From Ginglymostoma cirratum (lineage: Eukaryota), in the NCBI GenBank assembly GCA_024137785.1, contig JAHRHZ010000076.1, forward strand, positions 1,646,048 to 1,710,047: a stretch of 64,000 bases of DNA, written 5' to 3'. A program made the translations under genes and the position numbers. Position 1 is the stretch's first letter. The number at the start of each line of letters is the position of its first letter. Shown here piece by piece: positions 1 through 64,000 of this stretch. The notes below the pieces were generated by a model, which saw only the letters and a list, made by a program, of their open reading frames with translations, did no database searches and had not been told where the DNA came from.

Positions 1-116
1 TAGGCCCGAAACGTCAACTTTTCCTGCTCCTATGATGCTGCTTGGCCTGCTGTGTTCATCCAGCCCCACGCCTTGTTATCTCGGATTCTCCAGCATCTGC
101 AGTACCTTTTATCTCT
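1..116 (+). mobile_element. Penelope-derived terminal-repeat (pLTR/hammerhead) module, cut by the window edge
   Basis: Begins TAGGCCCGAAACGTCA, the 3' half of the hammerhead motif. The rest is near-identical to 49298-49394 and to the reverse complement of 61805-61900. Confidence 0.8.
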
Positions 117-500
117 GGCATCCTGAATTACTGCTTCCTGTCAACTACATCTCAATATCCATTCAAGGTGAACAGAACTTTGACAATATGGCAGGAAACT
201 TTGCTGAAGGCAGAGGATCTGCCAATATTGCAGGGTAAGTGCAATGAACAGCTACACAATTTGAACACCTTACCATTGAATAGAGTGAAGGCTGAAGCCG
301 TACCTACAGCTGTTGAATCAAAAATGAATGCCAAAGTTTCAGAATTTTCAATAGGCAGCAAAGTATTTCTGAGAAGCTTCACATCGTATCGTTAGAAAAA
401 AGATCTTCAATCATGCATGAAGGAGAACTAAGGTCTTTGACATTGGTTCATGGGCACTTAAGTTTTAGGTAGCCTGGAAAGTACTCCATCTCTATTAGCA
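117..500 (+). pseudogene. Decayed retroviral/LTR-retroelement integrase C-terminal region
   Basis: ORF 42..395 ends EFSIGSKVFLRSF. Across stops and frameshifts it continues KDLQ..EGE.KVFDIGSWALKF.VAWKVLHL, resembling the FxxGDxVxxK..LxPRWEGPYxV..WxH pattern of integrase C-termini. Confidence 0.5.
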
Positions 501-3500
501 CAACATAGCTAGCTGCACAATGAGTCTGCTTCCAACAATATGCAAGAACATTAGGTCAACTTCATACGTGCAGATAAAATCTTGAAATTTCAAAATTAAT
601 GAAATACAACTGCAAGCACCTAAAGTACAAATACAACAAGCCAATATTAAAAGTTCAGAACTTATTAATCTTATAAATGAAAGCTGAAATCTTCAGTGGA
701 CTCTCATTAGCAAGCTACAGTATTACTCATTTCACTAAACAAGCAGAGGGCCAAACTGTCGTTTCTAAAGCTAAAGAAAGCTTTTTCAAGGCTTAAAGTC
801 CACCATCAAATGGAACTGAACATATTAGCATTAAACAAAAGTTGGATAAATTCAATTACCTAAACAAGTGATGAACTAAAAGTCGCATTATTGATTACTG
901 CACAACACCATCAAGAATGAAAAGATACTTAAATTTTCCATACGTCCTGTGCACAGTCTGCAATTGTTCCTAAGCAGTTAACAGAATAAAGTGTTGTGCT
1001 GGTGGTGGAAAATGTCACTCTTTGAAATATTTGGAGCTCAAAGACCACTGTGAATTCTTATCAGATTGTACTACAATCAAAGGACGATGACCTTACACTG
1101 GAAAAGAAATTATTGAATGGGAGAACAGAGGTCATCATTATGAGAAAGGAAATCCTCATGATTAACAAAGATCAGTTGCAAATCAATTGTGATTCTTTGG
1201 AGGAGCAATTGCAAATCAATGTGAAAGAACATACAGATCTAAAGATTTGAAACTCTAGCAAGTCCATACACTGAGCTGAGATTAAGACTAGCAAACAGAT
1301 TGGCACATTCTGAATATTCTGTTATTCTCCAAAGACTTCAAAATAAACATGTATTCATTTGATTTCCCTAACTGATATTCCAAAGAGTTCGACCCTATTC
1401 ATGGAAAATGACATATTTGCAATGCCCTGTGACGTCAGCACATTGATGATTGAGCTGAACTCCTCCGCAATCATGGTATATAAAATGTGTCTCAAAATAT
1501 AATTTTTCTCCTGCCCCTTAATAATTACATTTTCGTTAGCAGCTTCTGAGTAGCATCATCAGATTCCAACTGACCAGAGCTTTGAAAGGGCTGTACTCTC
1601 TGACATAAACTCTCCATCGCGGTCCGTCCTATCATTTGTGAACAGTGAGGCAAAAAGTGAAAGTCCAATTGTGTCCAACTGTTGCCTGCCTAAACAGTGG
1701 TGCATATTAAGATGAGCTCTGAGGTAATCCCCCTGAAGGATTCAGCTTGTCTGGGATACACCATCCAGGTGATCAAGCAACTACATGTGCAGATGTGAAG
1801 GTGACAAAGAATATGATTTATTAATGGTAAGCCTGATATCATTTATCATTTATGAGATAACCACATTTCACTTGCTGCTGCAGTAATGTGAATATGACCG
1901 AATATTATATGGTGAGCTGGATAATAATATTTTATTTCAGGTCGATGGCAGCAGATTTTGATTCGCCCACCTCTGATGGGAAGGATTGCCAAGATGCCAT
2001 TGATCTCCAGCATTTCTTTCTCTGACTGCCAGTTTTTCCTATTGTGTTCTACTCTGTCTTCTTCTTCAATGTCTGAATGAACAGATCCCCAGCATTTGTT
2101 TCCCTGATGGGTGGAGTATGTTTGGTGAGCGTGACTATTAGGGAGGTTCATTAAATTGTGTAATGATGAAAGTTAAGAAGCAATGCTGAATGGAAAGATG
2201 GGTTTGTGACTGAATATGGCAATGCTGGGTGCATTGGAAAGGTAAGTGATTGCAAAGGGTGATGCGAGGAGTAGATTTGATAGGGCAGAGTGGGAAGTAT
2301 ACAAGAGGATGTTGGCAAATGTATAATTGTGTTCTACTGTCTTGACCATTTATTAATAAAGCACCAAATTCAACTAAATGTGAGACCAAGCGGAGACCCG
2401 GACATCTGTCAACTGGGTCTACTGCATCTGCTGCTCCCAACGTGGCCTCCTCCACATCAGTGAGACCAAGCAGAGGCTCGGGGACTCGTTTTGTAGAGCA
2501 TCTGTGCTCTATAAATGACAATCAACAACACCTTCTGGTCGCCAACCATTCTAAATTCCTCTCCCACTCCCTGGGTGACATGTCCATCCTAGGCCTCCTC
2601 CAGAGTCACAATGACACGACCTGCAAACTGGAGGAGCAACACCTCATATTACACTTTGGGAGCCTACAGCCCAATGGCCTAAACATGGAATTCACCAGTT
2701 TTAAAATCTCCCCACCCTCCCGGCCTCATCCCATGTCCAGCCCTCCCTCTCATCCCCGCCTCCTTGATCTGACACAACCTGTCCATCTTCTCTCCCTCCT
2801 ATCTGCTCCTCCCACCTCACTGACCAATCCCCACCACTCTCTACCTGCACTCACCTTTCACCATCCCACCTGCCTTCCTTAGCCCCACTTCTCCCCTCTA
2901 TATTTATTTCTGAGCTCCCCTCCCTCTCCCCATTTCTGAAGAAGGGCGCTGACCCAAAATGTCAACTTTCTTGCTCCTCTGATGCTGCCTGGCCTGCTGT
3001 GTTCCTCCAGCTCCACACTGTGTTTCTCTGACTCCAGCATCTGCAGGTCTTGCTATTTCTAAATGATGTTGTGCTCCTGCTAACTTCCTGGGCCACCTTT
3101 ACACATTTTTTCTGTGTAGAAGCAACAAACTTCCTTCTTTTGCTGTGGGGAAAATCTAACCCTACACTGCCTCCAGTAGTACAACAGGGAGACATTAGAA
3201 ACCCTTAACTGAATGTTCTGATTTAGTATTTGATGACTGATGCTTACAATTTTCTTATTGCTTTCTCTGATCTGACCTCACCAACTCCACCGTTTCCATA
3301 TTTGAGTTTACCTTTTGAATATCTTGTTGAGATTGAGTCCCATGAGTCTGCACCCAGCAGATTGCAGCTCAAATGACAGCAAAGCCACAGACTGGTTGCA
3401 AACAGAAAAAGCGAAATCTGCACCTACATGTTAGTTTGTACTTTGTCAAGGCAGTACGTTCTATCAATTCATAATCTTGCCACTCTTAGTTTTTATTGCA

Positions 3501-4490
3501 GCATAAATAATGTTTTATGAATTGAAACACTCTTCCATGCAAGCCACCCTGAGCAGAGTCTTCCTGACATAATTCTCCTCTTTTACGTTGAATTCTGGTC
3601 AGGATGAGACCTCTGCTCATTTCCCTAAATCTGCCCCAGCTCTAAATAAATCACTGTCCCGAATTGAGGCCGGTTTTCTTGGTAAAAATCATGTGATCGA
3701 AAGGAAATCTACGGGCTTCAGAAAATCCTGACAGTCCTGCAATAAGCATACCATTGCTGCAGATTGAAGGATCTCAAAAAAAGCTGAAGTGCACAAAGAT
3801 CAGGTCACCTGTTCCACTGAAGTGCATTGCTACGGTGAGATCTTCACTAGATAAACGTATTGGATCAACTGGAGAGGCAGTCACACTTTCAGTGGGATAG
3901 AAACTCTAGATCTTTACCACCACTTCCCAGCGATATCTTCCAGATGATAGCCCAAATTCGGTCAATATGGTGAGCCAAAGAAAGCACTCATTACTCAATT
4001 TTCAGCTCAATTCTTACCCGGTATCTTATGAATGTTTACAGAGGAGAACCCCACTTCCAAATTCTGTCATTAAAGGGTGCTTTCCATCTTGCATTTTGTT
4101 GTGTGGTACTACCACTGTTGTAAATGATACGATTGTGGTAATCAATTTCCAACACTCCATGAGTTCCTGCATTAAGGTAAATGTTTATGTTCACGAAAAC
4201 GACCTATTGTTTCCTTACTGCCATCCAGAAGAAAAGAGACTTTCACCAGGCTGCTAACAAACTTGAAATAATCACTTTATTCTCCCTATTCTACTCTCAA
4301 ATATTCTTGGATCAAGGAAAAAAAACTGATTTACTTCTGAGCTATAATCCAGAATTAGAACAATATTACATTATAATCATTCAGACGTGTTAACAATGAC
4401 ACTGTGAGATGACATTTTAATGAAAAACAAAAGAAAGTTTAAGAAAAAACTCTTACTGATGAACAATCTGTGAAACAAAGGATCATCAAA
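501..4490 (+). pseudogene. Possible decayed env-like glycoprotein region downstream of the integrase relic (interrupted by PLE 2381-3058)
   Basis: Unique, complex sequence with Cys/Trp-rich partial frames, RMKR at 914-925 and KQKKR at 3400-3414. Many stops and frameshifts. Confidence 0.25.
2381..3058 (+). mobile_element. Penelope-like element 3' fragment (GIY-YIG endonuclease C-terminus plus pLTR)
   Basis: VYCICCSQRGLLHISETKQRLG...RFVEHL...KLEEQHLILHFGSLQPNGLN. Pyrimidine-rich 3' UTR, decayed hammerhead near 2936-2963, and TSD CTAAATG (2374-2380/3059-3065). Confidence 0.88.
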
Positions 4491-4492
4491 TA

Positions 4493-5375
4493 ATAGAACC
4501 ATACAGTACGAAGAGGCCCTTTGGCCCATTGAGTCCACACTGACAAAAACTATGCTAAATCTACACTAGTTTAATATTAGGTCCATAGCCTGGAACGTTC
4601 TTACATTTCAAATGCTCATTCAAGTATTTTTCAAAGGTTAAGGAGTTTTCCACCTCTTCTACCCTCCCAGAAAATGCATTAAAGATTCCCACCATCCTCT
4701 GGTTGAAAAAAAAGGTTTTCCTCAAATCTCCTTTAAATCTTCACCTTAAAATTATGCCCCTTGCTATTGCCCCTTATTTGATGGGAGCAGCTAATTTCTA
4801 TCCACCCTGTCCATACCCCTCATAATTTTATACAGCTCAATCAGGTCACCTTGAGCTTTCTCTGCTGTAAAGAAACTAACCCAAGTTTATCCAGACTCTC
4901 TTTATAGCAAAAGAACTCTTTTTCCAGGCAGCATCCTGGTAAATCTCCTTTGCATCCACTCCAGTACAATCACATCCTTCCTATAGTGTGGTGACCAGAA
5001 CTGTACATCGTATTCAGTTGTGGCGTAACTGAAGTCCTGTACAGCTCCAACATAACCTCTTTTCTCTTTCATCTATGCCTCAATTGATAAAGGCAAATGA
5101 TCTGCATGCCTTCTTAACTATCCTGCTATCTTCAAGATTCTGTAGGCAAGCACCCAAGATCTTTCTGTTCCTCTAAGCCTCCTCGTATCTTACCACTTAT
5201 TGAGCACTCACTTCCTTACTTGTTATAAGGGGTAGCAACTCACACTGTTTTAGTTTTAAATTCCATCTGCTACTAATCTGTCCACCTGTCCAATCCATCT
5301 ATAACATCCTGTAACGTAAGACCTTTGTTCTCATTGTCACCATCTGCCCAATCTTCGTGTCATCTACAAACATAT
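4493..5375 (-). mobile_element. CR1/HER1-type LINE 3' fragment
   Basis: Typical 3' end (atagaaccatacag...aggccctttggccca) and decayed RT C-terminal sequence homologous to 18687-19502. Confidence 0.8.
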
Positions 5376-6080
5376 TTTTCGTAGGATTGAGATTCACAAA
5401 CTTTCACAGTAAACCGAGTCTCCTATTGACAAAATCATATTACTAACTGTTGAGTGTTGATGGAAGATCTTTTAAACAAAGCTTCTGTTTAATCTGACAT
5501 TAAGCTGGATCCAAGTCCTTGGATAATAGATGCAGTTCAGAGTCTCTAGGTTTAGAAAGTAATTAAAATACTGAAATATTGAATTTATCAGGTTCTCAAA
5601 TTTCAACTAGGAGAAAGACAGGGAGCAAAGGATCTTACTGCCTTTTTGCTCTTTATTATTGCTGCTTCTTTCCCTATTGTTTTCTGACTCTTCAAGTGAT
5701 TAAAGCCAAAATCAAGTCCAGCCAGGGTTGCTTGGCAGCCATCAGTATTGAGACCACAAAGACTCTTCCAAAGACAGATGTTTCACCAATTAAGAACGAT
5801 AACCTTTGTTTAATAATAGAAAGTAGTCCAAAAACTTCAATATCTTGCAATTTTCTTTCCTGCTTAATCTGTTGATGTGTAAATTCCATATGTAGATATA
5901 CTCTATAATCTCGTGGCTCAGCACGTCCTTCAATTATCCATTACCATTTAACAAGATTCAATGAAAAATACAGCAATAAATGCAGAGGTAAGCTCCAGGC
6001 GTAGCCCAAATGCAGAACCAATCAGTTGAATCTGTAAAGCTGAGCTGTGTGATCCCAGAACTAAGTAATTAGATCAAAGC

Positions 6081-6800
6081 TTTTATTTTATTTATTTATT
6101 TATTGTAACGTGTACCTAAGCACAGTGAAAAGTTTTGTTTATAGTAGAACAGGCATAGTAAGCAAGGACAGACAGATCATAGGGTGAAAAAAAAACTTTG
6201 AAGCATACAGGTTACGTCGCACAGGGTGTGCTCTAGGCAAGATCAACCTTAGCAAGATCAGAATTATTTCAAGTTAGAGAGTCCATTCATTAGTCCAATA
6301 ATCGTCCGGAAGAAGCTGTTCCTGAACCTGTTGGTGCGTGTGTTCAAGCTTCCGTATGTTATGCCTGATGGAAGAGATTGTAGGAGATCATTACCAGGGT
6401 GCAATGGATAATTGACGATGTTGGCAGCCTTTCCGCAGCAACGAGCCATGTGAATGGAGTCCATGGATGGAAGGTTGGTTTCTGTGAAGATCTGGGCTGT
6501 AAACACAACCTTCTGTAGTTCCTTATGGTCGTGGGCAGAGCAATTACCATTCCAAGCCATTATGCACCCGGACAGTGTACCTTCAATGGTGCATCTGTAG
6601 AAGTTGGTGAGGGCTGTTATGGACATGCAAAATTTCCTGAGCCACCTGAGGAATAAGAGCATTGCTGTGCTTTCTTGAACGTTGGATCTATATGGGAAGT
6701 CTAAGACAGATTGTCGGTTATCTTTACATCAAGGAACTTGACGCTTTTCAACCGCAGCTCCGTTGATGTAGATGGGGGTGTGTTCTTCTCCTTTCTTGTC
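6081..6800 (-). mobile_element. Rex1/Babar-type LINE 3' fragment (RT C-terminal region)
   Basis: ORF 6264..6662: LFLRWLRKF...LTNFYRCTIEGTLSGCIMAWNGNC...RTNRFRNSFF. (TTTA)n tail at about 6081-6103. Confidence 0.85.
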
Positions 6801-7004
6801 AAATCTGTCACATCAGGTCATGAATAAGCAAAATTAAGCAAAAATCAGGAGGTTGAATGTGTGACCCCAGATTGTGAATCCAAAAGACAAAACTAAAGGT
6901 TCAGCTAGAATTTCTCAGATCCCCATTATTACAGATACATCATCATGATTTAAATCACTCTACATGTCATAAAGAAGTCAAAACCTCCAAAGTTTTCTTT
7001 GGCA

Positions 7005-7270
7005 AAACATTTCCAACCTGCTAAACCTACCACCAAGAAATATATGGATGGAAGAGGCGTAGGAAAACTAACACTTCCAAGTTCCCCTCAGTGTCATGCA
7101 GCATTCTGACATAGAGACATAAAGGCATTCTTACATAGTCACTCAGTCAAAATACTGGAATTGCCTGCCTTAGAGCATTGTGAGAACACCTACACCACAT
7201 GTATTCTAGTCATTCAAGAACTTTCACCAGTTTCTCAATGACAGTGAGAGTTGAGGAAAATGTCCAAACT
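7005..7270 (+). mobile_element. Old 3' fragment of the CR1-group LINE family also at 17640-20065 and 29150-31125
   Basis: Diverged similarity to 12190-12470 and to the reverse complement of 29160-29450. Confidence 0.55.
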
Positions 7271-7814
7271 TTCCATACATACACTCTGTGACTGAGTACT
7301 GTAATAACTAGCAGCTTCAATATACATATATGACTTAATTGAAGAATAACAAGGGCAAAAGGGTATGAATACAATAGATCTCCCACTGTTAGACATACAT
7401 CAATTCTAAATATAATTCCGATATGCTTAGAATTCCATTTTATCCAAGTAGAAGCATCACCTTTATTGGCAAATAATTCATGGTGTTATCAAAAGCCACG
7501 CACATCGACAATGAGCTGCTTCTATTCAGAGGCCTCCTAAACTCATGAAGGTTTGACAGTTATATTGTCCTTGCATAAAATTCAGAGAGGGAGTAGAGAA
7601 CAGGTTATAACCATTTGGTTTATTTTCAACTCTAACATGAATATGTGTTGACACAAACACAGCTCTTGCAAAAAACCAGGACTATTGTGACATCTTTATT
7701 ACTGTCCATGCTCTATAATGTCTCCAGTCTAGAAATCTATTAATCGGAAACACCAGATGTCCAGAATTATTGTCAACAGATCATGGCATCATTTTGCACA
7801 TTTTCTTAGAGAGT

Positions 7815-8185
7815 GCAAAAATTAAAAATGCAGTTTTTGGTTAAGTAATTCAATTTTTAATGATTGCTTTGTGACATTTCCTTAATGTTTTGATAATTGA
7901 TCATAAGCAGCAAAGGAACAGAGGGAAAAAAAATCGACAGAACTGTCGATACTGTGAATCAGGAACAAAAACAAAGTTGCTGGAAAAGCTCAGCAGGTCT
8001 GGCAGCATCTGTGAAGGAAGAACGGAGTTAATGTTTGGGATCCAGTGACCCTTTCTCAGAACTAAAAGGAACAGAGGATCTCCTTTGTTGATTATGGTCA
8101 ATTATCAAAACTGGAAATGTCACAAAACAATCATTAAAAATTGATTTACTTAACTAAAAACTGCAGTTTCAATTTTCATTTTTTG
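7815..8185. repeat. Foldback/MITE-like hairpin with ~100-bp inverted arms
   Basis: 7815-7917 is an imperfect reverse complement of 8081-8185, e.g. caatttttaatgattgctttgtgacatttcc vs ggaaatgtcacaaaacaatcattaaaaattg. Confidence 0.85.
7925..8064 (-). mobile_element. Short PLE-derived hammerhead module inserted at the hairpin apex
   Basis: Minus strand reads agttCTGAGAAagggtcactggatcccAAACATTaact. 13-bp TSD AAAGGAACAGAGG (7912-7924/8065-8077). Confidence 0.85.
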
Positions 8186-8812
8186 TCCACGTTGGAGAAA
8201 GACAATTAGTTACATATACAGAGAAGCCCCACCCAGCTAGAATGGTGTGAGGAAGCAGTTATCACAACTCATACAGGGCTTAAAACTAACCCATTTGAAT
8301 CATTCAGCTTTATAGTATAGCCATCTCACCAACTGAGTGAACCAACCCTTATTTTAGGTCAATTCCCATATCAATGTTGTTTTCTGATTCACATACTTGT
8401 AGTTAGGCTAACATTATTCCATAATCCAGAAAATTCCTAACACAACATAGGGAAATTATTGTGTCCTTCTAATGCAGATATATAGTGAATATATAATACA
8501 TGGTGAAATCTATCTGGTCCGTAATTTCTTTAAAAGCAGTAAATTTTTTTTAGATTAAAGCTGAAAAATTGGAAATTATCATTTGTGATCTTCAGTCTCC
8601 TTTCAAAAAATTATTTCTCACTTGTTGAAATTAGCCTTAGATATTCATTCATTAGCGAATATTGGCCATTATGCTAGCAAAGGCATAACCTAACTTGAAA
8701 TCTCAGAAAGTTGGGCTGAAGATCGTGCAACTGTGCTAAGAAAATTTAGGCTCACAATTTGGAAATTGACACATCATGCCCTGGAAGAAATTTTCTCAGC
8801 AAACCTTAAGCC

Positions 8813-9152
8813 GTAAGACCATAAGGTTTAGGAGCAGAGTAAGGCCATTTGGCTCATTGAGTCTGTTCCACTATTTGATCATGGCTGATAAGTTTCTCAA
8901 CCTCATTCTCCTGTCTTCTCCCCATAACCTTTGATTCCCTTAGTAATCAAGAGCCAATCTAGGTCCATCTTAAATACACTCAATAACTTGGCAATAAGTT
9001 CTGTAGATTCACCATCTTCTGTTTGAAGAAATTCCTCCTTGCCTCAGTTTTAAAGGATTGTCCCTCCACTCTGAGGCTGTGCCTTTGGCTGCTAGTCCTT
9101 CTGACTAGTGGAAACATCTTATTTATGTGCACTCTATCCAGGCTTCTCAGTT
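8813..9152 (-). mobile_element. CR1-type LINE 3' end
   Basis: taagaccataag tail. Minus frame HSLRVEGQSFKTEARRNFFKQKMVNLQN matches the CR1 RT C-terminus. Confidence 0.85.
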
Positions 9153-9242
9153 TTCTAGTATTACTAATATTTCCGACGGTAGTATTCCAACAGTCACATT
9201 GCAAGAAAAGCCTGCAAAGATGAGAAACGTACTCACGTAATT

Positions 9243-9367
9243 TTTGTCATCTAATTAAGGGTTTTTAAAAAATTCAAGTGTGAATTTTGTTCAATGTGCC
9301 AAAATGTGTATTGGAGGTCAAGAGACTTGAAATCCTGTTCTGTGTATTTACACACGTATTCTGTTGT
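9243..9367 (+). repeat. Left copy of a ~125-bp inverted repeat pair (partner 11412-11535)
   Basis: tgtgaattttgttca...tggaggtcaagaga...tattctgtt recurs in reverse complement at 11412-11535. Confidence 0.75.
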
Positions 9368-9565
9368 ACTTTTTTAGGGTTCCTAAGAGAATAGACTGAA
9401 AAGGTTAATATTTATTTTAATATTTTTGAAAAAAACAAAATGATATATCTGAGATATCTTAACTTCCTTTTGTATGTTTCTGCAGGCAACTGAGTACAGA
9501 ATTCAAACTTTGATGCATCAAGTACCAGTGGTAAAACAGTACATCTAAATTGTCATCTGACACGT

Positions 9566-10070
9566 AGAGTCATAGAGTCATACAGTATGGAAACAGACCC
9601 TTCAGATCAACTTGTCTATGCCAAGCAGACATCCCAATCTGACCTAGTCCTACTCATATACCCATCCAGATGCCTTTTAAATGTTGTAATTGTACCAGCC
9701 TCCATCACTTCCTCTAGAAACTTGTTCCACAAATGCATCACCCTCTCCGTGAAAAAAGCTGCCGCTTATGCCCCCTTTAAATCTTTGCCTCAGACCTTAA
9801 ACCTATGCCCTCTAGTTTTGGACTCCCCCAAACAAGAAAAAAGACCTTAGCTAGTCATCCTGTCCATGCCCTCATGATTTTATAAGCCTCTAGAAGGTCA
9901 CCCCTTAGCCTCCTCTGCTCCAAGGAAATAAGCCCCAACCTATTCACCCTCTCCCTATAACTCAAACCCTTCAGTTCTGCCAACATCCTGTAATTTTTTT
10001 TCTGCATCTTCTCAAGTCCAACTACATCCTCTCAATAGAAGGGTGACTAGAATTGTATACAGTATTCTAC
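9566..10070 (-). mobile_element. CR1/HER1-type LINE 3' fragment
   Basis: (tagagtca)n tail and atggaaacagacccttc. Homologous to 41920-42632 and 55988-56533. Confidence 0.85.
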
Positions 10071-10289
10071 ATTAATAAACTTGCTCCATCATCTTTCATT
10101 TTATTTCTTATTGTACTTTGATTTGCTTTTATTATTAAAAATTAAAAAGAACTGTAATGAAGGATAATGTGCTCGACCTTTCTGTTAAAATAACAGTGAG
10201 GTTAATAATGTTCACTATTGTTTATTTGTTTATCTATTATTATCACAACATAGCAAATGACAAATTTGAATGAAATAAAAGTTTGTAAT

Positions 10290-10505
10290 TATGGTCATGA
10301 AACCTTTGTCAATTGTTAAAAAAGAAACCAGCTGATTCACTAATGTCTTTTTGGGAACAAAAGGGTAGTCCTTAACAGGTCTGGCCTACATGTGACTCGA
10401 GTTCCATAGCAATGAGGTTGACACTTAGTTGTCCTCTGGGCAATTACGGCTGGAGAATAAATGTTTGCCTGCTCAGCCAAACACCATCCCGTGAATGAAT
10501 ATTTT
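10290..10505 (+). mobile_element. Partial tRNA-headed SINE (family of 22396-22755)
   Basis: gattcactaatgtc...ggtctggcctacatgtgactc...aataaatg...gtgaatgaat matches the SINE body and tail. Confidence 0.75.
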
Positions 10506-10740
10506 AAAAATTACAAATGATTTAATAAAGTCAAATGATGGACAGATGCACTGCTGAAGTCCAAAATTTGTATGTTGTTGCTTGATTCCCCTGCCTTTAC
10601 TTTCAGCATTACAAAGTCAGCATCTCATTGACTGGTTCACCATTGAAATGCATTGAATAGTGTGACATTGCAGTATCTGCTCAGCTTATGCAGAAAAAAA
10701 AATGATCAAAGCAAGCTAAGTCAGCCTATTTAAACCTAAG

Positions 10741-10873
10741 TTCTGAGGAAGGGTCACCAGACCCAAAATGTTAACTCTGATTTCTCTTCACAGATGTTGG
10801 CAGACCTGTTCTGTATTTCCAGCAATTTCTGCTTTTGTTTCTGATTGACAGCATCTGCAGCTGTGTTGCTTTT
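10741..10873 (+). mobile_element. Short PLE-derived hammerhead module
   Basis: ttCTGAGGAagggtcaccagacccAAAATGTTaac. Imperfect TSD tatttaaacctaag/tattcaagtctaag. Confidence 0.8.
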
Positions 10874-11411
10874 TATTCAAGTCTAAGTATCCTTTTAACT
10901 GTGTTCATTATCAATTAATGTCAATCAAAGTTTCTGACACCGATAGTGAACACAAGTATAGTGTTTCAATCCATCAGGTATCAATTGTTACGAAAGGTTT
11001 TTTAAAAAGTGTTTTTTTTTTCAACTTCTCTTTTCGGCCCATTTTCTGTCTTTTAATCCAATCCTTCCTTCCCACTCTTTGGTCTGGATTTTTGCCTCTA
11101 AAGTTGGAAGATTGAGTTGAGAAATCTGTTTCCATGGAAACAGTCCTGGCATTCACAATTTTCACTCTGGGATCGTGTGAGAGTACAATAAATTGAGAAC
11201 AACCACTTCTGAGAGAAAAGAAATGGTTAGATACCTTAGCCCGGTCACTTAACCTCTCTCATCCATTCACTGACACCTTTCTCTATGTCACCTGCAATGT
11301 TCCTTCATGCTCCAATGCAACATCTAGGCCTCCTCATGGCTCCCATGTCATCAAAATGTCAGCTCATACCTCCTGCCAACTCCGTAGCTGCTCATCAGGA
11401 TCCTCTATGTC

Positions 11412-11535
11412 TAACAGAATAAGTATGCAAATATGTAAAAAAAGATTTTAAATCTCTTGACCTCCAAAACACATACTTTCACATGAACAAAATTCACAGA
11501 CCCAATTTGTGGTGAAAGCCCAAATCAAAGACAAC
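11412..11535 (-). repeat. Right copy of the inverted repeat pair (partner 9243-9367)
   Basis: Reverse complement aligns with 9243-9367. Confidence 0.75.
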
Positions 11536-11759
11536 TGATCATTTTTAATATCCTCCTAAAAATGGCAATTAAATTGTGAACTCAGCTCTCCTGCTAAGAT
11601 GAATGGGTTTTTGAGCATTTGAAACTCAGCTAAGCATTCCTAATGAGCTCAACTGTGATAATAACGCATGGAAAATACCAAAAATGAAGTATGTTGAAAA
11701 TGTAGGAATGGATGGTGAATTTATTTCAGTGCTAAGTCACAATACTGTGCATAAGTGGT

Positions 11760-12475
11760 AGCCATGCCCATCTCTAACAAATGAGATACTGACCATTTCT
11801 CCTTGAATATTCAATGGCAATATCATTGCTGAAGCCCCCACTGTCAACATCCTGGGGTTACCATTCAGAAATTACAGTACTGGATGAGCTATATAAGTGG
11901 AGAACAAAGGGTGGGAATGATGTGTTAAGTACTCACTTCCTGTCTCCCCAGAGTATGTCCACCCTCTACAAGACATGAATCAGAAGTGTGATGGAATAAT
12001 TTGCCTGTACGGCAGCAGCTCAAACAACATTCAAAATGCTCAATGCTATCTAGGACAGCAGAGTCTGCTTGATTCACACCCCTTATATAGACTTCAAATT
12101 CAGTCATCACTGTTGCCCCACTGTGGCAGCAGTGTGCACCATATATACGATGCTCTGCAGCAGTTCAGCCAGGCTTCTATAACACCATCTTCCAAACTCA
12201 TGACTCGTACCACCCAGAAGAGCAAGTACAGCAGAAGTACATGAATACCACCACCTGTAAGGTCCCCTTCAAATCAAATTCCTGGCTTGGAACTATATCA
12301 CTGCTCCTTCACTGTGGTGGGGTCGATATTCCCGAATATCACTGTGACAAAACTTACACCTCAAGGACTACAATCAGGAATGCAGTTCACCACCATATTT
12401 TCAAAGGCAATTCAGGATGTACAATAAACACAATTCTATCCAGCAAAACCAAAATCCCACGGACCAATGAGAAAA
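11760..12475 (+). mobile_element. CR1-group LINE 3' fragment (family of 17640-20065)
   Basis: Decayed RT C-terminus, the reverse-complement homologue of 29160-29900, and tail ggcaattcaggatgtacaataaac. Confidence 0.75.
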
Positions 12476-12599
12476 ATTCGCAAACGTGTGCATTGTTTTT
12501 GATTCTAAAGTCGGAGTTGTTAATACAAGTTATAGATCCCAGATGCTTGGTTTCACACACTGCAGTGTTATGAACTTACTTTCAGTAAGACACATTTTG

Positions 12600-12932
12600 A
12601 TGGCACGGTGGTTAGCGCTGCTGCCTCACAGTACCAAGGACCCGGGTTCAGTTTTACCCTCGGGCGACTGTGTTGGAGTTGTCACATTCTCCTTGCGTCT
12701 GCGTAGGTTTTCTCCGTGTGCTCCAGTTTCGTCCCACAGTCCAAAGATGTGCAGGTCAAGTGAATTGGCCATACTAAATTGCCCATAGTGCCCAGGGATG
12801 TGTAGGCTAGGTGGGTGCCCAATGAGAAATGCAGGGAAAGGGTGGGAGGTTGGGTCTGGGTGGGATGCTCTTCAGAGGGTTGGTGTGGACTCGATGGGCT
12901 GAATGGGCTGCTTCCACAATGTAGGGATTCTA
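12600..12932 (+). mobile_element. HE1-type V-SINE
   Basis: tggcacggtggttagcgctgctgcctcacag head, B-box-like gggttca, V-domain, and CR1-type tail tgtagggattct. Confidence 0.9.
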
Positions 12933-13349
12933 CGAGTTTTGTATTTTAAAAAGCTGAATGTGTAAGGATGAGTCTAACAGCAGAACCTTTTAGAAGCTCT
13001 GCAGCTGCAGATTATGCACCATTGAACAGAAACCTTACATGATCCCATATGAGACTGGAGCCCTGCAGCATACTGTGTTAAATCAGAGAACTGCAGCAAA
13101 AGAAAGAAAACAGGGATTCATCTCTTTGTGAGGTTCTGCAAATTATTACTGTTGACATGCCTTTGTAATGAGGGTGTTTTGTGTCATCATGCCTATAACA
13201 AGATTGAGGCTTGCATTATCACTTCTGATGTGTTTGCTACCACGTTCATTACTGCATGATTTATTAGAAGCAAAGAGTCCCAGTGGTCTCTTTGGTGAAA
13301 AATAAACCATCTCAAGCTATCAGCTGAGAGGACAGTCACGATGAACATA

Positions 13350-13780
13350 AAACGAAAAATCTTACATTCATATAGCACTTTTCATGCCCTTGAGATGTTT
13401 GAAAACATCTTACAGTTAGTACTTTTGAAAGGTAATCACAACTGGGAATGTAGGAAAACATGACAGGCAATTTTTACAGAACAAGATCCCACAAATTGCT
13501 ATGGTAAATGATGAGATAATCTATATTAATGATATTTATTGAGAAATAAATCTGAGCCAGGGCACAGCAGTGCTGACCTGCTCTTCTTCAAATAGTAGAA
13601 AGGAATCTTTTATTTCAATCTAAAAGGTAAAATAAGGCTTCAGCTTGCTCTGTGATCTAAAAGACTGTTGTTCATAAGTATAGATTTTTCCCAGTACTGT
13701 GTCAGATTTGATTTCATGTTCGAATACCAGGAGTGGGATTTTAATACACAAGAACCATCTCAGAGTGAAGACTGATGTAA
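13350..13780 (-). mobile_element. DeuSINE (SacSINE1-like) relic
   Basis: Deu-like core ctgctcttcttcaaatagt..ggaatctttt and tail cttacattcatatagcacttttca. A second partial copy lies at about 13840-14010. Confidence 0.65.
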
Positions 13781-14679
13781 ATACCATAAATTAATATATG
13801 TTAATTTTCCTGCTAATATATCCCTTTAATATCAATGATATGCCTTTCATAGCACCAGTCACATCCCTCGGACATGCTTCATAGCCGATAGAGCACTTTC
13901 AAAACCTCATCAGAATTGTTACGTAGGCAAAAATGGGAGTAAAATTTGCACACAGCAAGTTCCCAGAAACAGTAGTAAAATGTATGACTAGAAACCTTTT
14001 GTTTAAATATTGTCTCATAGAAACCCAACTTGTGTTCAAATAATGCATTTTAAGAAATATGTATCTACCTACTGGCACAGTGTAAATGTCAAATTAACAT
14101 CTCATCTAAAATATGACACCAATGAAGCATCAAACCTGAAAACATGCTCAGATCTGAGGAGGAGAGCTTTGACCCTTGATCTGCACATTTTAAGGTGGAA
14201 GCATACCAATGTTGGTATCTCTGAAAATGCCTAAAGAAAAGGAACAAGCAATTCTTCGGAAGATGTCTGTAACAGGGAAACATCAAACAGTAATCTGCAT
14301 CCATAGAGATTTCAAAGTAGAAGAAAACACCTCATGGTCCTACACAGAAGCAAAATCAAAAATGAGCATCACAAACAGCTCGGTAAGAGAGAATTTAAAT
14401 CTTGGTCAAAGGCCAAGATATTAAGATCCTTTGTGAAGAAAAAGTGCAGTGGAAAGGTAGAGAGATGTTAATTCAGAGATGGGGTCTACCAGCTGAAGTC
14501 ATGGTCACCAATGGTGGGTTGAGAAAGGGGACACATAAAAATAGAGTCAGTTGCATCAGAATTTATCTTAAAACTAACTTAGTATCTAAAATTAATATAT
14601 TTGAAAGTAAGATCTGTAGCTGTTTAGTTGTCAATATCCACACTTTGTAAATTGCCAAACTTAATAAGATTTTTTTTTC

Positions 14680-15305
14680 GAGATAACACAGTGTTGGGCT
14701 GGATGAACACAGCAGGCCAAGCAGCATCACAGGAGCAGGAAAGCTTGACATTTCGGGCCTAGACCCTTCATCAGAAACGGGGGAGGGGAAAAGGGTTCTG
14801 AAATAAATAGGGAGAGAGGGGGAGGCGGATAGAAGATGGATAGAGGAGAGGATAGGTGGAGAGGAGACAGACAAGTTGAAGAGGCGGGGATGGAGCCAGT
14901 AAAGGTGAGTACAGGTGTGGGGGTAGGGAGGAGATAGGTCAGTCCAGGGAGGACGGACAGGCCAAGGGGGCGGGATGATGTTAGTAGATAGGAGATGGGG
15001 GTGGGGCTTGAGGTAGGAGGAGTGGATAGGTGAGACGAAGGACAGGTTAGGGAGGCGGAGATGAGCTGGGCTCGTTTTGGGATGCGGTTGGGGGAGGGGA
15101 GATTTTGAAGCTTGTGAAATCCACATTGATACCATTGGGCTGCAGGGTTCCCAGGCTGAATATGATTTGCTGTTCCTGCAGCCTTCGGGTGGCATCACTG
15201 TAGCATTGCAGGAGGCCCAGGATGGACATGTCATCTGAGGAATGAGAGGGGGAGTTGAAATGGTTCGCAACTGGGAGGTGCAGTTGTTTGTTGCAAACTG
15301 AGCGC
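14680..15305 (-). mobile_element. Penelope-like element 3' fragment (GIY-YIG C-terminus plus pLTR)
   Basis: ORF 15047..15229 (MSILGLLQCYSDATRRLQEQQIIFSLGTLQPNGINVDF). Same family as 2381-3058. Confidence 0.9.
14743..14778 (-). ncRNA. Minimal hammerhead ribozyme motif (PLE type)
   Basis: CTGATGA-A-GGGTC-TA-GGCCC-GAAA-TGTC. Core intact; the helix III palindrome ACGT has decayed to ATGT. Confidence 0.65.
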
Positions 15306-16204
15306 TATCACTTATTTGTATTTCAATGCAAAAGAAGGCTGTCAAATCCTTGCCAACTCTCTGTAGCAGCAAGTTTCTCATGCCTTTGCCCTTTCCATTA
15401 ACCAGAATCACAGAATAGATACAGTGCAGAGGGTGATCATTTTGCCATTTGTATCCACCTTACTCTTCCAATACACGCTTCAGAGGAGGCCCATTGTTTT
15501 ATATTGTTTAACTGTGATCTTTGTATCAAATGTATCCACTCACACTTCCCTGCGCTAAGCTTCACGTTTACCTGTTCACTCCACCAACTTGCTAATTTCC
15601 ACTAGAAGTTGTACATTGCTGTCCTTGCAATGTGCAATGCTTCTGCTCTCCCTCACTGAACTCAGTTATGCACCAAACTCACCATGATTCCAGCCTGCCC
15701 CACTGCATGCTACCACTACAAATTATTTATCTTATTGAGCTTTTCCAATTCCCTTTTGAAAGTGATGATAGAACCAACTTCAAAGCACACTCAAGCAATG
15801 CACTCACTGTGCTAATAAAAGAGTCCTCATGTTACCTCACGATTCTTGTACCAACCACCCTAAGTTAGTGTCCTTTGTTCGTTAACATTACCTCCCAGCA
15901 CCAGGAACAATATTGCCCTATCTAATCTAATGAGGTCCCCCATGACCTTGAAAACCTCAATATAATTTTCTGTCCACCTATTTTCCAAGCAAAACACCTG
16001 CTGTGTCTTCAATTTATTGACATAACTGAAATCCCTCATCCCTGGTGTCCTTCTGTAAATATTCTTTAAAGGGTGTAATGAAAAAGATAATCAACACATG
16101 AATGTCAGGGAAGAAAAGAGCTTTAAGATGCTACAGCATAAACCTTGGTGAAAGCCATGGGTAAAAAGAATAGCTTTGAAGACAGAGAGGATTGTGCAGA
16201 AGCA

Positions 16205-17120
16205 GAGGGTTTTAGGAAAGTAAATGACAGGGAAATGAATGATAGCATAACATTGCAAAGGGATATTGATACACTCAGTGAATGGGTGGAATTGTGACAG
16301 ACAGTGTTTAATGTAAGCAAGAATGAGGTTATCAATCTTGGAGTGGAAAAGGATAGATCAGTGTACTTTCTAGATAGTATGAAAGAATATACAGTCGATG
16401 CCCAAAGAGACTGGGAGATACTATGCTTAGGTCTTTAAAATATTATGAACAGGTGCAGAAAATAATCAACAAACCTAATGGAATGCTTTCCTTTCTAGCT
16501 CGAGGAATGGAGTAATAGGATGCAGAAGTTATGTTGCCGTAGTAATGCTGCAGTTTTACAAAATCCATGGTTAGACTTGAAGTACTGTAAGCAGATCTGG
16601 GCACCACACCGTAGTTAGGATATACTGACCTTGGAGGGAATACAATGTAGATTTACATACACACAATGTAAAATGATACCTGCATTTCAGGGATTAAGTT
16701 ATGAGGAGAGATTATATAAATTGGGCCTATTTTCTCTCAAATTTAGATGCGTAATGGGTGACCTGATCAAAGTCTTCAAGACACTAACAGGAAAAGATAG
16801 GGTTGATAAAGATAATTTTTTTTCACTTGGTTGGAGATTCTAGAATTGGGGAATGTGGCATTGTTTGAGAATCAGGACCAGACCACTCAGGAGAGATGTT
16901 AAGAAGAACTTCTGCACACAAAGGCCGACAGATGTTTGGAATTCTCTTTCATACATGGCAGTGAATGCTGGATCAGTTGTTAATTTTCATTTTGTTAATC
17001 AAGGGTACTAAGGGATATGAGCCAAACGCTAATATATGGAGTTAAGTCACAGATCAGCCACAATCTAATTGAATGGTAGAACAGACTTACTTACTCCTGT
17101 TCCTGAGTTCATATGTTCCT
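16205..17120 (+). mobile_element. CR1-type LINE 3' fragment
   Basis: ORF 16631..16843 (GLSYEERLYKLGLFSLKFRCVMGDLIKVFK). Tail ctcctgttcctgagttcatatgttcct. Confidence 0.85.
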
Positions 17121-18464
17121 AATTCTAGATCATCGAGTCGAGGTATCTGGATTGAACTATTTTTAAAAGGTATCTGATTGTCAACTAGCGTAGACGAAAG
17201 TTTCTTTAACCTTGTTTTTAGATATTTTAGGTTTGTTTTCTTTTCATGCCCTTGTTAATCCTTTTCTTCACTTGAGTGTTTCAGATTTCAAGTTCTTTTA
17301 CCTTTATTTTCAGTTAACATCTAAGGAGTTACTTTTTAATGACTGAAAACTCAATGTCATTGAATTTTTTTAGAAAAGCCTGTTTCTAACTTTTTATTCT
17401 ACAGAAACACAATTATTCACCCATAATCCTAACAAATAGGCTATTTTTGAATCAATGTGCAAAATAGAATGGTTAATCAATCAATAACAAAGAATGAATA
17501 ATAGCAACATATTAACTTGATAAAAAATGTTATTTTTCTCTACGATCAATAAAATGAGCACTCCAAAGCATGATGTTTTGCTTCCAGGCATGCCTATCAT
17601 TAGAACTGAATTACATGCGTATGTTTCATCAGTTGTGAACAAGTTCATAGGAGTACCACCCATCAATAAAGCTGTCCATCTAAGGGAATAGCCTTGAGCT
17701 CTATTCAATGTGTGCTCTCTGACGCTTAATTGCAGAACTAAGGAGGAGGACAGCGATAGATTGTAACCTGTGAAAGACCAAATAGCTTCCGAGATAGGTA
17801 ACAACATCTGTAGATATTCGTGGGGAATAATGGCTTCTCAATAATGGGGGAGCCATTAGTGCCAAAGGTAAGGCTGAAGTATTTGCAACAATCTTCAGCC
17901 AGAGTGTCAAATGGATGTTTCATCTTGGCCTCCTCCAGTGGTTCCCAACATCACAGATACCACCCTTCAGCCAATCTGATTTACTTGATTCACTCCACAT
18001 GACATCAAGAAATGGTTGGAGGCACTGAATACTGAAACAACAATGGGCCCTGGCAATATTCCAGCAATAGTACTGAAGAATTGTGTTCCAGAACTTGCCA
18101 AGGCCTCAAGCCAAGCTGTTTCAGTACAGCTGCAGCATGGCATCTCCCCAAAAATATGGATATTTTTCCAGTATGCCCTGTACACAAAAGCAGGGAAAAT
18201 CCAACCCACTCAATTACAACCACATCTATCTACTCTTGATCATCTGTAAAGTGATGCAAAGTGACAGCAGCAGTGCTATCAAGCAGCACTTGTTCATCAA
18301 TAACCCTCATACACTAACTTCCAGTCTGGGTTCCACCCGGACCACTTGGCTGTTGACCTGATTGCACCTTCAATCCAAACAAGTATGAATGAGAGTGACT
18401 GTCTCCGATCCGGGCTACATTTGGCTAAGTATGACATTAAGGGGCTCTAATAAGACTAATGTCA

Positions 18465-18582
18465 GTTCTGAAGAAGGGTCTGAAGAAGACTTGGCACTCC
18501 ACAGATGCTGCCAGATCTGTTGAGATTCTCCAGAAATTTCTGTTTGTTTCAGATATCTAACATCCACAGTTCTCTTTTTTTT
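18465..18582 (+). mobile_element. Short PLE-derived module nested in a LINE
   Basis: gttctgaagaagggtc...cacagatgctgccagatctgttgagattctccag, with the hammerhead partly deleted. Host LINE resumes at gtcaatgggaatcag. Confidence 0.75.
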
Positions 18583-18686
18583 GGTGTCAATGGGAATCAG
18601 GAGGAAAACCCTTGACTGGTTGGAGTCAAACCTGACACAAAGGAAGATGTGGTTGTTGGAGGTTAGTTTTCTTTGTTCCAGGATAT

Positions 18687-19502
18687 AAGAACATAAGAAC
18701 ATAAGAACTAGGAGCAGGAGTAGGCCATCTGGCCCCTCAAGCCTGCCCCGCCATTTAATAAGATCATGGCTGATCTTTTTGAGACTCAGCTCCACTAACC
18801 CGCCTACTCACCATAACCCTTAATTCCTTTAGTGTTCAAAAATTTATCTAGCCTTGCCTTAAAAACATTCAGTGAGGTAGCTTCAACCACTTCACTGGGC
18901 AGGGAATTCCACAGATTCACAACCCTTTGGGTGAAGAAGTTCCTCCTGACCTCCGTCCTACATCTGCTTTCCTTTATTTTGAGGCGATGCCCTCTAGTCC
19001 TAGTTTCACCTGCTAGCGGAAACAACCTCCCTGCCTCCACCTTATCTATTCCCTTCATAATCTTATATGTTTCTATAGGATCTCCCGTCATTCTTCTGAA
19101 TTCCAATGAGTATAATCCCAGACTACTCAGTCTCTCCTCATAATCCAACCCTCTCAACTCTGGAATCAACCGAGTGAATCTCCTCTGTACTCCCTCCAGT
19201 GCTAGTATATCTCTTCTCAAATGAGGAGACCAAAACTGCACACAGTACTCCAGGTTTGGCCTCACCAGGACCCTATACAGCTGCAGCATACCCTCCCTGT
19301 TTTTAAACTCCATCCATCTAGCAATGGCAGACAAAATTCCATTTGCCTTTTTAATTACCGGCTGCACCTGCAATCCCACCTTCAGCGATTCATGCACAAG
19401 GACACCCAGGTCCCTCTGCAGAGCAGCGTGCTGCAATTTTTTACCATTTAAAACATAGTTCATTTTCCTGTTATTCCTACCAAAATGGATGACCTCACAC
19501 TT
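18687..19502 (-). mobile_element. Young CR1-type LINE 3' fragment nested in an older LINE
   Basis: Uninterrupted 219-aa ORF 18804..19463 (RDLGV..LYRVLVRPNLEYCVQFWSPH..RRNFFTQRVVNLWNSLP). (ataagaac)n tail. Confidence 0.92.
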
Positions 19503-20254
19503 ACATCTCCGCAGAGAGATATCTCAAAGTAGCATTCTAGGATTAACCATCTTCAGCTCTCTCAATAATGACTTGCTCTCCATCATAAGGTCAGAAGTGG
19601 GAATGTTCGCTGATGATTGCACAATGTACAACACCGTTCATGACTTCTCAGATATCAAAGCAGTCCATATCCAAATGCAGCAAGACCTGGACAATATCCA
19701 GATTTGGGCTGACAAATGGCAAATGTTCAGGCTACACAAGTGCCAAGCAATGAACATCGCCAATAATAGAGAGTCTAACCATTGATTTTTGACACTCAAT
19801 GGCATTATAATTACAGCTGTCTCAGAGGATAAGGGTCTCAGAAAGATGGGAATCACTTTCAATTTCACCTCCAAGCCACCCACCATCCTGACTTGGAACT
19901 ATATTGCCATTCCTTCAGTACTGAGGTACTTCCTCCCTGACATCAATTTGGGTCTAGCCACAGGACATGGATTGCAGTGGTTCAAGACTTTCTCAAATAC
20001 AGCTAGGATGGGCAATAAATGCTGGCTTAACCAGCGATGTCCACAATCCTCAAATGAATAAAAAATATTAAAGGTATAAAATGACTGACAAAAAGAATGT
20101 AAAAGTTCTGCAGAACAGAACAGGGAATGTAAGTTCTGTAATTTTTCATTGTTTGTATCATGTTGTTTTGAAACCGAACATTTTATTGCAACATAATCGG
20201 TTTGAGATTCCATTTGATGTACAATTTACCTGATATCAGCTGAACCAGCAAAAA

Positions 20255-20340
20255 ATAAATTTGGGAACAAAAACAGAAATTGCTGGAAAAATGTAGTAGG
20301 TCTGGCAGCAGAAAATATAATTAACCCTTCTTCAAAACTG
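20255..20340 (-). mobile_element. Decayed fragment of the PLE-derived module
   Basis: aacaaaaacagaaattgctggaaaa...aggtctggcagca...cccttcttca resembles 7925-8064. Confidence 0.6.
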
Positions 20341-22395
20341 GATTTAGGAAAGAGTCAGGAATTTTGCGCACAAATTGCTTCCAGTGTAAATTGAGTTTCA
20401 ACAGGCTTTTGAATTACTTTAAAGAAACTTTGCACTACAGAATTGTTTATGTGCCTAGTTCATGGCCAATTTCTGCTAGTTTCATCTCTTTGTGGTCCTT
20501 TGAAAAGGCTAATAAAATTAACTTTTCTTCAGGGACAAGTACACAAACAGCCAATCTATAAAAATAATTTACTTAGGAACAGAATACTGTACATCACTAA
20601 AAGTGAAAAATAGTTTGTACATTTTGTAATAATGCCAGTTTCATTTATTTAAAATCAGAGTACACCAATGGTATAGCAGCCTGTGACTATACTTAATTAT
20701 GTAATGAATTCATTTCCATTGTTTTAAAAAGAAACTGTACCAAGTTATAAATCTTAAATACATATCAGTGCTATCCACTTTAGTGAAGGACCTGAAAAAG
20801 AATTATATTCTAATGCATTACTCATTACAGTGTTTCATAGTGCATTTCCTGTTTAGCAGCATGAAAATGAATTTATACAGAATTCTAAACAAGAAAATTC
20901 AGCGGACTAATATCATTTTGAGTGGCAGTTGCATCTGGTTTGCCATTGCTCCCAAAAAGGGATTCAAATTCCCAGACGTGAAATTAGTTAAATTTGTACA
21001 TGCACAATTATTAGCCGGTATAACGTTCAAAAATCAGACATTCATAAAATGACCGAAGTTTTAATGTGTGTGGGGGCACCGTTGGCCCATTATATATACA
21101 TCACCTCTTCAAACAAGCTTATTACCTACTGCCAATCTCTTGTTTCCTTTTCCCTTACCCTTGCATGTTGATTCTATCCAAATAACCGTCCAATGCCTCA
21201 ACTGAATCTGCCTCCACTACACTTCCAGGCAGTGCATTCTACATTGTTTTCTGAATAGGATCCCTTTCCTTCCAGGTTGGTGCCCAGCACTAATATTTCT
21301 GACTTGTTACAGCCCCATAAAACCTGCAGTTTACTCCTCTAATGCATCTGCAGCATTCATTGTTGTGTTTGATTGTGTTTGCCTGATATCTGACCTCTGT
21401 GAGTTATTTGTTTCGCACAGGTGTTGTCAGTTAGAAATGAAACTGAGCTTTGAACAAGCTGCTGTAAGTATGAGATGGTAAACATAAAGAAGTATTGAAG
21501 AAAACAATTGTTGCATACCCCTCTCATCTCAGCAGATTTCTGAGGTTTAAAACATGACTTGAAATGAGGTTGATAGATGACAACATAAATATATTGGCTC
21601 CTGCACACTTGCCTTTTCACTTGGAGAACAGTCCATGCTACGCGATCAATAGATTTCAAGATTTATGACCTACTTGATCACTTTGGGATGGACAGTCTGG
21701 ATGTAGTTGTTACCCCCAAGAAGATGATACACTTACATTGTAAGAAAACAGAAGGCTAGCAAGTATCTGAGCAACTTCTTAATTTGGATGCATTGATATG
21801 TCCTCACTGTTTCAAGTCCAAGATTTTAATGACTGTCCTTTTTGAACAGTGTTTGCAGTCTCACTTTTCTACTTTGAAATTGGTTGGGGAAACTCACTAC
21901 CAACAATCTGCCCAGCTTGTGCATTCCTTTTTTACAAAGCATTTTTGATGAATTCAGCATAAAAAAAAAACTGACTGTCCTTTTGGAAGAGAGTGAATGA
22001 TATAACTTCTCAGGGCTGTACTTCCTGAGCAAGTTGTGTCTGCCAAGATCCCAGTGACAGCCGTAAGTGATAAAATCCAGGGCATGGATTTTGACACAAT
22101 TAGTAAATATCAATGAGAAAAATTATTCTCAAATGAAATTAATTCATTGAAGAAAGGAATAGTGAATATTGAAACCAATTGTTGTGTGTCTATCATCATA
22201 ATAAAATGTAACTTAATCATTTTGGCATAGAGTATTGTTTGCAACAATATTGATTTATTTTAAATTAGCCACAAAGTTGACCTGTTTTCAGCAAGCTGTT
22301 CTACTGCATTCTGGATTACATACGTATAATCATTTCACAACATAATTCATTGGAAGCATTCACCTGAAAAATGAGGAGCAGCACATACTTGGTAA

Positions 22396-22755
22396 AGGGA
22401 AAAGTGATGGCCTGGTGGTGTTATCACTGGACTGTTAATCCAGAGACACAGATAATGCTCCAGGGACCCAAGTTCGAATCCTGTCATGGCAGCTGGTAGA
22501 ATTTGAATTCAATAAAATAAAACTGAATTTCGGGTCTATTGCTTACCACGAATCCATTGCCAATTGTTGGCGGGAACCCCATCTGGTTCACTAATGTTGT
22601 CTGGGTAAGGAAACTGCCATCCTTACCTGGTCTGGCTTACGTGTGACTCCAGAAGCACAGCAATGTGCTCAACTGCCCTCTGGAGAATTAGGAATGGGTA
22701 ATAAATGCTGCCTAGCCAGTGATACCCTCATCCTGTGAATGAATAAAGAAAAAAC
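22396..22755 (+). mobile_element. tRNA-headed SINE sharing its 3' tail with the CR1-group LINE
   Basis: A box TGGCCTGGTGG (22408-22418) and B box GTTCGAATCC (22472-22481). Tail matches the LINE 3' end at about 20005-20065. Confidence 0.85.
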
Positions 22756-24869
22756 AAAATAATATTTAAACTCAGGGCAGGTTTTAATTCTTGATTTCTG
22801 CCAAGGGAACTCCCCATTGTTGCTGTGTGATACTGTGTCAACAGCTGTGATACTGAGCCATACAGGACAGAAAAAAAAACAAGTGCAATGCCCAGTATGT
22901 GTGAAGAATGTTGATTAATCTAGAATGTTGGAATACTATTATCTATCATGAAGTTTGTGAAATAAAGTAGAAAAGAAAATAAAAAAAATCATGATTTCTG
23001 CTATCCAGTAGCTGCTGTTAAAAAGATACATTTGCAGGAATTGGATGAAAGTATAATGAATATCGATATGTTACCTCTATGAACAGATTGATTAGTCCCT
23101 GCCTATGCTCCAAGGGTCATCAATTGGAAATAGTGCAAAAATGCTCCACCGTTGAGAACATCAATGTCTTCAGGAGTAAAGAGGAAAGCGGGGTAATGCA
23201 AATTATTAATTTAGACTTTATATTGAATTGTATAAGGGTCATACACATTGTCAAACCTAGCTTTAAATGTTGAATGAGTTTGATCTGGAAGAACCGATTG
23301 TAGAATGTCTATTCCTGATGAAGTCTGGTTATGATAACAGACAAACATTCAAAGCCACCATCTCACATTCATCATACACAATCTTTTAAGAGTCATTACA
23401 CTTCAATTATGCCCAGTATATCAAAGAATAGCTGGCCATGCTGACTAAATAGGTTACGAGTAATAGTTGAATCTAATCAAACCTGCGTTCTTCATTCTTA
23501 GTTCTGTGATCCTTGAAATGAAATTTGAAATACAGCTGATAGCATATTTTTTCATAAAATGATTCTGTAGTGATGGCATATATCATCACCTTCGTGATTT
23601 TTATAATTCCTTTTATTAATACTTTGGTGCATTGCTGAGTTTTCCAGACAAGCAGTCTGAGTAAGGACGTACATATCTTTTGTACACATTTATTTTTAAA
23701 TTTGACATTCATAAAAGTATTGAAACTGGAATTAATACCATCATATATCTAAATCAGTAATACAACACAATTGAATAATCTTATTATCTCCCAAATTGTA
23801 AGAAAAACAGAATATATTGGCTTGCTATAAATCAACATTAATGCAAAAAATAAGTATTAAAAGTAAGCCCAAATTGGCCTGAAGCAGGGAAGTAAATGTA
23901 ATTGAACTGAAATGTACATTAAGGGATCAATAGTCCTCAATATGTTATAAACTACGTTGTGATTATTTTCATTTCTCAGGAAGAAAAACAGTGTTCCAGT
24001 TGCACCGAAATATACTTTCCTGCTCTAGACATTGAGTTTGTTCTCAAGAGATAATCGTCTTAACTCAATGTATAGTTTTATTTTCATTGCACACAGATTT
24101 GGTTTGAAAAAAAAATTAATGTTTCTTTACTTAATGGTGAAGAGGAAAATAACATCAAAACAAGTATTCTAAAAAAATGAGGCATTAGATAAGTCAAATC
24201 TTGCTTGAAATTTATGAGGTACCTGAACCCGATGTTTTCAGGCCAAGTTTCGAGGTTGCACTGTAAATTGAGTATCTTGCTAAGAGACTGTTATGCTGTA
24301 TTTGTAGGGAATTAAGTTATAAGGATTAAAGAAATCAAATTTGACTGATTAAATTGAATTCAGGAACTATTGCCGTGATTCTGTCTTACTTTTGCAAGTA
24401 GACAGAATTTGAATAAAGGACACATTTTGCAGCTCTCTCACCTCTTTTCATCTTAATTTCACAGCTATCTTTTAATATACACACACTTATCTCATTTCTG
24501 TGATTTAGTAGTAGATTTGTATCAATTTAAAGAACCTCTAAGACAATTGTGGCTACAGTTGGCATCTTCAATGCCTGGCTAAGTTTCATTCCAATATGGC
24601 CAACAGACCAATGATATCAAATTATTCTGTTCTACAACAGGCTGCTGGGGCATTTACACCAATGTAGGTTGATTTTCTTTTCTATGAGTAGCTTTTCACT
24701 TTCAAAAGTTTGTGGGAGAGCAAGACTCATCATTTCAGTTACGATGAACATAAGTCTGCTTTCTACCATGACACTGTATAATATGTCGGAAGTCAAAAGT
24801 TTGATTTACTCACACAACCAAAGATGTTATGATTCTTTTTTTATAATTCTTAGTCTAACATATACATTA

Positions 24870-25222
24870 GGGCAGCATGGTGACTTAGTGGTTAGCACTG
24901 TTGCCTCACAGCACCAGTGGCCTGGGTTTGACGCCAGTCTTAGGTGACTCTGCGTGGAGTTTGCATATTCAACTCATGCATGTGTGAGTTTCCTCCAGGT
25001 GCTCCATTTCCTCCCACAGTCCCAAGATGTGCAGGTTAAGTGGATAGGCCATGTTAAATTGCCTTGGACTGTCCAGGGATTTGCAGGCTGCGTGGATTAG
25101 TCATGGGAAATGCAGGGTTACAATTATAGGGAAGGTGATGTGTCTGGTTGGGATGGTCTTCTGAGAGTTGGTATGGACCCGATGGGCCAAGTGGTCTGCT
25201 TCCACATTGTAGGGATTCCATG
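24870..25222 (+). mobile_element. HE1-type V-SINE
   Basis: Full head, V-domain and tail; homologous to 12600-12932. Confidence 0.9.
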
Positions 25223-25904
25223 AAAAACAACAATTCAATGAAGGTTTTAAATATTACGTTGAGATAATCTTTTTCTATGTATTATTTGAAATATATTATT
25301 CTTTATGATTTTTATTAATGATTGTCCTGAGTGTATTGTGATGGGTGCTTCATTTTAAATTCATGGAATTGATCCCAAATTGACATGGAAATTACTGGAA
25401 AATGGAAATTTGTTTTCAAGCATGGTTTATTAAAAATAAAATTTGTAGTGACGTTTTTTCAATACTGCATGCGAAACTGCAGATGAACTTGTGCCTCTAC
25501 TATTACGAAGAGTCAATGCCTGTGAAGAGAAAAGGCAGGGAGAAAATTGCACAGAAAAAAATGAACCGCAAACGCATAAAAAAGCAAAGAGACCTGCAGT
25601 CAATGCATTTTTAAAAAATTAAATCTGTATCTTATTAAAATTTCTTCAGTCAGAATCCTGAGAGAAACAGCAATAATGGCAATTTAATCTGAAGGGTTCT
25701 CCACTGGAAATCTGCATCAGATTATGTTTCTGCTCTATGTTGATTGTTTTAATGCGTATCATTGCTCCTTAATAATGTTTCTCTATCATCCAATTTTCCT
25801 TTCTTTATCTCCTTAACCACCTCCTGACTGATGTTGTACTACAGTTCAGTAAGTGTCAACTATCCTCAGATAAATAGTCACTTCATACTGCATAACATGA
25901 GCAT

Positions 25905-27125
25905 TGCTGAAGACAGATATATGTTGCTGAAGCTTTTAATCTTATATTCACCAGGATGAATACAAGAATGCCAAAATTCATGCACTAAAAATAATTTACA
26001 CAGCAGGATAAAAGGTTTTAAAGTCAATTCTCATTGTTTTCTCGATGGCAGCAAGACAGCCAATGATGCAGTGTAAGCTTGCAAGCTATCTCGTAATTCA
26101 AAAACTTTGCAAGGCGTGAATATATTCAGTTTGCAGATCAAGTCCCTGCATATGGAGGCATGTTACTTCCAATAGGCATAAATGAAGCATGTTGCAACTT
26201 CAGCTGATAATCTTAAACTGGTTGTTAGAGTAGCTGTTAGCACAGAAGGCCTTTGCAGCAAACATTGCCCAATGCAGAATCACAACTGTACGTGCTTTGA
26301 GTTTAGCAAGCAGGGACGGTTTCAATACAGTCTGTACTCTGACAATTGCCAAAAGCTGAAGGAAATGCTGTTAATCTGATTAAATAATTGCAGTGATGTA
26401 AGGTATACGTACCTGGCATTGCACTGTCACTGAAATTCATTCATGACATTGCTCAATTTTGTTATTTATCAGGACATCATTTTGGACTGACGTTAGCATC
26501 CTGTTGTTTGAAAATAGCACTTTGTCACTGCACAGTAGCGGTGTGAAACAGCTCCCTTAAATGTTGTTCAAATTTTGAGGATATTTGTTTTTCCAGTGTA
26601 ACTTGAGATAGACTGGACACTTCTGGGTCGTTGGTCCATTTGTAAGTTGATGCAATTCCCAGTGAATAATGATGTGATCAGGGTAGCCATTGCCCTGCAA
26701 GATAGCTTTGATGTTTATTTTTGATCTGTGTCAAGTTTGCAGGATAAGTGCATGGATTGGGCCAATCTTATTATATTGCTAATGAAACTTATCTTCTGGC
26801 AGTTGGAGTTATATGAATCCTAACGTATATATTGACTATTTAAGGTAGATTTGTGGCAGATAATAGTGGAGAATCCACTGGCAGATATCTGAGGAGTAAG
26901 CTCAAAACCTTGTGCCTTTTTTGAATATCCTGGTGCTTTGCAAACCTGTAGTTTCCCATTGCATTCTGCGTGACATATAATGGCCAATCAAAGTAGATTT
27001 GCCTACCAATCAACACCTTTCCTCCTCTAGAATAAATTGTATGATCATGAAGTTCAACATTGTTGTTTTTTTCTTTATGTGTGCAAGATGCTAAAGCTTC
27101 AGCAACATATCTCTTTTTTCAACAG
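25905..27125 (-). mobile_element. Old Penelope-like element with inverted terminal pLTR
   Basis: Minus frames QKCPVYLKLHWK..SKFEQH..NRMLTSVQNDVL..SNVMNEFQ*QCNARYV..NNQFKIIS..HLCLLEVT give the linker and GIY-YIG region. 25905-26030 is an inverted repeat of about 26990-27125. Confidence 0.8.
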
Positions 27126-27704
27126 ATAATTCAATCAAGAGACAGTTCCATCTGAATCCACAATGAGAAGGCTAGTCTAATATATGGCTCATCTCTGCCC
27201 ATCTGGCTTAAGAGCTAATGATAGAGCCTGGACTTCATGACAATACACCTGCCCTGTACCACATTCCTAACGATGGGATAGTATGTGGAGGTGATGGAAA
27301 ATTGGGCACTGCGCCATGGATGCCATCCTAAGCCACTGCCCTTGCTGTAATTTTACTGGAAGAAGAGAAATCAGAACATTCACTAATCTAAGGGTTGATT
27401 GAGGCCCATTGTACAGAAATGAGAGCATTCTCCAGTGCCTCAGAGTTTATACCCGCTCCAAATAAATCAAAATGTTGCATACAGTTAGGCAATCTTTCAC
27501 TGTTTGGGTGGTTGCTGGTCAAGGGTAAGGGAATACCTCCTTCAAAGGCCACCCGTGCCTAATGAAGATTCCCAACTCCATCCCCTGCCAAAAAATCCAT
27601 TAAAGCCCATCTTCTTCCTTTGCCTCCCCGTCCTATCGACCTGACCACTTAGTCCCACCCCGTCCCACTTAGCCACCCCCTTGCTAATGGTGCCAATCGA
27701 GCCC

Positions 27705-27845
27705 CAGCAAGTCCAGAGATGTGTATGCTAGGTGGGTTAGCCTGGTTAAGGCAGGGGTTACGGGGACACTTTTTGATGGGTCAGTGTGGACTTGATGGCC
27801 TGAGAGGCCTGCTTCCGTACAGTAGTGATTTTATTATTCTATAGT
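27705..27845 (+). mobile_element. HE1 SINE 3' fragment
   Basis: gtccagagatgtgtatgctaggtggg...gcctgcttccgtacagtag. Confidence 0.6.
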
Positions 27846-28777
27846 TCTATGGCCGCTAAATGACACAAAGGCAAGCTAGCCAAGTGAACGTAGGTTCACC
27901 TCAAAATTCTGGGGACGGACACTCAATCAGTCATCTCCATCCAGGAAAATTTAGCACCACAATTATACAAGTTGCATTTTCAAATAACATTAGACAGTCT
28001 GGGACATTTTCTTCTCTTCCTAGCCTAGGGGCATATATCAACTGTTGACACTCACAGACATGAAAATTACTGTTGCCATCAACAGTTTCACTGTTGTGGA
28101 AGAAGTGGCTAACACATCAAGAGTAGATTTTGCAAATGCATGCTGTTACAACACTGAACTGTAATGGACTTTCCACACATGGTGAACAGTAATTCATTTG
28201 GTGAACTTTTATTGTGAACCAAACTTCTGAGTGCATGATCCTTGTGCACAAAACCTGTACAAAGAACCCAGCATCCACTTCTTATTCTCTGATAATTAAG
28301 GAAGGAACAATATTGTTGGCCTTGTTGTTGGATGTTCTTTTCAATCAGGGAGATTACAGCTGCATCACCAGTTGGTAGACAGTGCTACACTATATTCAGA
28401 TCATCAAGTTGTGGACTGGATGTCTGCAGAGTTTCTTTTTGTTAATGTCACTGGACAAAATGCCACGATTGTCTGTTGCTCACAACAAGAGGAATTTTGC
28501 ACCTTTAGCGAAAAAGTTGATCCACAGATAGCATTCAGTCAACATTACTTTAATTCATGAAAGAAAAGAAAAAGTGGATGGGAAGAGAAATTGTCACAGG
28601 CTGCCAGAGATATCAGATAATGCTAAGATCGTTCTCACTGGACCCATTGCCAGGATGGTCATTTAGAATTGGTTGTGACAATGGGAATGGAGTCTAAAAG
28701 CAGGTAAGTTTTGCAAAAACTGTACAAAGCTTTAGCGAAGCCACTGTTGGAATACTGAGTCCAGTTTGGGAAAATAG

Positions 28778-28951
28778 TAGAGACAATAAAACTGCAGATG
28801 CTGGAATCCACGGTATGATATAGGAGCAGTCATCGTTTCGGGTAGTACCCTTCTTCCTCCTGAAGAAGGGTATTAAACAAAACATTGGCTTCTCCTCCCC
28901 TCCAGATAGTGCCTGGCTTGCTGTGTTCTTCCAGCCTCCCGTTTGTCTACC
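28778..28951. mobile_element. Inverted two-part PLE-derived hammerhead module
   Basis: Minus part (actgcagatgctggaatc..cgtttcgggtagtacccttc) followed by plus part (cctgaagaagggtatt..). 12-bp TSD TTGGGAAAATAG (28766-28777/28952-28963). Confidence 0.75.
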
Positions 28952-28969
28952 TTGGGAAAATAGAAACTT

Positions 28970-29148
28970 GTTGGCTATGCCATAGACTAGTACTCCAGAA
29001 GCCAGGATGAATGACCAGGTCACAGGGGCTGAAATGCCTTCCACAGCTGTTGATGAAAGTTAAATTTCATTAATTAATAAAATTCAATTGAAAGCTAGTA
29101 TCAGAATGAATTATCAATCATTGCCATCGAAAACCCATCTGGTTCACT
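28970..29148 (+). mobile_element. SINE-like head/body, interrupted; continues at 31126
   Basis: Ends aaaacccatctggttcacta, matching about 22575-22593. The continuation atgtcctatagggaagg lies at about 31128. Confidence 0.65.
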
Positions 29149-29149
29149 A

Positions 29150-31125
29150 TTTCTTTTATATGCACTTGTGAGACATGGTCATCGCTGGCTGGCCAGCATT
29201 TATTGCCCATACTTGGTTGCCCTTGAGAAGGTGGTAGTGAGCTGCATTTTCAAACTGCTGCGGTCCGTGTTCTGTAGGTTGATCCACAATGCCCTTAATA
29301 GGAAGGGAATTCCAGGATTTTGACCCAGCAATAGTGAAGGAATGGCGATACATTTCCAAATCAGGATAGTGAGCGGTTTGGAGGGGAATTTGTAGGTGGT
29401 AATTTTTTTTTATGTGTCTGCTGTCCTTGTCCTTCGAGATGGAAAGGATCATGGCTCCTGCCTAAGGATATTTGATGAATTTCTGCAGTTTACTTGTACA
29501 TATTACATACTGTTGCGACTAAGCATCAGTGGTGGGGAGATTGGATGCTTGTAGATGTGATGCTGCATTTTCCCAGATAGTGTCAATTTCTTGAGTGTTG
29601 TTGCAGCTGAACCCATTGATACAAGTGAGGAGTATTTCATCACACTCCTGACTTGTGCCTTGAAGATGGTGGGCAGGCTTTGGAGAGTCAGGAGGTGAGC
29701 TACTCACTGCAATATTCCTAACCTCTGACCTGCTCTTGTAGCCACCATATTTTTTATGGTGAGTCTAGTTGAGTTTCTGGTCAATGGTAAGCCCCAGGAT
29801 ATTGATAGTAGGGAATTCAGTGATGGTAACATCATTGAATGTCAAGGGGCAGTGGTTGGGTTATCTCTTATTGCAGATGGTCATTGTCCAGCATTTGTTC
29901 GGTGCAAACGTTTCTTGCCACTTGTCAGTCCAACCCTGGACATTGTCCGGATCTCGCGCATTTGAACACGGACTCAGTATCAGGGAGTTGTGAATGGTGC
30001 TGCACATTTTGCAATAATTAGGGAACATCCCCACTTCTGACCTTATGATGGAGGGAAGGTCATTGATGAAACAGCTGAAGATGGTTGGACCTAGGACACC
30101 AGTCTGAGGAACTCCTGCAGAGATGTCCTGGAGCTGAGATGACCGACCTCCAACAACCACAGCCATCTTCCCAAATGCCAGATATGACTCCAACCAGCAA
30201 AGAATTTGCCCCCTGATACCCATTGATTCCAGTTTCGTTAGGGCTCCTGATGCCTCACTCGGTCGAGTATTGTGTTGATGTCAAGGGCTGTCACTCTCAC
30301 CTCGTCTCTGGAATTCAGCTCTTTTGTCCATGTTTGAACCAAGGACGTAATAAGGTCAGGAGCTGACTGGCCCTGACAGAACCCAAACTGGGTGTCACTG
30401 AGCCAGTTATTGCTAGCAGGTGCTGTTTAACAGGGCTGTCAATGGCACCTTCCATCATTTTACTTATGATTGAGAGTAGACAGATGGATTGGTAATTGGT
30501 CAGGTTGGATTTGTTCTATTTTTTGTGTACAGTATATATCTGGGCAAATTTCCACATTGTTGGATAAATGCCAGTGATGTAACTCTTCTGGAACAGTTTG
30601 GCTAAGGGAGCAGCAAGTTCTGGAGCACAAGTCTTTAGTACTATGGCTGAAATGTATTCAGGGCCCATAGCTTTGCCATAGCCATTGCTTCTGTTTCTTG
30701 ATAACAAGTGGAGTGAATTGAATTGGCTGAAGATTGGAATCTGTGATGCTGGGGACCATTGGAGAAGGCCAAGATGAATCATCCACTTGTCACTTCTCAC
30801 CGAAGATTTTTGCAAATGTTTCAGCCTTATCTTTTGCACTGATATATTGGGTTCTTCCATCATTGAGAATAGGAAAATTTGTGAAGCCTCCTCCTCCTGT
30901 GAGTTGTTTAATTGTCCACCATCCTGCATGACTGGATGTGGCAGGATTGCAGAGTTCAGATCTGATCCGTTAGTTGTGGGATCGTTTAGCTTTTGCAATC
31001 ACTTGCTGCTTATGCTGCTTGGCATGCAAATAGTCCTGTTTGGTAGCTTCACCAAGCTGATACCTCATTTTTAGGAACGCCTGACGCTTTTCCTGACATG
31101 TTGTCCTACACTTTCCATTGCCCTT
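29150..31125 (-). mobile_element. CR1-group LINE (RT to 3' end), 5' truncated
   Basis: ORFs 29861..30223 (GVPQTGVLGPTIFSCFINDLPSII) and 30516..30998 (KAMGPEYISAIVLKTCAPELAAPL). 3' tail at 29150-29225. Confidence 0.9.
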
Positions 31126-31427
31126 TGATGTCCTATAGGGAAGGGCTACATGTGACTTCAGATGTGCAGCAATATGGTTGACTTGTAAATGCACTCCCAG
31201 TTGGCCTAGCAAGACATTTGCTGTACCAAAGCAACACAGAAAAATAAGAAAGAAGTAAAACTGGATAGCCCACCTGGTTTGGTAAGTCACTGGAAATGAC
31301 CTGGCATATTTTGCCCTGTCAACCCTGTAAGGACTTTTCTCTCAACTTCTCGGGACTTGTACAGGAATGAAAAAAGTTGACTCACAGACTGAACAAACAA
31401 CAGCCTGAAAAAGTCATTGTTGCGTAT
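31126..31427 (+). mobile_element. Continuation of the SINE-like body into an APE endonuclease N-terminus (LINE 5' end)
   Basis: SINE-body motif ggctacatgtgacttcaga..gcaatatggttgact, then LNFSGLVQE*KKLTHRLNKQQPEKVIVAY at 31341-31427, resembling APE motif I. Confidence 0.6.
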
Positions 31428-32599
31428 GTCTCACAGTTAGTATGCAGTATACCTTTAAGAGGCAAACTCATGATATTACAACTCTAACATAGTGTGTGGC
31501 CTGAATTTTTAAATGTCTCAGACTCCATCTTAACAAAGGCCACTCAAAGCATGGCTAGCTGTTGATCGGGTGCAACCCTTTGCAACTGAATAGCTTAATA
31601 TTAGGTCAGGCATTGAAGCGCTCATGAGAGTAATATTTATATAAACCTGTAATAAATGTCTGTTCATATTATCACATTATCCACATCTAGTTCTTATGTT
31701 ATGGGAGCTAACATAAACATTGCCACATCAGGTACAAAGACACTACTGGAGGTAATGAACTCACAACGGCAGTAGTTCAGTTATATGTAAGGACTATACT
31801 TTACGTACAATGAACAGAATCTGGCAAGCCCCTGAACATAGGAATTAGTGAGAAGTTTTGGAAAATAGGATGAGATCAGCAGTCAAAAGATTCTTGATGC
31901 CAAGAGCTAAATGCCCTATTTTCCAACCAAGTGTTGAACAGTGAGCCAAAAATCTCACTCATGAGTAGCAGTAGCTCTATTAGCAAATATTTACATGCAT
32001 TAATACCTCACTATTAGCTAATCTTGCCTGATTTATAAGCAGTTTCACCTTCTCCCATCCACCAGATAGAAACAGAACAGTGAAAACTCCTGAAAGTCAA
32101 AGTGGGTACCTGGCGATTCCAGTTCACTGCTCATTCCTCTGAACCCCCCAAGTTGGATAGCAGTCACCAACATCTCATGGCAAGCACCATGGCAACCACA
32201 TACATACTACATCCATAGATGTTGGCATTGTATACATACCAACCTCAGTGCATCATCATGGCATGTCTCCAATCTACTTGCAGTATGGTTCAATGCTGCG
32301 CTTTGGAATGGACTGGCACCTTTCATTGTAATGCTACTTCCAGGACATTATGCACACAGGGATAGGCACTCGTTTCATGGATTGAACAAAGCTGCATATC
32401 AGAACTGCTCACTTGATCCTTTAGCACTTATTCACTTTGCACCCTCTCGCATGTTCACAGGATCTCTGCTTAACCATGCTTTTTAGTATTTTGCCCCCTC
32501 AGCCAGAACATAAAGACTCACAGTATTCTGTCTTGACACAAAGACAAGCAACTTGTCATGGTTGCCAGCTGTTGTTTATCAAGTAGATGGACATAAGGC

Positions 32600-32730
32600 A
32601 TAAAAAAAAGAACTGCTGATGCTGGAAATATTTGTTCTGAGGAAGGGTCGTTGGACATGAAACATTAACTCCATTTTCTCTGCACAGATATTGTTGGACC
32701 TGCTGAGTTTTTCCTGCAATCTCTGTTTGT
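32600..32730. mobile_element. PLE-derived hammerhead module with a short inverted tip
   Basis: aactgctgatgctggaaat (minus), then gttCTGAGGAagggtcgttggacatGAAACATTaact (plus). Confidence 0.7.
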
Positions 32731-32952
32731 GAAGGAGCTGGGCATGTTTTTTGTCACCATGTCATGTCAATTTCAAAGCAGCACTATATGTAAGCAGCAT
32801 ATGAGCCAAGCACATGACATTTGCATCAACTTAATAGCCACGTCTCAAAGTCAAAGCCAAGTATGCTTACGCCATGTCTAATTCTGCTGTGGGGAAGCTA
32901 TGGCCTAGCAGTATTATTGCTAGACTATTAATCCAGAAACTCAGCTAATGTT

Positions 32953-33630
32953 TATGCATAAATTACAAAAAGTTGGTTTGCAGGTGCCAAAGGTAATTAA
33001 GAAGGCCTTAATTTATGGAGTTTAAAAATAGGGACGTTATGCTGCAGCTGCATAGGGCGCTGGTGACGCCAAACCTGGAATGCTATGCACAGCTTTAGTC
33101 TCCTCACTTGAGAAAGAATGTACTATTACAGGAGGGGGTGCAGAGGAGGTTCACTAAGTTGATTCTGGAGTTGAGAGGGTTGGCCTATGAGTTCTGGTTG
33201 AGTCGACCGGCACTATATTCATTGGAATTGAAAAGAATGAGGGTGGGTTCTTATAGAAATGTATACAATTATGAAGGGAATAGGTCAGATAGAAGCAGCA
33301 AAGTTGTTTCCACTGGCAGGGAAACTAGAACTGGGGGCATAGTCTCAAAATAAGGGGGACCCAATTTAGGACTGAGTTGAGGAGGAACCTCTTCCTCCAA
33401 AAGGTTGTGTATCTGCAGAATTCCCTGCCCACTGAAGCAGTTGAGGCTACCTTGTTAAATGTTTTAAGGTAAAGATAGATAGATTTTTGAACAATAAAAG
33501 AATTAAGGACTGTGGTGAGTGGCTGGGTAAGCGGAAATGTGTCCCTGAAAAGATCAGCCATGATCTTATTGAAGAGCAGTCTCAATTGGCCACATGGCCA
33601 ACTCCTGCTCTTATTTCTTATGTTCTTATG
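32953..33630 (+). mobile_element. CR1-type LINE 3' fragment directly after a SINE head (32889-32952)
   Basis: ORF 33108..33353 (EGVQRRFTKLILELRGLAYE). Tail cttatgttcttatg. Confidence 0.85.
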
Positions 33631-33694
33631 GTTCTGGGTACAGCGGGTGATCTATGTTGATGTTAGGTCAAACATAGTCACCATGGACCATGAT

Positions 33695-33860
33695 AACTCA
33701 GTGATTAGCATGCTGCCTCACAGCACCAGGATTTAATTTAATTGGGTGTCTGCCTGTGTGGAATCTGCATATTTTTGTCGCGTCTGTGCAGTTTTCCTCC
33801 GGGTGCTCTGGTTTCTTCCCACAGTCCAAAGATGTGCAGGCAAGGTGGATTAGCCATTTG
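33695..33860 (+). mobile_element. HE1 SINE partial
   Basis: tgctgcctcacagcaccagg...cccacagtccaaagatgtgcagg. Confidence 0.8.
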
Positions 33861-34709
33861 AATGTGAGCAGTAATAAAGCCTTAAATAAATGAATGCCTT
33901 AAAGACCATTTTCAGAGATGTGAAAGGATATCAATTGTTTTGAGGAGTAAAAACAACTGAAGACCAAATTAATCCAAAGGAGAAGTGGAAATACTTTTTT
34001 TTCTTAAAAGCTCTATAGGGAACTGAAAGGAGTAAGAGTAATTTAAAAAGTCGTTTGAGAATGACTCCATTTAATATCTGAAATGATGAGGTGACAATAG
34101 AATATCTTGTAGTTGATAGAAGAGGTATGAAAAAGCAATTAATAACATAACATGTGGGACTTTAAAGATCAGAAAGTTCATCTGGTAAATAAATTAGATA
34201 AAGAATCAGAGAAATGTGAGTGTACTAAATGGTTTCATTTCCATTTCACAATTAAAAATAACTTGCAATTACAGAATAAGTTATTTTCCTAAAAAGATCA
34301 CTAACATATATAGATGTCAGTGAAATATGTATCATGAAAAATATCAAGGCATTAAAGATGAAAAATTACTTCTATTGGCAGTAATGGAGAAATATTTAAA
34401 CCATTATTTGACATCACTTACCTATTACCATCACAAGGTGTTAAGTATATGAAATAACTTAATTATGGCATTAAAATAGCCTATTGCTGATGTTTTTGGA
34501 AAACATTTAAATTCTCAATGTATTACTCATCTTTTTTTTGTCATTTGTTTTCTATTGAGGACTAAATTTCTGGATGAAATCGTCCAGCCCAACTTCAAAT
34601 AGGCAACTGACACTCTCAAATCTTTAAAAACACACAAATAATTTAGATTAGCCAAAAATTGACTGCAGCTATAAAATTCAGTGGCTCCTTTGAAGGAGAG
34701 TTTCCCAAA

Positions 34710-35542
34710 TGTTACACCTGTGAAGTGTCAAAGAAACTTCAAAGGGAGAAAAAGTCACAATAAACTGAATTTGTAATCTCTCAGGAGTACCTCAGGCTGT
34801 GAAAGTGATGATAAAAAACAAGAACTGGTGGCTGGGTGAGAGACATATTTGTGTTTTCCATCTTTCAGAAATGCACAGGGACAAAGGTGAAAAGTAAGCT
34901 TCAGCCCTGGTTTGTGTATGGTAGTGTGCTGAAGTCCTTGCATGAAGATTAATGTGCTGTGAGAGTCAGAATTCTGAGAACAATCTTTCAGGCATTCCTG
35001 CATTGCAACTAAAGCAACTAAAAACATTTTCTTTCATTCTCAGCGCTGCCAGTCAGATACTGCCAAAAGTAATTGCCTCAAAAGAGTTTCAATCAACCCA
35101 CAAAGCCAAGAATCTCAAAATCGATAACAAGATAACACTGTTCACCTACCTGCTGTTCACAAACAATTCAGAGACTGATCCATAGATTCCGTTTAACATT
35201 TCTCTTTTTGTACTCACCTGTTATTTCGCATCAGTGTGTATGTGCGCTGCGTAATTATTTCTTCATGCATTTAATAATTAATAAGTTCACCATTTGTTGT
35301 TAATGCAATAGCACCTGCTTAAATTAGCTCCTTTAAAGAAAAACACATTTGAGTTTTGGAGAAAGGTATCCTTAGGAGAAATGATCCTTTTAAAATTGAC
35401 CTTGTTGTGATAAGTTAAGGCGGTATGTGAACAACCGAGGGGATCCAGCACACATCTCTTCACTCAGGGGTTTAATGGTTTGAAGTAACCCATTTAGATC
35501 CATAGTAAATTGTGGAACCTCACCCAGTGATTGGTCATAACA
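34710..35542 (+). mobile_element. Possible solo LTR-like element
   Basis: Candidate TGTTA... start and ...GGTCATAACA end. No TSD found. Confidence 0.3.
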
Positions 35543-35954
35543 GTACTTTCCTATCTTAAAGGTATAGATAAATTAATTGAACAAAATTCAAAGAAAAATG
35601 GGGTTACAATGAAGTACAATAACACGATAGAGCTCGGATGAAGCATGAGATTGATGTAAGATCTGTGGGGTCTAGTCTAATTTAACTGTAGGACTTAAGT
35701 CAATTACAACTAAATTCTACATTGGGAGTTGTGATCTAAAACGAACATTCAACTCAGGATAGCTACATGTTAAATATGATGGTGTTTTCACATACTCCAC
35801 ATACTTTATAAAGTTTATCACAATAAGCAAAAAATTACGATACTGGCAAAGGGTGATTGTCTTGATGGCACACCAGGTCTTCAACCTTTGGTTAAGTCTG
35901 TCACTGTCTTTTGTTTGAAGTCTATCTTCTGACTTATCTTCTTCTTCAATATAA

Positions 35955-36295
35955 AGTCATAGAGTCAGGCAACATAGAACCAAGCCCTTTGGCCCACCAT
36001 ATCTGTGCTGACCAACAGGCAACAACCTGTACTAATTTCATTTACCTGCACTTGGTCCACAGCCAACTATGCTCTGGCATCTTGCATGTTCATCCAGCTT
36101 CTTCTTAAATGTTGTGTGGGTACTGGCCTTAACCACCCTCTCAGGCAGTGTGTTCCATATTTCTACAGTGTAAAAAAATTCCCTCAGATCTCTTCTTACT
36201 CCTCACCTAGAACTCATGCCCTCTGATCTTAGACACATCTGCCATGGGGAAAAGATTCTCATAACAATTCAATCAGATCCCCCTCAGCCTCTTCC
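35955..36295 (-). mobile_element. CR1-type LINE 3' end
   Basis: agtcatagagtca..gccctttggccca tail. Confidence 0.7.
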
Positions 36296-37184
36296 TTTGA
36301 TGATGATGATGCTACATGCTTAGATTCTTACAAATCTGTTAAATTACATGCGTTTCCTTGCTTATATCGATGCCATAGTATGTAAAACCCCTTTCCTGAC
36401 CATCTGTTTGGACAGTAATTATCTAACTGAGTTTTGACAATGCTATCTTGAGCCTCGTTTGGGACATTGTGATTTGGGGACATCCAGACTCATGTTGCTT
36501 TGACTCCAGGAACTCCTTCAAAAAGATTAACACAATAGGTTGTACTTGAATTCAGTGCTGCCCTGTTGCCTGCTCATCAATGTGATCACTTTGTTGCATT
36601 GGCTTGCGCTTATCTTGTTTCACAATCTCTTGATTAGATCGAGTATTCACTGGTTAAAAAAGACTGACAGCTTCCTTGGAGATACCCATAGTCTAACAAA
36701 CTTTAAAGGAAAGGTTTCTATTTGGCATGAACTAATCCTTTCCATTGCTCCCTGTTATGTTCTGAATATGCAGAACTTTAGCTAATGTTCAACTGAGCTT
36801 GTCCATCATGTTTTATACTTATATTACAAAAAAGACAGTTGTAACTGAATGACTTAAGGAGAAGAATTTCTCATAATACTTGAATACTATAGATACCATC
36901 CTGCAAGAACTTGATTCAAACAAAAATGGACTTTCTGAGTCACTTGCAGTGCATGTGAAGACCCAGACGATGAGAGAAATGTACATGATTGAAGTGTGGC
37001 AAGGCCACAATTTTAGGATTCACCATACCCCATCTTTACATTGTCCAATTGTTTTTTTTCAATTACAGCAAATATATGAAATTAGAAATATTTGTGATCA
37101 GTTTGTCACCTGTGAACTCCCTGTCCCTACCTGCGAATGAAAGAGGTGTATGTTTGCCAGTTATTTATAGGCCAGTTATTTATA

Positions 37185-37472
37185 GGTGGCACAGTGGTTA
37201 GCACTGCTGCCTCACAGCACCAGGGACCTGGGTTCAATTCTACCCTTGGGTGACTATCTGTGTGGAGTTTGCACATTCTACCTGTATCTGCGTGGGTTTC
37301 CTCTGGGTGCTGCAGTTTCCTCCCACAGTCCAAAGATGCGCAAGTTAGGCCATGCTAAATTGCCTGTAGTGTTCAGGGATGTGTGGGTTATAGGGGGTTT
37401 GGTCTGGGTTGGATGCTCTGAGGTTCAGTGTGGATTTGTTGGGCTGACAGGCCCCACATTGTAGGGATTCTA
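37185..37472 (+). mobile_element. HE1-type V-SINE
   Basis: Head ggtggcacagtggttagcactgc. Preceded by the 15-bp tandem duplication (gccagttatttatag)2. Confidence 0.9.
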
Positions 37473-40414
37473 TGATTTCCAAGACATTCACATCTGTGAA
37501 ATGGTAAGTTTTTCTAATTGGCCCACATCCAGCTTTACGTTAGGGCTAAATTTCATTCTGGGCTGGATTCCTTGCCTGCCTTTCAGAAGATGATGACACT
37601 AGGTGTCAGTTTTGAGTTGCCTCTGAGTTACCCTTTTAAGCATCAAATAGAGCTCTATTAAAGAGTTGCAGTTTTGTCGAGAGATAATGAGTTAGTTGTT
37701 CTCATTGTTTATTGCTACAGTGTTGTTTGGCATTATAGAAGATCAAAAGGATCGATTTGAAAAGTGCAGCAATCAAAAGTTTATTGGGCTCAATTAAATT
37801 ATTGCAACTTATCCTGTTTTAGCAAACCTTTAGAAGTTCTACTGTGATTACTAACTTTCCTTCATTGACTGTCAGCTTATCAACATTAAATAGGTCCTTG
37901 TCCGTATGTAAAACGCAAAGATTTAGTAATATATTGTGCTTATACACATCTGATTAATATAACAAAGCTCAAAGCATTTCTTATAAAAAGGAATTTTCAT
38001 GAACATATGGTCTCAATATTAACAGGAAAGCAAAGGGGTGGAGATGACAATCAGGGCTCTTTGTAATATTAAAAACATAAATTTTGGGAAGAGGTACAAC
38101 ATGGTATAGATTTGTTTAGTTAGTGTTCATCTTAGATCTTTTTACGTGTGACATGACTAGGCTATTGAAATTAGTTTTAAAATTCAAAGCCCTTTGATGC
38201 TCAATTTAAGAACATTGCAAATAAACCAAACTTGACTTTTTTACAGCGCTAATAATGCTTTTGGTTCAAGCATTAGGAGCACTTTTTTTTATCTGCAAGC
38301 ACAAGAACTAAGTTATGCAAGATTCCTGTTTGAAGTGAACCTTCAAAATAAAGGAACTAACAAACAAAAGAGAGACATATTGGGCACACTTCGCTACAAA
38401 AGAGCAAATTTTCTTCTTCATTGCATAGGTGGTAATCTGGTGGAGATGATCGCTTGCCTGTTATAGAATCTTCTCAAGTCTCTTTTCACTGATTGCAATC
38501 TGAAAATTGGACTATTCTGTACCAGGAAGCTGATCTGCTCACTTAGATTGCCACTCATGAGGTTAAGGTGTGAAATTTTGTTCCAATAGTTTTCTTTCTT
38601 AGCAGTATGCAAACTGCACTAGCTACCATTTTCCACAACTTCAGAAATACCATATTATCATTCAGTGATGTATTTTAAAATGACCCTGCAAACGAAAGCG
38701 ATTACCGGATCAAGAAAGCTATCAGGTTTATTCGACAAGTGCACAGGGGAAACAGCACTCTGGGAGGTTGCTTTCATGATCATAAATTTGGGCTACACAT
38801 TCCTGCACTTTACAGTCTCATAGGCTGCGCAGACTTTTCATGCATCGTAGAGTTAGAAGATATGTGCAATGTTTGCAGAGTTTCACACCACACATCACAT
38901 CTCTTGTTAGTGCATTGTAAAGCAAAATAATCCTAATCTATGTATTTGTTTCCTTTGTGCTGATGGTGTGCAGCAATGGCATCCCTTACGTTTCTGACAG
39001 TACCTCACCTACCCAGCCTGGTAGTCATCTCATCCACAGACTAAATAATCCTTTTGACTCGACAGTGTCAATGGTGTCCCTCTTCCCTTTGTGTGGCAGA
39101 GGGGTTTCCACCCGACCCTGTCTATCACTATGGTTCTTTACTAGATTATAATTGCTCCTAGCATTGGCAGTTATTTTAATCATGATGTCCCTTTGTGCAT
39201 GTTAGGGTGATTATTTTTCTTCCTAGTCTGTTTATTGCAGTTAGTCTACTTCCAATGTTAAATGATATTGCTTCTATTTGCTTGACCATTAATTTCTACA
39301 TTTGCTATCCCTCCTGCAACAGCCAGACTTGTTAGTTGTTGGGACAGCACTGAGTCACAGTGTTGATCTTTCTTAACACTCCCAGACCGATTATTGAAGC
39401 GGCAAATCAAAATCCTGATTTAAAAAGTTTATATTATTTTCATAAAGATGATCAAGAATATGTTGATAATAAATTGTTTTGTGTGCAAATGTAAATCAAA
39501 TTTATTCTGTAGGGAAAAACTCTTGTGAAGTGGAGGGTTATTCTGTGAGAGAAGGTCCCACGCATGAACTGAGCATTGGATTTGGAAAGGTGCACATTAT
39601 TTTGTAACTCCCTGAGAAAAAGGACATTGTTGTATTTTGCGATTCTTGAGAGGGGTGTCATCTAAAAGCCTGGAAGAGAATGGTTGAGGTGCTCCTAAAA
39701 TCTAAAAACCTCATTATGCAGGTGGAGACTTAATAAGGTGGGGGGTGCAAGTCTGTTTTTCAAGGGGCCACAAAAGTGATCTGTGCAAAGTCTGCCTCAC
39801 CACCCTGAAAATATATTCTTCCCCTATTTAACCCATCTTCACGCCTACAGGTTAACCAGGCAATGTGAAATTTGGACCTGCAAAGGCTCCTGTAGGACAT
39901 TCACATTCATCAGCTGTGAATAAGACCTGGCTAGTTCCCTAAGTGGTGTATGCAGCGAAAATATCTACCTACCACTGTTCAGGTTTCATTATTTGGTGAT
40001 AAGTTTTGACATATATTTCAATACTTATTGTAAAAAATTCTTCACAGCAAACTAACCTAATTTACAAAATGGACATGTTTGCTTTATGGACAGATGACAG
40101 GTAATTTTTGTACAGAAAGGTGAAGGAAACTGGTTTGGTGATATTTCTTGACTGTTGAATTTTTTTGCACTTCTTTAGGAAACAAAATGTGATGTAGCCA
40201 TAAGTGTTATACTGAGTAAATTGAACTTGCTGAAGGTAATCTAACCAAGCATACGGTGCTGAGGCTTATCGTGTAATATGAAATCTGATACGTGTAACAA
40301 TGCAATGTTCTTTTCGCTGCACTGCAATGCCAGTCGAGATTAAGTGGCCGAATACTGAACCAGACTCAATCAATAAGACGAATCAGCATATTTTTATCCA
40401 CTGATTTACTGTTA

Positions 40415-41890
40415 CAGAGTCAGAGAGTCTACAACATTTTAAATGTTGTACCTGTACTTGCATCTACCACTTCCTCTGGCAGTACATTCCACATGCGAAC
40501 TACCCTTCAAGTCCCTTTTAAATCTTTTTCCTCTCAACTTTAAAGTATGCTCCCTAGTTTTGAACTCTCCCACCATGTGGAAAACACCTTCGCTATTCAC
40601 TTTATCTATACCGCTCATGATTTTGTAAACCTCTATAAGGTCACCCCTCAACCTCCTATGCTCTAGTGAAAAGAGTCCCTGCCTATCCAGCCTATCCTTC
40701 TATCTTAAACCCTTCAGTCCTGGCAACATCTTACGACTCAGGGCCCTACTATTTACAATGGTGGCTTAGTGGTTAGCACTGCTGTTTTACAGAGCTAGGA
40801 ACCTGGATTCGATTCTAGCCTTGGCCGGCTGTCGTGTGGAGTTTGCGTATTCTCCTCATGTCCGCATGGGTTTCCTCCAGGTGCTCTGGTTTCCTCCCAC
40901 ATTCCAAAGAATAGCAGGCTAGATGGATTAGCCATGGGAAATGCAGGGTTACAAGGGATAGGGTAGTGGAGGTGGGTCTGGATGGAATGCTCTTTGGAGG
41001 GGTGGTGTGGACAAGATGAACTGAATGACCTGCTTCCACACTGTAGGAATTCTATCATTAACTGTGTAAGTCATGCCCTTATTTGTTTTACCAATATGCA
41101 ATATCTCGCTTTTAAACTCTATTTGCCACTCCTCAGACTGTTGGCTCAATTGATCAAGATCCTTTTGTAATCTTAAATAACCTTCTTCACTGTCAGCTAT
41201 AGCATCAATTTTGACTGCAAACTTACTAATAATGCCTCCTAAATTCTCATTCTAATGATTTATATAAATGACAAACAAAGGTGGACCCAGCACCGATCCT
41301 TACAGACATTACTGGTCACAGGCCTCCAGTCTGAAAAATGACCGTCCACCATCACGCTCTGTTTCTTACTGTCTAGCCAAGTTTGTATCCAGCTGGCAAG
41401 CTCTCCCTGAATCCCATGTGATCTAACTTTATTGATTAGTCTACCATGCAGATCATTGTCAAAGACTTTACTAAAATCCTTGTAGAAAATGTCTCCCTCT
41501 CTGCCCTCATCAATCTGTTTGGTTACTTCCACAAGAAATTCAATCAAGTTTGTGTATGGTTTCCCATACACAAAGCCATGCTGACTATCCCTAATCAGTC
41601 CTTGCCTCTCCAAATGTTTGTAAATCCTATCTCTCAGAAGTGATACCACTGATGTCAGATGTACAGGTCTATAGTTCTGGGACTTCTTTATGTAGCCTTC
41701 CTTAATTAAAGGCCCAACGTTAGCCTCACTGTAGTCCTCCAGCACCTCACCTGTGGCCATAGGTGATACAAATACCTCTGCTAGAGGCCCTGCAATTTCT
41801 TCTCTAACTTCCCATAACCTCCTGGGGCACACTAGATCAGGTCTTGGAGATCTATTCACCTTTATGTTTTTTAAGACCTCCAGGACTTTC
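40415..41890 (-). mobile_element. CR1-type LINE RT and 3' end, split by an HE1 SINE
   Basis: ORF 41260..41892 (NYRPVHLTSVV..SQHGF..DFSKVFD) and ORF 40439..40651 (RGDLIEVYKIM). Confidence 0.85.
40757..41057 (+). mobile_element. HE1-type V-SINE between CR1 segments
   Basis: ggtggcttagtggttagcactgc, ggattcgattc, V-domain and tail. Confidence 0.88.
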
Positions 41891-41919
41891 ACTTAGACTA
41901 ATAAGTTTATCAATCCACA

Positions 41920-42632
41920 GAGTCATACACCATGGAAACAGACCCTTCGGTCCATGCCAACAATATCCCAAACTAAACTAGTCCCACCTGCCTGCTCTTG
42001 GCCCATATCCCTTTAAACATTTCTTATTCGTGTACTTATCGAAACATCTTTTAAACATTGTAACTGTACCCACATCCACCACTTCCTCTCGACGTTCATT
42101 CCACACACGACCCACAGTCTGTGTAAAAAAAATGCTCCCTCATTTCTTTTTTAAATCTTTCTCCTCTCACCTTAAACATATGCCTCCAAGTCTTGAAATC
42201 CCCCATCCCAGGGAAAAGACACCTGCCATTCACCTTATGTATACCCTCATGATTTTATAAACCTCTATAAGGTCACCCCTAAACCTCCTATGCTCCAGTG
42301 AAAAAGACCCAGCCTATTCAGCCTCATACCACAACTCAATTCTTCCATTCCCAGTAATATCCTGGTAAATCTCTTCTCACACCTCTCCAGTTTAATAATA
42401 TCCTGCCTACAGCAGGGCAACTAGAACTGTACACTGTACTCCAGAAGATGTCTCACCAACATTCTGTACAACATCAGCATAACATCCCAACTCCTATATA
42501 TTCAAAGGTCTGAACAATGAAGACAAGTGTGCTAAAAGCCTTCTTAACCACCCTGCCTACATGTGATACAAACTTTGAAGAATTATGTACCTGAACATCC
42601 CAGGTGTCTCTGCTCTACAACACTACCCAAGT
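41920..42632 (-). mobile_element. CR1/HER1-type LINE 3' fragment
   Basis: agagtcatacaccatggaaacagacccttcggtcc tail plus RT C-terminus. Confidence 0.85.
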
Positions 42633-45569
42633 CTCTCTTCTGTAATGTGTGCAGTATAATGTTCTGAAGGCCATCTTGCTGAGCATATTTAGGTTATACG
42701 TTAATTGGACACATCCTAAAAGAAATGGATGGAATTGAGTCAGTTTGCGGTGAAGTGAATTGCTGGTTCAGAAATTAGTCCTGGGCTCTTTTAACACTAG
42801 GCCTTCAACAACATAATGCTGGTTTATTTCCTGTGTAGAACTGATGGCAATAGAACAGGAAGTGCCTGCCAGCCTGTGAAAAATCAGGTTGTCTATATTT
42901 TACAGATTAGGGATTCTGGAAAGGTATTGTGAGGGCAGTGCTGCATAGAAGCACAGGAATCCTAAAATCTTTGACTAGAGGATTGTGCTTGCTCCTCTTG
43001 GTCTAAATAAAGAAAAATGAAAAACCTACCTTCCCAACTCGCGTATCATCCTGACCCATTTCTGACTTGATTCAATCTGGTGAGAAAGCAGCTGCACTGC
43101 TCAAGGCAGTGTTAAAATTGGAGATGGGATCTATGTTGTCATCAGATCAGAACCTGCATGTATAAAGAAAAACGCTGATGACTTGGGGCAAACATTTCCA
43201 GGTAGGTCAAATAAAATTATTGTAATTTGCTGCCAGATTTTACTGGCAGAATAGGATGTAATAATTAAAAGAATTTATAGAAACACAAAGCCAGCACTGC
43301 CAAACTCAAGCATAAGATCTAATTATCCTACCTTATCAAAAATATAGATTTTAAAAATAATTTTAGATTAAGGAGATTACAACTTTGATTTACAGCTGCC
43401 AAACACAATTTATACTAATGCTGACTGTGCTCTATCATTAATCATTCTAAGGACCTGCTGCTGGGAATAATCAATGCCTGTCTGCAATCAACCAAATACA
43501 GCACATCTTCACCAATGTCTCTAAAGGACACCTAAGCCTTTAGACTGACAAGCTAGATGTAACCTTCACTGATAGAGTACTGCCTGTACGTGCCAACTAT
43601 TTTACAAATCAAATCAACTCAAATAAGAGTGCTTTATCAACAGCCGGCCTATTGTAAATTTTAATTGAAAGCCAGCACCAGCAGTGTTGGCTCAGGAATT
43701 CATTTTTATGAAAAGTAGGTCTTAAAGTATTCACAAATAACAGAGATGGACCTAATTCAGATGTTTGAAGGAATTTTGTTTTTAGGTTGCATGTAGCGGC
43801 CAATAATAATTTCTGTTTCAGGTTGAAGCTCATAATATAAATATTTTCAGAGTGAATCAAGATACGCAAAATTTGTCTGTACGTAAGGCTATGCTTTACT
43901 TGCAATTCTATTGGGAAGCAAATTAAAAATATTGGAAATAATTTCCACTCATTCATGCACAAATTAACATTGCGGAATCTACTACTAAAAATGACATTTA
44001 TAGACGAAAGAGAAAGCATAAATATTTAACATTGTCGAGTTTTAATTGCCATAGCCAAGATTTCACCTGAAATCAATTACACTGAAATTCTATAACATTA
44101 CTGATGCCTGTTTGGATTAATTACAAAAATAATTAATTGAGACTTTTTCATCAACAACGTTATCTTGACAGTGGCTACATTTTGGTAAGTGACTTTAATT
44201 GTGTCATAAAATAATAGCCCAGTGTTTAAGAAGTTTTGAGATGTTGTTAATTACAAGGTTATATATTGCTGTAATTAACCAGGACACTATCAACGTAACA
44301 GTCACTGAGGAGGTTCCAGTGAGCTGATGTATAATCATGACAAACAAGGTCAGTGACCAAAAACTAATAATTTAGCTTAGATCAAAAGATTTAACAGTTT
44401 CGAAGAGCAATAGCTTCAACCTCAGGAAGGTGTAGATTGAATTCAATGCGATACCTGACAGCACTTCCTGGTGATTATAGTATCGTCAAATCATAGAGCC
44501 ATTCAACATAGAAACAGGCCCTTCAGTCCACCATGTCTATCAGGACCAATAAACATCAAATTACAATCATCCAAGAAAGAATTATAGAGTCAGATGTGAT
44601 ATAATGCAATATAAATATCTTGTGTATTTCATGATGTTAATGTGGTCATTTTGATGATTAGTCCTTGTAGGATGTTCACAAATACATGTGATCCACTTGA
44701 CAATCATTGGGTAAAATAATGAGTATTCATATTAGCAAAAAGACCAGAGACCAATCTGATTGTGTTTTCTGCAGCAAGAAACTGTTTTTATTTCAATGGA
44801 ATGGTAACAACTGGTTTATGGTGGCATTTGTAATTCTAATTTGATTATCTACTTTTGGAATGCTTTTGTAGATCTGCCATTGAACTTGAACTTGGTATCA
44901 CAGAATACGGAGACGATGAAAGAGATGCATGACATAACGGAACAAAATTCTGTTATAGCAGAGCGTCTCTGATGATACCTGCCTTGTATGTTTCAGTAAT
45001 TGCATCTTTTGTGTTTTTGAAAATTTGCGCAGTCACAGAGCATCTGAAATCTGAATGAACAGGACAAGCAACTGATAAGGGAATTATGTAAATAACAATT
45101 CAAGGATGAGTTGTAAGTATAAATTAAAGGAAGTGAATTCAATGTCAAATCACACACAAAGACAGAAATAGAGAGAGAGAGTATGATTGGCTTTGGGGAA
45201 AGAAACAACTGTCAGAAAAGAAATTTTAAGGATTTTTGAGGACTTGATCATCCACTAAAGTCATGCGCTATCAGCCTCAGTGTTACTTTGAAAGGGAAAT
45301 CTGGGCCATCATTTCTTTATAAGTTGTTTATTATTATAACTTCTTCATTATTTCTGTCTTTTGAGGTATTTAAATCCCTGCTATAAGGTGGCAAAATCTC
45401 CACTCACTGGTCACACAAACAATCTGTTTCCCCCAAGTTTTATAAAAATAAAAATATACATTTATTTGACGTTAGTCGCACCACTACTGAAATAGGTGAA
45501 AATAACATTTTTGACTGCCAATCTTACGTTTGCCTTCATGAACTTATTGTTCTTCATAATTGACTCTAA

Positions 45570-45990
45570 TATTTTGCCAATAAGTCAAGTTGAATTAATG
45601 GGCCTATAGTTTCAGGCTGTTTCAATGGTAGTTTTAGAATCCTTTGATATAGAATCTAAAGATCCTTAGAACATTACTGCCAGTGTTTCACTTTCTCTGT
45701 GGATACTTCCTTCAAAATCATAGGATGCAAATCATCAGGACCAGGAGATTCATTGGTCTTTAAATCCTTTAGTTTCCCTAGTATTTTTTTCTCTAGTGAA
45801 TTATTATTTTTATTTCGCCTCTGCCTTTTACCCCTTGATTATTTAGTATTTTTGAAATGCTATTAGTGTATTCTACCAAAGTATTTATTCAACTCCTTTA
45901 CCTATTCTTGGTTTCCTATTACTATTTCCCAGTCTCATTCTCTCTGAAGCTTATTTTCAGTTGTCTTCTCTCTTCCTTTAATGCACTTTC
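45570..45990 (-). mobile_element. Old CR1 internal fragment
   Basis: gtcaagttga..ggcctatagttt and ggatgcaaatcatcaggaccaggaga correspond to NYRP and SPGPD motifs on the minus strand. Confidence 0.55.
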
Positions 45991-46225
45991 AGAAGGTCTC
46001 AGCTGACAGCTGTCATGACTGTCAAAATGAAAGCAGAGTTTTCAAAGCAAGTAGTTGGATGTGGATAAGTCTGAAACCTCTTCAATGAGAAGAAGTTTCT
46101 TAATAAAAAACTTTGTTCATATTTGTTGTTGCAGAACATTAACCAGCTATGTAGAAGCTTATTGCACATTTGTAATAAAGTTAATCTAACACAGTGGGGA
46201 GATACATGAATGAATGAGTGGTCTT

Positions 46226-46349
46226 AGCTGCAAATTACTGCAGATGCTGGAATCTGTACGGAAAATAACAAATGTTGGGTGTCATAGCAGGTCAGACAAC
46301 ATCGACGGACAGGGAACAAGGTAACATTTCAGGTCTAGATAACTATAGG
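46226..46349 (-). mobile_element. Short PLE-derived module
   Basis: actgcagatgctggaatctg..gcaggtcagacaacatc. 11-bp TSD TGAGTGGTCTT (46215-46225/46350-46360). Confidence 0.75.
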
Positions 46350-46479
46350 TGAGTGGTCTTGTCACTTATTAAGTCGGTTAATTTTTTTGTAATTCTATTA
46401 AACTCCATATTATTGATCATAAAAAACATGAAGTCTTAAGCTGCATCTTCCACTAACATTATTACCCGAAAATCTATTT

Positions 46480-46750
46480 ATGTGTTAGTTGAAGGATTAA
46501 TATTAGTCAAGATACTGAGAGAACACTCCTATTCTTTATGTATTGTCATGGGATCTTCTATATCTTCTTAAGGAACAGTTGTGGGCCTCAGTGAAATACC
46601 TCCTCCAAAAGAAACCACCTGAACAATGGTTTACTTCTTCCACACTTTGCAGAAGTGGCAGTTTCGATGATATGCTCAATTCTATAGAGTGGACATTAAA
46701 TCCATGGTCTTCTCACCCAGAGCTGAGAGTATGACTGCTTAAGCCATTGA
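46480..46750 (-). mobile_element. DeuSINE (SacSINE1-like) relic
   Basis: gtcatgggatcttcta core; homologous to about 13530-13780. Confidence 0.55.
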
Positions 46751-48904
46751 GGGATACTACCTAAACAGGAGAGATTCTGATTCTTCTTAAAGAGGAAAAG
46801 GATGAGCAGTCAGAATTCTTTGCTCATATTCACCACTACATTGTCAAGTGAAAACATCACAGGTAAGAGTAAGGAGGTGGAGAAAGCTGAAATGGAGAAA
46901 AAGAACCAGGAAGAAAAGCTTCAAGAAAGGTATTAGAAAGTGGCAGATTGTTGAATGGAATCTTTGTCCTCCAGACATTTATAGTGGTGATCGACGATGC
47001 TAGAAGTTTAAACTCTGGGATGATGAGGTTATTTGACTTTGATATTGCCTTTGCACAAGATTGCTGAGTGAACTTTTATATTTGATCTATAAAGATTAAC
47101 TGACTTTTGGATTTCATCCTTGATTGACTACAAATGAGTTTGAGATTGATTTGACCCACGAATGCTATTGATGAATTATTGATCTCAGCATTTGGATTTA
47201 AAATTTCAATTAAATTAAAATTCACATTGGTGTTTTACATTTTTTCCAAACACATTTTATCGTGTCTTTCCTTACATTTGTTGTTTTATGCGTGGAATAT
47301 GTTGAAGTGTTAATAGCTTGATGATTTTTTTTAAAAAATGTATTAAAATGCTTAAGAACAGGAAAGAGCTATTCAAACTATTCAGCATTTTTTACTATTC
47401 AATTGACATGAGGCATAATTTGCAACCTTGACATTAATAGATCATGAAATAAAACACAGCACTCCAAAATTTCAGTTGAGATTTAACACTTTAATTGTTA
47501 ACCAATAGCAAATTGAAATAATGGAGAGAATTTTATGCTCCCAGCACTGTCTCCCAACACTACCTTCCAACCCCCTCCAAACTGCATTGGAATAATTGAA
47601 GGTGGGGGGAGGAAGTTATGTAAAATAAGATATTTTAAAGTAAGATATGTTGGTGACCATTCCTAATCTTCTCACCAACCCCAACCTGACCCCACATTAT
47701 GGACCAGAATAAGATATCAGCCTCCTTGACTTGATTTGGACTCTGAGGGTACAGTGCCTGGGTCCTTACCAAACCATTTCTCCACAACACAGTGAAGACC
47801 CCCTGCCTCATTGGCATTTTTAATTCCATGCCCAGATTTCTTTGCAGGAAAACTCATTGATTCTACTCTCTGTCTCTTGAAACTCATTTCTCTCTTTTTT
47901 CTCTTCACTTTTCATTGTCCCGTTCTCTTTTGTTGTAATTATCTCTCTGGTCTCCTCCTTTCCAGCTTTACCGTGTCTTTTATAGCAATGGTAATTATTC
48001 TGGTAAAGGAATCCATTTATTTCGGCTTTGACCCTTCTGACTGTTCTGAATACAGATGAGACCCAACTGCTTATAAAGTCTCTGGTGAATCTTTGCTCCT
48101 CAAGAAGAACTTTTATCCTTGCTTTCTTAGCTACAAATCTCAATGGTCTTAGAGGGACTAATATCTCAAGAGTTAATTTTTCCGTGCGCATGTGTGTATG
48201 TGTGTGTGTTTGAGTGTGTTAAAACTTTTGTGATATTTAAGGGCAGACATGTTTATACCATTGTATTACTGACTATGTTTGTTCATTATTGAATCTTTAT
48301 TGGAAGCTATTGTTTTATTAAACAATAATTGTGCATATAAGAAATATAGTTGATCCATTTTTTGTTTAAAACCTGATACAGATTAAATATTTAATTGGTC
48401 ATCTTGGTAACTAGAAAACATATTTAGATTTTTATATTGTGATCCACGAAGTAGCAGGACCAGACTGATGATGCACTTCTCCAGCTTCAGTTGTAAAATT
48501 AAGATGCACTCCCTCCAAAACTCTCAATTTATGAAATTCAATTTTTAAATGACTCACAACAAAACTTTCTTTAGGATTACAATAAAAAGAATGGTTTATA
48601 CCGGCAATCAACCTGGGGTTCTGGGGTTTTGATTCAAAACACACACTCACACTAATGAGCAGGATGGGAAGAAAGAAAGAAGAAAATAAGCTACAATTAC
48701 AAATTACGAAGAAGAAATCAAAGAATTAGGTGAAATGAATCAGAATCCAGTTAATCAATGTGATTTCAAGTCAAGTAATTTCTCGCAATTGCTTAATCTG
48801 GCAGAGTTCCTTTTCGCAGGGCCTCAGATGTGGATGAATTGAATTTGAAGACACAGCATTATTATTCTTAAAGGCTGGGAAATGAATTCACTTTTCAAGT
48901 AAAA

Positions 48905-49236
48905 TCATAGAGTCCCTACAGTGTGGAAGTGTGCCATTTGGCCCATCAAGTCCACACTGACCCTCTGAACAGCATCCCACCTAGACCCAGCCCCCTACTT
49001 TATCCCCCTAACTCCGCATTCCCCATCGCTAATCCACCTAGCCTGCACACCCCTGGATATTATGAGGCAATTTAGCATGGCCAATCCACCAAAACTGCAC
49101 ATCTTTGGATTATGGGAGGAAACCTATACAGACACAGGGAGAATGTGCAAACGCCAAACAGATAGTCACCTGAGGGTGTAATCAAACCTGGGTCCTGGCG
49201 CCATGCGGTGCAGTGCTAACCATTGATCCATCGTGT
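48905..49236 (-). mobile_element. HE1-type V-SINE
   Basis: Reverse complement of an HE1 head, V-domain and tail. Confidence 0.88.
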
Positions 49237-49297
49237 TGTATAGGATTCTTTCTGGAAATCAGACTTTTGAGAGACCGGGGCACATCTTAGTTAAGTC

Positions 49298-49394
49298 AAG
49301 TTTTCCTGCTCCTATGATGCTGCTTGACCTGCTGTGTTCATCCAGCCCCATGCTTGTTATCTCGGATTCTCCAGCATCTGCAGTACCTTTTATC
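49298..49394 (+). mobile_element. Young short PLE-derived insertion
   Basis: Near-identical to about 16-116. Perfect 13-bp TSD TCTTAGTTAAGTC (49285-49297/49395-49407). Confidence 0.88.
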
Positions 49395-49777
49395 TCTTAG
49401 TTAAGTCTTGAGCTTGTTGGCTATTTTCTCTTCTAGCATTAAAAGCTGATTAACCAAAGCAGGCAAAGTTGTTCAAAATCTAGCAATTTCTATCACATGG
49501 CTGGGAATTCAAATTCAGACACACAACTAATGAGTTGAAATTGATATCCGTTAATCCAAAGCATTAAATTTTGTCAGAGATAACTGTGGAGTCGTTAGCA
49601 GCATCTCAGACATAATGTGTCTCATTGGTTTCCTTTGTTCCAAATTGACTGAGTGTAGACAATTCGTCTTTGGTTTTTGTGTGTTTGTTTAACATGCCCA
49701 TGTTTCTAGAAAGATTAGCAGGAGCATATAGCATAGCATAAAAGCATTTGAATGTTTCATAAGTAAGTAAGAAAGAA

Positions 49778-49988
49778 TAACACAGTGTGGAGCTGGAGGA
49801 ACACAGCAGGCCAGGCAACATTAGAGGAGCAGGAAAGTGACGTTTCAGGTCAGGACCCCTTTTCTGAAGAAGGGTCGTGATCTGAAACGTCAGCCTTCCT
49901 GCTCCGCTAATGCTGCCTGGCCTGCTGTGTTCATCCAGCTCCACACTGTGTTATCCCTGACTCCAGCATCGGCAGTTCTTACTATCTC
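49778..49988. mobile_element. Palindromic (head-to-head) PLE-derived hammerhead module
   Basis: 49778-49858 is an imperfect reverse complement of about 49870-49954. Plus-strand core CTGAAGA..GAAACGTC. TSD TAAGAAAGAA (49768-49777/49989-49998). Confidence 0.85.
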
Positions 49989-50169
49989 TAAGAAAGAAAG
50001 AATAGTCAGGTAAACATTCAGCAACTGGAATGTTTCAAGCAAGAAGCAAGATTATTATGTTTGCAAGGTAAGACTTTGTAAACAAAAATGTTTTCAAGTA
50101 CAAAGTACTTAAGAGGGCCAGAAAAAGGCACTTACCTGATAAGCACACCTGATTGTCAGAACAAGATGT

Positions 50170-50300
50170 GATTATTTATTTATTGTCATGAGTATTTGTT
50201 ACAAAATACAGTGAAAAGTGTTGTATGGTGTTGCCACTCCCTGGCACCATCTTAAAACACAGAAAAATAAAGCAGAAGCCCTAAAGCTCCGCCATCTTAC
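50170..50300 (-). mobile_element. Short element with a Rex/Babar-like 3' tail
   Basis: tttatttattgtca...tacagtgaaaagt resembles 6095-6135 and the reverse complement of 53925-53980. Confidence 0.5.
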
Positions 50301-51984
50301 CAGAACTATGCCCGATTTTGCCAAATAAACATGTCGAAAAGGCATCATTGTAAGAAAGTTGAAAACGGGAAAGCAAATGTGTCAGGTTGTGAGAGATGTG
50401 GAAGTTGATAGAGACAATAGGAATTAGTTGGAAGGATGTTTAGACAGTTCTCAAAAGGAACAACCTAATATTCAACTAGCTAGCACAAAAATACTGGGAC
50501 AGTGATACACTGTGTTCTCATGTTTAGAAAAAGGATGATAGAAGGACCCTGCCTTAGAGCAAAGTTACGCTGTTCCCCAAGCTTCAACCAGAGCTGTTTT
50601 GGAATAAGCCATAGGACGTCTTAATGTGAGGTTCCAATGACTGGATCTGTCAGGCTGTGTCATGGAGGAAAGCCTAGCAGGGTGTCCCATATCATTGTGG
50701 CGTGCCGGGCCTCCAGGCTGACGTGTGAGATGAAGGCAAAATGCTGAAAACACAGAAATCACTTAAGAACAAAGATAAGGGTGATGATCTTGAAATGGCA
50801 CAATAGGAGCTTCAAAGAAAAGAAGAGAGGATGTTGTCTGGAGAATCTGAGACATGAGGGGCAATTTAATAGACACCCATATCGAGACTGCCTGAGCTGG
50901 GTGTGGACTTTCTACTTGCTAGTTGTATTGTTATTTGCTTAGCTGACATAACGGCCTTCGCTTGGGGTTTACCACATTTTAATGTCTTGAGTTATTTTTC
51001 CTGTTCACTGCTGTAGTGAATAAAAAGTTCAGTTGTTCTTTCAAATGTAGATCTGATATCTTCACCTCTATGAAAGGTAAAATGTCAGTACAAAACTTTC
51101 CCTTAACGTTACTGACAAAGCAATCGTAAAAGAGTGAGCAGTTCCATTAGGTTGCTCTGCTGCAGTTCATGCTAACGTGGTCCTTTTGCCTAAGACATAT
51201 GAGTAATGTCAGGGAGGTCACATCCCTATGAGAACGACCACATTATCACTCGCACTGAGAATGCTCCTTATGAGAGATTTTCAATGACTTTCCCTTAAAT
51301 AATTTACATTCCAATGAGACTTGTTGCAAATGTAATGTGAGTGGACTATCAGTATTCAACTTGCATCATTTGACTTTAATACCTGAGACTGTCACAGACT
51401 AAAATTTATTTTAATGTTCACTACTGATCTAAAGTGGCTGCTGTCATCACTTGACGAGCCCAGGCCAATTTACAAAATTGGCTGCATCAGAATTACTATT
51501 TTAATTAAAAGGCTGAAACTGAGTGAGGCAGCAAGAAATTCACATCTCTTGTTTTACACGTACTTGCAATGACAAATTCACATCTTGGCAGATCTAAGGT
51601 TTCCTACAATTTGGAATTAAACAATGACATAGGTTGAAGAATCAGTAAAGGAACTGTAAGGATAAGAGCAATCCTTGGGTGAAAGTTCTAAACTGGGGAT
51701 GGGGAGAGGGGTTGTGGGTCAAGGCTAACTAACGTAATATTAGGCATGAACTGGGGAATATAGATTGGGGGCAGTTTTTTGAGAGTAAATCCACATCTAG
51801 CCTGTGTGAATCTTGCAAAGGCCATAGCTGGTATCGGCCCAGCTCAGGGGAGAATGAGACCACATGTGGAAAGCCCCTAGCATGGAACAACTGCAGGCTT
51901 TTTTTGTGCGATATTTGCCTTTTATCTTTATTTCTTTATTTCCTTTAGTTTGTACAAAGACAAACTGTGATGTAGTACTTTTAG

Positions 51985-53806
51985 GTTGTAGACTTGCTCG
52001 CCGAGCCAGTGTGTTTGGCTGCAGACATTTTGTCACCCTGCTAGGTAACATTGTCAACGTGCCTCTGGTGAAGCGTTGGTGCTCTGTCCCACTTGTTATT
52101 TATATGCCTCAGTTTGCTGGGGTAGTTAGCATTACTCCTGGTTTTGTTTTTCAGCGGTTTGTATATCGGGTCCAGTTCAATGTGTTTGTTGATGGAGTTC
52201 CAGTTGGAATGTCAGGCCTCCAGGAATTCCCTGGCATGTGTCTGATTGGCTCGTCCAATTATGGATATGTTGTTCCAGTTGAATTTGTGTCCTTCTTTGT
52301 TCGTGGGTATTGAGACCAGTGAGAATTGGTTCTGTCCCTTGTTGGTTTGTTGATGTTCGTGTATCCTTATTGTCAGTTTTCTTCCAGTTTGGCCTTTGTA
52401 ATGTTTCTCACAATCCTTGTGTGATAGTTTGTACATTATGTTAGTTTTATTGATTATGGGTATGGGATCTTTTCCGTTTGTCAGTAGCTATTGCAGGGTG
52501 GATGCTGGTTTGTGGGTTACCCTAATACCTAGGGGTCTGAGTAGTCTTGTGGTCATCTCTGAAATGTCTCTAGTGTATGGTAGGGTGACTAGTGTATCTG
52601 GCGGTGTTGTGTCTTCTTGTGGTGGTCTGTCACAAAGGTAATGGCGGATTGTGCTTTTTGGGAATCCATTCCCTTTAAAAACTCCATATAAGTGCTCCTG
52701 TTCTGCTTTGTGCAATTCTGGATTGCTGTAGTGTATTGTGGTCCGTTTGAATAATATCTTGATGCAGCTTCTTTTATGGGTATTGGGGTGGTTACTGGAG
52801 AAATTAAGCAACTGGTCCTTATGTTTGGTCTTTGTGTGTACACTAGTCTGGAGTTCCCCTTTTTCCTTACATTCTACCATTATGTCTAGGAAGGGTATTT
52901 GGTTATTGCTCTCTTCTTCTTTTATGAATTTTATTCTGGTGAGGATGTTGTTTACATGTCAGTGAGTTTCTTCTAGTCGTGCATTTGGTAATCATGAAGT
53001 TGTTATCTACATAGCGGACCCAGAGTTTGGGTTGTAGAGGGGGGGAGTGCTGTTCGCTCTAACCTTTGCATTCCTGCTTCTGTAATCAGTCTTGATTTTG
53101 GGGATCCCACTGGTGTTCCATTGATTTGTTTGAATGTACGGCTGTTAAAGGTGAAGTGGGTTGTGAGGCACAGATCCAGCAGTTTCAGGGTGCTGTCCTT
53201 GTTGATTCTGTTGGCATTTGTGGGATGCCAGCCTTCCAAATTCGTCCAGCAGTGTGGCAATTGTCTCTTTGGCTAGATTGATGTTTAACAATGTAAATAA
53301 TGCTGTAACATAGAAGGATATCATTATCTCATCATCTTACATGCTGGTGTCCTTGATGATGTTGAAGAGTTCTTGGGAGGACTGGATAGAGTGGGTTGTG
53401 TTGTCAACTGAGTTTTCAATTTCTGTTGTAGTTCTTTGGTTGGTCTCTACGTTAGTGTGCCTGGTAGTGAGACAATGGGTCTGCGGGGGAATTCTGACTT
53501 GTGTACCTTGGGGAGTCTATAGAAGCGAGGTGTGTTGGATTCCTCTGGCTTCATTTTTTTGGCAGTCAGCTTTCCTGATATCTCCTGAGTTGTGTAATGT
53601 CTTCAGGGTTGTTTTGATCTGTTTCTCTTACTGTGGTGTTGGGTCTATCGCCATCTCTTGGTAGGTATCGGTATCCGTTAGTAGTGCATTAGCTTTCTCG
53701 ATGTATTGGGCTCGATAAAGGATTATTGTCATGCGTCCTTTGTCCGCTGTTAAGATTACAATGTTTCTGTCTTTCTTGAGTCTTTCCAGGGCTTTCTCCT
53801 CTTCTG
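51985..53806 (-). mobile_element. Penelope-like element (RT plus GIY-YIG), 5' truncated and frameshifted
   Basis: LLDLCLTTHFTFNSRTFKQINGTPVGSP, LNFSSNHPNTHKRSCI and YKLSHKDCEKHYKGQTGRKLTIRIHEH. 14-bp TSD TGTAG(T/A)ACTTTTAG (51971-51984/53807-53820). Decayed hammerhead near 52024-52058. Confidence 0.92.
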
Positions 53807-53820
53807 TGTAGAACTTTTAG

Positions 53821-54000
53821 TTTTTTTCTTTATTTCACTATTTTTGTACCTAATATATTTTAATACCTGAGATTTGTATCTAGGCACTTTGTACTTAACA
53901 TGGCACCACGTGTTAGTGACATTTTGCACTTTTCACTGTACCCTTGTACTTTTGTTCTTAAATACATGTGGCAATAAAACCTAATTCAATTCAATTCAAT
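53821..54000 (+). mobile_element. 3' part of a non-autonomous element with a Rex-like tail; its 5' part probably precedes 51984
   Basis: cttttcactgtac...caataaa...(attca)n tail. Confidence 0.55.
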
Positions 54001-55414
54001 AAAAATTGAACATGTTGAGTTGGCCATTGGCATCTCACTAACTTTAGTGTTATGGTGTTTCTTTAAGAAGGGCAGGCACAGAACAAATATTTGTCTTATC
54101 AAATATGTGGAAGCATCACACATATTTCTCCTTTAACCATTGTTTGGCATTTGCAATACATCACCTCCTTTTGATGGTTGAAGTGGCTTGACATCTTTCT
54201 GATGCTGGAACCTAGGTCATACCTGTGGATTACTGTAGATGTTCTAACAGTGTAAGTGAATAGATACTATCAAAAGTGGTAGATTTGACACCGCTGGCAC
54301 CTATTTTCCCTCAGTGTAACATTTTTTTTCTTTCTGTCCCTCCCACTACATCGAGCTGCAAGTTAGCTTCCACAACCTGATGGAGGGAACCTTCTGTGTA
54401 GAGCATCCTCATAACTTGGAAAACCTGGTTTGACCCCTTTCAGCTGACAGGCCCCTGCTCAGACACATGCACACCTTCTTTGATGTGAATTGCTGTCGGA
54501 AAGTAGGTGTAGGACAGGGCAACTCTGGACTGTTTGAAGAGGAAGCTACCAGGATGCTGTCTGTTTCTCCCCCTCATTGTCTGCTGGTCAAGGTCCCTCA
54601 GCTCCATCTATCCTTGCCATTGATGCTGCACAGTTGTGGTTAAAGCAATGGAGTGCATGTCTGAGTACAGATCAGGTAGCCACCATGCAGTCTGTTGGAC
54701 TTGGGTCTCCAAGGTGGTAGCTAACCTTTCCATGGAGGCAGACAGGCACTCGAATGCCTGAATCATCACATGTAAATACTCCTAGTACTCAATCGTCTTG
54801 TATTTTACCCAACCACGGGCCTATAGAGCACTTGCTTAATATTCCCCTGTCTGTCTCTTTCAGTACAGCTGAGTCTCTGATGGTGTCTTTTGCATGGGGT
54901 AGAGCAGGTGCCAATACTCTGAATGCCAGTGATGATCTTCATTAGTTCTTCCTCCATTTGTCAGTGATGTGCTGACCAGATCACATCCTGTCTCCATCCT
55001 AGTTACTGTATCCATCCTGGAGGTTGCCTCTGTGCATGCTTTCCCCAGCCAGTTCTGCCATTCATTCCTCAAAGGAGACACAGAGTCTCATGTGTACCAG
55101 CCATGTGGATTTGAGCCATTTTGTCAGGATTTCCTACATTGAGATTAAGAGAAGGATCGAGAATGATGGGAATGACCATAAGAGCAAGTGATCTTATGGA
55201 TTGATGAGGCTTCCCCAGTGAGTGAGTAGGAAATGCTGAGAGCATGAAATGTTACCAGTTTGCGAGGATGAGGTAGGGATGAGTCCTTGAGTGGACATGA
55301 TGCACACAATGCTGAGTGCTGCTGTCCATCCTGCTTGATGAGGTGCATAGGCAGTGGCAGAGTTAGAGTAAGTGGTGTCCTTATGAGTTCCAGAGAGGAC
55401 ATGGTGCCACTTAG

Positions 55415-55651
55415 CCTTGCAGAGCCCTGAAGATCATTAACTTCTCACACCACTGGCCATTACACTTAACTGATGTCACAGCACTAACATGTGCTTTGAT
55501 CTCTCCACCAGTAAGCACAGGTCTAGTGGCCTGGGCACTTGATGTAGTTATTTAGGAAGAGGATTAATCTCCTCTCAGTAACCCTGTCCAACAATTTCTG
55601 CACAGTAGTGTTTGTGAACCTTGGAACAAGTTGAGCTTTCTTTACAGCCAT
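55415..55651 (-). pseudogene. PIF/Harbinger-type Myb/SANT-like DNA-binding domain relic
   Basis: MAVKKAQLVPRFTNTTVQKLLDRVTERRLILF..W.EIKAHVSAVTSVKCNGQWC..VNDLQGSAR, with a stop and frameshifts. Decayed donor-like ctaagt follows. Confidence 0.7.
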
Positions 55652-55987
55652 TGCAAAGAGCAATACCACAGTCTTAGTGACAGTTTCTGGCTTTCAGCAT
55701 CTGACACTTAGGTGGATGTTTTTGAACAGCAAGGTGGCAATGGGCCAATGGGCATTTTTCTGTACTACAGATCTCAATGACTCTGTCACTGTCTGACATG
55801 CACTTGTCTTTATATATGGCACCAGAGCCTTCAAACCCTGAGACTATCAGCAGTGGTGAGATTTTCTGGCTTACTCATAACTTGACTTTTATAACATCTC
55901 CTTTGCTCAGACAATAAGATGAAACAGATATGACTGCTCAAGACAAATCACCCCACCCTATAACAGATATGATACCTTTCAGCATGT

Positions 55988-56533
55988 TTGTCGCAACTCT
56001 TTAACTGCTATAGGAAGGATGTTGAGAAACATGAAAGTATTCAGAAAAGACTTCCAGGGATGGTACCAGGTTTGGAGAGTTTGAGTGAAAGGGAAAGGCT
56101 GAATAGGCTGGGACTATTTTCCCTGGAGCACCAGAAGTTGACGGGTGACCTTATGGAACTTTATAAAATCATGAGGGGCATGGAGAGGCTGAAGAGCCGA
56201 GGTCTTTTTAGCAGGATGGGGGGAGTCCAAAACTAGACGGCATAGGTTTAAGGTGAGACAGGAAAGATTTAAAAGAGACCTGAGGTGCAACTTTTTTACA
56301 CAGAGGGTGGTGCATGTATGGAACGAGCTGCCAGAGGATGTGGTAGAGGCTGGTACAATGACAACATTTAAAAGACATCTGGATGGGTACATGAATAGGA
56401 AGGGATTAGAGGGACATGGGCCAAATGTTGGCAAATGGGACAAGATTCATTTAGGATATCCAGTCAGCATGGACAAGTTGGACCAACGGGTCTTTTTCCG
56501 TGCCATACAGCTCCATGACTCTATGACTCTATA
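55988..56533 (+). mobile_element. CR1/HER1-type LINE 3' fragment
   Basis: ERLNRLGLFSLE and NFFTQRVVHVWNELP. (tgactcta)n tail. Confidence 0.9.
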
Positions 56534-57419
56534 ATTTCCAATGCAAATGTTCCATCCTATGTCAAGTGGCTACCACAAAACAAAAGTTAAACGGGAACAT
56601 TCAACACAGGGGATGTTTTAATCAAAACAGAAAAACCTGGCATTATATTCATCATGTAGAGACAAAGATTTTACCATACAATCCAGGTTAGAAAAGGCAA
56701 AATTGGACATAAAAACCAGGACAGAACAAAGACTCAACTTGTCATCAGACCTGACACACAATTTCTGCTCATGACACAAAACTCCACAACACTGCCCCCT
56801 CTGCCGTGGATCTAACACTCCCCACTAAGATACACACTGTCAATCATAGGATTTGATGGTCTCACTTAAACCTGTCACACCCTCGCTACATCATTGGTCT
56901 TAACCTCCCATATCCCCCACCTGGTCCTGAAACTAACCCTACATTCCAGGACCCAATACCCTTCCCTCACAGGACCTGATGACTTACAACCCACACTGCC
57001 AGAGTTGACACTGCCCTAGTTGACACATTGGCACCAGATACCAGGTCCCGACAAGTACCAACATGCACACCCCCAAAAATGTGTTGTCACCTGTGGAGAA
57101 TGAAGGACGCAAGATCAACAAGGTTATATTGGAAAAGGCCAAGGTCAAAAGGTGAAGGTATGGTTCAGTCTTTTGACAGCAACTATGGAGAAATAAGGTC
57201 AGAGGTGGGTAATGTTACAGAAGTTAGAGAAGGGGATATAGGTATTACAATGGAAGTTGGGAGTCCAAGAAAGAAATACAACAATATTATGTTCTTTTGG
57301 AGCCAGCACATAGTGGCAGCATTTAATAAGGTAAATATTAGGGATATGTCACTGCTTGGAGTGGGGTTCGGTTTACTGATGGTGAGGGTGAAAGAATATG
57401 GACTTTGATTTACAAGCAT

Positions 57420-58112
57420 TAAACCTGTCTGCTCTTGTCCAATTTCCTACCACTTTGTCTGTAACTTTGTATGCTATAATGCTTCAGGTTTTCAAATTTT
57501 GTGATGGTTCCTGATCCTACCACCCTTTCAGAGAGTGAGTTCCATCACCCTCTGGGTGAAGAAATTCTTCCTTAAATCCACTCTAAACGTCCTAACCTTC
57601 ACCTTAAATGTATGGTCCCTAGTTATTGATCTCTCTACTAAAGGGAAATATTTATTTCTATTTACCTCATCTATGCTCCTCATCATTTTGCACACCTCAA
57701 AATGATCCCCCTTGAGCCTTCTCTGTTCTGAGGAAAACAACAACAGCCAATCTGGTCTCTCTTTATACCTAAAATGCTCCATCCCAGCCCAATATCCTGG
57801 TGAGTCTTCACTGTTAGTGCAAATGCATCCTTTCTATAATTCAACGGAAATGCACACAGTACTCCAGCAGTGGCCTAACTAACATCTATGCATCTCCATC
57901 TTAACATCCCTATTCTTGCATTCAATGCCTTGATGAATAAAGACATTTTTCTACCTGTCCTCTTGCCTTCACAAATATATGGGCATACATATCTGATTCT
58001 TTATATGTATTTCCTAGGGTCCTACCATTAAATATACACGTTCTACCGTAATTAGTCTACTCAAAATGCGCTATCTCATACTTTTCAGAATTAAGTTCCA
58101 TTTTCCATTTGA
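57420..58112 (-). mobile_element. CR1-type LINE 3' fragment
   Basis: ORF 57528..57782 (QRRLKGDHFEVCKMM..RKNFFTQRV). Confidence 0.8.
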
Positions 58113-58254
58113 CTTCTTCAGGAGTAGTTGACACTTGCGCATAGGTTCGTTTGTTCCATTTACCAGTGGATAATGCTTTGTACAATATCATCTTGTGTAG
58201 GCAACAGTCATCCATGTTGGCAATTTGACCTGCCATGCAATTGACTTTGCAAGC

Positions 58255-58460
58255 TCCCTCAATGAGCATCATAAAAGAAATCAGATTGTCTGATCATTAT
58301 CAAAGTACTGTTTATGGGAGTTTGATGCATTCATGTTATTTTCCTGCTCTCCTAAGTTCCAACAGACTAGACTTGGAGAAGTATTTCATTAATTGTAAGG
58401 TGTTTTAAGACATCTGACAGTCAAGGAAAAAAACACTACATAAATGCATGTCTTCCTTTA
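58255..58460 (+). mobile_element. DeuSINE 3' relic
   Basis: ctgatcattatc..ctgtttatgggag..ctacataaatgcatgtctt is the reverse-complement homologue of 13350-13550. Confidence 0.55.
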
Positions 58461-61400
58461 TTGCAAAAAGCAGTAGTCATGGAGGAAAAATAAAGGGTAA
58501 GTCAGTAAAAGTGGAGAAAACGTTGCAGTATCTTGAATGACCAACTTTGATCTACCAAGAAGAGTAGATTTAAAATTGAGACTCATTCAGATGGGAATCT
58601 CAAAGCTTTGAGAATTGCTGGTACCAGATTTGGAACAATTCTAACTTCAGCTGTTCTGTTTATGGCTGTTAAAGTGACAGCAGTCATTAATTATATAGGC
58701 CCCACAATGTCTTAGCACTTGGAGGAATTACAGCATGATTGGTCAAGGCAGTTTGTTTACCCCATCAGAGAAGTTACTGAGGCACATTTCTGAAAGCCTG
58801 ACAATTTCATTTAAGGTTAATTGCTGAGAAAAAATTGGTTAGACAGCAACAATTCTATGGTCAGCTCATGGTATGGAGAGAGAAAGGTGCTGTCAATTTA
58901 ATGGCACACATCACTGTTAACAACAAAGGTTTCGATTGTATTCTGATAGGTTTTCAATGCCAATAAATGACTTTGCTGTTAAGTCAATCACTAATAGGCA
59001 ATCTTCAGTAAATTGTTTATTTCAATGGGATAACTTGTTACAACCATTCCTTTGGGAGAAGTGGATTGTTTTGAATGGTTTTATCTTTAAACTGAGACAG
59101 AGATAAGTGAACACATATCCCTGTAATCCAGCAATAGCCTTACTGTTGAGTTTAAGGTGATTAGTCGACTACATGGTCTGCAGAGGGGTAGTCCTTGGAA
59201 CTATGGATCCTTGTTTGTTTCTCTCCACAAGTGTACAAGTTGCGCAACGTGATTTTCACGATCTCTAACAAACAGTTTGGAGCTAATGGTCCTAATGGGA
59301 ATGGGAAATAGGGAAATAGCAATAGGGAAATATCAATGATATGCTGAATAGCTGTCAACTTCAGCTGCAGCTCAAATTTCACATTATTTCTGATAGTTCA
59401 TAGAAGAGTCATTCTGAAAAATTAAGAATAAATGTTAAATATTAATTTTAAATTGGGCCCATCTTAAAGGACATCTTATCATTTTGGCATGCAGTATGTC
59501 AGATATAAATCACTCCTATATGAAATGCCTGTCCAGGTTGGCCAATTGGGAAGGATATAATGACAAAGTATATTTAAATAGTTATTTAACCATTTACTTC
59601 CTAATTTGCATTGCTGTTCAACAGAGTTATTAGGTTCTGATTGGATGACAACACTGGACTTGTTGGTCTGACTTCCTCAAGTCATTGATTCTGTAGAAAA
59701 ACCGATACTGCATTGTGTTGTACCTTAACATACTTTATGGTCACTTCGTTTGATGAGTCTTCCCTTAAAAAAAACGTGGTATAAGGCTTTCACCAGATTT
59801 TCAGCTGGTACGTGAGCCCATTCACTCCAATAAGTACTGCCCAATGTATGTATGCCTGGTGCTTCCAATCAGCATTGTTCAATTTTCCATCAGTGAGTGA
59901 ACAATATGCAGAAGATGTTAGTTCTACGTTTCTTAAGTGTGACTTCAATGGCTTGATGCTAAACCAAGTAAGGGCAGTGCCCTTATTCATTCAATCAGAA
60001 ACATTGCGGATGATGTTTTAGCAAGACTAGACATATATGGCCAAACTGCCATCTTTGAAAATATTATAGGGCACTCGATACTTATTGCAGCTATCAAATG
60101 AATATTATAATGGAGTGAAATTTAACAAATTCGCACAAATACTGGGGAAGAGCATAGATTCCTTTATTAATAAGCTGTAGTGATTAGCAGATAGATATGA
60201 ATACAGATACCTGAAAGGCGATCAAGGCAGCAGTCAAATTGTGGCTGTAATATTGGCAAGAAGCTTATCAGACTGATCAACAGCTCTCAGCAGGTGAGAT
60301 TTATTTACCTGGGGTTTAGAGAAGGCATGTTACTTTCAAATAATGTGTGCGCACCTTATGTCTCTTATCAACATTTTTTCAATTCTTGCCAATGTGCAAA
60401 AGAAAAGGTAACACTGGCTTGAAGTGATGCCTCAATGGCTTGCAAGCATGATGTAGAATAAAATATTCCAATGTGTAAAGCGTCAGCCTACATCAATAGT
60501 GATGGATGTCAGCGGACTCTGGAGGAACAGCCTCTCTCATTCTCTGCCCATTCTTGTGACCATTCCAATACACTGGCTATTGTTTCCACATGACCATTGA
60601 TTGGAAGAAACTGAGGTTCAATGGTCTCAAACTGGGAATCAGTTTAATATTTTCTGTAATCTAGCTACAGTCATTTGAACCCCAACATGCAACCTGTTTT
60701 CCCATGGAACCTTGGGTTTAATAACTTTAGAATGAGCATCAACAACAGAAGTCTTTGGGGCCTTGGCCATAAAGTCCTCTTCTTCTGATGTCCATGTAGG
60801 TGTCAGACAATCTAGACCCTTTTTGTTTTCCAATTAGAGCATTGACTGACTACAGGATCATTGAACATTACATCTTAAAGTGATGAAAATTAGCCCAGCA
60901 TAACTGTGCCAACTGTCTAAAATAACTATTCATTTTATTTTGTCTCTGTGCTAGCTTCCTATGAATTTTTTAAAAAAATTTCTAAAATTTATTCACTTCC
61001 CTCCAGTTAACAATAGTTTCCTTTTCTTGTGTCACTATCTGTGGTTCATTCGTGCTGTGTGGGCCTTTCAATGCATTCATCTTTTTAATTCCCCTGGAGT
61101 GCATGTCTCAGGACTTGAGAATGTGAGTGACAGCACATGTTCTGACAAGCTGTGCATGCTCTGGGACTTGTTTCATCTGTAGCTTCATTTAGAAAAGGAA
61201 GTGAGATTAAAACTTGTTGTTCAGAATTGACATTCACTTGTCATTTCCAGCAGGAGGTACATATGAGTTTCAAGATATAGTTTACATCATTTGTAACAGT
61301 GGGATGAAGTATATTCTCCTGAATCTCTTATTGGTTTTATGAATCAGATTTGTTGTTTGTTATATTAGTTACATTTCAGACGAACAGTTCACCGCTTAAA

Positions 61401-61804
61401 GTATTGATTGGCCAGGGAATGAATCATCTTAAGTAGCACATTTGTTTGCTAGGCACGACCAACGTTTTACAGTTTTAAAATGGCATCCATGACACACGTG
61501 ATCAATCTTGTCATGAAGGGCGCTAGAAGCACGTGGAGCAGAGACCATGATCTGAAGCCTGTAACACTGCCGGTGCTGTCATTTTGGACCTCCAACCTCT
61601 AGTCCCGGCCCCCTGTTAACTTTGCTCAGCTGAATATGTTTTTAAACAGCAGAATACCACTGCTTTAACAGCAGAATTCACCTCTGATATTTTGAATGAT
61701 CATCAACTACTTATAGATTATTTGCTGATTCATTTCTTCTGATTATTGCTGCAAATATGCTAATTGTTTCAAAAGTATATCTGGACAATTATAATTAGTA
61801 CTGA

Positions 61805-61915
61805 GATAATAAGCATGGGGCTGGATGAACACAGCAGGTCAAGCAGCATCATAGGAGCAGGAAAACTTGACGTTTCGGGCCTAAACCCTTCATCAGAAAA
61901 TCCTTTTATCTCTGA
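61805..61915 (-). mobile_element. Young short PLE-derived insertion with an inverted tip
   Basis: Minus-strand module followed by plus-strand ccttttatctct (61902-61913). Perfect 15-bp TSD TATAATTAGTACTGA (61790-61804/61916-61930). Confidence 0.88.
61865..61900 (-). ncRNA. Minimal hammerhead ribozyme motif, intact core
   Basis: CTGATGA-A-GGGT-TTAG-GCCC-GAA-ACGT-C: all core nucleotides, helix II, palindromic ACGT helix III and a GUC triplet. Confidence 0.7.
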
Positions 61916-62279
61916 TATAATTAGTACTGAAGTACTTTTTGTTGATGTCAAGGCTTCTGCACAAACTGGTTGCTCCCAGAAATAGGCGGTTCTTCTGGGA
62001 AAGAGTAAACATCTGAATATAGAAAAGATCACTTAGTACATGCAGTCATTGAGTCATAGAAATCTGCAGCGCAGAAAACGGCCCTTTGGCCCATTTCTTC
62101 CTACATATTGCTAGCATAAGGATGAATCAGTGAAGGACAGTCACTTTCAGGAGGAAGTCATAACTGCCCTTTGTGTTTAGGGTGCAAATCTCCTATCTGT
62201 ACTTTGTGAATGCTGAGAATTTGAGATAATTGTACTTCACTGAACAGGTCTTCATTGAACTCTGATAACAGAGGCAGAA

Positions 62280-62465
62280 ACTCACACACCTAGAGCGACA
62301 AGGGCAGGAGATACATGGGAACATCAGTACCTGAAAATACCCTATCAAGCCAATCACTATCCCGACACAAAACTATGTCACCTTCTTTTATTGTGAATGG
62401 CCCAAACAGCACAAATTCCTGGCATTTTTCTCCCTAACAGCGCTGTGAATGTACCTTCAAAGGAT
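62280..62465 (+). mobile_element. CR1-group LINE 3' fragment
   Basis: gacaagggcaggagatacatgggaacatc..ctccctaacagc; homologous to about 12210-12370. Confidence 0.6.
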
Positions 62466-63162
62466 GATATAATAAATAATTATTATTATTAATGTATAAT
62501 TTTGTGTTCTTTGTAAAATTGTGGAATGAAATGAGGATGAACTGTTTTAAAACCAATGTTTGAAAGGCTGTATGTTTTGAAACCAAAAAATCCTGACACC
62601 CTTGCCAAGCATCATGTGAACAAATGTTTGGACAAACAGTGATTGAAGTTTCAGTGGCAGACAGTTTAAAGCTTGAGAGGGTGTACAGATGCAGCTTTTG
62701 TTGGCAACTAAAAAAAAAAAATTGGTCTATGAATCAAGTGATCAGTTATCAATGACAGAGATCTTTTTGCTTGCCAACAGCTGTGTGATTGGCTCTCAGG
62801 TAATTGAACAGCCTGGAGCTGGGAGCAAGTTACAGAGAGAGAGAGAAATGATCAGTTTCAGGGGCAGGCTTTCTGTTCTCTGCAGTCAAAACTCACTGTA
62901 AGATTGAAGAACAGCAGTTTATCTTTCCTGCAACAGTTGTTTTATGCTTTGGCTTTTAACTGGTAAGTCAAAGATCTTTTAGGACTGAACTTGCCTCCTT
63001 GTGTCTCTTGCCAACCAGTTAACATCTTGGAAAATGACAATTGAATTAACGTACTGACCTTCAGAAAATCAAAATTATACTAGCCACAATACTTTGGAAA
63101 AGACTGCTGTGATGTTTTTGTCATTTTTCCCCTCAATCCATAACCTAGTGTATTCACTGTAC

Positions 63163-63579
63163 TTGTGTGTGTGTGTATGCTTGTGCGTGTATGTGTGTGC
63201 GTGTGTGTGTGCGTGTATGCTTGTGTGTATGAGTGTGCGTGTGTGTGTATGCTTGTGTGTGTATGAGTGTGCGTGTGTGTGTATGCTTGTGCGTGTATGA
63301 GTGTGCGTGTGTGTGTGTGTATGTGTGTATGTGTATGGGTGTGCGTGTGTGTATGCTTGTGTGTGTATGGGTGTGATTGTGTGTGTGTGTANNNNNNNNN
63401 NGTGTGTATGGGTGTGATTGTGTGTGTGTGTATGCTTGTGTGTGTATGTGTATGCTTGTGTGTGTATGGGTGTGCGTGTGTGTATGCTTGTGTGTGTACG
63501 GGTGTGCACGTGTGTGTATGTGTGTGCATGTGTGTGTGTGTGTGCTTGTGTGTGTATGGGTGTGCGCGCGTGTGTGTGT
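63163..63579. repeat. (TG)n-derived compound microsatellite/minisatellite
   Basis: Recurring unit of about 30-34 bp (gtgtgtatgcttgtgtgtgtatgrgtgtgc). Explains the HT- and CV-rich ORFs. Confidence 0.95.
63392..63401. other. Assembly gap (10 N)
   Basis: Run of ten N. Confidence 0.99.
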
Positions 63580-64000
63580 AAAACTAAGTAACAGGGAGAT
63601 TAGTCTTTCAATTCATACTATTGTGGGCTGACTGTTTAGATTGCTTACTATAGCTGGAGTCTAAATACTTGGAATAAATAGTGATTCTATTCCATACGGG
63701 TCAACAAATCAGGCAAATTGAGGAACTTTGCATAATTTAGGAAATCTTTAACCTTAATAATGATGCTGGGGGATAACAGGGCTCAATTTCCAGCACACTG
63801 CCCAGATTAATAATAGCAATCTACATGTTCAGTTTCAGTTCACTTCACTTCAGTTTCTTGTTCAGTTTCACTTTTAGTTTTGACTGAAATGATTCAAGAA
63901 GGCAACTCATCAACATCTTCTCAAGTGCAATAAACAATCAGTGTTTAATCATGCTCACATCCCTTGAATTACAATCTCAGGGTGGGCACAGACCACATTT

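Follow-up and report, generated by a model that had tools for sequence, protein, structure and literature searches.

The window analysed here is a stretch of 64,000 nucleotides of Ginglymostoma cirratum DNA that carries many short insertions related to a hammerhead module. The copy at 61805 raises the question of what produces such insertions and what sets their ends. The first-pass annotation had proposed that they form a retrozyme-like family of their own. In this work, the tiny insertions are identified as pLTR pieces of EN+ Penelope-like elements (PLEs); they are neither retrozymes nor random truncations.

Positions within the module are numbered from +1, a purine that precedes the CUGA box by four bases and the cut site by 32 nt. 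This base lies at 61901 (-), 14778 (-), and 2932 (+) in the window and at L090:1368 in one of the other loci analysed. Genome-wide counts refer to the assembly of 4.36 Gb in 289 contigs. The copy at 61805 and the other copies in the window are as follows.

61790 to 61804, plus strand: left TSD of the 61805 copy, a 15-bp exact repeat.
61803 to 61901, minus strand: main arm of the 61805 copy by sequence and profile, a pLTR that spans +1 (61901) through +99, the short 3' end, with an extra T after +1.
61865 to 61901, minus strand: minimal type I hammerhead of the 61805 copy, predicted from sequence and cross-lineage pairing.
61900-61897 with 61868-61865, minus strand: helix I of this hammerhead, with CUGAUGA at 61896-61890 and the extra A at 61889.
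61888-61877, minus strand: helix II of this hammerhead, with GAAA at 61876-61873, the ACGU palindrome, and the predicted cut at 61869/61868.
61902 to 61915, plus strand: inverted stub of the 61805 copy, 14 nt of the long 3' end (+132), joined to +1 of the main arm.
61916 to 61930, plus strand: right TSD of the 61805 copy, a 15-bp exact repeat.
1 to 117, plus strand: young-lineage arm with the long end, its 5' part lost in the N before the window.
2381 to 3062, plus strand: 5'-truncated PLE with the endonuclease C-terminus, the 3' UTR, and the module with the long end; a TATA-like box lies within the 3' UTR about 30 nt before +1 (2932).
7925 to 8064, minus strand: short copy of an older lineage that starts at +1, with the long end and a decayed core; 13-bp TSD at 7912-7924 and 8065-8077.
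10739 to 10880, plus strand: short copy of an older lineage that starts at +1, with the long end; TSD unconvincing (6 bp).
14680 to 15305, minus strand: 5'-truncated PLE with the endonuclease C-terminus, the 3' UTR, +1 at 14778, and the module with the short end.
18464 to 18585, plus strand: short copy that starts at +1, with an internal deletion across the core; no TSD found.
20250 to 20335, minus strand: decayed short copy; no TSD found.
28778 to 28951, both orientations: head-to-head pair of a further lineage; 12-bp TSD at 28766-28777 and 28952-28963.
32598 to 32735, both orientations: inverted long-end stub with a main arm spanning +1 to the short end; no TSD found.
46226 to 46349, minus strand: short copy without the CUGA box, with the long end; 11-bp TSD.
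49298 to 49397, plus strand: young copy with its start at +33, the hammerhead cut site, and with the long end; 13-bp TSD at 49285-49297 and 49395-49407, to which the GTC before the start belongs.
49780 to 49993, both orientations: head-to-head pair, the left arm with the short end and the right arm from +1 to the long end with an intact core; 11-bp exact TSD.

A profile built from eight real window copies, together with self-BLAST, recovered all 11 short copies listed by the first-pass annotation and both long fragments, which bears out the reported relationship of the short insertions to the module that ends the coding PLE fragments. The profile search identified 14 arms in the window and 0 matches in the reversed-sequence control. 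Exact TSDs of 11-15 bp flank 6 of the 10 assessable short copies (copy 1 is outside this count since N directly precedes the window), as the annotation had claimed for several copies, and an exact repeat of at least 11 bp was found in 3 of 150 random position pairs. The exact-repeat check of the flanks gave no TSD of at least 7 bp at 10741, 18465, 20255, and 32600. Head-to-head pairs are present at 28778, 32600, 49778, and 61805. The complete core reported for 61805 was found as a full minimal hammerhead on the minus strand, with CUGANGA, GAAA, NUH, an extra base following position 9, and a palindrome at positions 15.2-16.2. The description of the copies as one hammerhead-module family holds for their PLE origin and needs correction in two respects: the window copies belong to at least three diverged lineages, and the CUGANGA..GAAAYGUN parse is retained in only 3 of the 14 arms (14776, 49862, and 61898). 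The hammerhead core is wholly absent from 46226 and 49298.

Other repeats are also found in the window. The 7925 copy is flanked by a 100-bp inverted repeat (87%; 7818-7917 and 8081-8176), as if it had been inserted in the middle of a MITE-like element. On the minus strand at about 51800-54000 lies the frameshifted remnant of an RT-endonuclease from a second PLE type that lacks the hammerhead module; this remnant looks Poseidon-like by eye, and two pieces of it were without a Pfam match. A separate dispersed repeat family of 300-340 bp (12601-12939, 24853-25223, 33667-33857, 37177-37478, 40750-41059, and 48901-49225) is presumably SINE-like. Fragments of LINE-type RT ORFs (9648-10067, 18688-19523, 30516-30998, 41260-42441, and 56005-56474) are taken by us to be CR1/L2-like.

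The parent of the short insertions was sought in the long copies, which encode in a single ORF an RT and then a C-terminal GIY-YIG endonuclease upstream of the module. The frames at L163 and L219 gave matches to GIY-YIG (E 2.7e-4) and RVT_1 (E 5.5e-4), both under the Pfam curated cut-offs, and no Pfam match was obtained on four fragments from the window. The translations of L158, L163, and L180 exhibit a C-X4-C-X2-C linker. A CX2-5CxxC linker between RT and endonuclease has been described for Neptune and Nematis, and not for Penelope or Poseidon, in the account of PMC8557442. Judged by its linker and domains, the parent is an EN+ PLE of the Neptune/Nematis type. The downstream neighbour of the module in other copies is the start of the ORF at +172. 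The module is therefore found both before and after the ORF, which identifies it as the pLTR. The layout of an EN+ PLE is thus present, with the module before the ORF and after the endonuclease, a tail from +99 to +132, inverted pairs, and TSDs of 9-18 bp.

Density was measured in 60 blind stretches of 10 kb, where 341,972 non-N bases were used and 258,028 of the 600,000 bases were N and left out. These stretches contain 96 arms in 82 insertions, or 1 per 4.2 kb with body-linked insertions counted. The first-pass annotation had put it at roughly one per 6 kb in the window. One young lineage alone accounts for 50,716 exact 29-nt cores genome-wide.

The 3' ends fall at two sites. In a series of 100 successive young arms taken from contig C1, the 3' end lies at +92..+104 in 41 and at +127..+143 in 39; 13 others end elsewhere, 5 beyond +143, and 2 at gaps. 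Both sites, +99 and +132, are preceded by the same heptamer and lie 33 nt apart, and RNA reads lose similarity at the same two sites. The difference between +99 and +132 is the optional PLE tail that is already known, and that tail has been traced to two internal RT start sites in vitro for the anole element (PMC11167929). Of the 14 head-to-head pairs of the blind sample and the window, 12 combine a short and a long end (p 0.006 vs one half), one of these 12 with a truncated arm. Cutting and extension of both target strands has been reported (PMC11167929). Of 24 gap-free arms, 17 lie between TSDs of 9-18 bp, compared with 0 of 24 in the swapped-flank control. Runs of exactly 10, 100, or 400 N lie at the centre of head-to-head copies at many loci, among them L007, L011, L012, L022, L218, and L220, so that this class is probably under-assembled.

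The 5' ends exhibit a different pattern. After 5 of the 100 young arms on C1 had been dropped at gaps, 36 of the remaining 95 stop at +1 (35 at -3..+2; the other scored -9 and, by eye, is an inverted-arm junction), 2 are joined back to the upstream body via microhomology, and 57 continue; the many loci with N runs at the 5' junction are censored in these counts, and arms on either side of an assembly gap may count one junction twice. The 57 continuing arms have 0 breaks at -4..-24 and then 0.01-0.12 breaks per nt over a continuous tail of 49 to >1,500 nt. Three unbiased sets, picked by the 3' anchor only, comprise 69 uncensored arms after 10 were censored and 3 duplicates were dropped. Of these, 25 extend beyond -46, 0 break at -45..-5, and 18 break at -4..+3. 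On the downstream side, 20 break at +4..+22, 0 at +23..+31, 2 at +32..+36, and 4 at +37..+52. This one-sided shape, with a wall at +1 and nibbling downstream, is compatible with an RNA end. Genome-wide, the six upstream body bases are present on 28,087 of the 50,716 exact cores, and the five extra downstream bases are kept by 46,336. Copies linked to the ORF exhibit the same boundary. Among 30 such copies, 11 reach the front of the hammerhead, and 9 of the 11 stop at -1..+13 (7 by the aligner and 2 by eye across a gap); the other 2 extend upstream as tandem junctions.

Priming of PLE copies at the 3' pLTR followed by simple random 5' truncation agrees with the continuous tail in 57 of the 95 young arms and with the heavy 5' truncation that is typical of PLEs (PMC8557442). 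This explanation does not account for 36 breaks packed into about 5 nt when the rate elsewhere is at most 0.12 per nt, nor for the break-free stretch just upstream; it is extremely improbable as a general explanation, and for the short class it is refuted by the breakpoint counts. The copy lengths are a mixture of a sharp +1 class and a continuous tail. The first-pass annotation had reasoned that a continuous length distribution would mark the copies as only 5'-truncated PLEs; with a discrete short class at +1, the lengths are not continuous and that reduction does not follow. A further candidate, in which the 5' ends result from cleavage of an upstream tandem hammerhead, was dropped after the unbiased sets were obtained, the query having selected that 5' sequence.

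The base at +1 lies within a pyrimidine-CA-(T/G)-TT motif that is initiator-like and that is found in body-linked copies of several lineages with differing upstream sequences. A TATA-like hexamer at about -30 was identified by eye in 16 of 20 pyrimidine-rich upstream sequences vs 2 of 47 others, about half of the hits coming from one lineage. It has been reported that PLE promoters (PMC2377424, PMC3846280, PMC8557442) and their start sites (PMC2377424, PMC8557442) are located in the pLTR, and TATA and Inr-like motifs have been reported in rotifer pLTRs (PMC3846280). From the DNA alone, we infer that +1 is probably the transcription start of the element RNA.

Two other origins of the +1 boundary were weighed against an RNA start. 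The first is an RT stall or junction hot spot at +1 on read-through RNA, caused by a C-run, a 6-bp hairpin from about -24 to +3 in the young lineage, or microhomology to partner arms and AT-rich targets. In favour of it, helix I has its first base and outer edge at +1; immediately upstream of +1 in the young lineage are a C-run and a complementary hexamer; and T/A microhomology or stutter occurs at many +1 junctions. However, older lineages without the C-run and the hairpin begin at the same base, and the TATA-like spacing is left unexplained. A stall would also scatter breaks on both sides; a hard RNA end predicts an empty upstream side, and 0 of 69 breaks fall within the upstream 41 nt. We regard a stall as unlikely. 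The second is that +1 is a processed RNA end, made by splicing or a nuclease, or the end of an internally deleted non-autonomous master of pLTR and ORF start that is copied in trans. The older lineage has a pyrimidine tract followed by a YAG whose A is +1, and an intron of D. virilis has its end at helix I (PMC4209133). However, the copies retain the AG and have no upstream exon in common, and the YAG of the young lineage lies about 22 nt upstream, where 0 copies start. The deleted source would agree with the joining of +1 to the ORF start at L005 and L194, but these joints vary among loci and the haplotypes are common to tiny and long arms. Both forms of this second explanation are still less likely than a stall, and transcription initiation at +1 is preferred here.

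The junctions at +1 have further characteristics. A cap copied by RT would be expected to add a G at -1. The base before +1 is G in 2,566 copies vs T in 659 (3.9x against a background of 1:1), but inverted partner arms alone give 14:5 and account for much of the excess. The G is explained by neither the target nor the partner in 2-3 of the 39 G loci read. C, the genomic base at -1, is often found before +1. The first 5-15 nt of the module are stacked as short stutters at the 5' junction of L029, L084, L184, L206, and L243. At L005:1600-1912, L194, and L150:1926, the +1 base of one arm abuts sequence from the ORF start or the 5' UTR of the same element; these joints are consistent with a template jump after run-off.

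The hammerhead itself was examined for its conservation and for traces of its activity. In 16 hand-picked related copies, 86.6% of helix cells are paired, compared with 15-49% in slid controls. Two-sided changes were found at 5 pairs (reached in 6 of 500 shuffles), mostly in helix I and with only 2 cells in helix II, in copies that are related. The pairing of helices I and II across lineages may reflect selection on the parent elements, whose inserted copies decay. The in silico monomer MFE does not contain the hammerhead fold, with folding z-scores near 0, and an Rfam scan found no hammerhead family at E up to 5 and gave four chance matches. It has been reported that the minimal PLE hammerhead is inactive as a monomer and has low activity as a dimer (PMC4209133), and that cleavage occurs only with protein and is dispensable for insertion, unprocessed RNA being the main insertion substrate (PMC11167929). 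The young-lineage hexamer at about -24 is complementary to +3..+8 (L090:1343-1375; window 14770-14803) and is absent from other lineages; judged from these letters, it could mask the CUGA box in read-through RNA only.

The module (L090:1368-1500) is present on 45,009 of 12,895,792 poly(A) records (about 0.35%), on both strands and mostly within other transcripts, and 88% of these continue into unlike sequence. No pile-up of molecule ends was observed in the RNA-seq, the cut site included; host-embedded copies dominate this fragmented poly(A) library, which cannot reveal a start and is ill-suited to small circles. In one deep RNA run, the 43.5-62.9 kb part of the window has neither unique-sequence coverage nor host exons, at a contig depth too low to establish absence. 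No empty-site allele of 61805 was found among the joints listed, where the contig depth is likewise too low for absence. Head-to-head copies could form hairpins in host RNA. The suggestion of the first-pass annotation that the copies could place self-cleavage sites in host pre-mRNA is hypothetical, and the core is gone from most copies.

These data bear on the retrozyme-like reading, in which a self-propagating non-autonomous family has its RNA freed by hammerhead cleavage and copied in trans. The short class is discrete, its TSDs exceed 4 bp, and retrozymes derive from pLTRs (10.64898/2026.07.22.740005). Tandem duplications of the 37-nt hammerhead, natural dimers, occur rarely (L010:1470-1540 and L014:1470-1540; 2 of 30 loci). 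Starts at the cut site are clear at window 49298, L038, L063, and L075, and cut RNA may accordingly be a minor template. Genome-wide, such starts number 597 vs 80 in the upstream control, but they are near the 414 of the downstream control and amount to about 1% of the core count. The base at -1 is A in 57 of the 100 cut-site matches listed, which may be junction microhomology. The copies are monomeric or head-to-head and not head-to-tail units, and the 5' end is mostly found 32 nt upstream of the cut. The core parses in 28 of 110 arms overall, with the extra base in 28 of 28, and the intact ACGU palindrome is present in just 19 of the 110. Private haplotypes are absent: between 41 tiny and 57 body-linked arms, no allele differs (all p > 0.14, with modest power) and the top haplotypes are common to both. 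The retrozyme-like reading is largely refuted already, and we consider it very unlikely. The family of its own that the annotation proposed is not sustained, as the copies form no tandem units and the cut does not bound them; their haplotypes recur in body-linked copies, and ORF-linked copies stop at the same base.

The reading that we hold to be probable is that RT begins at internal sites, within the 5' UTR of the element itself, and runs off the RNA 5' end, which yields dead-end cDNAs. Transcription would begin at +1, where helix I also begins, from a TATA/initiator promoter located in the upstream 3' UTR. The RT-endonuclease would nick AT-rich DNA, and RT would start internally at +99 and +132 in the 5' UTR; nicking and internal starts have been shown in vitro for the anole element (PMC11167929), an analogy limited by the anole biochemistry belonging to the Poseidon clade, by the Neptune/Nematis linker of the element here, and by the TATA-less promoter of D. 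virilis. The cDNA of the 5' pLTR would run off after about 100 or 135 nt and would be joined by microhomology, giving a TSD of 9-18 bp. Alternatively, a start from a read-through 3' pLTR would give ordinary 5'-truncated copies. Both nicked strands would often be extended, one per start site, to give head-to-head pairs. The hammerhead would be a passenger on mostly uncut RNA. The run-off products would have neither promoter nor ORF and would be dead on arrival. As the copies end where RT started, they would also lack the downstream protein-binding region for remobilisation, by analogy with the anole element (PMC11167929).

A variant of this mechanism was also considered. Minus-strand strong-stop DNA of LTR retroelements is a short cDNA that runs from an internal start near the RNA 5' end to that end. 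In the variant, target-primed RT would copy the first 100-135 nt of the capped RNA and would normally jump to the matching 3' pLTR and into the body. The tiny insertions would be aborted strong-stops, and the +1 jumps would be mis-aimed transfers (to the ORF start at L005 and L194, the 5' UTR at L150, and the hammerhead at L010 and L014). In contrast to LTR strong-stop DNA, the copies here would be target-primed and integrated as they are, with no tRNA primer. We regard this variant as doubtful. If true, it would explain pLTR and tandem formation and would tie PLE to LTR replication.

Several reported systems come close to the copies described here. The minimal hammerheads of metazoan PLE pLTRs (Cervera & De la Pena 2014, PMC4209133) have the same core, the extra base between 9 and 10.1, a short helix I, and a palindromic zero-loop helix III. 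They are mostly solo motifs ascribed to truncated PLEs, and close opposite-strand pairs were noted, as here. In contrast to this work, the consulted text of PMC4209133 maps no insertion ends, TSDs, or fixed 5' boundary, and sharks are not among the examples named there. The EN+ PLE insertions of PMC3846280 and PMC8557442 likewise exhibit head-to-head arms, an optional tail of 30-40 nt on one arm only, long TSDs, TATA/Inr-like pLTR motifs, and solo pLTRs. Those accounts attribute solo pLTRs to recombination or deletion, and they explain inversions by self-priming on antisense RNA; among the insertions here, a large proportion is bodiless and stops at one base. Anole Poseidon PAc (Frangieh et al. 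2024, PMC11167929) likewise has two internal RT starts that set the tail, extension of both strands, an uncut RNA template, and a template 5' end that sets the product length. However, PAc starts RT inside the ORF and is without the CX2-5CxxC linker, whereas both sites here are in the 5' UTR, and the main text on PAc does not describe a genomic run-off class. Non-LTR retrozymes (PMC7229834; 10.64898/2026.07.22.740005) are likewise non-coding, hammerhead-bearing, and pLTR-related, with TSDs longer than 4 bp. They differ from the copies here in being head-to-tail tandem, with mostly canonical hammerheads, released at the cut, and circularised.

The element type, solo hammerheads, inverted pLTRs, the tail, and the TSD are already in print. 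Among openly available main texts, no publication on a fixed PLE 5' end or run-off cDNA was found. Fig. S2 of PMC11167929, a supplement on genomic pLTR coverage, could already display the 5' boundary.

PLE insertion, the formation of tandem and inverted structures, and the role of the hammerhead are standing questions that these copies address. Tens of thousands of young fixed-end copies constitute a fossil read-out of PLE replication. They predict that the RNA starts at +1 with an uncut hammerhead at its very front, that RT starts at two sites in the 5' UTR, and that both target strands are extended. They would also provide a simple source for many solo minimal hammerheads in animal genomes, with no new element needed. 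With the module in about 0.35% of poly(A) reads, any activity in host RNA would matter. The fixed start base of many copies offers a simple test of how PLEs copy themselves.
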